A DNA stretch of 63,941 nucleotides, from the NCBI GenBank assembly GCA_013416795.1, contig RQSC01000808.1, positions 12,626 through 76,566 on the forward strand, given 5' to 3'. The notes below the pieces were generated by a model. It made no database searches, was not told the DNA's origin, and saw nothing but the letters and a program-made list of their open reading frames with translations. The translations under genes and the position numbers were made by a program. The DNA is from Prasinococcaceae sp. CCMP 1430. Lineage: Eukaryota > Plantae > Prasinodermophyta. Positions 1 through 63,941 of this stretch are shown in pieces; position 1 is the stretch's first letter, and every line of letters begins with the position of its first letter.

Positions 1-1044
1 GCGCGGGCGCGCCCCGCGCTGCTGCCCTCGCTCCTGGCCTCGCTGCTGGCGCTCCTTTCCGCGGCCCGCCGAGCGCGCGCGCAGGGCTTCGCGCGCACCG
101 ACGACGCCGCCGGCGCGCCGCCCGCTCCGTTCGAGTACCAGCAGGACCCGTTCACGCGCTCGAGCGAGTACCCCTACAACGTGTGCAACCAGCTGCCGGG
201 CAACATCGGCGAAGATGCGGCCTCGTACGCCGAGACGTACAAGCGCGCCAAGGTGCGCGCGCGCGTGCTTGACCCCCGTCCTCGGTGTCCCGCGCGACGC
301 GGGGGAGGGGGAAGGGATCGGGGATGGGGGCGCCTTCGAAAGCGGAACGCAGAGAGAGAGAGAGAGGGAGAGAGCGCGCTCGACCCGCGCTCGCGGGGTG
401 CTGACGCCAGCCGCCGCCGCGCGCTCTCGCCCGCAGTGCGTGCCCATAGAGGCGGGCGAGCTGGAGTTTTGCGACGCGGTCGCGTACGACTCGTGCGTGC
501 GCATCCAGGAGTACTGGCGCTTCGACAACCTGGTGGCAATGCAGTACGACGCCGTGCTGCAGGAGTGGAAGGACACGCTGACCGCCAACGACCAGGCGGC
601 GCTCGTCGATCCGGGCTGCGACGCGGCCTTCAAGGCGTACTTCTGCTACGCGGCATTTCCCAAGTGCTGGGAGGTGCGCTCGCTCGCGCACGCGCCCGGC
701 CTCGCGCGCGCGCGCGTGCTCGGCGCAGCCAGCGCTGACACGCCCGCCGCCGGCGCGAGCGGCCACAGGGTGATATCGAGGGCGAGTACTGGGAGGTAAG
801 GGCGCCGACGCGCGCCGCGCGCACCCTCGCGAGCGCTGTGTTCGGCCGTGGCTGACTCCGGGATGCGCGCGCGGGCACGGCGCCGCCATCGCCGCGCGCT
901 CGCCACCCGCGCAGCTCCCGCTGTGCTTCGACTACTGCGTCGCAGCCAACGCGGCGTGCATTGGCAACCCCGAGGCAGCCAAGCGCGTCTGCCGCTCGCA
1001 GGTAGGCACGGGCCGCGTGAGCCCCGAGGGGCGAACCGACATCA
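1..1044. repeat. Copy A of a >=1044-bp direct duplication (copy B 6041-7084); may extend left of the window
   Basis: Sequence and ORF translations at offset +6040 are identical (e.g. 152..889 = 6192..6929, 181..738 = 6221..6778). The copies diverge after ...GAACCGACATCA (1044/7084). Confidence 0.97.
1..1044 (+). CDS. Frizzled-type cysteine-rich domain (Fz-CRD) secreted protein, copy A; 5' partial and lacking the normal C-terminal tail
   Basis: Exons ..1-252, 437-673, 769-795 (27-nt micro-exon) and 915-.. with GT-AG introns. Translation contains a hydrophobic LLPSLLASLLALLSAA segment and CVPIEAGELEFC..C..CDAAFKAYFCYAAFPKC..LPLCFDYCVAANAAC..C. Confidence 0.7.
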
Positions 1045-1053
1045 GCTGCGTGC

Positions 1054-2709
1054 GTGGCGGCGCGGCAGGCGGACTACGCGCGGATCGACGAGGACGCGTT
1101 CGCGGCCGAGGAGGCCGCCTTCTTCCACGCGCGCACACTGCGCCAGGAGTACGCAGCGTATCCCAAAGCCGCAGCGGACCCCTCGCGCGCGCTGCTCGCC
1201 GGTGCGGACGACGCCGAGGTGACGCGCCGCATAGGCAAGGGCTTCATGGACCGCGGCAGCATCAGCAGCTACGTGAAGGCGGGCGGGCCAGCGTTTAACT
1301 ACGCGCTGCAGAGGACGGGTTCCAACCTTTTCCAGACGGTGCGTGCCAAGCGAAGGAGTGGCCGCGCGAGCTATGAATGACGCGTAGGCTGATGTGCGCG
1401 CATCCCGGCGGAGGAGCTGGCGCGCGTGCCTGTCGTGGAGGCGATCTGACGGCGCGGGGCTGCTCTGAACACAACGCGACGCGCGTGCGTGCTTGCATTT
1501 AGCTCTTTTCGGCACACACGGGCATCGAGATGTACAACGCAGAGAAGCCCACAGCACCCATACCCTTCTATTGGCGCTCGCCGCTCGGCGAAGCGCACGT
1601 CAACCACCCAGGATGGAAGCACTTCCGCATCACCGAGACGCCCTGGCTAGAGGCAGGTGGCAACAGGCGTGAAAGGCGCAACCTGACCAACGACGTGCTC
1701 AAGTACAGGCCAAAGGTCGTGCCCGGCGGGCCTACCAACTTAGACGACCTCGAGGCGTATGCGCAGTTTGCCTTGTGCCGCGGCAAAATGCTCGAGTACG
1801 CCCTGTGCAGCCACGGCAAGTTCTCGCACCCAATCAAGTTCTACCTTGTGAGCGTCAAGTCGCCCGCGCGCTGGTTGTACTCGGTGATGCGCAATTGCCC
1901 TGACTGCCCGCAGTATGCCGCCGACGACGACAACGGCCTCGGCGCGGCTATGTTCCGTGGCAAGAGGGTAGGAGGGGTGCATGGCAGAAATCCGGCGCAG
2001 CAGCGCCCCGCGCGCTACGTGCAGCTGTGGAACGACTTCTACGGCCGCTGGCTGGACCTCGCTCGCTCCAACCCGGGGCGCGTGGCGATCGTGCGATATG
2101 AGGATATCATCGCCAACTGCCGCGGAGCAATTGAAACAGCTGCCCGAAAGGTGGGTGTGAAGTTCACGCCCACGGACGGCCTGCCAGCCACGCACAAGGG
2201 CCAGGGCTGTCACGGTGATGCCGGCCCATCGGGTGCGATATTCATGTCGGGCGGAAGGGACTTCAAGAGGGAATCAGAGAAGGTGAGCACGCGTGCGTGG
2301 GCAGGCGCGCGCGCGCGCCAGAGCGAGCGAGCGAGCACGTGTCTAACGCTGGTCCATCGGCCCTTCCCCCTCCGCCCTTGGTCCCGCGCGCCACACGCGC
2401 ACGTGCACACTCGCCCACTTTTGGTAGTACCTTGGCTGGAGCTGGATGAACGAGATGGACAAGCGCGGTGTGGAAGAGCTCGCCAAGCACGTCGATCGCG
2501 AGCTGATGGACGCGCTTGGCTACAACTCTACGGAGCTTGATGAGAACATTGCCCGCAAGCTTGGCAGAGCTGTGGCGGACGCAGCAGCAACGGAGGCCTC
2601 GGGAGTTCCTGTCGCGCACGATCGCATTCCGGCGACGTTTGCGCACCACAACACACAGTCTGGTCCCATTGCAAGCATGCGCCAGCGCTTCCAAGCCCAG
2701 CGCGGCTGA
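1054..2709 (+). CDS. PAPS-dependent sulfotransferase-like protein (Golgi/carbohydrate type); 5' end unresolved
   Basis: Exons ~1054-1338, 1503-2282 and 2428-2709 join in frame through GT-AG introns. Motifs: 5'-PSB-like YALQRTGSNLFQT, 3'-PB-like VSVKSPARWLYS, VRYEDII, and C-terminal ELMDALGY. Confidence 0.75.
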
Positions 2710-3592
2710 CATGGAGCGCGCGCACATACGTGCCCACGCGACGCAGCGCGACGCAGCGCGTGCGCGAGCGAGCGCGGCACACTCGCACATCATCGCCCGA
2801 AATGAGCACCCATTACCGTGCATGAGCTCGCACCTCGACTCGCGCGTTCCCGTGAGCGCGCATCACCTCATGCTGTCGTGCATGCCCAAGGCCATGCCAC
2901 CGCCGCCCACGCTCAAATTCATGCCATCGTCACGTCCATCAGCCGTCGGCCATGCAGCACCATTGTCGTCGCCCAGAGCTCGCCTACCACGGGTGGTCCC
3001 CTCCCCCTGGCCAGTACCCTTTCCTCCGCTGAGCGTGGACCCGTGCTGACGCGCCGCTCGGCGCACACGCAGTGCGCCGCCGTGCCGGCTGGCCGGCAGG
3101 CTGGTCGGGGAACGCAGCAGGGCCGCATGCCCAGTTTGTCCATCTTCTACCCCATCAATGCGTCTCGAATCCCACCCGAATACTCTCCTCACGTCCAGAA
3201 ATGTGAATCGTTTTCCCGCCGAACTCGTGAGCGCTTGGCTTGCGCGGTCGGGTCGCCCGATGCGGAAGGCGGCGGGTGGGCCGCAGGCTCGCCCTCTGGA
3301 GAGCCCCCTCTCGGCCGGCGCGGGTCGCGCGGGCTGGCGTGGCGGCAGCAGGCCGGCCGGCGCCAGGGCCCGTCGGGGCGACCTCCTCGCCGCGATGTGG
3401 GAGAGGGGGACGGTGGCGCGGGGGCGCACGTGTTCCTGCCGCGCGCGTTCGCGCGCGCTGACGGCGGCGGCGGCGCGCCGTCGGGTGGCGGCGCGAGCGT
3501 GCGCCTGGTACAGTATGTACAACATACTTCCTTACGATACAGTACACGCGCGCCGCGGCAGGGGAGGGACCGCTGCGGCCCACAGTCGGCGC

Positions 3593-4006
3593 TCAGCGAA
3601 GCTTGCACTGCATGTTGGGGCCGAAGACTTCCAGCGTCTTTGTGTGGCGCCAGCCGATGGTCTGCGACGTTGTCACTGGCGCGCTGTACGCCTCTGTAGG
3701 CTTCTTCGAGTTGCTGTACGCCTTGCGCTGCGATGCCGACATGTACGTCTCCAGCTGCAGGCGAACGTTGCCCTTGGGGAGCGCGTCCTCGCGCACAGGC
3801 AGGGTGCGCTGAAGCGCATCGGCCGAGCCGTTGGCGATGGCCTCTCGCGACTGCGTCTCAAGGGACTCAGCGTCGCCAGACTCGCGGAGGAAGCCCCAGT
3901 CGCGGTTCCAGTTCTTGCTCGCGAGGAGCTCGCTGCGCACGCGCCCGCGCCAGTTGGCGTCCTCAATTATGGCCGTCGTCTCCTTCGCGGTGTTCGCGTT
4001 CGCCAT
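3593..4006 (-). CDS. C20orf85/LLC1/CIMIP1-like ciliary microtubule inner protein
   Basis: MANANTAKE..EDANWRGRVRSELLASKNWNRDWGFL..PVTTSQTIGWR matches the recalled family motifs (D.IW+.R++.E..A..NW..+WGFL and P.TT+..IGWR). Confidence 0.75.
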   Translation of the reverse strand: MANANTAKETTAIIEDANWRGRVRSELLASKNWNRDWGFLRESGDAESLETQSREAIANGSADALQRTLPVREDALPKGNVRLQLETYMSASQRKAYSNSKKPTEAYSAPVTTSQTIGWRHTKTLEVFGPNMQCKLR

Positions 4007-4133
4007 GGCCTTGAGGAAGGATGGAGAGGGGCGGGGAGCGCTGGGGGGTGAGGCGCGCGGCGCGCGCGCGCTCTGCCGTGCCGTCGTCCGTGCCACCGCT
4101 CCAACCGCGCGGACAGTAGGGCAGACCTCTCAG

Positions 4134-4148
4134 AAAAACGCCGTTTTT
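4134..4148. promoter_or_regulatory. Perfect inverted repeat AAAAACG-C-CGTTTTT in the bidirectional spacer between the CIMIP1-like and coiled-coil genes
   Basis: Seen directly; function inferred from position only. Confidence 0.3.
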
Positions 4149-4411
4149 GGAACAGCGTCGGTTCAATGGCGTTCCCGGGCGCGCGCTGGGTGGATGGGGG
4201 TGGGGGTGGGGTAGGGGCAGCGGGCGCGCCAGAGGGCGGCAAGCGCGCGCGTCGCGCGTGGCGCCGCGTTCAAGGGCGGGGTCCACCACCACCGCCGCCA
4301 CCGCCACCACCCCACGCGCGCCGCCCTGCTTCGACTGCACCCCTCCGGTTGCTCCTGAGCCCGGGGCGGCCGGGCGGCGGCGCGCGGGTGCGCGGCTAGG
4401 CGCGAGCTGCG

Positions 4412-5959
4412 ATGTTCAAGCTGCGGAGCGTGCCGCGTGTGCCAATCGTGCCTGTCGAGGGCGTGCATGAGCGGCTACAGGGGTCGACTGCATTGAGAAA
4501 GACGGGGGCCAAGGGTGGCGCGCGGGATGGCGATGGCAGCTCGCTCGCGCCGGGCATCGCTGCGCGCGGATGGCAGGTGCAAGCGGAGGAATATCTGAAG
4601 GACGCGGCTGGCGGACGGTATCGCTCGACGGCCGTGCGCGCCGAGGTGCGCCTGATGGAGGCTCTGCAGCGGCAGCCGCCTAACACTGCCGAGGGGAGCG
4701 GTGGCGATGAGGGCGGGGAGAGGCCAGATGCCTACCGCACAGCCGTGTGCGCGCAGATGCTCACTGAATTGTGCTCCATCGCGGGGCCGTTCACAGGCGT
4801 GCTCGGCACCATACGCGACGAGCTCGTCAAGGCCATTTACTCAGAGTACTACCTGTCCACCAGCGGCGCGCTACACTTCGATCAGGTGCGGGGTGCGGGC
4901 TGTGTAGGGTCAGGTTGAAGCTTGCGCGCGCGCGAGCGCACCTGACTTGGGTGCACACACTTGCACGGTGTCCCTCTGGACGCGCGCGCCTCCATACCTA
5001 CCCACCCACCCACCCACCCGCCCACCACCACCACGCTACACGCATACCGATAGGTCCCGCACTTTGTCGTGGTGGGCAAGCTTGAGAATGATCTAGCAGA
5101 GATGGAGGCGACGCGGGACGCGTGGCGTCGGGAGCTCTTGGAGCACCAAAACGGCGTGGCGGCCATCGAGGGGCGACTGAGGGCGTTGGACGCGCGCGCA
5201 GCTGAACAGGACAGCACCATTGCCGAGCTGCGCACGGCCCTCGCCGAGGCTACCGAGCGATACGCTGCCTCCAAGGCGGAGGCCAAGACTTCGCGCGATG
5301 AGGCGAAGCGTGCGAGACGTGAGCTGCTCTCTGCAAAGGAGGCCATCGCGCGCGAGAGTCGCGGCACTAATCGCGACGGCTTTGTGGACGTCGCGGAGCA
5401 CGAGGCAATGCGCGAAGCGCTGCACGAAGCGCAGCGCGAGCTCGCAAAGGCGCTCGCAATGGCCAGCAGCCGCAGGGCCTTTGATGAGAACGCGCTCCAG
5501 TCGACCGAAGCCGCGCAGGAGCTCGAGTCGCTGCGCGAGGAGCGCGACAGCCTCAGGGAGGTGGTAGAAAGGATGGCTGCGTCTGGTCGCGACAGCATGG
5601 ATGTACCGACGCGCGAAGAGCTGAAGCACCAGACCGCCGCGCTCGAAGCCACCAAGGCGGAGCTCGAAACTGTGCGCGCGGAGATTGAGGCGCTGCGCTC
5701 GGGGCGAACCACCGCCGAGGGTGCGCTCGACGAGGCGAAGGAGCTGCTGGCGCCCGAGCCCGACTGCGTCGCCAGGGCTTCAGCGGCAGCGGCGGCCAGC
5801 GGCGACGCAGGCAATGACGGCGGCGGCAGCGGTGCCAGAAATCCTGGCCTAGAGCTGACGGGCAAGGTGGGTGCGTCCGAGGCCTCGGGAACGGCTCTCG
5901 GGACGCCCGGGGATGCCGCGGGAGCGCTCGCGCCGGGCAACTTGCCGGCGGTCGCGTGA
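4412..5959 (+). CDS. Long coiled-coil protein, possibly cilium-associated (N-terminal region weakly reminiscent of TSNAXIP1_N); 3' end uncertain
   Basis: Exon 4412-4885, intron 4886-5053 (GT..TAG, phase 0), then an exon from 5054 with heptad-rich E/A/R/L sequence. A possible further intron 5867-5980 carries a GCTAAAT branch site and ends CAG. Confidence 0.7.
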
Positions 5960-5980
5960 GCGCATTGCTAAATTACGCAG

Positions 5981-7185
5981 GTTTGGTATCGCGACGAGCG
6001 CACGCGCGCGTTCGAAACGCGCGCGCTCGGGCGCGCGCGCGCGCGGGCGCGCCCCGCGCTGCTGCCCTCGCTCCTGGCCTCGCTGCTGGCGCTCCTTTCC
6101 GCGGCCCGCCGAGCGCGCGCGCAGGGCTTCGCGCGCACCGACGACGCCGCCGGCGCGCCGCCCGCTCCGTTCGAGTACCAGCAGGACCCGTTCACGCGCT
6201 CGAGCGAGTACCCCTACAACGTGTGCAACCAGCTGCCGGGCAACATCGGCGAAGATGCGGCCTCGTACGCCGAGACGTACAAGCGCGCCAAGGTGCGCGC
6301 GCGCGTGCTTGACCCCCGTCCTCGGTGTCCCGCGCGACGCGGGGGAGGGGGAAGGGATCGGGGATGGGGGCGCCTTCGAAAGCGGAACGCAGAGAGAGAG
6401 AGAGAGGGAGAGAGCGCGCTCGACCCGCGCTCGCGGGGTGCTGACGCCAGCCGCCGCCGCGCGCTCTCGCCCGCAGTGCGTGCCCATAGAGGCGGGCGAG
6501 CTGGAGTTTTGCGACGCGGTCGCGTACGACTCGTGCGTGCGCATCCAGGAGTACTGGCGCTTCGACAACCTGGTGGCAATGCAGTACGACGCCGTGCTGC
6601 AGGAGTGGAAGGACACGCTGACCGCCAACGACCAGGCGGCGCTCGTCGATCCGGGCTGCGACGCGGCCTTCAAGGCGTACTTCTGCTACGCGGCATTTCC
6701 CAAGTGCTGGGAGGTGCGCTCGCTCGCGCACGCGCCCGGCCTCGCGCGCGCGCGCGTGCTCGGCGCAGCCAGCGCTGACACGCCCGCCGCCGGCGCGAGC
6801 GGCCACAGGGTGATATCGAGGGCGAGTACTGGGAGGTAAGGGCGCCGACGCGCGCCGCGCGCACCCTCGCGAGCGCTGTGTTCGGCCGTGGCTGACTCCG
6901 GGATGCGCGCGCGGGCACGGCGCCGCCATCGCCGCGCGCTCGCCACCCGCGCAGCTCCCGCTGTGCTTCGACTACTGCGTCGCAGCCAACGCGGCGTGCA
7001 TTGGCAACCCCGAGGCAGCCAAGCGCGTCTGCCGCTCGCAGGTAGGCACGGGCCGCGTGAGCCCCGAGGGGCGAACCGACATCATCTGCATGAGCTGTGC
7101 GTCCGGGCTGGTGGCCAAGCTGCGCGCGCATGCGCTGCTCGCCGCGCTCTTCGCGGCGGCCGCCTCGGCGATGCTGCCGCCTTGA
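5981..7185 (+). CDS. Fz-CRD protein with hydrophobic (GPI-signal-like) C-terminus, copy B; no in-frame ATG
   Basis: Exons ..-6292, 6477-6713, 6809-6835 and 6955-7185 show a 10-Cys Frizzled CRD spacing. Tail CMSCASGLVAKLRAHALLAALFAAAASAMLPP*. The frame is closed upstream by TAA at 5969 with no ATG before the signal-like segment. Confidence 0.72.
6041..7084. repeat. Copy B of the direct duplication
   Basis: Identical to 1-1044. Confidence 0.97.
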
Positions 7186-7419
7186 GAGTGCGCCGGGGTT
7201 GGCGGGGATGGGCCGTGTATTCTACCTGTGAATGTAAATCCCACTGCAATTGTTGTACTGTACACACAGACACGACCCGACGAGCACTGAAGGTGGCCGA
7301 GGGACGCTCCCCCTCGTGCGCCACGCGCGCGCGCGTGTTTGTGCGTGCAAAGAATGGGGGGAGAGCGGCGCGCGCGCCGTCGCCACCAGCCGCTGTGTGC
7401 GCGCCCGCGCGCACGTTGC

Positions 7420-9312
7420 CTACAGAATGGGATCTGTCCCATTCCAGTCCACAGTGAGCGCCTGCCCCCAGCGCGTGGCGATCACGCGCTCGAGCGGCGG
7501 CGAGTCGTCGGTCGTGTCGGCTGCGCCGTGGCACGCGCGCACGCCAAGGAGACACGCACGCACGAGGGGGGAGAAGCGTGTCAGCACCGGCGGCGCACGC
7601 GCGCGCACTCGCGAGACGCAGTGAGTGGCGCACGCACCTCCCCCGTGCCTGACGCTGAGGCGTATGGGCTCGTCTTGACGAGCGAGCCCGTCGTAGTATA
7701 GCAGCTCTGCCGGCGCAGAGCAGTCGTCGGCGCGCGTGGACGCGTCGGCCGCCCAGAGCACAGTGAAGTGCGACTCGGAGCACACCACCCAGATCGGGCT
7801 GAGCGCGCGCTTCAGGTGGGCACCAACCTCGACGTATTTGAACCACTCGAAGAGCGTGAGGAAACCGACCGCCGACCGTCGGTCCACGCCGCGCATCACC
7901 ATTGGCCCGCTCTCCCCCCCCAGATCCACCCGGCGCTCGCCGTCGTGCACGCCCGCGCGCGCGCGCCCGACGACGAGTAGGTTTACGAGCTCCTGCGTGC
8001 AGTAGCCGTGCGCGCCCACAAGGCTCCCCTCAGGCTCATCCATGTCGTTGCGCGCATCCTCCACGCCGCGGCTGAGCAGCACGCTCAGCACCAGCAGCAG
8101 GAGGCCGTGGCCGCGCGCCTCGCCCCAGCCGCCGTGCGACAGCTGCTCCAACGCGCGCGCACGCGCGGCCGCGCGCGTGCTGCACGTGTGCGCGCGCGCG
8201 CACGCAAGAACTGAGTCGAAGTCCGCCTCGCCGTCGAAGGCGCGAGGAGAGGATACGAGCACGCACGCACCACCCTTGGTTGAGGCCGCCTGCTCGAGAA
8301 TGTGCGCGACCGCGCCCGCCAGCGCCTCCAGCTGCGCGCTCGCGCCGAGCTCGCCTGTCGCCGCCGCCGATTGGGTCGCTCCCGCTCCAAGCTCGCGCAA
8401 CACGTACGCCTGCAGCGCTGCCAGCACGCCACACGGGCCACCCTGCGCCTGCACGAGGCCGTACTTTAGCCCCGTCTTCTCGCAGAAGTACAGCCCCTGT
8501 CGCCACGACGGCCCGCCCCAGCCTCGGTTGGTCGCCGCCGCCGACGAGCCGCGCGCTCCGAAGAGGAGCGCCTTGGCGGCGCGCGCGGAGGTCACCGAGA
8601 GCGCTTCGACATCGGCGTCAGCGCCACCTGGGGCACCGGGGGCCGCGCCGAAGGCGGGCGCGGGCTTGCTCGAGCCGAGGCCGAGGCCTGCAGCCGTCGG
8701 TGCGCGCACATCGAACGCGCCAGCAGCAGGCGCGGGCGCCTCGTCGAAGTCGTCGTCAGCGTCCTCGATGACCAGCGCCTCGTCGACACGGGCCTGTAGC
8801 GTCCTCTTGTACCCCGGGGCGGGAGCGGGGCCGCGCGTCCCCGGCGCGTGTGCCAGCGCGCTGCTCGGGCGCAGCAGCGAGGCGGCGCGTCCAGCGGAGG
8901 CGTCGCCCGCCGTCGGGACGCCCGAGACGCTCCACGAGGCAGTGCGCACGGGCACCGGCGGCCGCACGGGCGCGGGCCCATCAGACGCAAGCTGCTCGGA
9001 AGCCTGAGCCTTGTCCTTGTCGCTCGTGGCGGCCTCCTTGGTCGTGTCCATACCGGCCACTTTGGACGCCAGGTGCTCGCAGATGACGTCTAGCAGCGTG
9101 GGCAGCGTATCGGCCGGCGCGCGCTGCTTGTTGCGCCTGAGCTGTGCAGATAGGCCGATACGCTTGGCGACATCCGAGCTCCGGCTGAGCGCACCGGTTG
9201 CACGCGGCCGCGCCGCCTCGAAGGCCTCGGCCACCTCCGCGAGCGAGGGCGAGCGCGCCAGGTACTCGCGCACGAGCGCCTCGGAGAGCTCGCCCGTTGC
9301 TCGCCCGGCCAT
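7420..9312 (-). CDS. MINDY4: MINDY4 (FAM188B)-like deubiquitinase
   Basis: N-terminal EALVREYL motif; catalytic GLVQAQGGPCGVLAALQA; GYCTQELVNLL; PIWVVCSESHFTVL; LLYYDGLARQDEPIRL. Probable short intron near the 3' end (~7520-7640). Confidence 0.88.
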   Translation of the reverse strand: MAGRATGELSEALVREYLARSPSLAEVAEAFEAARPRATGALSRSSDVAKRIGLSAQLRRNKQRAPADTLPTLLDVICEHLASKVAGMDTTKEAATSDKDKAQASEQLASDGPAPVRPPVPVRTASWSVSGVPTAGDASAGRAASLLRPSSALAHAPGTRGPAPAPGYKRTLQARVDEALVIEDADDDFDEAPAPAAGAFDVRAPTAAGLGLGSSKPAPAFGAAPGAPGGADADVEALSVTSARAAKALLFGARGSSAAATNRGWGGPSWRQGLYFCEKTGLKYGLVQAQGGPCGVLAALQAYVLRELGAGATQSAAATGELGASAQLEALAGAVAHILEQAASTKGGACVLVSSPRAFDGEADFDSVLACARAHTCSTRAAARARALEQLSHGGWGEARGHGLLLLVLSVLLSRGVEDARNDMDEPEGSLVGAHGYCTQELVNLLVVGRARAGVHDGERRVDLGGESGPMVMRGVDRRSAVGFLTLFEWFKYVEVGAHLKRALSPIWVVCSESHFTVLWAADASTRADDCSAPAELLYYDGLARQDEPIRLSVRHGGGACATHCVSRVRARAPPVLTRFSPLVRACLLGVRACHGAADTTDDSPPLERVIATRWGQALTVDWNGTDPIL

Positions 9313-9374
9313 CGCCGGAGCGACGAGCGGGCGAGCAGGCGCGAGGGGGCGAGCGAAGACGAAAGCGCGCGCAG

Positions 9375-9431
9375 GTGTGTGTGTGTGTGTGTGTGTGTGT
9401 GTTGGGGTGGTGGGGGGTGAAAGGAAGCTGC

Positions 9432-9466
<35 letters not shown>
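9375..9466. repeat. Microsatellites (GT)14 at 9375-9402 and (AG)9 at 9449-9466 upstream of MINDY4
   Basis: Seen directly. Confidence 0.95.
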
Positions 9467-9869
9467 GGGCAGCGAGAGGCGTGCGATGTGACAACCCTCG
9501 CCCGCCAACCCCCCCAAGCCCACCAGCCCGCAGCAACCCCCGCGCGCTGTGTGGCTGCGCGCATGTGGGCATCGACCGGGTCCGCATTCGGCGGGCTCGC
9601 GGGCTCATGGTATCGCACAAACCCACCGCGAATTGATGCCAGATTTCCCTTGGCGGATTTTCTTTTTCATTTCTTTTTTTTGCGGCGTTTCTGCGCGCGT
9701 GCGAACGTGCGCGCTGCGCCAACAAAACGATTGCACTCGCGACAAAACATGCGGCGGTGGGCGCATTCATTTCAATGAGGAGTGATCCGCGCTGCGACCA
9801 AAAAAAAAAAAAAAAGAGGATCGGCCAGGCGGATCGCGGCGGCGTGCCACACCGCGCGCGCGGGCGCGT

Positions 9870-11894
9870 TTGCTGCCGCGGCGTGCGGCGCCAGGGCGGC
9901 GGCGGCGGCGAGAGAGAGAGTGCGCGGCGGCGGCGGTGGCGGTCGAGGTGGAGGTGGGGGGCGGCGAGGCGGTCGCGGCGCCGGTGGAGAGCGACCGCGA
10001 GTCGCTCGACGCGAATTCTGGCTTCTGCCGCGTCGCGGATCGCTATGACCCTGGCGCGGTTGCGGCCGCAGGTGCGAGCGCCCGCGCACGTGCTCGCTCG
10101 CCCGCTCCGCTCGCCGCCACGACGCCGCCCGCGGCACCGCGCGACGCTGACCCTCGGCGTCGTCCCACAGCGCGCGCCATGCCCCTCGCCGCCGCAAAGC
10201 GCGCGGCGGTGCTAGCATCCGCTGTCGCTCGCCTCGTTCGCCTCTTCAGTGCCTCCGCGGGTGGGCTCGGTGAGCTGCGCTCCGACGCTGTGCGCAGCAA
10301 GGCGATCGTCGTGCGCGAGACGCTCGCGGAGCTCGGCCCGACGGCGGTGAAGCTCGGTCAGAACCTCGGCAACCGACCCGACCTTGTGCGCGAGGACTAC
10401 ATGGAGGAGCTCAGCACACTGCAGGATCGCGTGCCGCCGTTTCCGAACGAGGAGGCCTTCGCTATCATGCGCTCCCAGCTGGGCATCGCCGACCTGGACG
10501 AGGTCTTCTCCGAGCTGAGCCCGGAGCCGGTCGCGGCCGCCTCCATCGGGCAGGTGTACCGCGGCAGGCTGCGCTCCAACGGCGCAGAGGTAGCCATCAA
10601 AGTGCAGCGGCCAGGCGTCGACCAGGTGTGCACGCTCGACCTGTACTGGCTGAGGGTGCTCGCCGAGAGGGGCCTAAATGCGCTCGCGAAGGAGCGCCTG
10701 GGCGTCGAGGCAACGCTGCTCGTGGACGAGTTCGCCGAGAAGCTGCTAGAAGAGCTGGACTTCGAGCAGGAGGCGCGCAACCTGGTCGAGTTCCGTGCGA
10801 ACTTTGCCGCAGACGAGCGCGTGACGGTGCCCGAGCCATACATGCCGCTCTGCCGCAAGCGCGTGCTGGTCATGGAGTGGGTCGACGGCCAGCGCTGCAC
10901 GGCGCCAGGCGCGCTCGCTGGCAGGGAGGCCACGCGCAAATTCATCAATCTGGGCGTCGAGAGCGGCCTCAAGCAGCTGCTGGAGTTCGGGCTCTTCCAC
11001 GGCGACCCTCACGCAGGGAACGTGCTGGCATCCACCGACGGCGACCTCGCGTACGTCGACCTCGGCAACGTGGCGCAAATCTCGCGCGCCAACCAGGAGA
11101 GCCTCATCGATGCTACCGTGCACGCCATGAACGGCGACTACGAGGGACTCGCGGCGGACCTGGTGGCGCTGGGCTTCGTCGCGCCCGACGTTGACATTGC
11201 GCCGATCGCCGAGTCGCTCGAGAAGGTGTGGGGGGACTCGCTCAGCAAGGCGGGGCTCGCGGACTTCTCCTTTCGCCGCCTCACGTACGCCTTCAACGCG
11301 CTGCTCCTCATGCATCCCATCCGCGTGCCTGAGCGATTTTCGCTGGTCATCCGTGCGCTGCTCACGCAGGAGGGCATCTGCATGCAGCTGGACAGCTCCT
11401 TTCGGTTCCTGGAGGTGGCCTTTCCCTACGTTGCACGTCGACTGCTCACGGACCCCGACCCCGCGCTGCGTCTGCGCATGCTGCAGGTCGTGATTGTCGA
11501 GGGCGAGTTCAGGTGGGACAGGCTGCGCACGCTGCTGTCCATGGCGACCATGAACAACCCGGACGCCATGAGCGGCGGCAAGGGCGGGCTGCTCGCCAGC
11601 CTGAACCTGCGCATGCTCGCGTGGGAGTCCGCGCGTATGCTCTCGCGGGACGCGGAGCTGCGTACCGCGCTGCTGAGCGGCTTCGAGAAGCGCTCGACGC
11701 TTTCGCACGCGCGTGAGTTCCTAGGAATCGTCGCGCTCGTTCTCGGCGCGCTCGGCGGCGCGTGGGCTGAAAGGGCGGTGCTCACGGCGAGGCGGGGGTG
11801 GCGTGCGCTCGCGTTCACACGCTGGTGGCGGCTGCGGCGACGGCGGCGCGACTCCAAGGACGGCACGCCCCCACCCCAGGTGGCGCTCGTCTGA
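9870..11894 (+). CDS. ABC1K1: Plastid ABC1 atypical kinase, ABC1K1/PGR6-like; true start uncertain, probable intron near 10070-10170
   Basis: LGPTAVKLGQ..RPDL..LQDRVPPF, PVAAASIGQVY, VAIKVQRP, FHGDPHAGN, and the ABC1K1-like PERFSLVIRALLTQEGIC..FLEVAFPYVARRLLTDPDPALR. Confidence 0.9.
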   Translation: MLPRRAAPGRRRRRERECAAAAVAVEVEVGGGEAVAAPVESDRESLDANSGFCRVADRYDPGAVAAAGASARARARSPAPLAATTPPAAPRDADPRRRPTARAMPLAAAKRAAVLASAVARLVRLFSASAGGLGELRSDAVRSKAIVVRETLAELGPTAVKLGQNLGNRPDLVREDYMEELSTLQDRVPPFPNEEAFAIMRSQLGIADLDEVFSELSPEPVAAASIGQVYRGRLRSNGAEVAIKVQRPGVDQVCTLDLYWLRVLAERGLNALAKERLGVEATLLVDEFAEKLLEELDFEQEARNLVEFRANFAADERVTVPEPYMPLCRKRVLVMEWVDGQRCTAPGALAGREATRKFINLGVESGLKQLLEFGLFHGDPHAGNVLASTDGDLAYVDLGNVAQISRANQESLIDATVHAMNGDYEGLAADLVALGFVAPDVDIAPIAESLEKVWGDSLSKAGLADFSFRRLTYAFNALLLMHPIRVPERFSLVIRALLTQEGICMQLDSSFRFLEVAFPYVARRLLTDPDPALRLRMLQVVIVEGEFRWDRLRTLLSMATMNNPDAMSGGKGGLLASLNLRMLAWESARMLSRDAELRTALLSGFEKRSTLSHAREFLGIVALVLGALGGAWAERAVLTARRGWRALAFTRWWRLRRRRRDSKDGTPPPQVALV

Positions 11895-11974
11895 CGGCGA
11901 TGTGCGGGAATCGCACCTTTTTTGTCACACTATTAAACATTAACTACATGTACCACGAGCTCGTGGCTGCGCGT

Positions 11975-13033
11975 TCACTCCACGCCACGGCGAGACGCCG
12001 TGGGCATGAGCGTCCTGTCCTTGGCGGCCACCTTCCTGCGGCGCTTGGCCATGAACTTTTCGAGCTGGCCCGACTTCTTGAGAGACTCGTACTTGTCGAC
12101 GAGCTCCCTCTTCTTGCGGTCCGATTTCTTCTCGAAGTACGGCCCTCTGCCCCCCCGCGCGCGCTCACGCTGGCGCCGCCGGCTCTCGTCCTCGAGAGCG
12201 GCATCGCGCCTGCGCTTCTGGTGGTCGGCGACCTTGGCCTCTAGCGACGCCACCAGCCGCTTGAGCTGCTCCTTGCGCGCCGCACCGTGGGTGCGCTTCA
12301 CCTGCTGCTTGAGCGCGTCGCGCTCCTCGGCCATCTTCTCGTCGAAGACGAAACCGTATTGCTTGCGGAAGACGCGGTCGTTGAAGGCGCCCATGGACGC
12401 GTCGAAGCGGGGGTCCTTGGACTTTGGCTTCGCCGGCGCGAGGCCCTCGATCTCGCGCAGCATGGGCACGCGCGCCTTGGACGACACCTCCTGCGGCCGG
12501 TTCTTGTTGGCACGCGCGCCGATTTTTTCACGCGCCTCGCGCTCCCTCTTGGCCGCCAGCCACGCAGGCACCTTGCGCGCACTCGTGCGGCCGTCTCGTT
12601 TCGACGCAAGCCGCTCGCCGAGCGGCACGTCCGCCTCGGCAGCCGCGTGCGCGCCCGTCCCCTCGCCGTCTGAGTCAGACTCATCGTAGTCCTCTTCGTC
12701 TTCGGAGCCACTCTCGGATGCGTCGTCGTGGCCGCGCAGGCGCGCGCCCGCGCGCGTCCCATCGCCTTCTTCGTCCTCGTAGTCACCCTCCTCCTCCTCC
12801 TCCTCGCCGTCGCTGTCGTCGTAGTCGTCCTCGTCGCTCTCGTCATCCTCCTCGGCGGCGGCCATCGCGGCCTCCATGCGCCGCGCCATGCGTGCGACGT
12901 CGTCGCCCGCGGCTCCACGCGCCCGTCCCTCGCGGTATTCCTCGTCCTCGTCGTCGTCGTCCTCCTCCTCCTCCTCCTCGCTCTCGCCACTGTCCTCCGC
13001 GGCCGCCATCGCCGCCTCCATGCGCCGCGCCAT
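11975..13033 (-). CDS. RRP36: rRNA biogenesis protein RRP36; start may lie further upstream
   Basis: NKNRPQEVSSK, DPRFD, FRKQYGFVFD, PYFEKKSDRKK..LVDKYESLKKSGQLEKFMAKRRRK; acidic N-terminus with a duplicated DVARMARRMEAAMAAAE segment. Confidence 0.92.
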   Translation of the reverse strand: MARRMEAAMAAAEDSGESEEEEEEDDDDEDEEYREGRARGAAGDDVARMARRMEAAMAAAEEDDESDEDDYDDSDGEEEEEEGDYEDEEGDGTRAGARLRGHDDASESGSEDEEDYDESDSDGEGTGAHAAAEADVPLGERLASKRDGRTSARKVPAWLAAKREREAREKIGARANKNRPQEVSSKARVPMLREIEGLAPAKPKSKDPRFDASMGAFNDRVFRKQYGFVFDEKMAEERDALKQQVKRTHGAARKEQLKRLVASLEAKVADHQKRRRDAALEDESRRRQRERARGGRGPYFEKKSDRKKRELVDKYESLKKSGQLEKFMAKRRRKVAAKDRTLMPTASRRGVE

Positions 13034-14082
13034 GCGCGCCACGTCACCACCCGCCTGCACCTCCTCCCCTTGATCCCTTCCGTCGGGCGTCCTTGGCCGA
13101 GCACGTGCTGACCTCGCCTGCGGGCGCCGTGAGCGAGCTGCAACATTTAGGCGCCGCGCCCGCCACTGGCCGCGGATCCGCGCTCGCGGCGCGCCGCAGC
13201 AGCCGCTCGCGCACCAAATCATCAAAAGCAATCTGCGGTTCTGGGAGTTTTGCGCCCATCGTAACGCGAAATGGAAGGTGCATTTGGATACTTCAAAACG
13301 CGCTTTTGGAGGCGATTTTATTTTGATTTTGTTTGCGCGCGCATAAGGCGTCGCCGGCGGGCGCGTCGTAGCGGGCGCTACTGCGCGCGCGCGGGGCGTG
13401 CGCCGCCCCCCCCCCCCTCTGCATGGAGGGGGGCGCCGCTGGGATGCAGGCGGCGCAGGCGCAGCAGGCGGGAGGCTCGCACATGATGGGCTACCGACGG
13501 GGCGGGGGAGGAGGCGGCGGAGGCGGAGGCGGAGGCGGAGGCGGCGGAGGCGCTCGCGGCGACAACGTACGTGCGCGCGCAAGAGCATGCCGCCGCGTGA
13601 GTGAGGCAGGAGTGGGGGGAGACGGGGGTGGGGTTCGGCTCCGCTCGCCTGCCTCCCCAGCTCCTAGGCACGCGCTTGGGCGCGTTGCGGGGCCGATCGC
13701 GTCGTGCGGCGACGAGTGCATGCACACACCGCCCGCGCCTCGGCGGAGCCCGCGCGCGCACCAGCGCGATGAGCGGGCGGGGGACGGTTTGGGGAGCGCT
13801 AGGTGGCAAAAAAAAAAAAAAGAAGCGGGAGTGTGCGCCGCCGCGCCATGAGGCGGGGAGAGAGGGGTGGCAGGAAGGGGGGGGCGAGCGGGGAGGGTGG
13901 AATGAGTGAGGATGGCCCGCGCTTGTTGCCGCGCTCGGCACCGATGATGTGCCTCCCTCCCCCTCCCCCCCCCCAGGCGCACCTCCTCCCATCGCCTGCG
14001 CTCCCCGGGCGCGGCGCTTGGCGGGATACCCTTGCGCAGACCCGCGCGCGAAACGCAGCCGAAGTGATGTGCGCTGGAGAGG

Positions 14083-14090
14083 AAACCCTA
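14083..14090 (+). promoter_or_regulatory. Telo-box (AAACCCTA) in the spacer between RRP36 and the DUF3700 gene
   Basis: Motif seen directly; telo-boxes are established elements of plant ribosome-biogenesis promoters. Confidence 0.4.
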
Positions 14091-14434
14091 GCTCTGCTCG
14101 CAACGGGAGACCCGCGCCACGCGCCTTCCGGCTTGCGCGCCGCGTGGCGTGGCGCGTCACTATCAGGGGCGCCGGCCCTCCCCGCTCCCCCTCCGCCGCC
14201 TGCTCCTCCTGCGATCCGCCGCGCGCTTGCTCCATCGCCGGCGGCGTGGTCGATCGCCCCAAAGCGTCGCCATCTAACCCCCCCCCCTCACCCCCTCGCC
14301 GCCTGACACCGCCGTTCCCCTCACCAACCCACACACGCGCGCGCGCGCACCCTTCGTCCCCCCACACACCCTCCACCCGAAAGAAGCCGACCAAAAAGGC
14401 GCCACCCCAATCGGATCAGCCCAGCTTCGTGTGC

Positions 14435-15430
14435 ATGATGGGCGACATGACGCAGACGTACGGCGCGACGTCGCACTGCGAGGTGACCACGTGCGCCGCG
14501 GCCAGGCGCGAGCAGCGCTTCCGCCCGATGCGCCAGGCCCGCGAGCTCGACGCCTTCCGCTCGTGCTGCATCAAGTCGGTGAACCTCGACGACCACGGCT
14601 CGGGCGTGGCGTACGAGTCCGGCGTCCCGACCATCCCGCAGCCGGGCACGATCGCGGAGGACAAGCTCCGGGCCATCCGCAAGGCGCTCGCCACGTTCGA
14701 GCCGCCCGAGGTGGGGTGCTCGTTCGCGCGCGGCGGCAACGTGTCGGTCGTGTGCTGCTCGAAGATCGACACCGACCGCAACGCGCCGTGGGAGGGGCTC
14801 CACCCCACGCAGGCGCCCTTCCTCAAGCCCAAGACCATGGAGGACAAGGGCGGCCGCCGCAAGTCCACGTCGGACGACGGCGGCAACCTGAACAGCGACG
14901 CGCGCCTCGTGCTCAACTTCTACGTGCGCGCCCGCGCGCTCGCGCGCTGGGCGAGCGCGCGGCGAAAGCTCCGCGCGTGGCGCGCGCTGATGGGCGGCTT
15001 CGGCGGGCTCGGCAGCGGCAGCAGCGGCGGCGGCAGGCCCTCGGCGCGGGCGCCGCGCACCGCGCCGCGCGTGTCGTCCACGGCGATCGCGGAGTCGGCC
15101 AGGAGCAACGCCGAGGCGGGCGCGGTGCTCGCGTGGCCGCCGCACAAGTTCATCGAGAAGGAGATCGTCAAGTTCTTCAAGAAGCTCACGGGCGTGTACG
15201 GCATCGTCCTCGTGGACGTCGAGCGGCGGCACATGTTCGCCGCGCGCGACCCCGAGGGCACCGTGCCGCTCCACATGGCGCTCACGGCCGACAACTGCGT
15301 GCTGGTCGCCACGGAGGAGGGCCTGCTGCCCGCGAAGGCCACGAAGACGCGCGCCATCGCCGCGGGCAAGTACGTGTACGGCCCGGGCGAGTACATCATG
15401 GAGGAGGCCCACGAGCTCGACCTCGAGTAG
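14435..15430 (+). CDS. Wali7/AILP1/TSJT1-like Ntn-hydrolase-fold protein (DUF3700-like)
   Basis: C-terminal LTGVYGIVLVDVERRHMFAARDPEGTVPLHMALTADNCVLVA resembles the DUF3700/GATase-like core; strongly GC3-biased codons; a possible in-frame intron ~14925-15100. Confidence 0.65.
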   Translation: MMGDMTQTYGATSHCEVTTCAAARREQRFRPMRQARELDAFRSCCIKSVNLDDHGSGVAYESGVPTIPQPGTIAEDKLRAIRKALATFEPPEVGCSFARGGNVSVVCCSKIDTDRNAPWEGLHPTQAPFLKPKTMEDKGGRRKSTSDDGGNLNSDARLVLNFYVRARALARWASARRKLRAWRALMGGFGGLGSGSSGGGRPSARAPRTAPRVSSTAIAESARSNAEAGAVLAWPPHKFIEKEIVKFFKKLTGVYGIVLVDVERRHMFAARDPEGTVPLHMALTADNCVLVATEEGLLPAKATKTRAIAAGKYVYGPGEYIMEEAHELDLE

Positions 15431-15497
15431 CGCAGCCCTCTCGCGACAGCGGGCCGCCGGGCGGCCGCGGCCCGCAGGTCCGCGCGCCGGGGCGCGC

Positions 15498-15501
<4 letters not shown>

Positions 15502-15553
<52 letters not shown>
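15502..15553. repeat. Poly-G tract (52 nt)
   Basis: Seen directly; may be a sequencing artefact. Confidence 0.9.
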
Positions 15554-15730
15554 CGTAGGGTGGCGCGCGACACTCACACTGCACAAAAGCGCAGGTTTTT
15601 TTTTTTTTTGGCGGCGCCGTGCCATGCGTGCGCTGAGGCGAGGTGGGGGTGCGACAGGGCGCTGACCGCGCTGCGCCGGCGCGCTCAACAGGAACGCATT
15701 GGCGGCGGTGGCGGCGGTGGAGGTCCACCC

Positions 15731-17338
15731 ATGGGTGGTCGCGGCCGCGGCCGCGGCGGCGACGAGCTCAAGCGCCTGCACCACAAGACGCAGCTCTGCC
15801 TCTTCGAGCGGCGCGGCGGGCCCGGCTCGTGCCCGAAGGGTGCGTCGTGCTCGTTCGCGCACTCCCTGGATGAGCTGCCAGCGGCGGCGCGCGCGACGTA
15901 CAAGACCAAGATGTGCTTCAGGATGACGGGCATGGGCAGGTGCCAGTACGGCGCGGCGTGCCACTTCGCGCACTCGCAGGAGGAGCTGCGCATACCAGGC
16001 GCGGGCGCGCCCGCTGCGGGCCCGCACCACGCCGAGGGCGCTCGCGGAAGCAGTGGCGCCCCCGCCGCTGCAAATCCGGACCTGGCCGACGGGCTCGGCA
16101 AGGATGGTGCGACGACAGGATCGTACGCCAGCCATGCTGCGCAGGGTGCGCAGGGGACCAACGGCCCCCAAGGTGGCTACGCTGCTGCGGCGGCCTCGCA
16201 CCGCGGCGGTGCCAATACACAGCCCAACGGGACCACCGCGGCGGCCACCGCTGGGGGCAATGGGCGCTTCCCGCCCGCCACTCAGGGGCCGGGCGCGCAG
16301 CCGCAGAATGTGTTTGCGCAGCCTGGGCAGCCGATCGTACAGTACATGCCCGTGGTGGTATACCCCGCGCCTGCTGGGTCGAGCGGCGAATTCGCTGGCC
16401 AGCGTGGCACTGTCGCGTACGCGTACCCCTCTGGCCAAGTGCCACAAGGTGGCGTGGTGCAGGGGCAAGCTATTAGCGCCGAGGGTCAGCGCGTGCTCAT
16501 CGCCGGCGCAGAGCAGGTGGCAGACTTCGTGCCTGCTGGCAACTTGCAGCGCCCGGGTGGCTTCGTGCCTGCTGGCAATGCCCAGCGCCCGGGTGGCACC
16601 ACCGAGTACGCCCAAGGCGATTGGGCGAGCGCCGCGGCGGTGGCTGCGGCGCAGCGCGCCGACGGCCAAGCCACTCATCCCAAGGGCGCCATTGGCTCGC
16701 TGCTGCCGAACTCCCTCGAGGGAGGTGCCATGCGCATGGCTGGCGCAGCTGGGGCGGCGCCGTTCAAGCCAGTGGCTGAATCGAAGGTCGAGGCCATTGC
16801 CGAGTCCGTGCTTCCCGGAGACAACTTCGAGGGTGCGTACGGCACTGAGACGATGCCCTCACACCTCCTGCCTGACGGCCTTACCGAGCTCAACGAGCCC
16901 CCACAAAGCGCCTGGAACAACGGCAGGGGCATGCAGGGCGCCCCTGAGAATGGTGGCAACTGGAACGGCGCGTCCGGCGAGGACAGCGCCGCCGCCGCTG
17001 CCGCAGCCACTGCCGAGGCGGCCGCGGCCGCTGCGATTTCAGGATTCGACATGCCAGCCGAGGGGAACAACGCTGGAAAGTCGCAAGCTGGCGGTGAAAA
17101 CTTCAATGCTGGGCCCTCGTCTTTTTTCAATATCGTCGGCAGCCATGGCGCCCCCGCGCCACAGCCGGTGCCGCCCCAGGCCGCTGCTGTCGCGGGGAAG
17201 CCCGCCGCGTTCAACATGCAGGCACTCCTCCAAGAGCTGCAGAATGCCAATGAACCGGGTGCCGATGGGGTCCCCGCAGCACAGGGAGCCGCCGCGGCCG
17301 CAGTCGCTGCTGCTCAGGCTGCCGTGAAGGAGGCATGA
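15731..17338 (+). CDS. Tandem CCCH zinc-finger RNA-binding protein with a long low-complexity C-terminus
   Basis: HHKTQLCLFERRGGPGSCPKGASCSFAH and YKTKMCFRMTGMGRCQYGAACHFAH. A 36-bp tandem duplication (FVPAGNxQRPGG x2) lies near 16526-16600. Confidence 0.88.
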   Translation: MGGRGRGRGGDELKRLHHKTQLCLFERRGGPGSCPKGASCSFAHSLDELPAAARATYKTKMCFRMTGMGRCQYGAACHFAHSQEELRIPGAGAPAAGPHHAEGARGSSGAPAAANPDLADGLGKDGATTGSYASHAAQGAQGTNGPQGGYAAAAASHRGGANTQPNGTTAAATAGGNGRFPPATQGPGAQPQNVFAQPGQPIVQYMPVVVYPAPAGSSGEFAGQRGTVAYAYPSGQVPQGGVVQGQAISAEGQRVLIAGAEQVADFVPAGNLQRPGGFVPAGNAQRPGGTTEYAQGDWASAAAVAAAQRADGQATHPKGAIGSLLPNSLEGGAMRMAGAAGAAPFKPVAESKVEAIAESVLPGDNFEGAYGTETMPSHLLPDGLTELNEPPQSAWNNGRGMQGAPENGGNWNGASGEDSAAAAAAATAEAAAAAAISGFDMPAEGNNAGKSQAGGENFNAGPSSFFNIVGSHGAPAPQPVPPQAAAVAGKPAAFNMQALLQELQNANEPGADGVPAAQGAAAAAVAAAQAAVKEA

Positions 17339-17459
17339 GCGCGGACGGGACGAAGGTGTACAGAGCTCTCGTTTGGGCATGCTGATGGGCGGACGCGAGA
17401 GCGGCAGGGGCGGAAGTGCTGGACATGGCGACGACTACGGCGACAAAGACTAAGTGAAG

Positions 17460-18209
17460 TAATGACGTGGGCCGACATCCTGCGAATTGCGCGACGCTCA
17501 CGGGGCACGCGGTGGTTTATTCCACCGTACGCCTGCGTGCGCGCTGCTGCGACGTACGGACCACGAAAGTAATGAGGGGCACGCATCGAAGGCCTCTAAT
17601 GAAGAGCCCTCGGCGAGGACGGACGAACGGACGTCTCTCGCGGGGCCGAGATAATTCTAATGCTCCCAGGCGGCATCGGGAGGCGGCACGACTGCTGCAC
17701 AGGGCCGCGTGCCGACCGCTCCGTCAGTGGACGGGCGGCGCGCGCGTTCTTGAGCTGCTGCGCGTGACGATTCCTGCCGGCTGATGGAGCCCGTGACTAA
17801 TTGGAGAGAAAGAGCTGCACCGCCAAGTGCGTACCAGGGGCTGCTGCAGCGATGGAGAAGCGGGCGCGGGGCACGCGCTGCATCTGCAGCCAGGCCTTGT
17901 GACCGTCTCGCTCTTTTGCTGCGGTGGCTCCGGTGCGCATGTCACTAATTGGGGCATGCAATTCTCCCGGTGATAATGGATAATAGCGGGGCCAGGCACC
18001 CGCTCATAATCCCAGTAGTAATGCTCCGCTGCTGGGCACTCACGTGCTCAGTGCGAGCGAAAGGGAGCTGAGAGATCAATTAACTACATACCTACGACGA
18101 CGATGGACCGTCCAGAGAGAGACGCCACACTACTTCGGGGCTGGCCGATGGCTGGCGGGAGCGCGCTCACCCGTGTGCGCCTGCTGGCGTGATGCCGGCC
18201 GTAATTAAT
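17460..18209 (+). promoter_or_regulatory. Putative long 3' UTR with a strand-biased TAAT (UAAU) cluster
   Basis: 13 TAAT on + versus 3 on - in ~750 bp; GT(G/C)ACTAATTGG occurs twice (17793, 17941). Confidence 0.35.
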
Positions 18210-18335
18210 TAAAAGTTCGGATGGCAGGGCGGGACGAGCGGCGTGCGCGGCGCAGTGCGCGTGTGCAGGGTGATGTGGACGGGCCACGTACGAACTTTAG
18301 AAAGAATTGCGTCGAGCAAGCCGGCGCGGGTGCGC

Positions 18336-21300
18336 TTAAAGGCCTGCGTCGACCTCGCCGAAGCCTCCGCCCGAAGGCGTGTGCAGCACGAAGGTGTCGC
18401 CTGGATGCACGTCCACCGTGTCGCATGCGCCCATGTCGACGCGCGTGCCATCCTTGCGCTCGACCCAGTTCTTGCCGCATTCCCCGGGCTGCCCTCCTGC
18501 CATGCCGTATGGAGGCACTTTGCGCCTGTTGCTCAGCATGCACACTGTCATGTCCTCGTTGAAGCGGATGCGTCGCTCGACACCGTCGCCACCCTTGTGT
18601 TTGCCCTTGCCGCCCGAGCCTCTGCGGATGGAGAAGCTCTCGAGCCGCACTGGGAATCGAAACTCAAGAACTTCGGGGTCGGTCAGGCGCGAATTGGTCA
18701 TGTGTGTGTGTACCGCGTCCGTGCCATCAAAAGTTGGGCCGGCGCCGCTACCGCCGCAGACGGTCTCGTAGTACTGGTAGGTGTCGTTGCCGAAGGTGAG
18801 GTTGTTCATCGTGCCCTGCGCGGCGCCCATGACGCCCAGCGCGCCGTAGATGGCATCGGTCACCACCTGGCTCGTTTCGACGTTGCCCGCCACCACCGCC
18901 GCGGGGTATGATGGGCTCAGCATGCTGTCGTCGGGGATGGCGAGCTCGATGGGCCGAAGGCAGCCTTCGTTCATCGGGATATTGCTGTCCACGAGCGTGC
19001 GGAAGACGTACATGACCGCGGCGCGGCATACCGCGGAGGGCGCGTTGAAGTTTGAGCCCAGCTGGGCGCTGGTGCCCGTGAAGTCGACCTTGGCTGAGCG
19101 CTTATCAAGGTCGATCGAGGCCTTCACCTTCACCACCGCGCCGTTGTCCATTTCGTAGGCGAAGTCGCCGCTACGCAGGGCGCTGATGGCGCGCCGAACG
19201 CTCTCCTCGGCGTTGTCCTGCACGTGGCGCATGTACGCAGTCACCGTCGGCAGGCTGAAGTGAGCCACCATTTTCTTGAGCTCGGCCGCCCCCTTGGCGT
19301 TTGCCGCGAGCTGGGCGCGCAGGTCGGCCACGTTTTGGTCCGGATTCCGGCACGGGTAGGGGTCCCTGCCAAGCACCTCGCGCAACTCTGCCTCGCGCAT
19401 GATACCCTCTGCGCCGTCGACCAACTTGAAGTTGTCGATGAGCACGCCCTCCTGATCTATCGAGGTCGAGTCGCTGGGCATGGACGCGGGCGTCACGCCG
19501 CCAATGTCTGCCTGGTGGCCGCGGCTTCCCACATAAAATAGGATCTCCTTGCCATCGTCGTCAAAAACCGGGGTGACGACTGTGACATCAGGCAAATGCG
19601 TCCCGCCGTTGTAGGGGTTGTTGAGCACGTAGGCGTCGCCCGGAACCATCTTGCCCTCGTTGTCATCGATGACACACCGGATGGACTCGCCCATGGAGCC
19701 TAAGTGCACAGGCATGTGTGGCGCGTTTGCAATGAGGTGACCTTCCGCGTCGAAGATGGCGCAAGAAAAGTCCAGCCTCTCCTTGATGTTGACAGAGTAC
19801 GCAGTGTTCTGCAGCGTGAACCCCATTTGCTCCGCTATAGACATGAACAAATTGTTGAAGATCTCCAGGTACACCGGATCCACCTCGGTGCCGATGGCGA
19901 CGGTGGCCTCGCGCGGCACAACGCGACGCAGAACGAGCCCTGCAGGTACGACTTCGGCACGCCAACCCATTTCGACGAAAGTCGTACCGTTGGCCTCGAC
20001 GAGGATGGAGGGTCCATCAACGGTGAAACCAATGGGCAAGTCTTCGCGAGACCACACTGACGTGTCCGTCATCGCACCGTTGCAATAGACCTGTGTGGAG
20101 CCGAGCGGGGCGGGCGCCGCGGCGGCCCCAGACGCGGAAGCTTTTGTGACTGACGCGGCGAAGGCATCGGCGCTGTCGGAGAGCACGGCCTCAACCGTGG
20201 CAGCCTCGACCACCAGTGCCTTCTCGCTCATGATGAAGCCAAATCGGGCCATATAGCGCCGCTCGAAGTCCTCACGCGCCTCCTTGGGCGCGCAGTGTGG
20301 CACGGCGAGCGCCGTGTCCGTCCCGTCGTAGCGTAGCAGGAGCTGCGCGGTGATTTCAACGCGTTCTGCATCGGCGCCCTGTGCCACGAGCTCTGCTACG
20401 GCCGCCGCGGAGAGCTCCTCCACTGCTGCGTCGGCGCCGTCGCACCTGGCGGTGCTCGTGTCCAGCTTGACCTCAACCGATTTCTGCCTGAGCGCCGACA
20501 CGTCCGCGAGGCCCATGCCAAACGCGCTGAGCACGCCTGCGAGCGGGTGCGCGTACACGGTGCTCATGCCAAGCGCGTCCGCCACGAGGCACGCGTGCTG
20601 CCCGCCCGCGCCGCCGAAGGTCTCGAGGCAATACTCGGTCACGTCGTACCCACGCTGCACTGAGATCTTCTTGATGGCGTTGGCCATGTTCTCCACGGCG
20701 ATGGTCAAGAAACCCTCGGCGACATCGCGCGCGCTCTGGCCGCCACATCGCTTTGCCATCTCCTCGAATTTGCGCTGTACGGCGTCCCGGTCGAGCGGCG
20801 CGTCGTTGTTGGGGCCGAAGACCGCCGGGAAGTACTCCGGCACAAGCTTGCCGAGCATGACGTTGCAGTCAGTGACGGTGAGCGGGCCGCCGCGGCGGTA
20901 CGCGGCTGGCCCTGGGTTGGCTCCTGCACTCTCCGGACCGACCGTGAAGCGCGAGCCGTCGAACGAGCAGATGGAGCCGCCGCCGGCAGCCACGGTATGG
21001 ATCTGCATCATCGGCGCGCGCATGCGCACCCCGGCCACCAGCGTCTCGAAGGCGCGCTCGTACTCGCCGTCGTAGTGCGCGACATCTGTGGACGTGCCTC
21101 CCATATCGAAGGTGATTAGCTGCTTGAAGCCCGCGGCTTCGGCCGCACGCACTGAGCCCACGATGCCGCCCGCCGGCCCGCTCAGGATGGCGTCCTTGCC
21201 CTGAAAGAGCGCAGCATCCGTCAGGCCGCCACTGCTCATCATGAATTGCAGCTTGACGCCCGACAGCTCGCTCGCGACGGTGTCGACGTACCGCCGCAGG

Positions 21301-22043
21301 ATGGGTGACAGGTAGGCGTCGACGACGGTCGTGTCGCCGCGCGAGACGAGCTTCATCAGGGGGCTGACCTCGTGGCTGGCACTCACCTGCGCGAAGCCCG
21401 CGGCGCGGCACGCCTGCGCCACGCGCTGCTCGTGCTCGGGGTACTTGTACGAGTGCATGAAAGCAATCGCGACGCTATCGATGCCCGCAGCGCGCGCGTC
21501 CGCGAGCACGGCGGCGATCTGCACGTCGTCGAGACCCTCCATCTCGGTGCCGTCGACGGCGAGGCGCCCCTTCAGCTCGGCCACGTGCTCGTACAGCATT
21601 TCGGGCAGCACGATGTGGCGCGCGAAGATGTCGGGGCGGCTCTGGCCGGCGATGCGCAGCGCGTCGCGGAAGCCTGTGTTGACGAGCAGCAGCACGCGAT
21701 CCCCCTTGCGCTCGAGCAGCGCGTTAGTCGCTACCGTCGTGCCCATCTTGACGCAGCGCACGCGCCCCGCCGGGATGGGCTCCCCGGCGCCGACGCCAAG
21801 CAGCGAGCGAATGCCCGCCACTGCGGCATCCCTGTACGCCTCGGGGTTCTCCGACAGCATCTTCGCGGTGCGCAGCTCGCCACCGGGCGCGCGGCCGACG
21901 ATGTCGGTGAACGTGCCACCGCGATCGATCCAGAACTGCCACTGGTCCACGCCCGCACCGCTGCCAGCCGCGCCGGACGCCGGAAGAAGACGTATGGGGC
22001 GCTCGCTCGCTCGCAGCGGCCGGGCGGCGGGGCGGCGGGGCAC
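18336..22043 (-). CDS. OXP1: ATP-dependent 5-oxoprolinase (fused hydantoinase A/B); 5' end probably hidden at the N at 22119
   Basis: [75 protein letters not shown]; uninterrupted ~3.7-kb ORF. Confidence 0.95.
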
Positions 22044-22119
22044 GGAAAGGGTACGTGTGGATTGCGGCCGGCGGCCTCAGACGGGCGTCCGGGCCGGCTT
22101 GCGGCGCATGCGGGGCGGN

Positions 22120-22534
22120 CGCGGCCGGCGGCGGCGGAGGCGCGTGGGTGGTCACGTGCGTCGGCAGCCTGCGCTCAGCGCGGCTGCGCCTGGCAGGCGC
22201 GTCGGCGGGCGGCGGCGGCGACGACGAGGAGGAACATCGCTTCCTCGACGTCGTGGGTCCTGTGGAGGTGTGCGGGCTCGTTGGCACCTTCGCGGCGGAC
22301 GGCCGGTGCCACCTGCACGCGACGCTCGCCGATGAGCGCGGCCGCGTGGTGGGAGGCCACCTGGTCGGCGACGACCTCGTGCACACCACGTGTGAGGTCG
22401 TCCTCGGCATCGCTCGCGGCGACGCTGCGTTCAGCAGGGAGCACGACGAGCTCACCGGCTACGACGAGCTCGTCGTGTCGCCTGCGGACGGCGCCCCGAG
22501 CGGGCCGCAGCGGTGGTGGTGGCCCTTCTCCTAG
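22120..22534 (+). CDS. Stand-alone PPC/DUF296 domain protein; 5' partial
   Basis: AWVVTCVGSL..A.LRLA, EVCGLVGT, HLHATLADERGRVVGGHL, VHTTCEVV, FSREHDELTGYDELVV. Confidence 0.85.
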
Positions 22535-23205
22535 GCGAGCGCCGGCCGCGCGCTGCTGCAGCCCGCGGCCTCCTCCACCCCTGAGCAGCAGCAGGTGATG
22601 CAGCAGCAGGGTCATACATATATACATAGTTAGCGTGCTGTAATTGTTTCTGAGTGTACCATACGCCGATTGTATTCAAATTGATATGTGTCATTATTGT
22701 TTTGAGTGTATCATGCACCGAATATCCTCCGAATTTTGCGGCACGCAGTCACCGCGCCGCCACACCGCGGGCCACCGGCGCAGTGCGCTCGGGTGGGAGG
22801 GGGCAGGAGGGGTGTCCGTGGCGGTGACCCGCAGTTGAGGCACCGCGCCGGTGGCCCGGCACGGCCGCGACGGCCGTAGAACGCGGACGGGCTCGAGGAC
22901 GCTACTAGGAGAGTGCCGTCGTGACGGTCGTGTCTTTGTGTAGAAATTGCAGCCGTGGCCCTGGGGTTTTGTTCGCTTCGGGACGTACGCTTCGTGTGGG
23001 AGGGGCGTGACGCCGCGGCGTTGTGGCGATGGGGAGCGGCAACGACGCCCGCCATGGCTTCGAGCCCTCGCGACGTGATGCTGATGGAGGTGGCGGCGCC
23101 GGTGCAGACGACGACGGGAGGGATGGCCTCGCCGCCACCGTGACGGCTGTCAGCGCCGCCATCAGCCATGACCACACCAGCAGCGAAGACGGCGAGTCGG
23201 TGCAA

Positions 23206-24252
23206 ATGAGCGACAATGCGGTCGCACCAGCCGCAGCGCAGCGCCAAAGCGGCGAGGACGATGAGGCTTCGCGCTATCGCCTGGGTTTCAAGGAGTGGGT
23301 GAACGCGCGCACGCGCTTCCTCGAGTCGCCCGAGGCCGGCGAGTGGCTCGGCGAGTGCTGGGGCACCTTCCTGATTGTCATTTTTGGCGTGGGCGTCGTC
23401 AATGCCGGGCTGTCAGGCGCGCAGTCGGGCATCTGGCAGGTGGCTGTAGTGTGGGCGCTGGGCGTCGCGCTTGCGATCTACACCACCGCGCATGTGAGCG
23501 GCGCACATCTCAACCCGGCGATCACGCTCGCATTTGCTGCATTCAGGGATTTTCCGCCAAGGAAGGTACCCAGGTATATCGCCGCGCAATTGGCCGGTGG
23601 CATCCTCGGCGGCTGCATCAACCTGGGCGTCTTTCAGGGCGTGCGCGACGTGTTTGAGCGTGCCAACGGCATCACTCGCGGCGCGCCACAGTCAGTGCTC
23701 ACCGCCGCGGCCTTTGGAGAATATTTTCCGAACCCATTCCTCTTCGGGCCTTACAGCGACGTCAACACCATGCCTCAGAGCGACGCCAACGAGGTGATCT
23801 ACCCTGGGACCGCATTTCTCGTGGAGGCGTGGGGGACCTTCCTACTCGCATTTGTCGTGTTCGCGGTCACCGACCCTAAGAACAAGGCCGTGGGGGAGTC
23901 CAAGGCGCTGGCGCCCTTGCTCATCGGTTTCGTGGTGGGCGTGAATCTCTCACTGTACGCACCCATTACGCAGGCAGGCTGGAACCCTGCGCGCGACCTT
24001 GGCCCGCGTATCGTTGCCGCCTTTGCAGGGTGGCAAAGCGTCGCTCTGCCGGGTCCTCGCAATGGATTCTGGGTGTACATCATCGGGCCAATCCTCGGTG
24101 CCCTGTGCGGTGCTGGTTTCTACGACTGCGTCTTGAGCCGCTCACTCTACCCGAACGACTCCGACGTCGGTGACCACACCAAGGACGACGCCACTACCCA
24201 TGCGGCGCTCGACGACGAGAAAAGCAAGGTGGCCAAAGGGGTGGAGGAATGA
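23206..24252 (+). CDS. MIP-family aquaglyceroporin, GlpF-like
   Basis: GECWGTFLIVIFG, SGAHLNPAITL, GEYFPNP, GWNPARDLGPRI, FWVYIIGPILG. Upstream in-frame start alternatives exist from 23023. Confidence 0.93.
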   Translation: MSDNAVAPAAAQRQSGEDDEASRYRLGFKEWVNARTRFLESPEAGEWLGECWGTFLIVIFGVGVVNAGLSGAQSGIWQVAVVWALGVALAIYTTAHVSGAHLNPAITLAFAAFRDFPPRKVPRYIAAQLAGGILGGCINLGVFQGVRDVFERANGITRGAPQSVLTAAAFGEYFPNPFLFGPYSDVNTMPQSDANEVIYPGTAFLVEAWGTFLLAFVVFAVTDPKNKAVGESKALAPLLIGFVVGVNLSLYAPITQAGWNPARDLGPRIVAAFAGWQSVALPGPRNGFWVYIIGPILGALCGAGFYDCVLSRSLYPNDSDVGDHTKDDATTHAALDDEKSKVAKGVEE

Positions 24253-24662
24253 CGTGGCGCTACTTTCCTCGAGCTTTCGCACCACCAAGCGGCGCAGGGG
24301 CCAACGGGCAGCAAGCACTAGAAAGGCGCGGTACAACAACATCGTTGCCAGCTTCATGCAGCGCGACAGAGAGCTAGCTCGGTTACCGCAGGCGCGGGAG
24401 CAGCGGCATGACCTTGTTCCAGCGTGCATAAGATCATGTGTTTGCCATCGCGCGAATCGCTGCCGGCTGGGACGCGCCGCGCGCACGCTGTGCTGCCACC
24501 AGCCCGCCGGCCCGCTCGCGCCCCGGCCTGCTGGCCTGCCGGCCGCCTGCGGCCTGCTGATAGGACACCGAACACCATGATACCATTTTCTCGGAAACAA
24601 TGCTCGAAGGTCAAAATGCATGCACTTTCGGCGCGTGCATGCGAAACGAGATCAACATTTTG

Positions 24663-24670
24663 CCGCCAAA
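24663..24670 (-). promoter_or_regulatory. E2F-like site TTTGGCGG ~145 bp upstream of the SMARCAD1-like ATG
   Basis: Matches the TTTSSCGS consensus. Confidence 0.35.
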
Positions 24671-24813
24671 CGCTGCCAGGCACGAAAATACAAACGCGAA
24701 AATCGCGCCGCCGCGGGGCCGCGCGGCACAGCGGACACGCACGGCAGGAGGGTGTGTGTGTGTGTGGGGGGGGGGGGTCCCGCGCGACCGCGCGACCGCG
24801 CGCGGAGCGCGGC

Positions 24814-27663
24814 ATGGCGGAAGCTGCGCCCGACATGGGGGCGGCCGAGGTGCTCGCGCTGCGCGCGCGGCTGCGCGAGGCGGAGGCGCGCGGCGAGGAG
24901 GCCGACGAGGCGGACATGGACGCCTACGAGGCGCTCGCGTACCGCTGGAGGGACGCGGCCATGGCGGGGCCCACCGTGCGCGCCTCGCGAGTGCGCGCGT
25001 GGGTGGCCGACCGCTCGCGGTGCTCCGACGCGGCGCTCGAGCGCTACGACGCGAAGGTGAAGGCCTCGGGGCAGGACGCGCCCGTCGGCCTGCTCGCCGC
25101 GCTCAACAACGCCAAGGCCGCGCGCAAGGCACGCGTCTCGGCGGCAATCAAGGAGCAGCTCGCCGCGAGCGCCCCGTCGCCCTCGGCCAAGCGACGCAAG
25201 ACGCGCCGCGAGGGTGGCGCGGGGCGCGCGCTGGGCCTCGACGACCTTGACGCCCTCGAGGCCGCGGCGCGCAGCCGCAGGCGCGCGAGCGCGGGCTTGG
25301 CGACCAAGGCGGAGGGCTCGGACGACGACGAGGAGGAGGTGTTCGACGAGACCGACGAAGGCGAGGAGGACGACGATGACGCGGAGGTCCGCCAGGCGCG
25401 CGAGGCCGCCAACACAGTGATGAGCAAGGTGGGGCGAATCAGCCGCAACTTGCGCAAGTTGGTCGGCGCCGCCGCAGCGGGCGAGGCAGGGCAGAGCGGC
25501 GATGCTGCCGGTGCCGACGCAAGCGTTGGCGATGCCACTGCCGGCCTTTCCTCGCGTGAGTTTGATGGACGCCGCCTCAAGGATTACCAGGTCGTGGGGA
25601 TCAACTGGCTGATGCTGGTGCGCGAGCAGGGACTCTCCGCGGTGCTCGCCGATGAGATGGGCCTCGGGAAGACCGCGCAGAGCTGCGTTTTTTTGCAGCT
25701 GCTGCACGAGCAGGCACAGGCGCGCGCGGAGGGGGCCGGCGAGGAACCCGTCAGTCTGAAGCACCTCGTGGTGGCACCTGGCAGTGTTCTGGACAACTGG
25801 GCGCGCGAGTTGGCGGTGTGGGCTCCTTCTCTGCGTGTGGCGCTGTACCACGGCACGGAGCGCGAGGCGCTTCGCGAGGAGCTCGCGAGTGGCGAGCGGG
25901 ACTTCGACGTGCTGCTTACGAGCTATTCGTACTTTGAGCGCGACTCCGAGGCGCAGCGCCGCGACCAGTCGCTGCTGCGCAGCTTCAAATTCGAGTACCT
26001 GCTGCTCGACGAGGCGCACGCGCTCAAGGACGCCACCTCGAGCCGGTTCACCAAGCTCATGCGCATCCGCGCGGCGCGCCGTCTGCTGCTCACCGGCACT
26101 CCCCTGCAAAACAAGCTGCAAGAGCTGCTTTGCCTGCTGCAGTTTCTCATGCCCGACATGTTCGACAGCCGCTCTGCAGAGCTCGCAAATCTATTTGCCG
26201 TGGAGACCGAGGGCGATGCTGGCGTCATCAAGAAGGTGAAGGCTCTTCTCACGCCCTTCTTGCTCCGCCGCACCAAGGATGCCGTGCTCACATCGATGGT
26301 GCCCAAAACGGAGCTGTTGAAGCGCGTGACGCTCATCGACGAACAGCAGCAAGCCTACGATGGCATAATCGAGGTTGCGAGGGCGGCCCGCGAGGCCGGC
26401 GGCGAGCGGCGTGACAACTCCCTCTTCACGGCGCTGCGGCGTGCCGCCAACCACCCGCTGCTCATGCGCCGGCACTTCGCGGACGCGCAGCTGCCCGAGC
26501 TGGCGGCGCAGCTGCACGCGCGCGAAGCGTTCGGCCCCGAGGCCTCGGAGGCGCGCATCTTAGCCGAACTGCGCGAGATGAGCGACTTCGCGCTCAGCAG
26601 CGTGTGTGCGCAGCACGCCGCGCTCAGGAGCAAGTGCGTCCCCACGGAGGCGCTCTTCGACAGCGCAAAGGCGCGAGCGCTGCGCGACCTGCTGCCGCGC
26701 CTCAAGGCAGAGGGCCACCGCGTGCTGCTCTTCTCGCAGTGGACGCAAATGCTCGACGTGCTGGGCGCTATCACCGACGAGCTCGGCCTCAAGGTGCTTC
26801 GACTCGATGGCAATACGCCCGTCGACGAGCGCCAAGCCCTAGTAGACTCCTTCAACAAGGACGAGTCCATCTTCGGGTTCCTGCTGTCCACGCGCGCCGG
26901 CGGCCTCGGCCTCAACCTCGCGGGCGCCGACACGGTCGTTCTGCACGACCTCGACTTTAACCCGAGCGTGGACAGGCAGGCGGTCGACCGCGCGCACCGC
27001 ATGACGCAAACTAAGCCCGTCACCGTGTATAAGTTCGTGGCGGAGGGCACCGTCGACGAGGCCATCTTCGATATAGCGACGCGCAAGGCCAAGCTTGACG
27101 CTGCGGTGCTGGACAGGGACGATGCACAGGCGGGCGCAGCCAAGGACGCCGATGAGCGCGGCAGCATCAAGGCGATCCTCGCTGGAATTCTGGGGCAGGG
27201 TGATCAATCTGACGGGGAGTCTGAGGAAGAGTCAGGGGAGGAGGAGCAAGCCGACGGAGAGCAGGCCGACGACGGCCAGGACTCCGATGCCAACGAAGAG
27301 GTGGGGGTTGAGGACGGCTCGGACGGTGACGCGGACGCCGCGGACACCGATAACGACGACGTCGCCATGGCGGCGGGCGATAACGAGAGCGAACCGGAGA
27401 GTGAGGACTCCAGTGACGACGAGGAAGACGGCCCTGTCACAGAGCAGAAAGTGGTCGACGCCGTCCGCGCGAGCCTGTCTGCGATGAGCGACGACAAGCT
27501 CGAGACGACCGGTATGAAGTCATTGAAGGTCGAGGTCGCGGGGCTCCTGAAGTGCGATGTGGCGGAGCTCAAAAGCTTCAAGGACGCCATCAGGGCCGCC
27601 TTCGAGGACTTCTTCAACATCCACCTGACGCAGACGCAGCAACAGACTGCCTCGCAGGAGTAG
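24814..27663 (+). CDS. SNF2-family remodeller, SMARCAD1/Fun30/ETL1 (CHR19)-like, with an acidic linker and a C-terminal DEK_C-like domain
   Basis: LKDYQVVGINWL, LADEMGLGKT, DEAH, RLLLTGTPLQN, HRVLLFSQW, FLLSTRAGGLGLNL, DRQAVDRAHRM; tail TEQKVVDAVRASLSAMSDDKLETTGMKSLKVEVAGLLKCDVAELKSFKDAIRAAF. Confidence 0.9.
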   Translation: MAEAAPDMGAAEVLALRARLREAEARGEEADEADMDAYEALAYRWRDAAMAGPTVRASRVRAWVADRSRCSDAALERYDAKVKASGQDAPVGLLAALNNAKAARKARVSAAIKEQLAASAPSPSAKRRKTRREGGAGRALGLDDLDALEAAARSRRRASAGLATKAEGSDDDEEEVFDETDEGEEDDDDAEVRQAREAANTVMSKVGRISRNLRKLVGAAAAGEAGQSGDAAGADASVGDATAGLSSREFDGRRLKDYQVVGINWLMLVREQGLSAVLADEMGLGKTAQSCVFLQLLHEQAQARAEGAGEEPVSLKHLVVAPGSVLDNWARELAVWAPSLRVALYHGTEREALREELASGERDFDVLLTSYSYFERDSEAQRRDQSLLRSFKFEYLLLDEAHALKDATSSRFTKLMRIRAARRLLLTGTPLQNKLQELLCLLQFLMPDMFDSRSAELANLFAVETEGDAGVIKKVKALLTPFLLRRTKDAVLTSMVPKTELLKRVTLIDEQQQAYDGIIEVARAAREAGGERRDNSLFTALRRAANHPLLMRRHFADAQLPELAAQLHAREAFGPEASEARILAELREMSDFALSSVCAQHAALRSKCVPTEALFDSAKARALRDLLPRLKAEGHRVLLFSQWTQMLDVLGAITDELGLKVLRLDGNTPVDERQALVDSFNKDESIFGFLLSTRAGGLGLNLAGADTVVLHDLDFNPSVDRQAVDRAHRMTQTKPVTVYKFVAEGTVDEAIFDIATRKAKLDAAVLDRDDAQAGAAKDADERGSIKAILAGILGQGDQSDGESEEESGEEEQADGEQADDGQDSDANEEVGVEDGSDGDADAADTDNDDVAMAAGDNESEPESEDSSDDEEDGPVTEQKVVDAVRASLSAMSDDKLETTGMKSLKVEVAGLLKCDVAELKSFKDAIRAAFEDFFNIHLTQTQQQTASQE

Positions 27664-28136
27664 GAGCTGCGCAGCGGCCCCTGGTTAATTGAGGGGGGGA
27701 GGGGAGTCCGCAGCCGCTCACGACTCGTCGCCGCCTGCGACGCGCGCGCGCGCCTCCTATAATGAGCACCGAGCACCTCGCGCGTCACGGCACCTCAGCT
27801 TCAGGCAGCGCCCCGGCGCTCCGCTCGCACGTCGCGAGTGAACCCACGGTCCCGCTCCATTGAGCGGAGGCCAGGCGTTGTCTCGCCAGTGAGCCAGCCA
27901 CTCGCCCGTTTATTGAGTGTGTACTGTGAAAGACATCGTGATACCAATTTTGAGGCGGTTGGGGAAGGCAGCGAGCGCGGGGAACTGCGGCGCGGCGCCA
28001 CAGCTGAACGGCGCGGCGCGACGAGGAGGGAGGAGGAGAAGGGAGGGCGGGGGGAGCGGCAAGCGCCCCCCCACCCCACTCCAGCCCGCCCCATCCCGCT
28101 CTGCGCGCGTGGCGGTGTCACGCAGCGGAAAGAGGA

Positions 28137-29714
28137 ATGTCGGCGTGCGAGTCAGCGGGGGCCGCCACCGGCGCGCCCGCGCTGGGGGGCGCGCTGGCAC
28201 AGGGCGCGAGCTCGTTCGTGGCCTCCGGAGCTCCCGAAGCGTCACACGGAGCAGCGCCAGCTCAAGCTGTGGGACCTGGCGCAGCGGCAGTGGCGGCAGT
28301 CGAGAGGGAGCGGCAGGTGCTGGGGGCTCTCCTAGCGTGGTGCGCTTCGCGAGGCGTGCGCAACGTGTCCGTGCGCCCCGCGGAGTTCCCCGAATCTGGC
28401 GGCCGCGGGCTCGCCGCCGTGCGCGCGCTGGCCCCCGGCGACGTGCTCGTCGCCGTGCCCGAGGACGCGCTGATGAGCGGCGCGAGCGCGGCGCGCGATG
28501 CCGGCTGTGCGGCGGCGATGCGCGCGGCTGCGGACGCCGCCGGTGGTCGCGCGCTGCAGCCCGAAGAGCGCCTGGCGCTGCACGTGCTGTGCGAGTTGGC
28601 CAAGGGGACCACGAGCGCGTGGGCGCCGTACTTGCGGTCGCTGCCTGCGCGCTACGACACGCTCGCGCACTTCTCGGCAGACTGCGCCGCCGAGTTGCAG
28701 GCCAGCTGGGCAGTGAGCCTCGCGCGAGCAGAGTTACGGCGTGTGGGACTGTCGGCGACCCGCGCGCGGCCGGCGCGCGAGCACGCCCGTGCGGCGCTGC
28801 CTGAGCGCCTGCAGAGCCTATCGGCATGGAGATGGGCGCTGGCGACAGTGGGTTCGCGCGCGGTGTATGTGCCCTTCGACGCGGCAGGCGCACTGTGCCC
28901 GCTGGGCGACTTGCACAACTACGCACCGCCGCTGCGAGCGGGCGAGGTCGAGCTACAGCAGGGCGGGACGCAGCACTTTGGCGAGGGGAGTGGCGACGCC
29001 GTCTTCGAGGAAGGACATCTCGTGTGGAGAGCGAGGCGCTACTACCGCGAGGGTGAGGAAGCGCTCGTGTGCTACGGGAGGTACACCAATCTGCAGTTGC
29101 TCGAGCTCTACGGATTTGTGCTGCGTGACAATCCGCACGACACGTATCAGCTCGGTGACCTCTCGCTGCGGGCGCTCAGGCTTCGGCTGCCGGAGGCCCA
29201 CACACCGCTTGGTCGAGTCGTCGCCGAGCTAAGGACGGAGGACGCCTGTTTGAGCGTAGACACAGACGGCCGGCCCAGCTGGGAGCTCATGGCGCTTCTA
29301 CGGGCCGCGTTCTACGACGTCAAAGACGACGCCTCGGCAGATGTTCGCGCCGCTCGCTCTGCCACTGCGCGGCGAGGGTCAGCCGAGCAACGCTGGAGTG
29401 AGGGGCGCGTGGAAAAGTCGCGTCACGCCGCCGCCGAGCGTCTACGCGCTGGGGAGCCGCTCTCGGACGCGAGTGAGGCGAGGAGCTCGCGATGGCTTGC
29501 AATGGCTGTGAGGAGCGAGCTCCGCGCGGTTCCGACGTCTGCGTCGGAGGACGAGGCGCTCCTCGTCGGCGAGGCGGGCCGCGGCAGCGATGGTTGCCTG
29601 GGCGACAGGGCCTCGGCGGACCGCGTGCGCCTCGCCATCCAGTGGCGCCTGGGATGGAAGAGGGCGCTCGAGGCGACAGAGCGTCGCGCGTTCGCGGTGG
29701 CCGCCAGCGTGTGA
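28137..29714 (+). CDS. SET-domain protein lysine methyltransferase, SETD4/SDG40/Rubisco-LSMT class
   Basis: GGRGLAAVRAL..GDVLVAVP, WAPYLRSLP, LCPLGDLHNY, EEALVCYGRYTNLQLLELYGF. Confidence 0.88.
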   Translation: MSACESAGAATGAPALGGALAQGASSFVASGAPEASHGAAPAQAVGPGAAAVAAVERERQVLGALLAWCASRGVRNVSVRPAEFPESGGRGLAAVRALAPGDVLVAVPEDALMSGASAARDAGCAAAMRAAADAAGGRALQPEERLALHVLCELAKGTTSAWAPYLRSLPARYDTLAHFSADCAAELQASWAVSLARAELRRVGLSATRARPAREHARAALPERLQSLSAWRWALATVGSRAVYVPFDAAGALCPLGDLHNYAPPLRAGEVELQQGGTQHFGEGSGDAVFEEGHLVWRARRYYREGEEALVCYGRYTNLQLLELYGFVLRDNPHDTYQLGDLSLRALRLRLPEAHTPLGRVVAELRTEDACLSVDTDGRPSWELMALLRAAFYDVKDDASADVRAARSATARRGSAEQRWSEGRVEKSRHAAAERLRAGEPLSDASEARSSRWLAMAVRSELRAVPTSASEDEALLVGEAGRGSDGCLGDRASADRVRLAIQWRLGWKRALEATERRAFAVAASV

Positions 29715-29896
29715 GCACGGACGAAGCGACGCGCGTCCTCCTCTGCCGGCGCATCGCCGCCAGACCGTACAATTCAGACTGCGTGGAGAAGCGGCGTTGC
29801 GCGACGCAAATCTCTCTTGCGTAATACTGTCATGCACTTCAATGTGTACGCGCTCCTGCGAAGGCGAAGACATGCGCGCACGCGGAAACTAACAGG

Positions 29897-31546
29897 ATGG
29901 GACGGAATGATGGTGAGGAAGGTGCACACGTGTGGACTGAGGGGGGGAAGAGAGAGAAGGGGGGGGGGGCGGAGGGCCAGAGCACCGCGCGGGGGCGCCT
30001 CTCTCGAAGCCTCCGCCGCCACCTTGCCTCTTCTGGCGCGCGCGCGCGCGCGCACGGCGGATGGCGCCGCCGCACCGTAGTGGCGAGAGGGACCGACGAG
30101 CGCGCGCTCGCGCGCTCGGCATCGCTGCAGCGTGCGAGTGCCGGCCAGGGCGCGACCCCCGAGGAACTCCGGGAACGCCGCGCGGGCGAGGTGCGGCCCG
30201 TTGAGGGGGGCGACACGCCGGCGCCACGAACGAGCGACGCTCGTGTGCTTCTTGTCGCCGGCACGCGTGCGCCGGAGGTAGCCAGGCCGCGCCCTGAAGA
30301 GCGACGGGAGCGTGGCACGAGTGACGTGCGGCTCGCCTGGGGAAGGAGCGGCGCTCCATCGCCCAGTCTGAGCGCCGTGCACGCCCTCGTCCTCGTGACG
30401 ATACCGTTCACGTGGGCGACCTGGTCAGTCTTCAATGCATACCTGCTTGCCGCGGTCGAGGGCGCGGGCGCCCCGCCACCGCCGCCACTTGCGCTCAACC
30501 TGGGATCTCATACGGTGTCGTTTGCGGCGCTCAGTGCTGCTCTCGCCTTGCGGTGCGCCATACGCGCACGAAGACGAGGAGGGGAGGTGCGGCCGGCCAA
30601 CATCGAACTCGCCCCTGCAAGCCAACGCCCTGAAGAGCGCCTCCGCGCGAGCGCAGATGACTCGGGCGAGGAGGGCGCGCGCCTGCTCCAGCCGGGCGAT
30701 GGCCTGAGGAGCTTGAGCGAATCGAGCGTGCATGTGACCTTTGAACTGGCGGAGGATGTGCACACCGGTGGCGGCGCTCACACTGGCGCGTATCACATCC
30801 CTGCGTGCCCCGAGGCCCGCATCGTGGCGATCCGCGGCGGATGCGAGCTCGGCGCGTGCGTGTGGGTCGGCGCTGCCCTGCAGCTGTACGCGATCGCGCT
30901 GACGTCCGCGAGCCGCTCGACCTTCCTGGTGCAGGCGACTGCGATGATTGTGCCGCTGCTACAGGCGGCGCTGCTGCGAGAGAGAGTCGGGCGGAGGACG
31001 TGGTGGTCTTGTGCGGTGGCGACCGTGGGCATTGCCATCCTCACGCTCGGCGGTGGGGAAGGTGACAGCAGCACATCCGCACATACCGGTCTGGGTGACA
31101 CGCTCGCGCTGCTAGCCGCCCTGATCTACTCGGTCCAAGTGGTGCGCACGCAGCGATTTGCAACCCAGTGCGATTTACTGGAACTCAGCTGGGCATTTGC
31201 CATGACTGAGGCGGCGCTTAGCGCATTCGCCGTCGGCGCTGGTATTGCGGGTGGCCTGTTCGAGCTCACGCCGACGCTGAGGGGGGTCGCGGAAGCGGGT
31301 CCGGACGTGGCCGCCGTCGTCTGCGCGTGTTTGGTGTGGAACGGTCTCTTCCCGACGGCATACTCAGCGTGGGCCCAGGGCTTCGTGCAAGCAGCGGTCC
31401 CGCCTGCGCGTGCAAATTTAGTATTCTCCTCCTCGCCACTCCTCGCGGCGGTTCTCGCAGCAGCCTTGCTCGGCGAGCGGCTGGGAGCGCCCGCTGCTTT
31501 TGGAGGTTTGCTCATCGTGGCTGCGTGCGCCGTCGGTGGAAGCTAG
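29897..31546 (+). CDS. EamA/DMT-family transporter, possibly plastid-targeted; start uncertain
   Basis: Multiple hydrophobic segments; GAALQLYAIALTSASRSTFLVQATAMIVPLL, GDTLALLAALIYSV, ANLVFSSSPLLAAVLAAALLGE..FGGLLIV. Confidence 0.85.
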   Translation: MGRNDGEEGAHVWTEGGKREKGGGAEGQSTARGRLSRSLRRHLASSGARARAHGGWRRRTVVARGTDERALARSASLQRASAGQGATPEELRERRAGEVRPVEGGDTPAPRTSDARVLLVAGTRAPEVARPRPEERRERGTSDVRLAWGRSGAPSPSLSAVHALVLVTIPFTWATWSVFNAYLLAAVEGAGAPPPPPLALNLGSHTVSFAALSAALALRCAIRARRRGGEVRPANIELAPASQRPEERLRASADDSGEEGARLLQPGDGLRSLSESSVHVTFELAEDVHTGGGAHTGAYHIPACPEARIVAIRGGCELGACVWVGAALQLYAIALTSASRSTFLVQATAMIVPLLQAALLRERVGRRTWWSCAVATVGIAILTLGGGEGDSSTSAHTGLGDTLALLAALIYSVQVVRTQRFATQCDLLELSWAFAMTEAALSAFAVGAGIAGGLFELTPTLRGVAEAGPDVAAVVCACLVWNGLFPTAYSAWAQGFVQAAVPPARANLVFSSSPLLAAVLAAALLGERLGAPAAFGGLLIVAACAVGGS

Positions 31547-31606
31547 GTATGTATGCTTCTTGTTGTAATTTAGCTATTAATGCTGCGCTGGCTCACGGCG
31601 TCGGGT

Positions 31607-32594
31607 TCATCCCATCTGCGCCTCCCTGCGCATGACGTCCTCGTCAAACTTGACGAGGAAGACTGTCCGCGGCTTCGCCTGACCCTCCACGGGCACGGAG
31701 TGCGCGGTCACACGCGCACCTTTGAGGACACGCGCATGCGGAGGCGCGGGCGCACACGCGCGTGGCCCTGCGTCAGCTTCTGGAAGAGGAGGCGCGCGCC
31801 GGACGCGGCGTTGCGGAGCACGGAGGATCACTGTGGCCCGTGGCGGTACCGTGGGTGCTCCAGCACGCGAGGGCGGGCGCCACTGCGAACGCGCGAGCGT
31901 GGGCGCGAGGACTCACCAAACCCTGCGCACGCAAGCGCCCCGCGCACGATTCCGGCCGAGAAAGCTGCGCAGGAGAGTTGGCCCATGTCGCGCGGCACCG
32001 AGATGAGCCTGTCCATTGCGTGGTCCTCGTCCACGAGCATGTACTCATCCGCGGCGTTGTCGCCCTTCTCGAGCGCGTCGGCCGCGCGCCCGAAGAGCGT
32101 GCGCCACACCCCGCCCTGCACAAAGGCTACGCGCGGAGGGCCAGGTGCGGAAGTCAGAGCGCGCCCAGTGTGGCGCGATGCGGCAGGCGCGAGCGAGCGC
32201 TGGACACCGCGGGCACACACGAGCGCAGATGGGACAACGACTGCCGCAGGTGACCCTCGCACGCAGGTTTGCGCGCTGAGCGCGCGAGCGAGCGCGCTTA
32301 CCCAGCGCCCCTAGCAGCCTAATTTCCCTCCTCCCCGGCCGCTGCCTCGCTGCGACGAGCTCCATCGCGCGTGTGCCGACATCCGCGCCCGCATCCGCAA
32401 GGCGCGCCTCGAGCTCATCGCCTGTGGCTGCAGCGTCGCGTGCGCGCTGCACGACCTCCGAGAAGAGCAGCGCCAGCGCCGATGAGGTGGCTCGCTGCGG
32501 CAGCGGGAGATTGAGCGCTGGCCCTGCCGCCGCCGCCGCCGCGCGTGTTCCGCCGGCCCCCACCGCCGAGGGCGTCCCGCCCGCCGCCGCCCCG
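31607..32594 (-). CDS. TRAPPC5: TRAPP complex subunit 5 (Trs31); multi-exon, 5' end runs into a gap
   Basis: SALALLFSEVVQ, LEARLADAGADVG, REIRLLGAL, VWRTLFGRAADALEK..DEYML, ISVPRDMGQLSCAAFSAGIVRGAL..GF, ARVTAH, RTVFLVKFDEDVMRRE. Confidence 0.92.
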
Positions 32595-32682
32595 NNNNNN
32601 NNNNNNNNNNNNNNNNNNNNNNNNNNNNNNNNNNNNNNNNNNNNNNNNNNNNNNNNNNNNNNNNNNNNNNNNNNNNNNNNNN
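32595..32682. other. Assembly gap (88 N)
   Basis: N-run. Confidence 1.
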
Positions 32683-33708
<1,026 letters not shown>

Positions 33709-34513
33709 NNNNNNNNNNNNNNNNNNNNNNNNNNNNNNNNNNNNNNNNNNNNNNNNNNNNNNNNNNNNNNNNNNNNNNNNNNNNNNNNNNNNNNNNNNNN
33801 NNNNNNNNNNNNNNNNNNNNNNNNNNNNNNNNNNNNNNNNNNNNNNNNNNNNNNNNNNNNNNNNNNNNNNNNNNNNNNNNNNNNNNNNNNNNNNNNNNNN
33901 NNNNNNNNNNNNNNNNNNNNNNNNNNNNNNNNNNNNNNNNNNNNNNNNNNNNNNNNNNNNNNNNNNNNNNNNNNNNNNNNNNNNNNNNNNNNNNNNNNNN
34001 NNNNNNNNNNNNNNNNNNNNNNNNNNNNNNNNNNNNNNNNNNNNNNNNNNNNNNNNNNNNNNNNNNNNNNNNNNNNNNNNNNNNNNNNNNNNNNNNNNNN
34101 NNNNNNNNNNNNNNNNNNNNNNNNNNNNNNNNNNNNNNNNNNNNNNNNNNNNNNNNNNNNNNNNNNNNNNNNNNNNNNNNNNNNNNNNNNNNNNNNNNNN
34201 NNNNNNNNNNNNNNNNNNNNNNNNNNNNNNNNNNNNNNNNNNNNNNNNNNNNNNNNNNNNNNNNNNNNNNNNNNNNNNNNNNNNNNNNNNNNNNNNNNNN
34301 NNNNNNNNNNNNNNNNNNNNNNNNNNNNNNNNNNNNNNNNNNNNNNNNNNNNNNNNNNNNNNNNNNNNNNNNNNNNNNNNNNNNNNNNNNNNNNNNNNNN
34401 NNNNNNNNNNNNNNNNNNNNNNNNNNNNNNNNNNNNNNNNNNNNNNNNNNNNNNNNNNNNNNNNNNNNNNNNNNNNNNNNNNNNNNNNNNNNNNNNNNNN
34501 NNNNNNNNNNNNN
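33709..34513. other. Assembly gap (805 N)
   Basis: N-run. Confidence 1.
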
Positions 34514-36359
34514 GGCGACGCCGACCGCCTCGAGGCGGCCGCGGGGGAGCTCAGGCGGCTCAGCGTCGCGCGCGGCACGGCAGACCACGGCCCCAACCAC
34601 GCCGCCCCTGAATCCACGAAGGAGCGAGTTCTTGCGTCTGCACTGCTTCCCGATGTGCTGTGGCAGCGCGTGCTGGGGGAGGCTGGCGCTCGAGCGTGCT
34701 GTGCGGCAGCGCGCTCGTGCACCGACCTGCGGCGCGCGGCATGCGCGCGTGGCGTATGGGACGCGCTTGCGCGCGGCGTCTTCGGCGACGCTCGCGACAC
34801 ATTTGCAAATGGAGGTGCACACAGCGCCGCCGCTGCGCGGCGGCACGCGCAAGCGAGGCGGCGCTCCGAAGAGGATGTGACCACCCCGGAGCTGCGTCGC
34901 GCCGTGCGCCGCTCCGAATTGCGTGCGGCGGCGTGGGAGGGCCTCACGAGCGGCCGGCATACCGACGAGGCGCGCTGGAGCGACGTGGGTGGCCTGAGTG
35001 CCTCTACGCTCTGGCAGGACGGAACCGTTGGGCTCGCGGCCGAGGGCAGGCAGCTTCGGCTCTTCGAGGTGTGTGCGCGCGCGGACTCGCGCGCGCACAT
35101 GGATGCACTCAGGCGTGTGGGCGCGCATGCTTCGCGTGCGCGTTGGAAGACCAGGCGCGTCCTGACCGCGCGGCGCAACCCTCTCTCGTGACGAAGGTGT
35201 CCTCAGGGCGCCGACTCTCCACTTGGCAGCAGCGCTCGGGCGCGCCGCTGAGTTGTGTAAGCGTCACCGGAGGCGTTTGCGCTGTCGGCGACGCATCGGG
35301 CGGCGCTCTCGTGCTCGACCTCGAAATTTCGCCGCTGGAGCCCATAGCTGGCGCGCAGCAGGCGGGCTGCCTCGCGGCAAAGACTACGTGCGTGTGCGAC
35401 ATCGAGTGCCTCGGCGCTGGGCGAGGCGTGCTGGCTGCCTTGCGTGGAGGGGATCTCGTCCATTGGCGGCCGCATGACTTTGTGCACGAGGCTTTCGGTG
35501 ATGGCGCGCACTCGGACTCGCGTGCGTGCAGCCCCGCCGCGGTGTGCTGCGTGGGCTCGACACGCGCGGAACTCGCAAATGAGGCAATGCACTGGACATG
35601 CGCTGGCGTCGGGTTATGGGACGTGCGCACCGGCATGCAGGTGTGGCAGAGCACGGTACGTGCGCGCGCGCGCATGCACGCGCGCACGCGCGCAAACGGT
35701 CACGCATGCCGCGTAACACTCGCTTGTAGCATTGCGCGGGTGGGCGCTGACGCCCGCACACATCGCCGTGTTGCCTCGCACAGGGCACCATCGGCTCGGC
35801 ACACTCGGCTCTGGCGGACATGTTCGAGTCGCGCGATCGCGCCGCGTCCGAGCTGGCGGCTGCCGCGCACGGTGGCAATCAGCACACCGCCGCTGTCGAC
35901 GCAGCATCCTGCACGCACCTGCTCGCTCAACTGAACGAGAATACTTGCGCCGCGGCATGTGCGGGCGGCTTTAGCCTGTGGGATGCGCGCGTGGGCTGCG
36001 TAGCTCACGCTGCGCCATTGGCTGGCACGCTCGCTCACGCTGCTCGTGTCCGCGCACCACGCTGGGTGGAGACGAATGCGCATCACTTGGTGTTGGTGCA
36101 GGCGGAGGGCGGTGCGGCGGTGGGCGTGGATGTGCGGGCGCTGCCCTCGGGCCGCGCGGCAACAGCAGCGCTCACTCTGCGCCCGCGCGCCACCGAGGGC
36201 GATGGCAGCTGCGCAGTGGGCGCTCGCGGTGGGCGCGTGCCGCTCGACGCGGCCTCGCTGACCTGCGTGCGTGTCAGCAGAGACTCGTGCACGGGCGGGG
36301 AGGTGGTGCTTGCGGGCATGGGTCCGCGGCATCCTCTGTTGCGATTACACCTCCCGTGA
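34514..36359 (+). CDS. Putative F-box plus degenerate WD40/beta-propeller protein; multi-exon, 5' partial
   Basis: LLPDVLWQRVLGEAGARACCAAARSCTDLRRAA (F-box-like); later beta-strand repeats LSCVSVTGGVCAVGDASGGALVLDL, GVGLWDVRTG, GFSLWDAR; likely introns ~35070-35185 and ~35657-35780. Confidence 0.5.
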
Positions 36360-36490
36360 GCGCGTGGTAGCCTGTGTACATCTACAAATTCGTTTGGTAC
36401 GCTTACATGACAGGGTGTCGTCCACAGACTTGCGCTTGCATCGAGTGCGCCGCTTGGATGACCCCGCGCCCCGCGGCCACGCCCCGATGC

Positions 36491-39109
36491 TCAGTACGGC
36501 AACGACGCCAAGTACATCGGCGATTGGGGGCGCTCGTCGGCGCTCACATCACCTGCAAGGGCATCGCCTGCGAGCGCGGGGTCCATCTCGTAGTCGTCGG
36601 GTCCCTGCTGGGACAGTTGCCTCGGCGCCGCGGCGAGGTCTTGCGACTCGTCCGGCTGCGGGTGGCTGAGCTGTCTGGTGTGTGTGTGCTCGTCGAACTG
36701 GGCCCCGAGGCGCGCTCGGGCCCGCGCGACGCGATGCTTGACGAGCCACTGCCCCAGCCGGCTTCTCTTCGATGCGCGTTTGCTCCATAGCCGCGGGGTG
36801 CCCTGGACGGCCTTGTTGTTGAGCGCCCCCCACATCTGAAACAGCGTGAAGCGCACGTGCGTCCGCAGGAAGTGCCGCAAGCGCCGGCGAGCATCGCCCC
36901 CGCTCGCAGACGGCCGCACGATCTCGGACGTGATTTCGTCCACGCCAGCTCCGGCTGCGGCGAAGTCGGGATTTGTTTCCGCATCGCTTTGCTCGCACTC
37001 ATCCCCCTCAGTTGCATCCCAGTGACGATTGAGGACGGTGGTTGTGGCATCGCCTTCGACCTTGCGCGGAGATGTGCTGAGGTCGGCGGTGGCCTGCTCA
37101 TTGATATGCTGCTGAGCCTCGAAGAACATGTGAGGCACATCACCGAAGTCGGCCGAGAGGTCGCTCAAGACAGCGCCCACGATTTCTCCCTGCGACGAAG
37201 GCTCAAACAAGCAGTCAAACATTCCGACATCCTGGGAGCTCAGCACGGGCATGGCGCCAGGGGAGGTCGGGGCACCACACGTGTCCTCCGTGCCGAATCC
37301 AGGCAGCGGCTCGTCAGCGCTGAGCTCGTGTATCTGCGAAAGGCCCTCGAGGGGAGCACCGCTGGCGCCAATGTTGTCCTGCGATGCAGGGAACTCGTAC
37401 GCCGGGTCCAGAACGGGCACCTCTTCGACGCCTACGCTGAGACCGCTTCGGAGCAGATCGATGCGCTTGCAGAGCCGCAGCATGCCCGCCGTTGTCTTCG
37501 CCGCGCTTCCCCTCCCGTCGAAGGGGTCGACGTCGAGTAGGCTCCAGCCCGGATGAAGTGGCTTCAGCCAGGCTTTGTACGCCTCCTCCGTGAGCCTGTT
37601 GAACTCGTCGCCCTCCGCCGTGCCATCGGCAATCTTCCAAATCTCGGTGATGATCGGGGACTTCCAGGGCGACTTGTCCGCCCTCTTTTTGCCCTTGGTC
37701 TCCCCGGGCTTGACCATCGCGAAGGGGAACTGTCGGTCGTCAAACATGAGCACGGCCAGCGGCATGGCCTTGGTATCATTGGCCGGGTCGACACCCTCCG
37801 GCCAGCGGGCGTAGCATCGCGGTTTGCTCCGCTCCATGACGTACGCGGTGCACTGCGCTAAGATCTTCTCGAAGGAGCACGAGTCGACGCCCGACGCCAA
37901 GCACACGCCACTCGCACCCTCGGGGTGTACCTTGACGGCGCGAAGAAACTCTGCGACGGTCGCAACCTCACCCTCATCCGTGCCTCCGCCCACGTTCGCA
38001 GCACTCTCGCCGCCTTCTGCGGCGGCCAGCGTTTCGCGCACCGCCGTAGTAAGCATGCGCGCGCGCGCTTTCTCCACATTGTTCGCCTGCAGCAGGGAGT
38101 CGGTGAGCAACAACTTCTTCGGCTTCTGGAATTCTTCCGAGCGTCTCATCTTGACGTCGAAGTCCGTGCTCGAGCGCGCCCCCATGATGCCGTGGTTCGG
38201 CTTGCCCCGGCGAGGCCCGTCGCCGTGCAGCACGCGCACGCCGAGGCGGAACCTGCTCGTTTCTCCCCGCGAGTGCGAAGTGATGTGCATGGTCAACGGA
38301 AGCGTGGCGATAGACTCGCCCTTTTTGAGCACCGTGATGTTGTCCTTGATCACGTCGTTCTTGTACACGTGTGCGTCGAACGTCTCCCCGTCATAGACGT
38401 CGCTGACGAAGTCTGGCTCCAGCACGCACGCCTCGAGCACCAAGTCGTGCGGCGCGGGGCACTGGCGCCCCTGCGAGTCGCATAGGATCACCTGCAGCGG
38501 CGAGTTGCACGGCGCGTGCAGCAGCGCGCCTGTGAAGGGCTCCTCTTTGTCGCCGAACGTGTGCTTCGCGATGAAGTAAGCGCTCCGGAAGTGGCGGCAC
38601 GCGCGGTCGGTCACCTGCGCACAGAAACCGCAGTCCGGGCGCTCGCAGAACGGGTAGCGCTTGATACACGTGTGCGAGAACTGAAGGCGCAGGTCGCCGT
38701 ACGTGTGCGCTGCCTCCATGTCCGAGTTCACTGCGAGCTCTCTGTGGTCCAGCTGCGCCGCGGCGCGCGCCCTGAGCGCCTTGTCGACCTTGAGCGACGC
38801 CAGGAAGCCGCGGCAGCGCCAGATCGTATACAGCTCCAGGTACGAGGCCGACATGTTTTGCATCAAATCAGTGACCTCCTTCGACTTCCACGCCTGAGGC
38901 GCCCAGCCGTCCTTCATGGGCTCCGAGCCAGGCACTACCAACGCGGACGGCACGGCGGGGGTAGCCGGCCCACGCTTCTTCGCCCTCCTGCCCGCCGCGG
39001 GCGCCGCCGCGGGCCGCTTCGGCGGGCGCCCGCTCGTTCCTTCGCCGCCGGAGCAGCGCAGGGCGGCTTCCGCAGCGGTCTCCGCGCGCGTGGCAGGGCG
39101 GCCTCCCAT
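36491..39109 (-). CDS. CBP60/SARD1-like calmodulin-binding transcription factor (N, middle and C domains) with a disordered tail
   Basis: LRLQF..EPFTG..PLQVILCD; LEACVLEPDF; ETFDAHVYK; VLKKGES; SRFRLGVRV; DFDVKMRRSEEFQK; TVAEFLRAV..LASGV..FEKILAQCTAYV; LTEEAYKAW; C-terminal basic RRRLRHFLRTHVRFTLFQMWGALNNKA. Confidence 0.82.
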   Translation of the reverse strand: MGGRPATRAETAAEAALRCSGGEGTSGRPPKRPAAAPAAGRRAKKRGPATPAVPSALVVPGSEPMKDGWAPQAWKSKEVTDLMQNMSASYLELYTIWRCRGFLASLKVDKALRARAAAQLDHRELAVNSDMEAAHTYGDLRLQFSHTCIKRYPFCERPDCGFCAQVTDRACRHFRSAYFIAKHTFGDKEEPFTGALLHAPCNSPLQVILCDSQGRQCPAPHDLVLEACVLEPDFVSDVYDGETFDAHVYKNDVIKDNITVLKKGESIATLPLTMHITSHSRGETSRFRLGVRVLHGDGPRRGKPNHGIMGARSSTDFDVKMRRSEEFQKPKKLLLTDSLLQANNVEKARARMLTTAVRETLAAAEGGESAANVGGGTDEGEVATVAEFLRAVKVHPEGASGVCLASGVDSCSFEKILAQCTAYVMERSKPRCYARWPEGVDPANDTKAMPLAVLMFDDRQFPFAMVKPGETKGKKRADKSPWKSPIITEIWKIADGTAEGDEFNRLTEEAYKAWLKPLHPGWSLLDVDPFDGRGSAAKTTAGMLRLCKRIDLLRSGLSVGVEEVPVLDPAYEFPASQDNIGASGAPLEGLSQIHELSADEPLPGFGTEDTCGAPTSPGAMPVLSSQDVGMFDCLFEPSSQGEIVGAVLSDLSADFGDVPHMFFEAQQHINEQATADLSTSPRKVEGDATTTVLNRHWDATEGDECEQSDAETNPDFAAAGAGVDEITSEIVRPSASGGDARRRLRHFLRTHVRFTLFQMWGALNNKAVQGTPRLWSKRASKRSRLGQWLVKHRVARARARLGAQFDEHTHTRQLSHPQPDESQDLAAAPRQLSQQGPDDYEMDPALAGDALAGDVSADERPQSPMYLASLPY

Positions 39110-39944
39110 CGTACAAGGCCGCTCGCGCGCTTCGAGAGCCCGTGGCGACCCTGCCCGCACGCCCCCCCCCCTGGCCGCCGCCGGCCTGCGCCGCCCTGTA
39201 GGCGCGGCCCGACGACTGTCGCCGGCGCCTTTCCCAGCGCACACACACGCACACACGCGCGCACACACACGCGCACGAGCGTGCGTTCTGATGGCGCCCC
39301 GCCGGCGCCGCGCCGCGCGTGCGTTCTGATGGGCGCTCAAACGCCTCCGCGCGATCGCGCGCCCCCGCGCCCCGCGCGCCAAAACCCCCGAAAAACACCC
39401 GAAAAAGCGCGACGGGCCTCGCAATCGGAGGGGCGCCTCCCCGCACGGGAGACACGTGAAACGACCCGAGAAATGCGCGACGCCACCAACCGACGGCCGG
39501 CCGGCTTGTCCGTCCGGAGTTAGGGGTTTTATTGAGGTGTAGACAATAGGGTTCGATACCCCTTCAAACACCTCATCAATTCTCATCATGGCGTGTCCGT
39601 TCGCGAGCGACAACGCAGCGTTACGAGGGACGTCAACATTACCCACGGGCGCTACCATCGGCGTCGGCCGTGATGTGATGGTGATCGAAAGCCTGCCGCC
39701 GGCGGTAGGGTTTGGCAGGCAGCCGGCCTGCACCTGAAGCCCTCGCCTGCGTGCGCGCGCGCGCGGCGCGGCGCGCGTGGATTCCGCCTCATTTTAGTGT
39801 ACTATGAATATGAGGTTCCTAAATTCTTGAGAATTTTGAAGTATCCAGAAGGAATCCATTGCCGTTGCGGGACGGGCGAAAAGCGCGCGGGCGCGGGCGG
39901 GCTGGCGCGGGCGCCACAGGGCTCGGGTGCGCGGCGGGGCGGCC

Positions 39945-39990
39945 NNNNNNNNNNNNNNNNNNNNNNNNNNNNNNNNNNNNNNNNNNNNNN
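39945..39990. other. Assembly gap (46 N)
   Basis: N-run. Confidence 1.
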
Positions 39991-41213
39991 CCGGGCCGCG
40001 AGCAGCGCCGCGGCGTGCGCGGCCGGTGGCGGCGGTGGCGGCGGTGGGAGGCGAGGCAGAGCCGTGGAGCGTCGCAGGTAGGTGGTGCGTTGTGACGGGG
40101 GCAAACACGGGCATCGGCAAAGAGGTGGCGCGTGGGTTGGTTCGTGAGGGCGCCAAAGTGGTCCTCGCGTGCCGCGATGCCGACAAGGCCGCAGCGGCTG
40201 CAGCGGAGCTCGCGGCGATGCCCGGTGCCGACGAAGTCGAGACCGCCGTGCTCGACGTCGCGTCCCCAGCAAGCGTGCGCGCCTTCGCGAAGAGCTTTCG
40301 ATCCTCGGGTCGTGAGCTGCTCTTGCTCGTCAACAACGCGGGCATCATGGGGCAGCTGCCGGAGCTGAGCATGCCTTTCGCGAAGAACACGTTCCCCTAC
40401 CATTTTGATGCCGAGGCGTACGAGCGCATGCGCGAGTACGACCCGGCGCTGTGCACCAACTATCTCGGGCCGTTTCTGCTCACGTACGAGCTGTTGCTGT
40501 CGCCGGGGGCGGCGGAGTATTGTCACCCCCGGGCGCGCGTGGTCAACGTCGCGAGCGACGCGCACTACCGCGGCGAGGTGCGCTTTGAGGGCGGAAGGCT
40601 CGTCACGACGCAGCAGTGGTCGGGGCAGCTGGGCAAGTTCAAGGACGACTGGTACGCGGCGTACGCGCGCTCGAAACTGTGTCAGATGCTCTCGACCGTC
40701 GTCTTCAACCAAAAGATGGTCGAGGCCGGGCGGAGCTGCTGCGCGCTCGCCGTGTCGCCCGGTCGCACCAGGACAGAGCTTATGCGCCACGTCGACGACC
40801 ATCGCTCCGGCATTCTCGGCGCGCTCGCGCCGTTTGCCAAGAGCTTCCAGCCGGTGGAGAAGGGCGCCGAGACGGTCGTCTGGGCGTGCGTTGGAGCCGA
40901 GCTCTGCGCGGATGGCCCGGAGATGACCCACTACCTCGAAAACATGGACGAGGGCTGGGCGGCTGAGGAGGCTGGCGACCTCGAGGTCGGCCAGAAGCTG
41001 TGGGACTGGTCGTGCAAGCTGATGGGCATCAATTTCGAATTCGCGGCGACCGAAAGCGGCGATGCCGGGCTGCGCGACCCGCGCACGGGCCTCTTTTTCG
41101 ACCCCAGCGCACCGCGCGGCGAGGCGGCCGCCGCGGAGTACGTACCCATCGACTGGGCGGCGATGAATGACGACTCCCAAGAAGACGGCGTCATCGACGC
41201 GAGCGTGCGGTAG
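39991..41213 (+). CDS. Short-chain dehydrogenase/reductase, RDH12/WWOX/TIC32-like; 5' end in the gap
   Basis: VVTGANTGIGKEVARGL, LLVNNAGIM, TNYLGPFLLT, RVVNVASDAH, YARSK (YxxxK), AVSPG, EKGAETVVW. Confidence 0.9.
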
Positions 41214-41384
41214 CAGCGCATCGGCGCCCTCCTCTGCCCGCCCCCGGTAATTATTTTCTGCGGCTGCGTTACAGCGTGCGTTGCTCACCGCCGTGCGGGG
41301 CGCGTTCAGTCGTCGCACGCGCCACGATTCTCCGGTGAGTGACTCACGGTACGACTGCGCTCCAACTCACGCACGACGTGCTGC

Positions 41385-42420
41385 TCACGCCAGCATCTTG
41401 CCGTAAGAATCGCGCAGCTTGCCATTGGTGGCCAGCACCCTCCGCGCCATGAGGTCGAAGTCTCCGCCGTCAATGTCCGACACGGCGCCGCCGGCCTCCT
41501 CGACGACCACCGCGGCGGCCGCGCAGTCCCACGGGCCGCCGAAGCCGTCCTCGTAAAAGGCATCGAGGCGGCCGCACGCGACACCCACCATGTTCATCGC
41601 GCACGAGCCAGAGCAGCGCAGGGAGCGCGAGCTCTCGCACACGGCGCGCACGCGGCGCATGATGTTGTCCATCGTCGCGACGTCGCGACTCGTCCCGATC
41701 TCGGTGGCCACCAGGGCTTTCTTTGGCGTGTCGGTCGACGACACAGAGATGCGCTCGCCGTTCAGAAAGGCGCCCTGGCCGCGCTGCGCGTGGAACGTCT
41801 CCTGTAGCAATCGACGCCGCGCGCGCGCGTAGAGGCACGGGTTAGCGCTCTTGCGCGCCCGCGCGCTTCGCGGTGGGATGTGTCCCTGAGGGATCGTCGC
41901 TCGCGATGCGCGGCTCCCTCACCTTCAGGATGGGGTTGTGCACCACGCCGACCACCGCCTTCTTGTCCACCGCGAGCCCAACGCACACGCACGAGAACGG
42001 GAAGCGGTGGACGAAGTTGGTGGTGCCATCGAGCGGATCGACCATCCACGTGGGCGCGTCGGTCAGCTCGGGGGTGCCGCCCGTAGCGGACTCCTCCTCT
42101 CCGATGAAGCAGTGCGAGGGGAACTCGGCGCGCAGGCGCCCCAGGATGAGCTCCTCGCAAGCTTTGTCCGTTTCCGTGACGAGGTCCACATCGCCCTTGT
42201 GCTCAACATTGCGCTCGCCTTCCCAGCCCTTGGCGATGAGCTCGCCGGCGGCCGTGGCCACCTCGAGGGCAACTGAGAGGCATTTCGCGAGCTCGTCGTC
42301 ACTGAGCGTCGCCGTGCCGCCCGCCATCGCCTCTGCCGCGACACAGTGCCGCCGTCCTCCGTGGCCGCTGCCGCTGCGAAAGGCCGAGCTTGCCGCTGCC
42401 GCCGCCGCGCGGCACGCCAT
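41385..42420 (-). CDS. Inositol monophosphatase / L-galactose-1-phosphate phosphatase (VTC4-like)
   Basis: Exons 42420-41923 and 41801-41385 (intron 41802-41922, GTGAG..CAG). Motifs DLVTETDKACE, WMVDPLDGTTNFVH, RCSGSCAMNMVGVACGRLD, PWDCAA. A second in-frame ATG sits at 42327. Confidence 0.92.
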
Positions 42421-43019
42421 CCTTGTTCGGTGAGGCGGTGCGCGCGCCGGGCTGCGCCGAGTGGCGCGAGTGGTCGTTCGTGATCGACCGATACGGCGAT
42501 CACGGAGCGCTCTGTCTGGGGCAGACCACTCCCCCCGGGCACGTCCCCTCCGCTCTCGTGCCCGCAGTCACCGCGCTGGCCCCAAACCGTAATTCGTGAG
42601 GCCGCCAGCGCGCGGCGCGCTGTGGCGCACCCACGAATTAGGGTAAATTCACGTCCTTAGAGGGTCCACAAGAAGGCCGCAAACACATGCGCTCTGATGG
42701 GGCGCCCGCCGCGCTCCGCGCGCGGCTCCGCGCCGCGCGGGTTGAGGTTCCGCGGCCGTCGCGATTTCACCGGGCAGATATTTGCGCTCTTTTCAGCACC
42801 TGCAGAGGTCAGCTCGGGTGCTCGTGCAACGATACCAATATCGATGGTTCAGCCGCAGCCGCGACGGGCGCGCATTACACAGTAAGCCATCGCCGGCCCG
42901 TGCCGAGGGGGGCCACAGCGCACGCGCGCGGGACTGCGCGCCCGGGCGCCCGCCGCGCCGCTGCTCTGCGCCTGCGCGACCAGCTTGTAGTCGGCCGCCG
43001 GCTGCAGGGCCGGCGAGAC

Positions 43020-43067
43020 GTCGCTGGCCACCAGCTTGGCCTGCTGCGACCACGACGTCCCGTCGCG
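43020..43067 (-). pseudogene. Isolated FG-GAP_2 repeat relic (RDGTSWSQQAKLVASD)
   Basis: The 16-aa stretch matches the recalled FG-GAP_2 signature, but the flanking repeat sequence is absent. Confidence 0.4.
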
Positions 43068-43678
43068 CAAGAACCGGAGGCGCGGGCGGGCGCGCACCTT
43101 CACTCACCCACGACCCGACGCGCCGGCACGCACGCCCGGCGCTGTGGCGGGGGCACATGCGCGCGCGCGTGCACCCCCACGCACGGCGGCCCCAACAGCC
43201 TCGTGCACGCTCGTGCGGATCGCGTTAGGGCTACCGCGTACAGTATGGGTTCGGTTTCGGGCCAGGGTCCGGATTTAGGGGTACTGTGTCTAGCTAGAGG
43301 CGCTCTGCCGCCAAGACGAGTGCCGCAGCAGCGAGCGCGTCGCACCACTTGGGCACCGCGCATGGCAACCTCGCGAAGAAGACCTACGCGGCTGCGCGGC
43401 AGCATTGAGCTGAGCTCGCTCCTGGCACTCCCGTTGGCCGGCCGCGCAAGCCATGCTCTCCTACGATCGCATGCATATCTTCATGGACTCGCACGCGCGC
43501 TCCACACATGAGAAAGGCAATCGCTGTGGGATTTACACCTCGCGTCAAAGAGGGCCCTCATCCGCACGTCTGCGACCGGGCGGCCCCGCTGGCACGTGCC
43601 CACCGGCGACGGCGCGAGGACGACGTTTGTCGCGCCCGATCGCTCAATGTAAGGGCCAAGCAGACCCATGCGGGCGAA

Positions 43679-45374
43679 TCATTGCAACACCTTCCTCGCC
43701 GCGCGGCGTGTGTGCTTCCCAACGCCCTCGCCGTGTGCGAGCTCATGCGTTCGCTCGGGATCGTGCCCATGCTCGGCCTCCCTCATCCCCCCCGACTGCT
43801 GCTGCTGCTGGTGCTCCTGCTCGTGCGTTCGCGTCACCTGCGCGTGCGCCGCGTCGAGCTCGGCGAGCCCCTCCTCAAAGGCAATGAGATCGGCGATGGA
43901 CGCACGATCAGCTGCCTTGCGCGCCGCGCGGAGGCGCCGCTGCGCCCGCAGCTGCGCGAGCGCGCCTCCCCCATCCTCCCGCCTCGAATTGCGCGCGCCT
44001 GCCCCCTCCGCGTCAGCGGCGGCCTGCTGCACTAGGCTGCGCCTGTTGCCGCCCTCCCCCCCCGCCGTTTGGTCCCCCCAGAAGAGCATCTCGTAGTCGT
44101 AGCCGTCGTCGTTGAGCTGAAAATACAGGTCGTTGTCGAAGCGAGCCAGATCGTTGAAGTTGGACTGCTCCTTGCCCATCTGCCAGTCGCGCGACCAATC
44201 GTGGAATTCGTCCAGTTCATCGGGGTCGTTGAAGTCCGGCCAGAACTGGTTGTCTTCGAGGACCATCTCGAAGTCGTCGTCGTCGAACGCCCACTCGTTG
44301 TAGGGCGCACTCCCCTGCCTGAGCGCGTACGGGACCACGCCAGGCGCTAGACCCGACTCGGCCTCGAAGTAGGACAGATAGTCCCAGTCGTCGTATGGCA
44401 TGATGTAGTCGAACTCGAAGTCATGGATCTTGAGATCGGAAGCCTCCTTCCAAAAGTAGTCCTGGTCCTCTCCGAAGTACGTCTCCGCGTAGTCCTTCCA
44501 GAAGTCCTCGTCCCAGCTCCACTCGTCGGCGAAGTCTTCCTCTAGCTCATCGTCCCACCACTGTCCATACGAGTAGTATTCATCGTAGTAGTAGCTGTCG
44601 TCGTAGCTGTTGTACTGGTACCCGTAGTAGTCGTAGTAGTACGACGTGCCGAACCACGCCTGCCCCATCGCCTGAAAGCCGCTGGCAAACGTCGAAGCCG
44701 CGGGCGCCACTGTCTGGCCGACCTTGTACGCTGCGTCATTGAGCGTCTTCACAGCGCCGTTCGACTGCACCGTCTCGCCCACGCTGTACGCGACGCTGTT
44801 CATGGCGGTGGCCTAAGAGTGGGAGGCGGGTTGGGTTTGGGGGGTGGGTTTGGGGATGGGGGTCGAAAGGGTGGTCAGCTGCGCGCGCGCGCGCGGGGAC
44901 TTCGACGAGCGATCGATTTCCGCCTCCTTGGCGCCGCTCCGATGCCGGCGCGCGCGCCCTGGCGCGGGGGCCACCGCCACCAGAGGCCACGGCGCATCGG
45001 CACGCCGGAGTCGCCGGCCGTGCAAGGTACCCTAACTCGCGCGCACCGTGCTGAGCGCCGCGTGGCACCCGCGCCGCCGTCGCGGGCACTGTCACGCCCT
45101 CCCTAACCCGGGGCGCCCATGCGCCCGGATGCTCCGCACGAGCAGCGTGCCAGTGGCAGCGGCGACGCCGGCGCGCGCGCCACGCCGCCCGCACCTTATC
45201 GGAGATGTACGCGTGCGCCTTGCGCACGTGCTCGATCTCCCAAAGCATCTCCGAGTAGTACGCCCCCAGCGCTATGACCACGACGAGGATGAGCCCGACG
45301 AGCGCGGTCTTCTGCGTCTGCGACAGGCGCGCGCGGCGCTTCGCCTTCAGGCGCGGATCCGAGTCCGACGCCAT
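43679..45374 (-). CDS. Unknown type II membrane protein with an extremely Tyr/Asp/Trp/Glu-rich lumenal domain
   Basis: Exon 45374-45195 (MASDSDPRLKAKRRARL..TALVGLILVVVIALGAYY..K, donor GTGCG) splices in phase 0 to exon 44812-43679 (acceptor TTAG). Contains YYYDYYGYQYNSYDDSYYYDEYYSYGQWWDDELEEDFADEWSWDEDFWKDY. Confidence 0.72.
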
Positions 45375-46611
45375 CGCGCGCGCTCGGTCCCGCCCCGCCC
45401 CTCCCCCGCTCCGTGCGCCTCTGCCCCCGCCCCGCGCCGCCCGCCGCGGTTCGCCGCGCCCGGCACACCGCGCGCTCGCCCGCGGCGCGGCGGGGTCGCA
45501 CCGCCCGGGCGCGCCAATTCCCCCGTCGCGCAATTTCCCGCGTTTCGCTCCGTCGCGAACCATCTCGCCGCACCCGTCCGGCCCCGATTACGCCCCGGCG
45601 CGTTCCGTCAAACCGCACAGCGGAGAGGGAGAGAGAGAGGAAGCTCCGACCTTCGCTCCCTCCGCCCCCTCCTCGCCCCGCGCGGCGCGCGCGCGCGCTC
45701 GGGGAACCGGCCCATCCCATCCCATCCATACGAAATGATCTGGCGCAGGTCAAAACGAATGCGAAGGGCACGCACCGGCGACGAACGGGCACAGTCAACG
45801 GACCTTCAAATGAAAAAATAGTGAATGCAAAAACATCTACATTACGGATCAAATGATCGCGTGCCGCAAAACTACCGCAAAACCCGCAAAACAGAAGGGA
45901 GATCAAAACGCACGCCCTTCGGGCGGAGCGGCTGGGGGGGGGGGGGCCCGGCCGGGCCGCAGAACGCGTGCGCGCACTTCGACCTGCACTTCGAACGGGC
46001 CTCAAAAACCATTCGGGTTGTAATTAGGGTCAGGGTTACTACAGTACATACCTCGTTTTTCTTTTCTTTTGAGGGAGACATTCGAACCATCCTTCTTTTC
46101 AATCGGCCACGGCACTTTTTTTTTTTTTTTAAATTTTTGGCACCCCCTTCCTTCCCGAGGCACGTGCGCGCAGGCACGTCGAAACGCAGGCGTTGGCGTT
46201 TGCCCCTGGTCGCGCGCGCGGGGCGCCCCTGGTCGCGCGCGCGGGGTGTGGGGGCGCAGCGAGCGAGAGCGCCGCCGCCGGCGCTGCGGCGGCGGCGGCG
46301 CGCAGCGCAAGGGGGCGACGAGAGTGTGCTGCGGATGGCGTTACCCGGTGGGTGGGGAGCTAGAGAGGACCAGCCGCAGCCCGGGGCGGGCGGGGGGAAG
46401 GGATGAAGTGTCGGGGGCGGAGGAGGGGGGAGCAGGCAGACGCCAGCGCCGGCGTCCCATGCCCACTGCCTCGCTCCGCCTCGCGCGCCAGGCGACGCCC
46501 GCGCCAGGCGACGCCCGCGCCAGGTGTACCACCTGTGGGGATGCCCCCCCATCCCCCCTCCCGCCCCTCGCGCCCCCGTGCGCGCTGCAGGTCAGCAGAG
46601 AGGGGGGGCGC

Positions 46612-47258
46612 CTACTTCTTGCCCTTCTTCTTCTTGCCGGCGCCGCTGTTCTTGGGGTTCTCCGGCGCGTCGTTCCACAGCGTGGCGACCTTGGCGAACA
46701 CGTCGTTCTGGTTCATGCCGGGGTTCTGCATGCGGATCTGCTTGGTGTGCGCCTTCACGAACAGGTTGTACGCGGTCGGCTGCGCAGGTGTGCGTGTACG
46801 AGGGGGCGGGGTTGTCGCGCGAGCGGGGGCGTCAGGAATCGTCGCGAAAGCCTTGAGGGGCGCGCGCGCGTGGCCGTGGGCGCCCGCGGTCGGCGAGCGC
46901 CGGCGAGGCCCAGCGGGCTGAAATTCAAACGGGGAGAGGGGAGGGCGCCTGACCGTGCGGGGCCAAGCACGCAGTGCTCAGCCGGCCGGTCGGCCGGCCG
47001 CCCGTTCGCGCTGGCAGCGGCGACATCGATCGTGGTGCCTTCCCCCCCGCTGCCTATCTCCCTGCCCTCCCTCCCCCCCAACGCGCGCCCGCGCGCCCGC
47101 ACCTCGCGCTTCTTGCGCGGCACGACGACGACGTCCTTGTCGCCGCGCTTGCGCTTGTCGCCCGCCGCGCCGCCCTCGGCCTCGAGCTGGTCGGCAATCC
47201 TCGTGAAGGCCGCGGCGAGCTCCGTGCTGATGATCTTCCACGTCTCGGCGTCCGACAT
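46612..47258 (-). CDS. Small basic HMG-box/YABBY-like DNA-binding protein (~107 aa)
   Basis: Exons 47258-47103 and 46779-46612 join as RKKRE|PTAYNLFVKAHTKQIRMQNPGMNQNDVFAKVATLWNDAPENPKN..KKKGKK*. Confidence 0.85.
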
Positions 47259-47895
47259 GGCGGCGGAGTGCGAGCGGAAAGGGGGGGAGGCGAGGGGGGG
47301 CGGGGGCGCTCGGTCTGTGCGCCTGCGCAGGGTGTGGCGCCCGCGCTCGCCCTCCCCCCACCGCCTCCCCCCGAAAGCGAAAGCGACGCCCACGCAGCAA
47401 AAAAAAAAAAACGGCGTGCGAAACAGAATCACTCCGCACTTTGTGATGTCCATATGAAAATGCATTTCGTCGTAATCCGCGGAAACGATTCGACGGCACT
47501 CCGACCGCACCGGCGCCGCGGTTGAAACGCAGACGCGCTCCTGATCACACCAAGGGGAAAAAAAAAAACCGACGGGCGTTCCGCCGAGTCACTGCTGACA
47601 TCGATTGCTGACTGACAGTGGGACGGCAAGCGCTGACCCCAGGCAGCTCGCGGTCCTGACCAGGTCACGACACGCCCGGGCTGGCGCCGGCCGCCAGCGA
47701 GGCTCTCGTTGCGGCGGGGGCTCGTCGGCAGTGCGACGGGCGATTCGAGGGTCACAGAGGGACGCGCGCACGGCTTACCGCGAGCGGGCGAGGGCGTGGC
47801 GCGCGCAGCTGGGCGTGTGGCAGCTCCGCGAACGCGTGCGCGCCGCGCTGGCCCGGTCGGCCGTCCACCCCCATCCCCGGCCCCCAAAGCAAGGC

Positions 47896-50541
47896 TCACT
47901 TGATGAGCTTGGCGAGCCACGGCAGCTCCTTGTCGGCTCGCGCCGCGAGCCCCAGGTCGGCGATGGACACGTTGAGCCCCACCTTGGCCCGCGCATGCCG
48001 CCTGTCGCCGTTCTCCAGCAGCAGCAGCCGTGAGGCGCCCATGCGCTGGACGGCGGCGTGCAGCGCGCCCGAACCGGCCGGAGGCAGCGGCAGCGCGTGC
48101 GCCTTGCACAGCTCGGCATGCGAGCGCAGCACGGTGCCGACCTCCGTCTCTTGCACGCCCGCTCGTTGCGTCTCTCTCGCGACAGCCGCCATGAGCACTC
48201 GCTCGTGCAGGGAGAGCGACATCACGGACTTCACGGCCGCGCCCTCGAACATCTCCTTCACGGCGGCATTCACGTCCTTGATGGTGGCCATCTCGCCGCC
48301 GCGCTCCTCGGTGCACTCGGCCGCGCGACGGCACATCTCCAGCGCGCGTCGCACGTCGCCGCTCACGGCTGCCACCTTGCGGCTAGCGAAGTCCACCGCC
48401 TCGGGCGCGAACGCGCCCTCGCACGCGCCGAGGCGCGCGCGCACGATCTGCTCGATCTGCTCGCGCACGTAGGGCTGGAAGGGCGTGCGGCGCAGCCCCG
48501 CGCGGCTGAGGATGCGCGGGAGCAGGCGCTCGGGAAGGTCCATGGTGTTCGCGATGCCGATCACCGCGAGGCGAGGCACGCCCTTGCGCGGCGCCGCCAG
48601 GGACCACTCGAAGAGGTTGTACAGCACCTCCTGGCGGCGCGTCACCAGCGAGTCGAGCTCGTCGACGACGAGGAGCGTCGCGGGCGCGGCCGTCGCGTCG
48701 GCTCCCCGGCCCGTGCCGCCGGCCTTGCCGCGCTTGGCCGAGCCCGCCGCCCAAGCGCCGCCCGCCGCCGGCGTGAAGCGCTCCTGCAGCAGGTCGAGCG
48801 CCTGCGAGGGCCCCACGTAGTGGCCGTGCAGTGCCTCGTAGATCGAGCTGTACGCGTGTTGGGGCGATGGCAGCCGCAGGCCGTTGATCATCACCAGCTG
48901 GAAGGGCGCCTGGTTGGCCTCCTTTGCCTCCTTCCTGGCGGCGCGCATGACCTCCATGACCGTGGCGGTCTTGCCGGTGCCGGGCACGCCCGAAATGTAC
49001 AGGCAGCGCCCCGCACCCGCGCCCGCGCCCGCTCCCACTATGCCCTTGACGAACGAATGCACCGCCTCGCGCTCCTTCTCGCGACACGGCAGGCTCGCGG
49101 GCAGGGCGGCGAGCTGCAGCATCTCCCTCGCGCGCTGCAGGGGCGTGCGCTTGCGGTCCCGCACCCACTGCGGGATGGCCTGCGCGCCCATGCCGTACAC
49201 GCACGACGCGGCACCCGCCGCCTCGGCGTCCTCGAAGCCCATCGCGCGTCGCGCGGAGGCGCCCGCGCGACCGTTGGCGGCGCGCGCGCTCGCCTTGCTG
49301 CGCGAGCCGCCCGCGCCACCCTTGGCGCTCGCGCCCTTCCCACTGCCCTTGCGGCCGACGCGCTTGCCCGTGCCGCCAGCCAGGGCGCGCTCGCGGCGCC
49401 TCTCCATGCGCGGATCGAACGCGCGCGCGTCCTCATCGCCCTCGTCGTCGTCGTCGCTCCCCGCCCAGTCGTCGTCGGAGGCGTCCTCGGCGTCGCTCCA
49501 CTCCTCGCGCTCGCCCTCCGCCCTGCGTCTGAAGCGCTGCCAGCCGGCGTCATAGTCGTACTCGCACATGTACACATCGTCCTTGTTGACGCGCGCGTAC
49601 ATCTCGAGCTCCGCGGTGGCGTCCCCGATCGCGTGGTTGTTGGCCATCGCCTGGAAGGCGGCCCGCCCGAGCACGCACGCGACGCCCGTCGCGCTGGCGA
49701 CCTCCTGTGCGTCGACGTGGTTGGAAAGGAAGACCTCGCGCCGGCCGTGGTGCGGCTGGCGGCCGGGGCCCGTGTGCTCGGGCTTGTAGAACCAGCGCCC
49801 GCTGAACATCTCGGTACCATCGGCCTCGCGCCAGATGGCCTCGATGCGCGCAAGCTCGTACTGGTGCGCGAGGAACTTCTCGCGCGGCGTGCGCGCGCAG
49901 CCGCGTCCGCCGCCGGCGGCCTTTGCGTCGGCGCAGGCGGAGGCGCCCGCACGGGCGGCGGCCTCGCCGTCCCCGACTTTGACGCTCCCCACGCACTTGG
50001 GGCAGAACCAGTCGCCCTCGGGCACGCGCGTGAGCTTCGGGCGCAGGCAGTCCAGGTGGTAGCCACCCAGGCAGCCGTCGCACTCGAGCATGACGTCCTT
50101 GCCGGGCGCGTCGCATGCGAGGCCGCACACCTCGCAGAGGTCCTCCGCCTCGTCCTCGGCGACGTCGCCGTCCATGCTCACGTACACAACGTCGCCGATG
50201 CGCACTTTGGTCTCCCAGCCGTCGCTCAGCGCCACCTGGCGGAGCGCGACACGCTTGGGGCCGCGAGGCGCCGGCGCCTTTCCCCTTGCCTTGCCCTTGC
50301 CGTTGGCGATCGCCTTGCGAGCCTGCTTGGCCTTGGGTGTGGGAGGGGCCTTGGGCGAGGGAGAGGCGCTCGGCTCGTCATCATCCTCGTCCGAACTTCC
50401 TGCATCCCCAGCGTCGAGCTCCTCAACGGCATCCTCGAACTGGTCGTCGCTCTCGGAGTCGCCGCGCGCGGTGGCGGCGGCGGCGGCCTTGGCGGCGCGC
50501 GCCCTACCCCGTGCGGCGGCCGNCACGTCCGCAGCCGCCAC
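47896..50541 (-). CDS. ORC1: Origin recognition complex subunit 1, plant type (BAH with inserted PHD, AAA+, winged helix); ATG probably hidden at the N at 50523
   Basis: PHD CEVCG..MLECDGCLGGYHLDCL..W.CPKC; BAH GRWFYKPE..RREVFLS; LPCREKE; LYISGVPGTGKT; VDELD; YNLFEW; IGIANTMDLPE; GDVRRALEMCRRA. Confidence 0.95.
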   Translation of the reverse strand: MAAADVXAAARGRARAAKAAAAATARGDSESDDQFEDAVEELDAGDAGSSDEDDDEPSASPSPKAPPTPKAKQARKAIANGKGKARGKAPAPRGPKRVALRQVALSDGWETKVRIGDVVYVSMDGDVAEDEAEDLCEVCGLACDAPGKDVMLECDGCLGGYHLDCLRPKLTRVPEGDWFCPKCVGSVKVGDGEAAARAGASACADAKAAGGGRGCARTPREKFLAHQYELARIEAIWREADGTEMFSGRWFYKPEHTGPGRQPHHGRREVFLSNHVDAQEVASATGVACVLGRAAFQAMANNHAIGDATAELEMYARVNKDDVYMCEYDYDAGWQRFRRRAEGEREEWSDAEDASDDDWAGSDDDDEGDEDARAFDPRMERRRERALAGGTGKRVGRKGSGKGASAKGGAGGSRSKASARAANGRAGASARRAMGFEDAEAAGAASCVYGMGAQAIPQWVRDRKRTPLQRAREMLQLAALPASLPCREKEREAVHSFVKGIVGAGAGAGAGRCLYISGVPGTGKTATVMEVMRAARKEAKEANQAPFQLVMINGLRLPSPQHAYSSIYEALHGHYVGPSQALDLLQERFTPAAGGAWAAGSAKRGKAGGTGRGADATAAPATLLVVDELDSLVTRRQEVLYNLFEWSLAAPRKGVPRLAVIGIANTMDLPERLLPRILSRAGLRRTPFQPYVREQIEQIVRARLGACEGAFAPEAVDFASRKVAAVSGDVRRALEMCRRAAECTEERGGEMATIKDVNAAVKEMFEGAAVKSVMSLSLHERVLMAAVARETQRAGVQETEVGTVLRSHAELCKAHALPLPPAGSGALHAAVQRMGASRLLLLENGDRRHARAKVGLNVSIADLGLAARADKELPWLAKLIK

Positions 50542-50597
50542 GAGGCTAAGGTTTTCGCCCGCCCCGCGCGCGCGCGCCCGCGCGCGCCCCCCCGCCG

Positions 50598-50610
50598 TTT
50601 CCCGCCAAAA
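50598..50610. promoter_or_regulatory. Overlapping double E2F site TTTCCCGCCAAAA upstream of ORC1
   Basis: TTTCCCGC on + and TTTTGGCGG on -; ORC1 is an established E2F target. Confidence 0.65.
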
Positions 50611-50629
50611 TCCGGTTCGAGATCAATAC

Positions 50630-50638
50630 AAACCCTAA
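50630..50638 (+). promoter_or_regulatory. Telo-box AAACCCTAA upstream of ORC1
   Basis: Seen directly, 20 bp from the E2F site. Confidence 0.5.
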
Positions 50639-51373
50639 CTCACCAAAGCTCTAACCGTAAATCAAACCTGAACATGACGACCAACAACCTTTCAAGCTTT
50701 CAATACTATGGTGCGGCAACCGCATTGCAGGAGACCATATGCATGCCAAGCTGACACCCAACCACCAACACACCAACCAACCAACCACCCCGACCACCCG
50801 AGCCCCCGACCAACTGGCTTGGCAGGCTGGCCGGCTTTTTATCCGCGCTCTATCTGCTGAGCGCAGATCGTTATCCGGCCGGGCGCCTGCGTGCAGCCCT
50901 GGCGGCCGCCGCCTCCGAGCCTCGGATGAAACGCTCGGTCGGTCGGGCACGCTGCGCCGCCGGCCGGACGAGCACACGCCCGCCACCATCACGTCATGCG
51001 GGGGCAAAAAAACGCTTCCGTGAGGCCGGGACAAAAAACGCTTCTGCGCGGCGTATCGGTTGTCTTCTGGGAAATTCTGCTGCCGGTCGCGTTGAATTTG
51101 ATACGGGACCCCACCCGCAGCGCAGAATAACGGGTTCCCCGAAGCAATAGTGTGGACGCGGCAGTTTACCACGTGGGGCGTGGGGCCCGACCGCTCGCGG
51201 GGAGGAGGGACGCGGCGGTCGTTGCGTTCGCCGACGCGGTCGTTACGCCCAGCAGCAGCAACGGCCGCGCTGCGCGCGGGCTGCTGCGCGCGGCGCGGCG
51301 CCCGTCCGGCATCCACCGACCGACCGACGCGCACCTCGGCCGCCGCCCGTCGCGCCGAGAAGCCGAAAGCCGA

Positions 51374-51787
51374 NNNNNNNNNNNNNNNNNNNNNNNNNNN
51401 NNNNNNNNNNNNNNNNNNNNNNNNNNNNNNNNNNNNNNNNNNNNNNNNNNNNNNNNNNNNNNNNNNNNNNNNNNNNNNNNNNNNNNNNNNNNNNNNNNNN
51501 NNNNNNNNNNNNNNNNNNNNNNNNNNNNNNNNNNNNNNNNNNNNNNNNNNNNNNNNNNNNNNNNNNNNNNNNNNNNNNNNNNNNNNNNNNNNNNNNNNNN
51601 NNNNNNNNNNNNNNNNNNNNNNNNNNNNNNNNNNNNNNNNNNNNNNNNNNNNNNNNNNNNNNNNNNNNNNNNNNNNNNNNNNNNNNNNNNNNNNNNNNNN
51701 NNNNNNNNNNNNNNNNNNNNNNNNNNNNNNNNNNNNNNNNNNNNNNNNNNNNNNNNNNNNNNNNNNNNNNNNNNNNNNNNNNNNNNN
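51374..51787. other. Assembly gap (414 N)
   Basis: N-run. Confidence 1.
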
Positions 51788-52119
51788 CGGGGGGGGACGG
51801 TGTGTGCGCGAGGGCGAGCGGCGGCGCGGGCTGGCGGCGGCGCGCGGGCGCGCGGCGGTGCGCTGGTTTGGATGGAGCCGAGCGCGCCAGGCCCAGGCGG
51901 GCGTTACAAGCGTGCTGACACGCATCTCCCCCCTCCCCTCCTCCTCTTCCCCGCCCGCATGGCCTCCATTTCCTCCCCCTCTTTCCCCTCCGCCCCCATC
52001 CATCCTCCCCCCACCCCCACCCCCTTCCCCTCCTCGGCGTCCCCGTGCGCCCCACCCCACCCGCGCCACGGCCCACCGCACCCGCCCCACCACCCCGCGC
52101 AGACGCGACACTCGGTGCA

Positions 52120-54525
52120 ATGAGCGAGGAGCAGATGGACGCGGTCCTTCGAAAGCGCGCGCCGCATCTGCGCGTGGCCGTCGCCGGGAGCTTCTCGTCG
52201 CTGACCGGGAGCTTCTCATCGCAGACCGGGAGCTTCTCGTCGCCGAGCTCGCTCTCGCCGAAGACGCCGCGCACGCTGGAGTCATCGCCGCGCTCGCCCT
52301 CGCCATCAGCCGGCTCGTTCTCAGACTCGCCCAAGCGGGTTTTGGACGCCACGGGTCGCAAGCCCACCGATCATGAGCAGGTGCGGCGAACCAATAGCAC
52401 GGGCGCGCCATCCGCGCTCGTGCGCGCCCGCGCCCACGCGCCGGGCCTCGCCGCGCCCACTGCCCCCCTCCGTCCCTCGAGTGCAGTGAGTGTCTCAGCC
52501 TCTGACTGCGGCGGCCCCGTCCTTCCTCCGCCCCGCTGATACACCAACCCAACCGCGCAGACGATGCTCCGCGAGATGGCCACGAAGGCGCCCCTGCTGT
52601 CGTGCCTGAACGCAACCGAGCGCTCCATCGTGGTGGCGCGCTTGGTGCGTCACGAATACACCGACGGCGACATCATCGTCGCCCAGGGCGAGCGCGGAGA
52701 CCACTTCTACCTGCTCACCGAGGGAGACGTCGAGGTGACGTCGAGCGGCGAGGCGAGCGCGGGCGCAGGCGTGGGCCGCAATGGCAGGGGTGATCTTGCC
52801 AGGGCCAGGATGGAGAGCATGGGGGGTTCGGCCGACGAGAAAGGGGAGGAGGTGCACAGGATGCTCGTGCCGGGCGACACCTTCGGCGAGCTCGCGTTGC
52901 TGTACTCGGGCGTGCGCACCGCGACATGCACGGCGCGGGGCGGGCGCGTGGTGTGCTTTGCCCTTGCTCGCCAGACCTTCCGCGCGGTCGTGCAGAAGAC
53001 CGCGATGGAGCGCCGCCGCACCAACCTGAGGATCATCAACGGCTGCAGGTTGTTGATGGCGCTCAAGCACTACGAGCGCAATAAGCTGTGCGACGCAATG
53101 CACCCGGTAGACTACGCCGCCGGCACACACATCATCAAGCAGGGCGACGCCGCGTCGGCGGCGTTCCACATCATTGTGAAGGGCGAGGCCGCCGTCGTCC
53201 TGGCGGACTCACCCGATGAGGTGTTGAAGACCATGGAGGCGGGTGCCTACTTCGGCGAGGTGTCTCTGCTAGCGGACACTCCTCCGACGGCGACTGTGAT
53301 TGCCGCCACCGATCTGCGCTGCCTGACGATTGAATCGTCAACGTTCCTGCGCCTCGTGAGCTCCGCCGAGCGCCTCTTCGAGTCGAAGATGGACCGCTAC
53401 GCCTTTGACGCGAGCTCTCCCGCCAGGAGGCTTTCGTCGCGCTCCAAGTCCGTGACGAACTTGATGACGTCGATGTCTCTGAACGGCGGATCGCCCGCGC
53501 GCGCCGACTCGGAGGGACCGGTCTGGCCGCGCGTGGATCCCAAGACCACGCCCGTGCTCTCGGAGCTAGGCTCTGGCTGCACCGCGTGCGTATACATGTG
53601 CCACCTCGACCGAGATGGCATGGGCTCGCACGGGGTGGCCATGAAGGCGGTCACCAAGAAGGCGATCGCCAACCACCCCAAAAAGTTCAAGCAGGTTGTG
53701 CGCGAGACGCACGCGCTCAGCGTGGTGCGGTCTCCTTTTGTGGTGCACCTGGAGGGCAAGGGCCAGGACGACGCCTGCCTGTACCTGGCCATTGAGCTTG
53801 CCGACGGTGGCACGGTGTTCGAAATGCTCAGCTCGCTCTGGCAAGCCGGGCGCGTGCTCAGCATCGATGCCGCCAAGTTCTACATGGCCGAGACGGTCGC
53901 GGCGATCGAGCATGTCCATCGGGCGGGTTACGTGCACCGCGACATCAAGCCGGAAAACATCCTTCTGGACAGCATGGGTCACGTGCTGCTGTCAGACTTC
54001 GGCTTCACCAAGCAGCTCGACCTTGGCGACACCACCTTCACGTTCTGCGGCACGCCAGACTACCTGGCCCCGGAGACGTTAATCAACTCGGGCCATGGCC
54101 ACGGCGTCGACTTCTGGGCGCTGGGCGTGCTACTGTACGAGATGCTCTGCGGCGTGACGCCCTTCCAGGAGGACGATGAGATGAAGATGTATTCGCGCAT
54201 CATGTTCTCGTCGGTTTGGTTTCCCGACGAATTCGACCCGGCCGCGAAGAGCCTCGTCGCGGGACTGCTCGAGCGGGACGTCACGAAGAGGCGCGGGCTC
54301 ATGAAGGGGGGGATCGACGACATCAAGTCGCACGCCTTTTTCGAGGGGGTGGACTGGACCGCCGTGAACAACCGACGCATGCCCCCGCCGTACGTCCCAG
54401 GACCAATAACGCCGCTTTCGCCGGCGCAGCGGCAAGCGAAGAGGCCGAACTTGTCGGATCTCACAGAGGCAGACACGACTCTCGAGTACTCAAAGGAGCA
54501 CATCGCCTTCTTCGAGACATTCTGA
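52120..54525 (+). CDS. cGMP-dependent protein kinase-like (two cNMP-binding domains + AGC kinase)
   Basis: Exon 52120-52380, intron 52381-52560, exon 52561-54525. CNB-A FGELALLYSGVRTAT; CNB-B FGEVSLLADTPPTAT; kinase VAMK, HRDIKPEN, DFG, TFCGTPDYLAPE, DFWALG; terminal FFETF. Confidence 0.9.
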
Positions 54526-54655
54526 GTGGCGCGCTTTCTCCGCGGCCGAGCCGGTGCGCGAGCGCGCCCGCTCACGCACGGAGCTCACACACACTAATAT
54601 ATTTCCCTTAATACACTGTACAACAAAGATTCCCCTCTGCGCGCTCGCGCTCGCG

Positions 54656-55708
54656 TCATACGGCGTACACGTCACCATCCAGGAAATACACGTCTCCGAG
54701 CCGCTCACCGAGCAGCGCTTCGTCAAGAGTGAGCGCTGCCTGCGCCGCCGCGCCTGGCAGCACGCAGTGCGACCGCAGCAGCGTGCCATCGCCGAGGTCG
54801 AGCGCCCAAAGGCCCACGCCCGCGCGAGCGCCAGCGAATGCGTCGTGATCCTCGGCGACTCTCACAAGCAAGAGCAAGTTTCGCCGTTCCATCTCTTCAG
54901 GCACGTACTGCACTCGGCTGCCCTCCGCACACCAGCCCAGGTCGCAAGGGAAACCGCTGGGGTATTCGCGCGCGTGGAAGAGCACGCCGAGGTGCGTCGG
55001 CTCCTCCCCGGAGTGCACACGCGTGCGCGCACGCGTATCGCAGGATGCTTCGCGTGCAACTGCAAAGACGTGGCAGTGGTACAGGTCGTGCACACTGAGA
55101 TCAACATGGCGGAGCCCCCCCTCACGTGCGGCGTGCTCAGCCACGTGCTCGAAGAGCCCCGCAAAAAGAGCATCCAGCGCAGCCTCGCCGAAGCCCGCCC
55201 GCGCAAAGTCGGCGCCCACCGGCCTGCAAGCGCCGTACACGGGAGGTTCCACCACGGCGCCGCGCACAGCAAAACCGTCGACGGGCATGGGTGTGCGCAC
55301 AGCAATCTCGGCGCCCGAGGCCTCGCGCGTCTGCCACGCGCGTTTCGCAGCGAGCTGCCGCAGCAACGCGCGCGTAGGGGGGGCTAGCGCTGGCGCTCGC
55401 AGGCGCACGAGACACGCAAGCGCATCGGCATCGCACGGGACGCTGTCCTTGCCGTCGTAGCCCGTCTGTGACAGTTCCATGGTCGCCACGGCAGCGCGCA
55501 GCACCCGTCGCGCTGCCGCGCGTGCAAGGTCGGCGTCCCATGTGGCCAGCAGCTCAGCGAAAGCGTCGTCGTTCTCGTGCGCGCTTGCTCGCGCGAGAGT
55601 GGCTCCGCGCGCATTTGTACGTCCATGCGCGCGCGCGCGCGCGACGAGTGCCGGCCCGCCCGTAGCAATGAGGCGCTTGAGCCCGTGACAGGTGGTGGAT
55701 GCTATCAT
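54656..55708 (-). CDS. Conserved protein of unknown function (resembles an uncharacterised plant family); may be joined to the upstream minus-strand exons
   Basis: VDLSVHDLYHCHVF, LGVLFHAREYP, DLGWC..GS, M.RRNLL resemble a plant family recalled from memory (HDLFHGHLF..GILFHAKEYP..MGYCQ.GS..MNLRNIL). Confidence 0.6.
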   Translation of the reverse strand: MIASTTCHGLKRLIATGGPALVARARAHGRTNARGATLARASAHENDDAFAELLATWDADLARAAARRVLRAAVATMELSQTGYDGKDSVPCDADALACLVRLRAPALAPPTRALLRQLAAKRAWQTREASGAEIAVRTPMPVDGFAVRGAVVEPPVYGACRPVGADFARAGFGEAALDALFAGLFEHVAEHAAREGGLRHVDLSVHDLYHCHVFAVAREASCDTRARTRVHSGEEPTHLGVLFHAREYPSGFPCDLGWCAEGSRVQYVPEEMERRNLLLLVRVAEDHDAFAGARAGVGLWALDLGDGTLLRSHCVLPGAAAQAALTLDEALLGERLGDVYFLDGDVYAV

Positions 55709-55741
55709 CGCGTGCACGCTCTCGCGCTCGCGGCCCGCGGC

Positions 55742-56220
55742 TCAGCCGTTGAGCAATGCGGCGATGCCGCCCGCGCCACCGCCAGCACGCGCGACGAGCG
55801 CCTCACCGCCTTTGAATGCGACTGCAAAGCCGCCAGCACCGCTGGCACCGCCGCCGCAGGGACCGAGGAGTAGGCCCGGGTCCGTCTCGATGCTGCGGTC
55901 GATGCACTGCGTGATGGCGCGTGGGCGCTCATGTCAGATAGAGCAGCGCGCGGCCATGCGGCAGGCCAGGCGATGGCTGTGCGCATGGGTGGGGTTTGGG
56001 ACACGGTGGGGACTCTACTCACCTCCTCAACGCGCTTGTCCTCCCACTCTGGGCGCGCACGCCGCAGCCTCTCCTCGGCCGCGCGCCGCGCCGCCGCTAG
56101 CTGCGCACCCGAGCACAGCAGCAGGGCGGGCTCGCGTGCGACAGCTGCCGCCGCGTTTGGCACGAGGTCCACGAGCGCCGCGAGCCGCGCGGCGATCTCG
56201 CGCTCGCCGAGCGCGCGCAC
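55742..56220 (-). CDS. Unannotated two-exon coding segment, 5' end unresolved; antisense to the N-terminal extension of the RUS ORF
   Basis: Exon 56220-56023, GTGAGT donor, intron 56022-55907 with a CTGAC branch and CAG, exon 55906-55742. Gives ..AREPALLL..PEWEDKRVEE|CIDRSIETDPGLLLG... Confidence 0.5.
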
Positions 56221-57658
56221 CGCCGCAGGGGCCGAATCAGGGACGGAAGCGGACGGCCGGGCGGCGGCGCGCGACGCGCTGCTGCCGGCGGGCTACCCGT
56301 CGAGCGTGAGCGCCGACTACGGCGCGTACCAGGCGTGGGACACACTGCAGGCGCTTTGCAGCTACGCGCGCGGCGCGCTCACCGCGCGAGCTCTGCTCGG
56401 CGGGCTCGGGGTGGGCGCCGCGGGCGCGTCGGCGCTCGGCGCGGCCGCGCAGTGGGTGCTCCGGGACCTCACGGGGCTCGCAGTCGGGCTGGGCGTGGGA
56501 GCGTGCGCCGGCGCGGACCTCGACGCACGAGCCAAGCAGTGGCGGCTCTCCGCAGACGTGCTCAACGACGCGGCGATGCTTGCCGAGCTGGCCGCGGGCG
56601 CGTGCGCGCCGGCGGGCGCGGCGTTCGGTGCGCTCACAGCATTCGCAGCCGCCGCGCGCGCGACCGTGGGCGTCGCGGCGGGCGCCACCAAGGCGGCGCT
56701 CACCTATCACTTCTCGGCGCGCCATCGCAACGCCGCAGACGTGGCTGCCAAGGAGGGCGCGCAGGAGACGCTCGCGACGCTCGTGGGGGGGGTCCTCGGG
56801 CTCCTGCTGCTGCACGCCACCGAGGGGTCCGTGCTGCGCTCGTGGATGGCGTTCCTGCTCTTGACGCTCGTGCACGTGTGGGCGAACGTGCGCGCGATGC
56901 GAGCGCTATGCCTCACCTCCCTCAACCAGCACCGCCTGGCGGGCGCGCTAGCGCTGTACAGTGGCGGCGCTGCGCCATCGCCCGCCGCCGCGAACGCGCG
57001 CGAGCCGCTACTGGGCGCCCTGCCGCCGCTGCATGCGCTCGCCGATACCGCCGGTGCGCTCCCGCCACCGCTGTCGCTGCTGCTGCCGCTGCCGGCGATC
57101 CTCTGCGCGCGCGCGTGCGCGGACGGTAAGGCGAGCATGTGCGAGCGCGTGGGCGTGCGGCTGGGCGTGCGCCTAGAGGAGCTTCGGGGCGTCTCCGCCG
57201 TCATGGTAGTCCCTCCGGGCGGCGGCCCGGCCTACGCCCTTGGCGTGTGCCACGGACCGCCGCGGACGTTCGTGTGGGCCCTCCAGCGGCTGGCCGGGGC
57301 GCGCTGCAGCACCGAGGCGTTGGTGGCACTCCCCGAGGGTGCGGACGACGCGCTGGTGTTGCGCGCGTACACGCACGCGCTCAAGGCTGCCGCCGTTTGC
57401 CACGACATGTGCGCTGGGTTTCCCAGCGACGCGTACGACGCCATGGCGCTTGGCGAGGAAGGCTTCGCCGACTGCGAGTACGCGGCCATCCGAGCGTCGG
57501 TCGTGTGGATGGACGTCGAAGCGCCGGCGGGCGCGCAGGTGGGCTACTATGCCGCCTTCGCGCGGCAGCTCGCTGCCGAGGGCTGGGACCTCGACCGGCT
57601 GAGCCTGCCCCTCGGCGCCTGGCGCGTGCGCTGGGACGAGCGCGGAAAGGCCGACTAG
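55931..57658 (+). CDS. RUS1/DUF647 (root UVB sensitive) family protein; conserved part starts ~56278, true start uncertain
   Basis: LLPAGYPSSVSADY..YQAWDTLQ, AAAQWVLRDLTG, LDARAKQWRLSADVLND, GATKAALTYHF, ADVAAKEGAQET, HVWANVRAMRAL.LTSLNQHR. Confidence 0.88.
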   Translation: MSDRAARGHAAGQAMAVRMGGVWDTVGTLLTSSTRLSSHSGRARRSLSSAARRAAASCAPEHSSRAGSRATAAAAFGTRSTSAASRAAISRSPSARTAAGAESGTEADGRAAARDALLPAGYPSSVSADYGAYQAWDTLQALCSYARGALTARALLGGLGVGAAGASALGAAAQWVLRDLTGLAVGLGVGACAGADLDARAKQWRLSADVLNDAAMLAELAAGACAPAGAAFGALTAFAAAARATVGVAAGATKAALTYHFSARHRNAADVAAKEGAQETLATLVGGVLGLLLLHATEGSVLRSWMAFLLLTLVHVWANVRAMRALCLTSLNQHRLAGALALYSGGAAPSPAAANAREPLLGALPPLHALADTAGALPPPLSLLLPLPAILCARACADGKASMCERVGVRLGVRLEELRGVSAVMVVPPGGGPAYALGVCHGPPRTFVWALQRLAGARCSTEALVALPEGADDALVLRAYTHALKAAAVCHDMCAGFPSDAYDAMALGEEGFADCEYAAIRASVVWMDVEAPAGAQVGYYAAFARQLAAEGWDLDRLSLPLGAWRVRWDERGKAD

Positions 57659-57936
57659 CTGGTCAGCTAGCGAGCGAGTGAGCTAGCGCGGGTTCCCAGT
57701 GACTCTAGAGCGTACAGATACCCCTGTGGACTACGTACCATCATGATTGTACAGTAATGACACACTGCCGAGGCAGGCGGCCGCGTGCGCACCCGTTCGC
57801 CCCACGCGTAGCGCGCGCGACGCGGTCAGCCAGGAGCATGAGCGCGGGCGGTCGTCTGAAAATCCATTCGGAGTCGAACGAATGTCGAACGGGAAAACGC
57901 GTTCTGTCGGGCGTACGGCCCTACTAAAGCGTAATT

Positions 57937-59102
57937 TCATTGATGGCGAGTGATCTCACAATCGGCGCGATGGGATGTCGAAATGTGAGGATGCGGGGAG
58001 GGGGAACGCCCGCACCCCCGCCGGCCGCGGGCGGTCGAAGCGACTGCGCCGCTTCGCAGCGCCACAACGCGCGCGAGGCGCGGGCCGGGCCGCCAACCGC
58101 GCTCGCACGCGGGTGCGCTCGCGCGCGCTCGCGCCCGGGGCGTTTGCCGCGGCGGGCGCTGCAGGAAATATATCTTGCGCTTAACGCGGCGGGCGCTTGG
58201 GGCGAGCAGCGACTCCTGCGGCTTCCTTTCGGCGGCAGTGAAGCCACCGTTGACGCCCACCCATCCTCGGTGTTTGTGGCACATGTACGCGGTCTTGGCG
58301 TCGTGGCGATACTTGGCCACCAGCGCCTGGTCTTGACAGGCGCAGGTGCCCGTGCAGTGGAAGCAAGACCACTTCTCGCCGCCCTCCTGCATCTCGTCGA
58401 TGAACGCGTAAACTTCGTCCATGTCGCCCGACGAGTTGATGTGGAAAAGGCAGCGGGCACAGTAGAACTTGCCGCAGGTCCTGCACGCGAGCGGCTTGGT
58501 CATCTGCTCGAGGTCCCGCGCGGTGTGTGTGTGCGCGAATGTGTTAGCGAGTGCGCACAGGTGATGGAGGCCGCGCACGCACAGAGCGCGTCGCGCGGCA
58601 TCGCAGGCGTGTCCGGCAGGTAAGGGGGAGCGGACCTGGCACGCTGCGCACGTACGTTGCCCCGCCAGCTCGCGACGCACTGCGTGCAGCAGTGGCAGCT
58701 CATATTGCGCCGCACGCCCTCCGGCGGCGGCGGCAGCTCGTGCATTCGCGAGCCCGCCCATGCCTCATTGCTCGATCGCATGCGCCCGGCAACGCGCTCG
58801 ACCGCTTTCCTCCCGCTCGTGGTCGCGCCCTCAAAGTCGTACTCGATGGAGCGGCGCGGCACGCCTTCTTCGTCCGAGTCGGCCAGGCCTGCGGCGTAGT
58901 CGGCGGGCTTGCCCGCGCGCCGCGCCGAGGAGCGTACCGGCGCATCGGCGGGTTGGCGCGGCAGCGGCGCGCGGCGCGGCGCGGCCGGCGCCTTTGGGCG
59001 CGCCAACTTGCTCGCGATGAAGCGCAGGTTCAACTCAGCCATGCGCGCCTTGTTGCGCGCGATCTGCGCGTCGCGCTCGCGCTCGTACTCGGTCATCGCC
59101 AT
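57937..59102 (-). CDS. CDCA7-like protein with a divergent zf-4CXXC_R1 zinc finger
   Basis: N-terminal YERERDAQIARNKARMAEL; exons 59102-58656 and 58503-57937 give CHCC..C|..CRTC..YCARCL..W.CFHC.G.CAC. Confidence 0.65.
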
Positions 59103-59521
59103 GGCCGACCGAGCACTGGCTTGAGCGCGAGCGTGAATCGCAGATCGCACGCAGGAGTGCGCGCCGGCGAGCGGAACGCGCGGATCGCCCGCCAGGCGCG
59201 AGCGGCAGCGCCGCTGCGGCGCGCCGAGCAGCGCGCTGGCTGACTGAGCAAGGCGCGCAAGGCGCGAGCGTCGGCACGTCGGCGGCGCGGCGCCGCGCGC
59301 AGTGTGCCGCCGCCACCGACAGATATTTGTGCGGGTGCCGCCGCGCGGGCCGGTCCGATCGATACTGAGACAACACAGCGGACAGTGTGCGCATCGAGAG
59401 CAACCCCAACATCTGATCAGCATATTAAGGGTTTTACAAAGGGTTCATATTCAATCGCGATCGCGGGTTCGGCACGGCCGCTGCCCGAGAGTGCGCGCAG
59501 GCATCCGGCGCCCCTCGTGCC

Positions 59522-62273
59522 TCAGTCGTCTTCCGAGTCGGACAGCGATATGGGGTCATCCTTGGTGCCAGTCTGTTGATGGTCCGCGCCCGCTGCAGCT
59601 TGTACCTGATCCTGGGGCGTCTGCGGCTCGGGCTGGCCAGCTCTGCCGCTGCCGCCGCTGCCGCCGCTGCCGCCGCTGCCGCCGCTGCCGCCGCTGTCGC
59701 TGCTGCCGTTGCTGTGGCTGCCGTCGCCGCTGCCATTGCTGTGGCTGCCGTCGCTGCGGTCGCCGCTGCCGCCGCCATCGCTGTCACTGCCGCTGCCGTC
59801 ACTGCCCCCGCCACTCACGCATTCAACGTCCGTACCGCTGACGCTCTCGCGACCACCGCCGTCGTCTTCGCTGCCACTGCCATCGCGTTCCTTGCGCTTC
59901 TTGCTTCGGCCATCAGCGCTGGGAGCAGCCCCACCACCGGAGTCGGCGTCGGCATCCATGCCTCCCTCTGCAGCGGGCTCGGAGGCGAATCCACCGCCAC
60001 TCATTCCTCCACCAATATTATCTTCTTGCTCCCCTCCGCCCTCAAACATGGGGATGTCTTCACCAGCTGCTGCGAGCTCGACCTCGTCTTCGAAGGCAGG
60101 AGGCCCGTCCGAGGCATCCCCGTCCCCACCGATGTCGACGTCACCGTCGGAGGCATCCCCGTCCCCACCGATGTCGACGTCACCGTCGGAGGCATCCCCG
60201 TCCCCACCGATGTCGACGTCACCGTCGGAGGCATCCCCGTCCCCACCGATGTCGACGTCACCGTCCGAGGCATCCCCGTCCCCACCGATGTCGACGTCAC
60301 CGTCCGAGGCATCCGCGTCCCCACCGATGTCGACGTCACCGTCGGAGGCATCCCCGTCACCACCGATGTCGACGTCACCGTAGTCGTCGTCATCGTCGCC
60401 CGCCACTAGCCAGTTGCTGCTTTTCCGCCCGCGCGGCAGCTTGTTGCCGTCCGAGTCCTGGCTCAGGTCGCTAGGCTCGGTGAGCGGCGCCGAGTCTGCG
60501 CAGGTGCCCGGCGAGGATGGGGAAGCGACGCCGTTGGCCGCACCCGCGCCCTTCTCGCCGAGGTCGTCTATGTGCACCTCGACGAACAGGGCGTCTCCTG
60601 AGAGGTTGTTCGGCTCCGGCGCGCGCTCCGCGTCGCCCTCGTCCTCCCAGTAATTCGAGCCGTAATTGTACAAAAGCTCCTCGCCCTTCTCGATCGGCTT
60701 GTTGCCAGTGAAGAAAGCCACGCGGTAGAGGCGCGGGCCTGAGCTCGGCCCGAGAGTTCCACCCGCGTACGTGCGCCCCTCCACCGCTGAAACCTCGCAG
60801 GGAGTCGCGAGGGGCGTGCACACCTGGACGATTTGAAGGTTGCTACCGTGCTCCCCGCCGTCGTTGATGAACCGCGTCACGTTGCCGAACGAACTGCCGT
60901 CGATCGTCAGATGGTCAGTTGAGTCCCACAGATCACGCAGCTTGTCGTCAAGTTCACGCTCGTATTCGCTCACAGGTCTCCGCTTGCCCTCGGCCGCCCA
61001 GCAGTGAATGAAGGGCACCAGGAACGTGCGCACGAGCTCTTCGGCGATGCTGGCGGGGTCCTTCCACACCCTTGAGGCGTTCAGGCCTGCGTTCTCGCCG
61101 AGATCCTTCCACGAGTGAGACTCTTCCTTGATGAAACAGTCGAGGCTGCGGCAGAGGCCGAAGAGTACCGGATAGATGCTCTGCCCGCCGTTGAGGCGCG
61201 GAAGGTTCATGTTTCTTTTCAACGCAAACATGTGCATATGCACAGTCGCCTCGGCCTCGGAGAGCTCGAGCAAGCCGTGCAGCGCCTTCACGTGCGCGTC
61301 GTTCAGGTCGTACTTCGCCATGCGGTTTCGCTTGCGCTTGTCGGTCTTGGGCGCGCCATCGCCGCCCTTCGTTTCACTGCCGCCCGAATTGTCGCCCTCG
61401 CTATGGCCCTCGCTCCCACCGTCGCGCTCGCCTGCGCCTCCAGATAGCATCTGCCTGCGGGCGAAGTGGTCGAGGTCCCACAGGTATGCCGCGTCCTTGT
61501 CGTTGTCGGCGTCGTTGTCAAGCACAACTTCGCCGCTGTAGGCAGCGACGAATGTGTTTGCCGGTATCCGCTTGACGGCTCTGACCCCCCAGCCCTTGGA
61601 CTCCGTGAGAAAGACTTCCAACGGCCACACCTGCCCCGCCTCCACCACCCGTGCCTCGCTGTCCATGCTGTCTTCGACGATGGGCGGGCTGTACGTGAAC
61701 ACCAACGACCGTGTGTTGGTCCTCAGGTACGCGACGGCGCTGCTGATCGCGCTGCAGCTGTACGGGAACACTCGCCTGATGTAGTGCATGGGAGGGCACT
61801 GCAGGCCGGAGTTGCGCGGGGCGAGGTGTAGAGTGCACAACGCGGGCGGGGTCAAAGAAGGCGCGCTGCCGCGCGTCAGAGCGGGAGCACGCGCATCGTG
61901 TCGCACCGGCCGGCACGCAACCCAATCGGCGCGACGGGACTGCACACGCCAGCGCCACGCGCCACGCATCGCGGGCGCGTGGTCACGGCGCGCGCGCCTG
62001 CCCCTCCGCTCGGCTCCCCGCACGCACGCCCACCTTCTCGATCAGCGCAGCGATCTTCTTGTCCCGCGTGAATGGCTCCCTGACGTACTCGAAGCCTGGC
62101 GCGCCTGCGGCGGCGCCGTCCGAGAGAATGTTGAGCTCCTCGATGCGCTCGCGGTACGGCTCCAAGTCACCATCCCACCCCGCCGGCATGTCAATGACCG
62201 CGCGCACGGGGACGCGCTCGCGTGACTCTGAGAGATCTGTGTTCACAACCACGCGCGCGCGGGGCGGGGCCAT
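59522..62273 (-). CDS. SUV39/SUVR/SETDB-class SET-domain protein with a split SET domain and a long acidic tail
   Basis: Exon 1 62273-62034 (DLSESRERVPV..FEY), main exon from ~61798. LEVFLTESKGWGVRA, FVAAYSGEVV, YLWDLD, ~180-aa insert, TIDGSSFGNVTRFIND, RVAFF..KPIEKGEELLYNYG. Confidence 0.82.
60105..60380. repeat. 39-bp coding tandem repeat x7 (GDVDIGGDGDASD)
   Basis: Unit CCGTCGGAGGCATCCCCGTCCCCACCGATGTCGACGTCA with few substitutions and no spacers. Confidence 0.97.
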
Positions 62274-62450
62274 CGCGCGCGCGCCCCCGCCGGCGGAGGC
62301 AGCGACGCCGCCCCGCGCGCGGGCGCGCCCCCCCCCCGCGCGCCATGTGCTCCCTCCCCGATCGCGCCGACACCGCGCCAATCGCGCTCCGCTCCTGTCG
62401 GCATCGCAACTGGCTTTGGCTTTGCGTGCGAATTTGAGCACTCAGCGCAC

Positions 62451-62458
62451 TTTCGCGC
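62451..62458 (+). promoter_or_regulatory. E2F-like site TTTCGCGC ~180 bp upstream of the SET gene
   Basis: Consensus match; chance occurrence is likely given the CG-repeat background. Confidence 0.25.
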
Positions 62459-62603
62459 GCGCGCGCGCCAGGGTGGTGATGGGGAGGCACCTGCAGCACT
62501 ACGGAGCAGCGGGCAGCGGTGGCGGGGCGTGGGCGGAGCGACGCGCGTCGACTTCGTTACCACGCGCGAGCCGCCGCCTGCCTGCGACGGCGGGCGCCGC
62601 GCC

Positions 62604-63941
62604 TCACGCCTCAGCCGGCTGCAGCGGCCGGAAGCTGCCCGAGCCCGCGTACGCAAGCATCCTGGCGTAGACGCCCACACGTGAGGCGTCGGTGTACCGG
62701 CGCCGCTCGCCGCCCACGCAGACGCCGCGGGCGAGCCACTCCTCGCGGGCGACCCACGCGTCGCCGCGCTCGCCGCGCTCGCTCGTGTAGCTGCCGCCCG
62801 AGTCGACGATCGCCAAGACGGCGCCGCCGCGCCACGCCATCTCGTCGGCGGGGTGCGTGAGCGGGAGCACCTCGGCGGCCTGCCTGAGCTTCCCCTCGCC
62901 TTCCCGGGCCAGCGCCTCGCGCACTGCAGCCTCCACCTCGCGCGCAGCGCCCTCGGTGTTCGCACCCCCACCCACCAGCAGCACCGAGCCCAGCAGCTTC
63001 TCGCGCGCGTCGGCGTTGGCGGACGCGGCCAGCACGCAGCGGGCGATGCTCTCCCCGACGCCCTCGCCCTCGCCCGCCTCGTCGCTGACACCACCCCCGT
63101 CGCAACGCGCGGCAGAGGGGCCGCCACCGCCGCTCACCCGTCGCCGCTTGGCGTCTCCGGGCGACGCGTCCGCCTCGCCCATGGCCGCCAGGTCGCTCGC
63201 GGAGGGCCTGCCGCTGCCGAGCGTGCGGCCCCGCCCCAGCGCCTCGGCCAGCGACGCCTCCACCCCCGCCCCGGCCGCGCCCGCCACGCCCGCNNNNNNN
63301 NNNNNNNNNNNNNNNNNNNNNNNNNNNNNNNNNNNNNNNNNNGCTCGGGGTCGAGCAGAGCGCGCGGCGGCAGCGCGCCGCACGCGCGCAGCTGCCACGC
63401 GAGCACCCGCGCGGCGTCCTCGGCGCCGCGGTGCGCCTCGGCGCGCGCGCCGCGCGCCGCGCTCGCGAGCCCCTCCTCCACGCACACGACGGTGCTCACG
63501 CCCGCGCCCAGGGAGCACACCACGCCGCTCGACACGCCCTGTGCCGCGCACACGCACGCGCCCTCGCAGTGCACGCACACGCGGGCGAAGCCCAGCTCGC
63601 GCACGCACACGTCCACGAGGTCGCGCGCGTCCGCAGCGGTGAGCGTTTCCGGCAGCACGAGGACGGCGGCGCGCGTCGAGCGCTGCGCGCGCGAGAGGCC
63701 CAGCGCGCGCGAGAGGGCGTGCTCCCACACGCGCGCCAGCGCGCCCAGCACGCCCAGCGCTTGGTCTCGTGCTTGAGGAACTCGGCGTGCTCGGCGTGCT
63801 CCGCCAGGGGGTGGGGCGGGTGGTGGGGCGCGCCGCGCTCGTGCTGGGGGCGCCCGCGGCCGTTGTGCGCGTGGTGGTGGTGCGCCTCAGCACCCCCCCG
63901 CTCGCGGGCGCCGAACATCTCGCGCGCGCCGCCGCCGCCCG
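62604..63941 (-). CDS. ARP9: Nuclear actin-related protein ARP9 (plant ARP8-type, INO80 complex); 5' end beyond the window, internal gap
   Basis: AVLVLPE..RELGF..CEG..AQG...GVVCSLGA..STVVCVEEG; SIA..REKLLGSVLLVGGG; AWRGGAVLAIVD..DAWVAREEW...GV.VG..RRY.D. Confidence 0.82.
   Translation of the reverse strand, partial: RAAAARARCSAPASGGVLRRTTTTRTTAAGAPSTSAARPTTRPTPWRSTPSTPSSSSTRPSAGRAGRAGARVGARPLARAGPLARAALDARRRPRAAGNAHRCGRARPRGRVRARAGLRPRVRALRGRVRVRGTGRVERRGVLPGRGREHRRVRGGGARERGARRARRGAPRRRGRRAGARVAAARVRRAAAARSARPRXXXXXXXXXXXXXXXXXAGVAGAAGAGVEASLAEALGRGRTLGSGRPSASDLAAMGEADASPGDAKRRRVSGGGGPSAARCDGGGVSDEAGEGEGVGESIARCVLAASANADAREKLLGSVLLVGGGANTEGAAREVEAAVREALAREGEGKLRQAAEVLPLTHPADEMAWRGGAVLAIVDSGGSYTSERGERGDAWVAREEWLARGVCVGGERRRYTDASRVGVYARMLAYAGSGSFRPLQPAEA
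63294..63342. other. Assembly gap (49 N) inside ARP9
   Basis: N-run; the reading frame shifts across it. Confidence 1.

Follow-up and report, generated by a model that had tools for sequence, protein, structure and literature searches.

A transcribed, intronless gene of a prasinodermophyte green alga that probably encodes a highly diverged CBP60-type protein

The stretch of DNA analysed here, called the window, covers 63,941 nucleotides of contig RQSC01000808.1 from the green alga Prasinococcaceae sp. CCMP 1430 (Prasinodermophyta). On its minus strand lies a gene whose extent is given by its reading frame and by assembled RNA:

36491..39109, minus strand: coding sequence without intron, 872 amino acids plus stop (ORF and translation)
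36383..39156, minus strand: transcribed region (RNA assemblies), with ~47 nt of 5' UTR and ~108 nt of 3' UTR
36403..36407, minus strand: TGTAA, ~20 nt upstream of the RNA contig ends at 36405 and 36383 (sequence)

The start codon ATG occupies 39109-39107 and the stop codon TGA 36493-36491. In culture RNA, run X16 yielded contigs at 36405-38971 and 38997-39156, and run X17 a contig at 36383-38031 together with others; all are colinear, with neither gaps nor joints. RNA depth drops to zero across 36000-36261 and 39275-39900, and fragments of the transcript are present in ocean metatranscriptomes X18 and X19. The TGTAA near the RNA ends is possibly a poly(A) signal of the green-algal type. G+C at the three codon positions is 0.65/0.50/0.83 in the coding sequence and nearly uniform (0.68/0.68/0.70) along the in-frame stretch 5' of the ATG. 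A Tara contig is 99% identical to the coding sequence, from which it differs by nine synonymous and five non-synonymous codons. The ORF at 36491-39109 is a real, expressed, intronless gene, and the coordinates that a sequence-only reading had given it are right. A longer ORF, opening at an upstream start as far out as 39733 (1080 aa), was rejected because RNA coverage stops at 39156 and because the added stretch contains a GT-rich microsatellite and has no codon periodicity. A RUS-type protein is encoded in the neighbourhood of the gene; its top Atlas clusters come from diatoms and streptophytes, an ambiguous taxonomic signal.

Two algal proteins help to delimit the parts of the product: P0016, a 958-aa protein from uncultured marine Tara Oceans contigs (67-69% G+C) that is 34% identical over its whole length, and P0017 from Prasinococcus capsulatus, which also belongs to Prasinodermophyta. 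The land-plant reference is P0018, a canonical three-domain CBP60. From N- to C-terminus, the following parts can be told apart:

38969..39028, minus strand: basic bipartite NLS-like stretch, aa 28-47, KR-x10-RRAKKR (translation)
38741..38914, minus strand: N-terminal region, aa 66-123, kept in P0016 (pairwise alignment with P0016)
38585..38698, minus strand: first beta-strand (LRLQF), then a His/Cys cluster (alignments of the algal proteins and P0018)
38105..38554, minus strand: beta-sandwich core resembling Pfam Calmodulin_bind, with FRLGVRV (Pfam, BLASTP, hhalign, AF2)
37838..38104, minus strand: helical middle part resembling Calmod_bind_M, with TVAEFLRAV (hhalign through P0018 260-321)
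37520..37837, minus strand: part resembling Calmod_bind_C by position and topology (Foldseek, model secondary structure)
36896..37519, minus strand: acidic linker, aa 531-738, net charge -26, probably disordered (composition)
36707..36895, minus strand: basic region, aa 739-801, net charge +17, starting with the amphipathic motif RRRLRHFLRTHVRFTLFQMWGAL (composition)
36572..36613, minus strand: C-terminal tail motif SQQ-P-DYEM-P-L, invariant with P0016 (alignment)

The NLS-like stretch, which we read as a putative nuclear-localisation signal, sits in a basic, Pro/Ala-rich N-terminus (aa 1-60 have a net charge of +8). In the region that follows it, W74, E78, V79, M83, Q84, Y90, E92, Y94, T95 and R98 are invariant with P0016. 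The His/Cys cluster consists of H146, C148, C155, C160 and C163, then C171/H173, of which H, C, C, C, C do not vary among the three algal proteins (the query, P0016 and P0017). It lies within an insertion of ~45 aa relative to plant CBP60s, where P0018 has a gap; AF2 confidence is below 50 across it. This lineage-specific insertion, which sets the algal proteins apart from plant CBP60s, was missed in the earlier reading. The cluster is a probable zinc knuckle, with actual zinc binding about an even bet. The beta-sandwich of Calmodulin_bind is the DNA-binding part of CBP60, and in the algal core it is modelled by AF2 at a pLDDT of 70-82. The helical middle is interrupted by a Gly/Ala/Glu insertion of ~28 aa, and the C-like part has three strands, an insertion, and then a helix ending AYKAW..HPGWS. 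The acidic linker of ~200 aa is poorly conserved with P0016 and may act as an activation region.

The middle of the protein (aa ~138-530) shares ancestry with the CBP60-conserved domain, which Pfam splits into PF07887 Calmodulin_bind, PF20451 Calmod_bind_M and PF20452 Calmod_bind_C, and whose Arabidopsis members are CBP60a-g and SARD1. This homology had been proposed from short motifs, all of which occur in the minus-strand translation of 36491-39109 in the order given: LRLQF, PFTG, LQVILCD, LEACVLEPDF, ETFDAHVYK and SRFRLGVRV, then FDVKMRRSEEFQK, TVAEFLRAV, ASGV, FEKILAQC, TEEAYKAW and FQMWGALNNKA. The plant counterparts set against them come close to those of the real P0018, which has LPLFTG, IRVVLKD, LEVVVLDGDF, EDFERNVVK and RKFRLGVRV, and further FTVKDHRGELYKK, TVVDFLRF, GSGM, WEATVEHA and VKVAYENW.

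Pfam thresholds miss this branch of CBP60. The full-length 872-aa protein matches no Pfam model at E<=1. When aa 186-335 are isolated, Calmodulin_bind is the best of 24,736 Pfam models (E=6.3e-5, profile positions 13-127 of 147), its 23.6 bits falling 1.9 bits short of the PF07887 gathering score of 25.5 bits and thus below threshold. The M and C segments alone give no direct match to Calmod_bind_M or PF20452. A HMMER comparison with the three models, proposed along with the homology, bears it out as a sub-threshold PF07887 segment match, but not at gathering thresholds and not for M or C. Relatives provide further links to the family. An exhaustive phmmer search with aa 60-580 against 1.84e9 representative proteins returned only P0016 (1.7e-44) and P0017 (2.6e-6). 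P0017 passes Calmodulin_bind at 43.3 bits (cut-off 25.5), and is therefore less diverged from plants than the query, and narrowly misses Calmod_bind_M (22.4 bits, cut-off 24.5). A profile of the three algal cores brings back P0018 as its single plant CBP60 (E=6.6e-7, database size 5.8e9). With hhalign the same profile aligns to P0018 residues 96-321, that is, to the N and M parts (97.8%, E=7e-13, 212 columns, alignments of three or four sequences each); residues 260-321 are the Calmod_bind_M domain of P0018. BLASTP aligns the protein with P0018 over 168 aa (E=7e-6), and identity to this plant CBP60 is 22-27%. Against a profile of the query and P0016, P0017 reaches 51 bits and P0018 13.5 bits, while the maximum for 10,000 shuffles is 7.5 bits. 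Since every step of this transitive chain is significant and 212 columns are colinear, the similarity goes beyond chance.

Searches by language-model features also had CBP60 clusters at the top (0.94, 211/256 shared). One Chlorophyta cluster that lacks Pfam annotation, at 0.86, was dropped as a sign of chlorophyte homologues, being absent once the query was trimmed to the core; with the core alone, the best unnamed cluster reached 0.74 (Ciliophora). The oomycete Pfam family DG1062_N scored 0.65 with the first query, a lead towards relatives outside Viridiplantae. Word-indexed homologue searches with the query and P0017 recovered only the queries themselves, the length window used for P0017 excluding plant proteins. 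Two metagenome scans and one viral scan, run with weak patterns back-translated from the alignments, confirmed no relatives and carry little weight.

The structural models point the same way. Foldseek was run with two AF2 models, built with and without the plant sequence in the alignment, and in both the top matches are the nine of nine Swiss-Prot CBP60/SARD1 entries (E=1.6e-11 to 9.9e-9 and 1.9e-11 to 5.4e-10, respectively). The next matches, at 8e-4 and 9e-5, are 5-7 orders of magnitude behind. These E-values also use amino-acid similarity and are not independent of the sequence evidence, and the models themselves are poor (mean pLDDT 54 and 51, pTM 0.38, TM-score to CBP60 models ~0.3). An ESM Atlas shape search likewise puts CBP60 clusters first, with 146 residues superposing at 3.6 A on the model of a Calmodulin_bind cluster. 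As far as models of such low confidence can tell, the overall fold is shared with plant CBP60 models. The Foldseek alignments stay colinear to plant residue ~400-415, thus reaching the C part, to which the models give the expected strands and terminal helix at a pLDDT mostly below 60. A separate hhalign of this part (TEEAYKAW against VKVAYENW) is not significant alone, with E=0.21 over 11 columns, and the C subdomain is suggested by fold and topology. Of the claim that all three domains are complete, the N and M parts therefore stand on sequence statistics; the C part does not, being backed by low-confidence models and topology. Neither the query core nor a plant CBP60 found a solved relative by phmmer against PDB sequences, so that no CBP60 structure shows which residues contact DNA.

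The protein might instead be an unrelated orphan that resembles CBP60 by chance or by convergence on a generic Ig-like beta-sandwich. Consistent with this are the missing Pfam match of the whole protein, the TM-scores of ~0.3, a Foldseek search of the PDB that returned generic beta-sandwiches only (E>5e-3, none at E<=1e-3), and a direct phmmer comparison of the core with P0018 that reached 10.5 bits where the best shuffle reached 9.2. Against it stand the significant chain from the query through P0016 and P0017 to Pfam and P0018, an hhalign match that spans two Pfam domains, the segment match to Pfam, the lead of all nine CBP60 entries in both Foldseek models, and the invariant FRLGVRV. Such an origin is extremely improbable, and the homology proposed at the outset holds on hhalign, BLASTP, segment Pfam and Foldseek alike. 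A streptophyte CBP60 gained by horizontal transfer or contamination would say nothing of the family's age, and it would fit the patchy spread of a family undetected in Chlorophyta, both in the literature and in our searches. The gene nevertheless suits its scaffold, in G+C (~0.66 as against ~0.68) and in its intronless structure; ordinary eukaryotic housekeeping genes flank it, and copies of 99% identity turn up both in Tara Oceans contigs and in numerous DNA runs from this organism. Its low identity to plant CBP60 also argues against a transfer, as does the derived Cys cluster, which is common to the Prasinococcus homologue from a second class of the phylum, the host being taken as Prasinoderma. 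Any transfer would therefore have to be older than the split between the two prasinodermophyte classes, and we consider this explanation very unlikely. We retain the reading in which the product belongs to the CBP60 superfamily as a highly diverged member.

Whether such a protein would answer to calmodulin is a separate matter. The RRRLRHFLRTHVRFTLFQMWGAL motif has the highest helical hydrophobic moment (0.64) among all basic 18-mers of the protein, and the candidate site, aa 739-770, has a net charge of +5. R743, L744, R745, F747, R749, H751, R753, F754, W760, G761 and L763 are invariant with P0016. As a site for Ca2+/calmodulin binding or other regulation, this conserved, basic and amphipathic helix is the best candidate, and its bulky anchor residues (F, L, V, F, W) and its placement after a long linker, as in the C-terminal calmodulin-binding domain of CBP60a-f, favour calmodulin. 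A CBP60-fold DNA-binding protein free of calmodulin control is, however, also compatible with these data: the helix could serve as a second NLS, a nucleic-acid patch or a docking site for a partner, and control could pass through the His/Cys cluster or phosphorylation. Aa 739-801 contain 29% Lys/Arg, which is also typical of an NLS or of nucleic-acid-binding tails; the motif is absent from P0017, which has a coiled coil instead; and BLASTP detects no sequence similarity between the helix and the plant calmodulin-binding helix of P0018. According to the literature, CBP60 proteins bind calmodulin through sites outside the conserved domain, and these sites vary from one subfamily to another. The calmodulin-binding helix is present in CBP60a-g and absent in SARD1, which is reported not to bind calmodulin, so that membership in CBP60 does not imply calmodulin control. 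We give the calmodulin-free alternative nearly an even chance, and regard regulation by calmodulin through the C-terminal helix as possible but tentative.

On the preferred CBP60 reading, which we hold with good confidence, the product is most likely a nuclear, sequence-specific DNA-binding regulator, as predicted from its parts. The basic NLS-like stretch would direct the protein to the nucleus. It would be followed by the conserved helical segment and by the CBP60-conserved domain, with its beta-sandwich bearing the FRLGVRV strand, its helical middle and its small strand-plus-helix C part. The invariant His/Cys4 cluster, probably a zinc knuckle, would be inserted after the first strand; the 200-aa acidic disordered linker could provide activation, and the C-terminal basic helix could receive Ca2+/calmodulin or another regulatory input. 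The conserved domain of Arabidopsis SARD1 and CBP60g binds GAAATTT-type sites, and DNA binding by its algal counterpart is likely. In plants, immunity and the synthesis of salicylic acid are under the master regulators CBP60g, SARD1 and CBP60b; for the algal protein, a role in stress or antimicrobial responses is decidedly unlikely, and these data lend no support to the suggested Ca2+-CaM-CBP60 circuit or to a tie with salicylic acid.

The CBP60 family has been called plant-specific: none was reported from the algae that had been looked at, namely Chlamydomonas, Volvox and brown algae, and its first appearance was placed in mosses and ferns. One preprint does give an orthologue for Chara, a streptophyte alga. 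No chlorophyte or prasinodermophyte CBP60 is documented in the literature searched, in agreement with the novelty that had been claimed. The early-diverging green algal setting is supported by P0017, the only close relative that carries a source name, and Prasinodermophyta is the phylum that branches before the chlorophyte/streptophyte split. If inheritance was vertical, it follows, as had been supposed, that the family predates this split. In the simplest reading, the CBP60 domain was already in the common ancestor of green plants, and Chlorophyta lost it or diverged beyond recognition. The label "SARD1-like" finds no backing, as nothing ties the protein to the SARD1/CBP60g clade over CBP60 in general. 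The CBP60g/SARD1 immune clade is reported to date to around angiosperm divergence (10.1101/2020.07.16.207134), so that an algal member of it is very unlikely. A bolder scenario, which we think unlikely, is that the ancestral CBP60, at or before the root of Viridiplantae, was a zinc-cluster transcription factor under Ca2+/calmodulin, retained by prasinodermophytes, lost by chlorophytes, and stripped of its Cys cluster in streptophytes. Algal Ca2+ transients, upon viral or bacterial attack or abiotic stress, would then be coupled to a transcriptional defence or stress programme, and the Ca2+-CaM-CBP60 axis would be ~1 billion years older than land-plant immunity.

What is new here is a phylogenetic extension of CBP60, together with an architectural variant. 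A transcribed and conserved CBP60-type protein in two classes of Prasinodermophyta (taking the host as Prasinoderma) alters the plant-specific picture. The domain would then be as old as the ancestor of green plants, and Chlorophyta must have lost it or diverged to an extreme degree. A single-copy, intronless gene in a unicellular alga offers a model for the role of the CBP60 domain before land-plant immunity, and the His/Cys4 insertion and non-plant C-terminal helix are concrete, testable differences.

Among known systems, the Rel-homology and p53-like sandwiches (NF-kB p65, a velvet regulator, a STAT-type SH2 protein) are weak structural matches, which at E>1e-3 and TM<0.25 give a hint of fold class and not evidence of membership; the LAG1 DNA-binding domain reaches 0.62 by language-model search. 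Among algal relatives, P0016 has no Pfam match at all, and tblastx of the window against its locus shows no synteny, but it has the architecture of the query, with N-terminal helix, Cys cluster, acidic linker, basic amphipathic motif and DYEM tail. The Prasinococcus capsulatus proteins P0017/P0019 (EukProt EP00958, 1171-1172 aa) share the His/Cys4 insertion, FRLGVRV and HP.WS. Unlike the query, P0017 passes Pfam Calmodulin_bind; a long coiled coil makes up its C-terminal half, where the RLR.F.R.H.RF...WG.L and DYEM motifs are missing, and its locus has a G+C of 52-57%. Compared with land-plant CBP60s, which are 450-650 aa long, the 872-aa algal protein is set apart by its ~45-aa His/Cys4 insertion between the first strand and FTG, by additional insertions in its M and C parts, and by its long acidic linker. 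Its layout matches the CBP60b type, in that the N-terminus is basic and a long linker leads to a basic amphipathic helix. The order of beta-sandwich, helical part and small C part is colinear with that of land-plant CBP60s, and the motifs FTG, (V)VL.(P/G)DF, E.F..HV, FRLGVRV, F.VK..R, TV.(E/D)FL(R) and AY..W are held in common, with FRLGVRV invariant across the algal proteins and P0018.

The 872-aa protein belongs to the CBP60 superfamily as a divergent member, and its gene is real and expressed. The ORF listing gives a single long ORF at the locus, 36491-39733 on the minus strand. Assembled RNA from two culture runs spans 36383-39156 colinearly, with no gaps or joints, and RNA depth is zero beyond these limits on either side. 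Codon-position G+C is 0.65/0.50/0.83 in the coding sequence, whereas in the in-frame sequence preceding the ATG it is flat (0.68/0.68/0.70). An imperfect GT/GC-rich microsatellite of the GTGTGTGC type (39235-39286) lies ~130-180 nt 5' of the start codon, a short way beyond the transcribed region of the RNA contigs. RNA coverage, the codon-position contrast and the microsatellite support an intronless model starting at 39109. The gene and the C-terminal regions of its product are as follows:

36491-39109, minus strand: CBP60-like coding sequence, 872 aa, ATG at 39109-39107 and TGA at 36493-36491 (ORF and translation)
After the C part of the protein: acidic linker, 208 aa, net charge -26 (composition)
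After the acidic linker: basic region, 62 aa, net charge +17 (composition)

A TGTAA pentamer (36403-36407, minus strand), which we take to be a possible poly(A) signal of green-algal type, sits some 20 nt short of where the RNA contigs stop on the 3' side. Fragments of the gene also occur in two ocean metatranscriptomes. A contig from Tara Oceans shares 99% identity with it, with 9 synonymous and 5 non-synonymous codon differences, all five of the latter falling within insertions or the linker.

The motifs on which the sequence-only reading had based a CBP60/SARD1-like assignment are all found in the translation, in the order stated, and their counterparts match a genuine land-plant CBP60 (P0018, 665 aa; Pfam scores of 194, 114 and 79 bits for Calmodulin_bind, Calmod_bind_M and Calmod_bind_C). 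With the full-length query Pfam returns no family at E<=1, and the isolated M and C segments have no Pfam matches. The beta-sandwich alone (aa 186-335) matches Calmodulin_bind at E=6.3e-5 (23.6 bits, profile positions 13-127 of 147), the top of 24,736 Pfam models, yet 1.9 bits short of the gathering score. The Pfam models probably fail because of the insertions taken together, which in the query include two extra ones, at aa ~355-383 (M part) and aa ~467-500 (C part). Among 1.84 billion representatives, an exhaustive phmmer search with aa 60-580 brings up two homologues and no others: an uncultured marine protein, P0016 (958 aa, E=1.7e-44, 34% identity), and P0017 from Prasinococcus capsulatus (1172 aa, E=2.6e-6), which is above the Calmodulin_bind cut-off (43.3 bits) and just under that of Calmod_bind_M (22.4 vs 24.5). 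A profile built from the cores of the three algal proteins retrieves P0018 (E=6.6e-7) from among 5.8 billion sequences, and hhalign aligns the two with a probability of 97.8% (E=7e-13) over 212 colinear columns, which correspond to the N and M domains of P0018 (residues 96-321). BLASTP of the query against P0018 gives 7e-6. With a profile built from the query and P0016 alone, P0017 scores 51 bits and P0018 13.5 bits, against a maximum of 7.5 among 10,000 shuffled decoys, and protein-language-model features rank CBP60 clusters first (0.94; 211 of 256 features in common). For the C subdomain hhalign is not significant (E=0.21), its best 11 columns being the pairing TEEAYKAW/VKVAYENW already proposed in the reading. 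At the sequence level, direct Pfam evidence for CBP60 homology is weak and the indirect evidence is strong.

No solved CBP60 structure was found in the PDB, so predictions were compared instead. The AF2 model from the algal cores plus P0018 is poor as a whole (mean pLDDT 54), with the sandwich at 70-82. In Foldseek against Swiss-Prot models, all eight Arabidopsis family members and cotton CBP60B occupy ranks 1-9, with E-values (which take in amino-acid similarity as well as shape) of 1.6e-11 to 9.9e-9, the following match being at 8e-4; the alignments are colinear (model residues 1-447, plant residues ~70-415). Since this input includes one plant sequence, AF2 was repeated on the three algal sequences alone, and the identical nine CBP60/SARD1 proteins lead (1.9e-11 to 5.4e-10; next 9e-5). 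An ESM Atlas shape search also places CBP60 clusters first, superposing 146 residues on a Calmodulin_bind cluster at 3.6 A. Global TM-scores to CBP60 models are only ~0.3. The N and M parts of the CBP60-conserved domain are therefore shown, as profile methods also find, and the C part is probable. The core observation of a CBP60-like protein holds, but the labels "complete" and "SARD1-like" exceed the evidence.

All three algal proteins differ from plant CBP60 by an insertion of ~45 residues that follows the first strand (LRLQF) and precedes the FTG strand, a position at which P0018 has a gap. Residues H146, C148, C155, C160 and C163 are invariant in the three, and another C/H follows. Their spacing, which has a C-x4-C-x2-C core, points to a putative zinc knuckle, in a region across which AF2 is unconfident. 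The basic region opens with RRRLRHFLRTHVRFTLFQMWGAL, whose helical hydrophobic moment (0.64) is the highest among the basic 18-mers of the query, and 11 of its residues are invariant between the query and P0016. These two proteins also share a DYEM tail motif, whereas P0017 has neither the basic amphipathic motif nor DYEM, its C-terminal end being a long coiled coil. KR-x10-RRAKKR in the query N-terminus resembles a bipartite NLS. The protein is most likely a nuclear DNA-binding regulator; its putative zinc cluster is specific to the lineage, and its basic helix is a candidate regulatory element.

P0017 belongs to a EukProt cluster named Prasinococcus capsulatus, which NCBI taxonomy places in Prasinodermophyta, class Palmophyllophyceae, alongside Prasinodermophyceae. 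P0016 comes from Tara Oceans contigs of 67-69% G+C, and no synteny was found between its locus and the window. The query and P0017 probably come from separate prasinodermophyte classes, on circumstantial evidence for the query. The Cys-cluster variant would thus be present in at least two classes of this earliest-branching green-plant phylum, which, given vertical inheritance, bears out the proposal that the family predates the chlorophyte/streptophyte split. On a 5.8-kb metatranscriptome contig of Prasinococcus type (positions 1-5767), a CBP60-like gene lies convergent with a 589-aa gene that has no Pfam match; this arrangement suggests either that the 3' ends overlap, the genome being compact, or that DNA was carried over.

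The window averages ~0.68 G+C, and its genes are eukaryotic, compact and mostly intronless. In ORC1, a BAH-PHD cassette is a plant-type feature. The window carries an ORC1 gene of this kind:

47896-50541, minus strand: ORC1 homologue, PHD aa 136-183, BAH aa 226-337, then AAA+ and winged-helix

Its N-terminus matches the BAH-PHD cassette of Arabidopsis ORC1b (PDB 5hh7) at E=5.6e-37; judged from these domains, the ORC1 of this early-branching alga has plant-type architecture. An N run (assembly gap, about 39950-40000), over which ORFs contain 16 X, separates the CBP60-like gene from a short-chain dehydrogenase gene (39927-41213, plus strand). G+C is markedly lower (0.52-0.56) at 32001-36000 and 50001-52000, the former overlapping an ORF (32759-35191, plus strand) with a nitronate-monooxygenase fragment and a Somatomedin-B domain. 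At 52564-54525 (plus strand) there is an intronless kinase of the cGMP/cAMP-dependent type, with tandem cyclic-nucleotide-binding domains before the kinase domain.

CBP60 has been called plant-specific, earliest in mosses and ferns, with no members reported in Chlamydomonas, Volvox or brown algae (PMC11049924, PMC12089773). Zheng et al. restricted their large phylogeny to land plants, algae are not mentioned in CBP60-DB, and a 2024 preprint gives a Chara braunii orthologue. The Prasinoderma genome paper mentions neither CBP60 nor calmodulin (PMC7455551), and in the literature searched no description of a CBP60 from a chlorophyte or prasinodermophyte was found. The Prasinococcus protein already has a precomputed PF07887 match in a public collection, so that datum is in databases, though undiscussed.

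In CBP60a-f, the C-terminal calmodulin-binding domain comes after a variable linker. The basic helix of the query occupies an equivalent position but does not resemble that domain in sequence, and by this analogy calmodulin binding is plausible. The Ca2+-CaM-CBP60 circuit proposed for the alga goes beyond the evidence, and any connection with salicylic acid or immunity is speculation. It is useful, and for CBP60 specialists unexpected, to trace a regulator family considered "plant-specific" back to the root of the green plants; such a shift in age follows a pattern known from many plant transcription-factor families.
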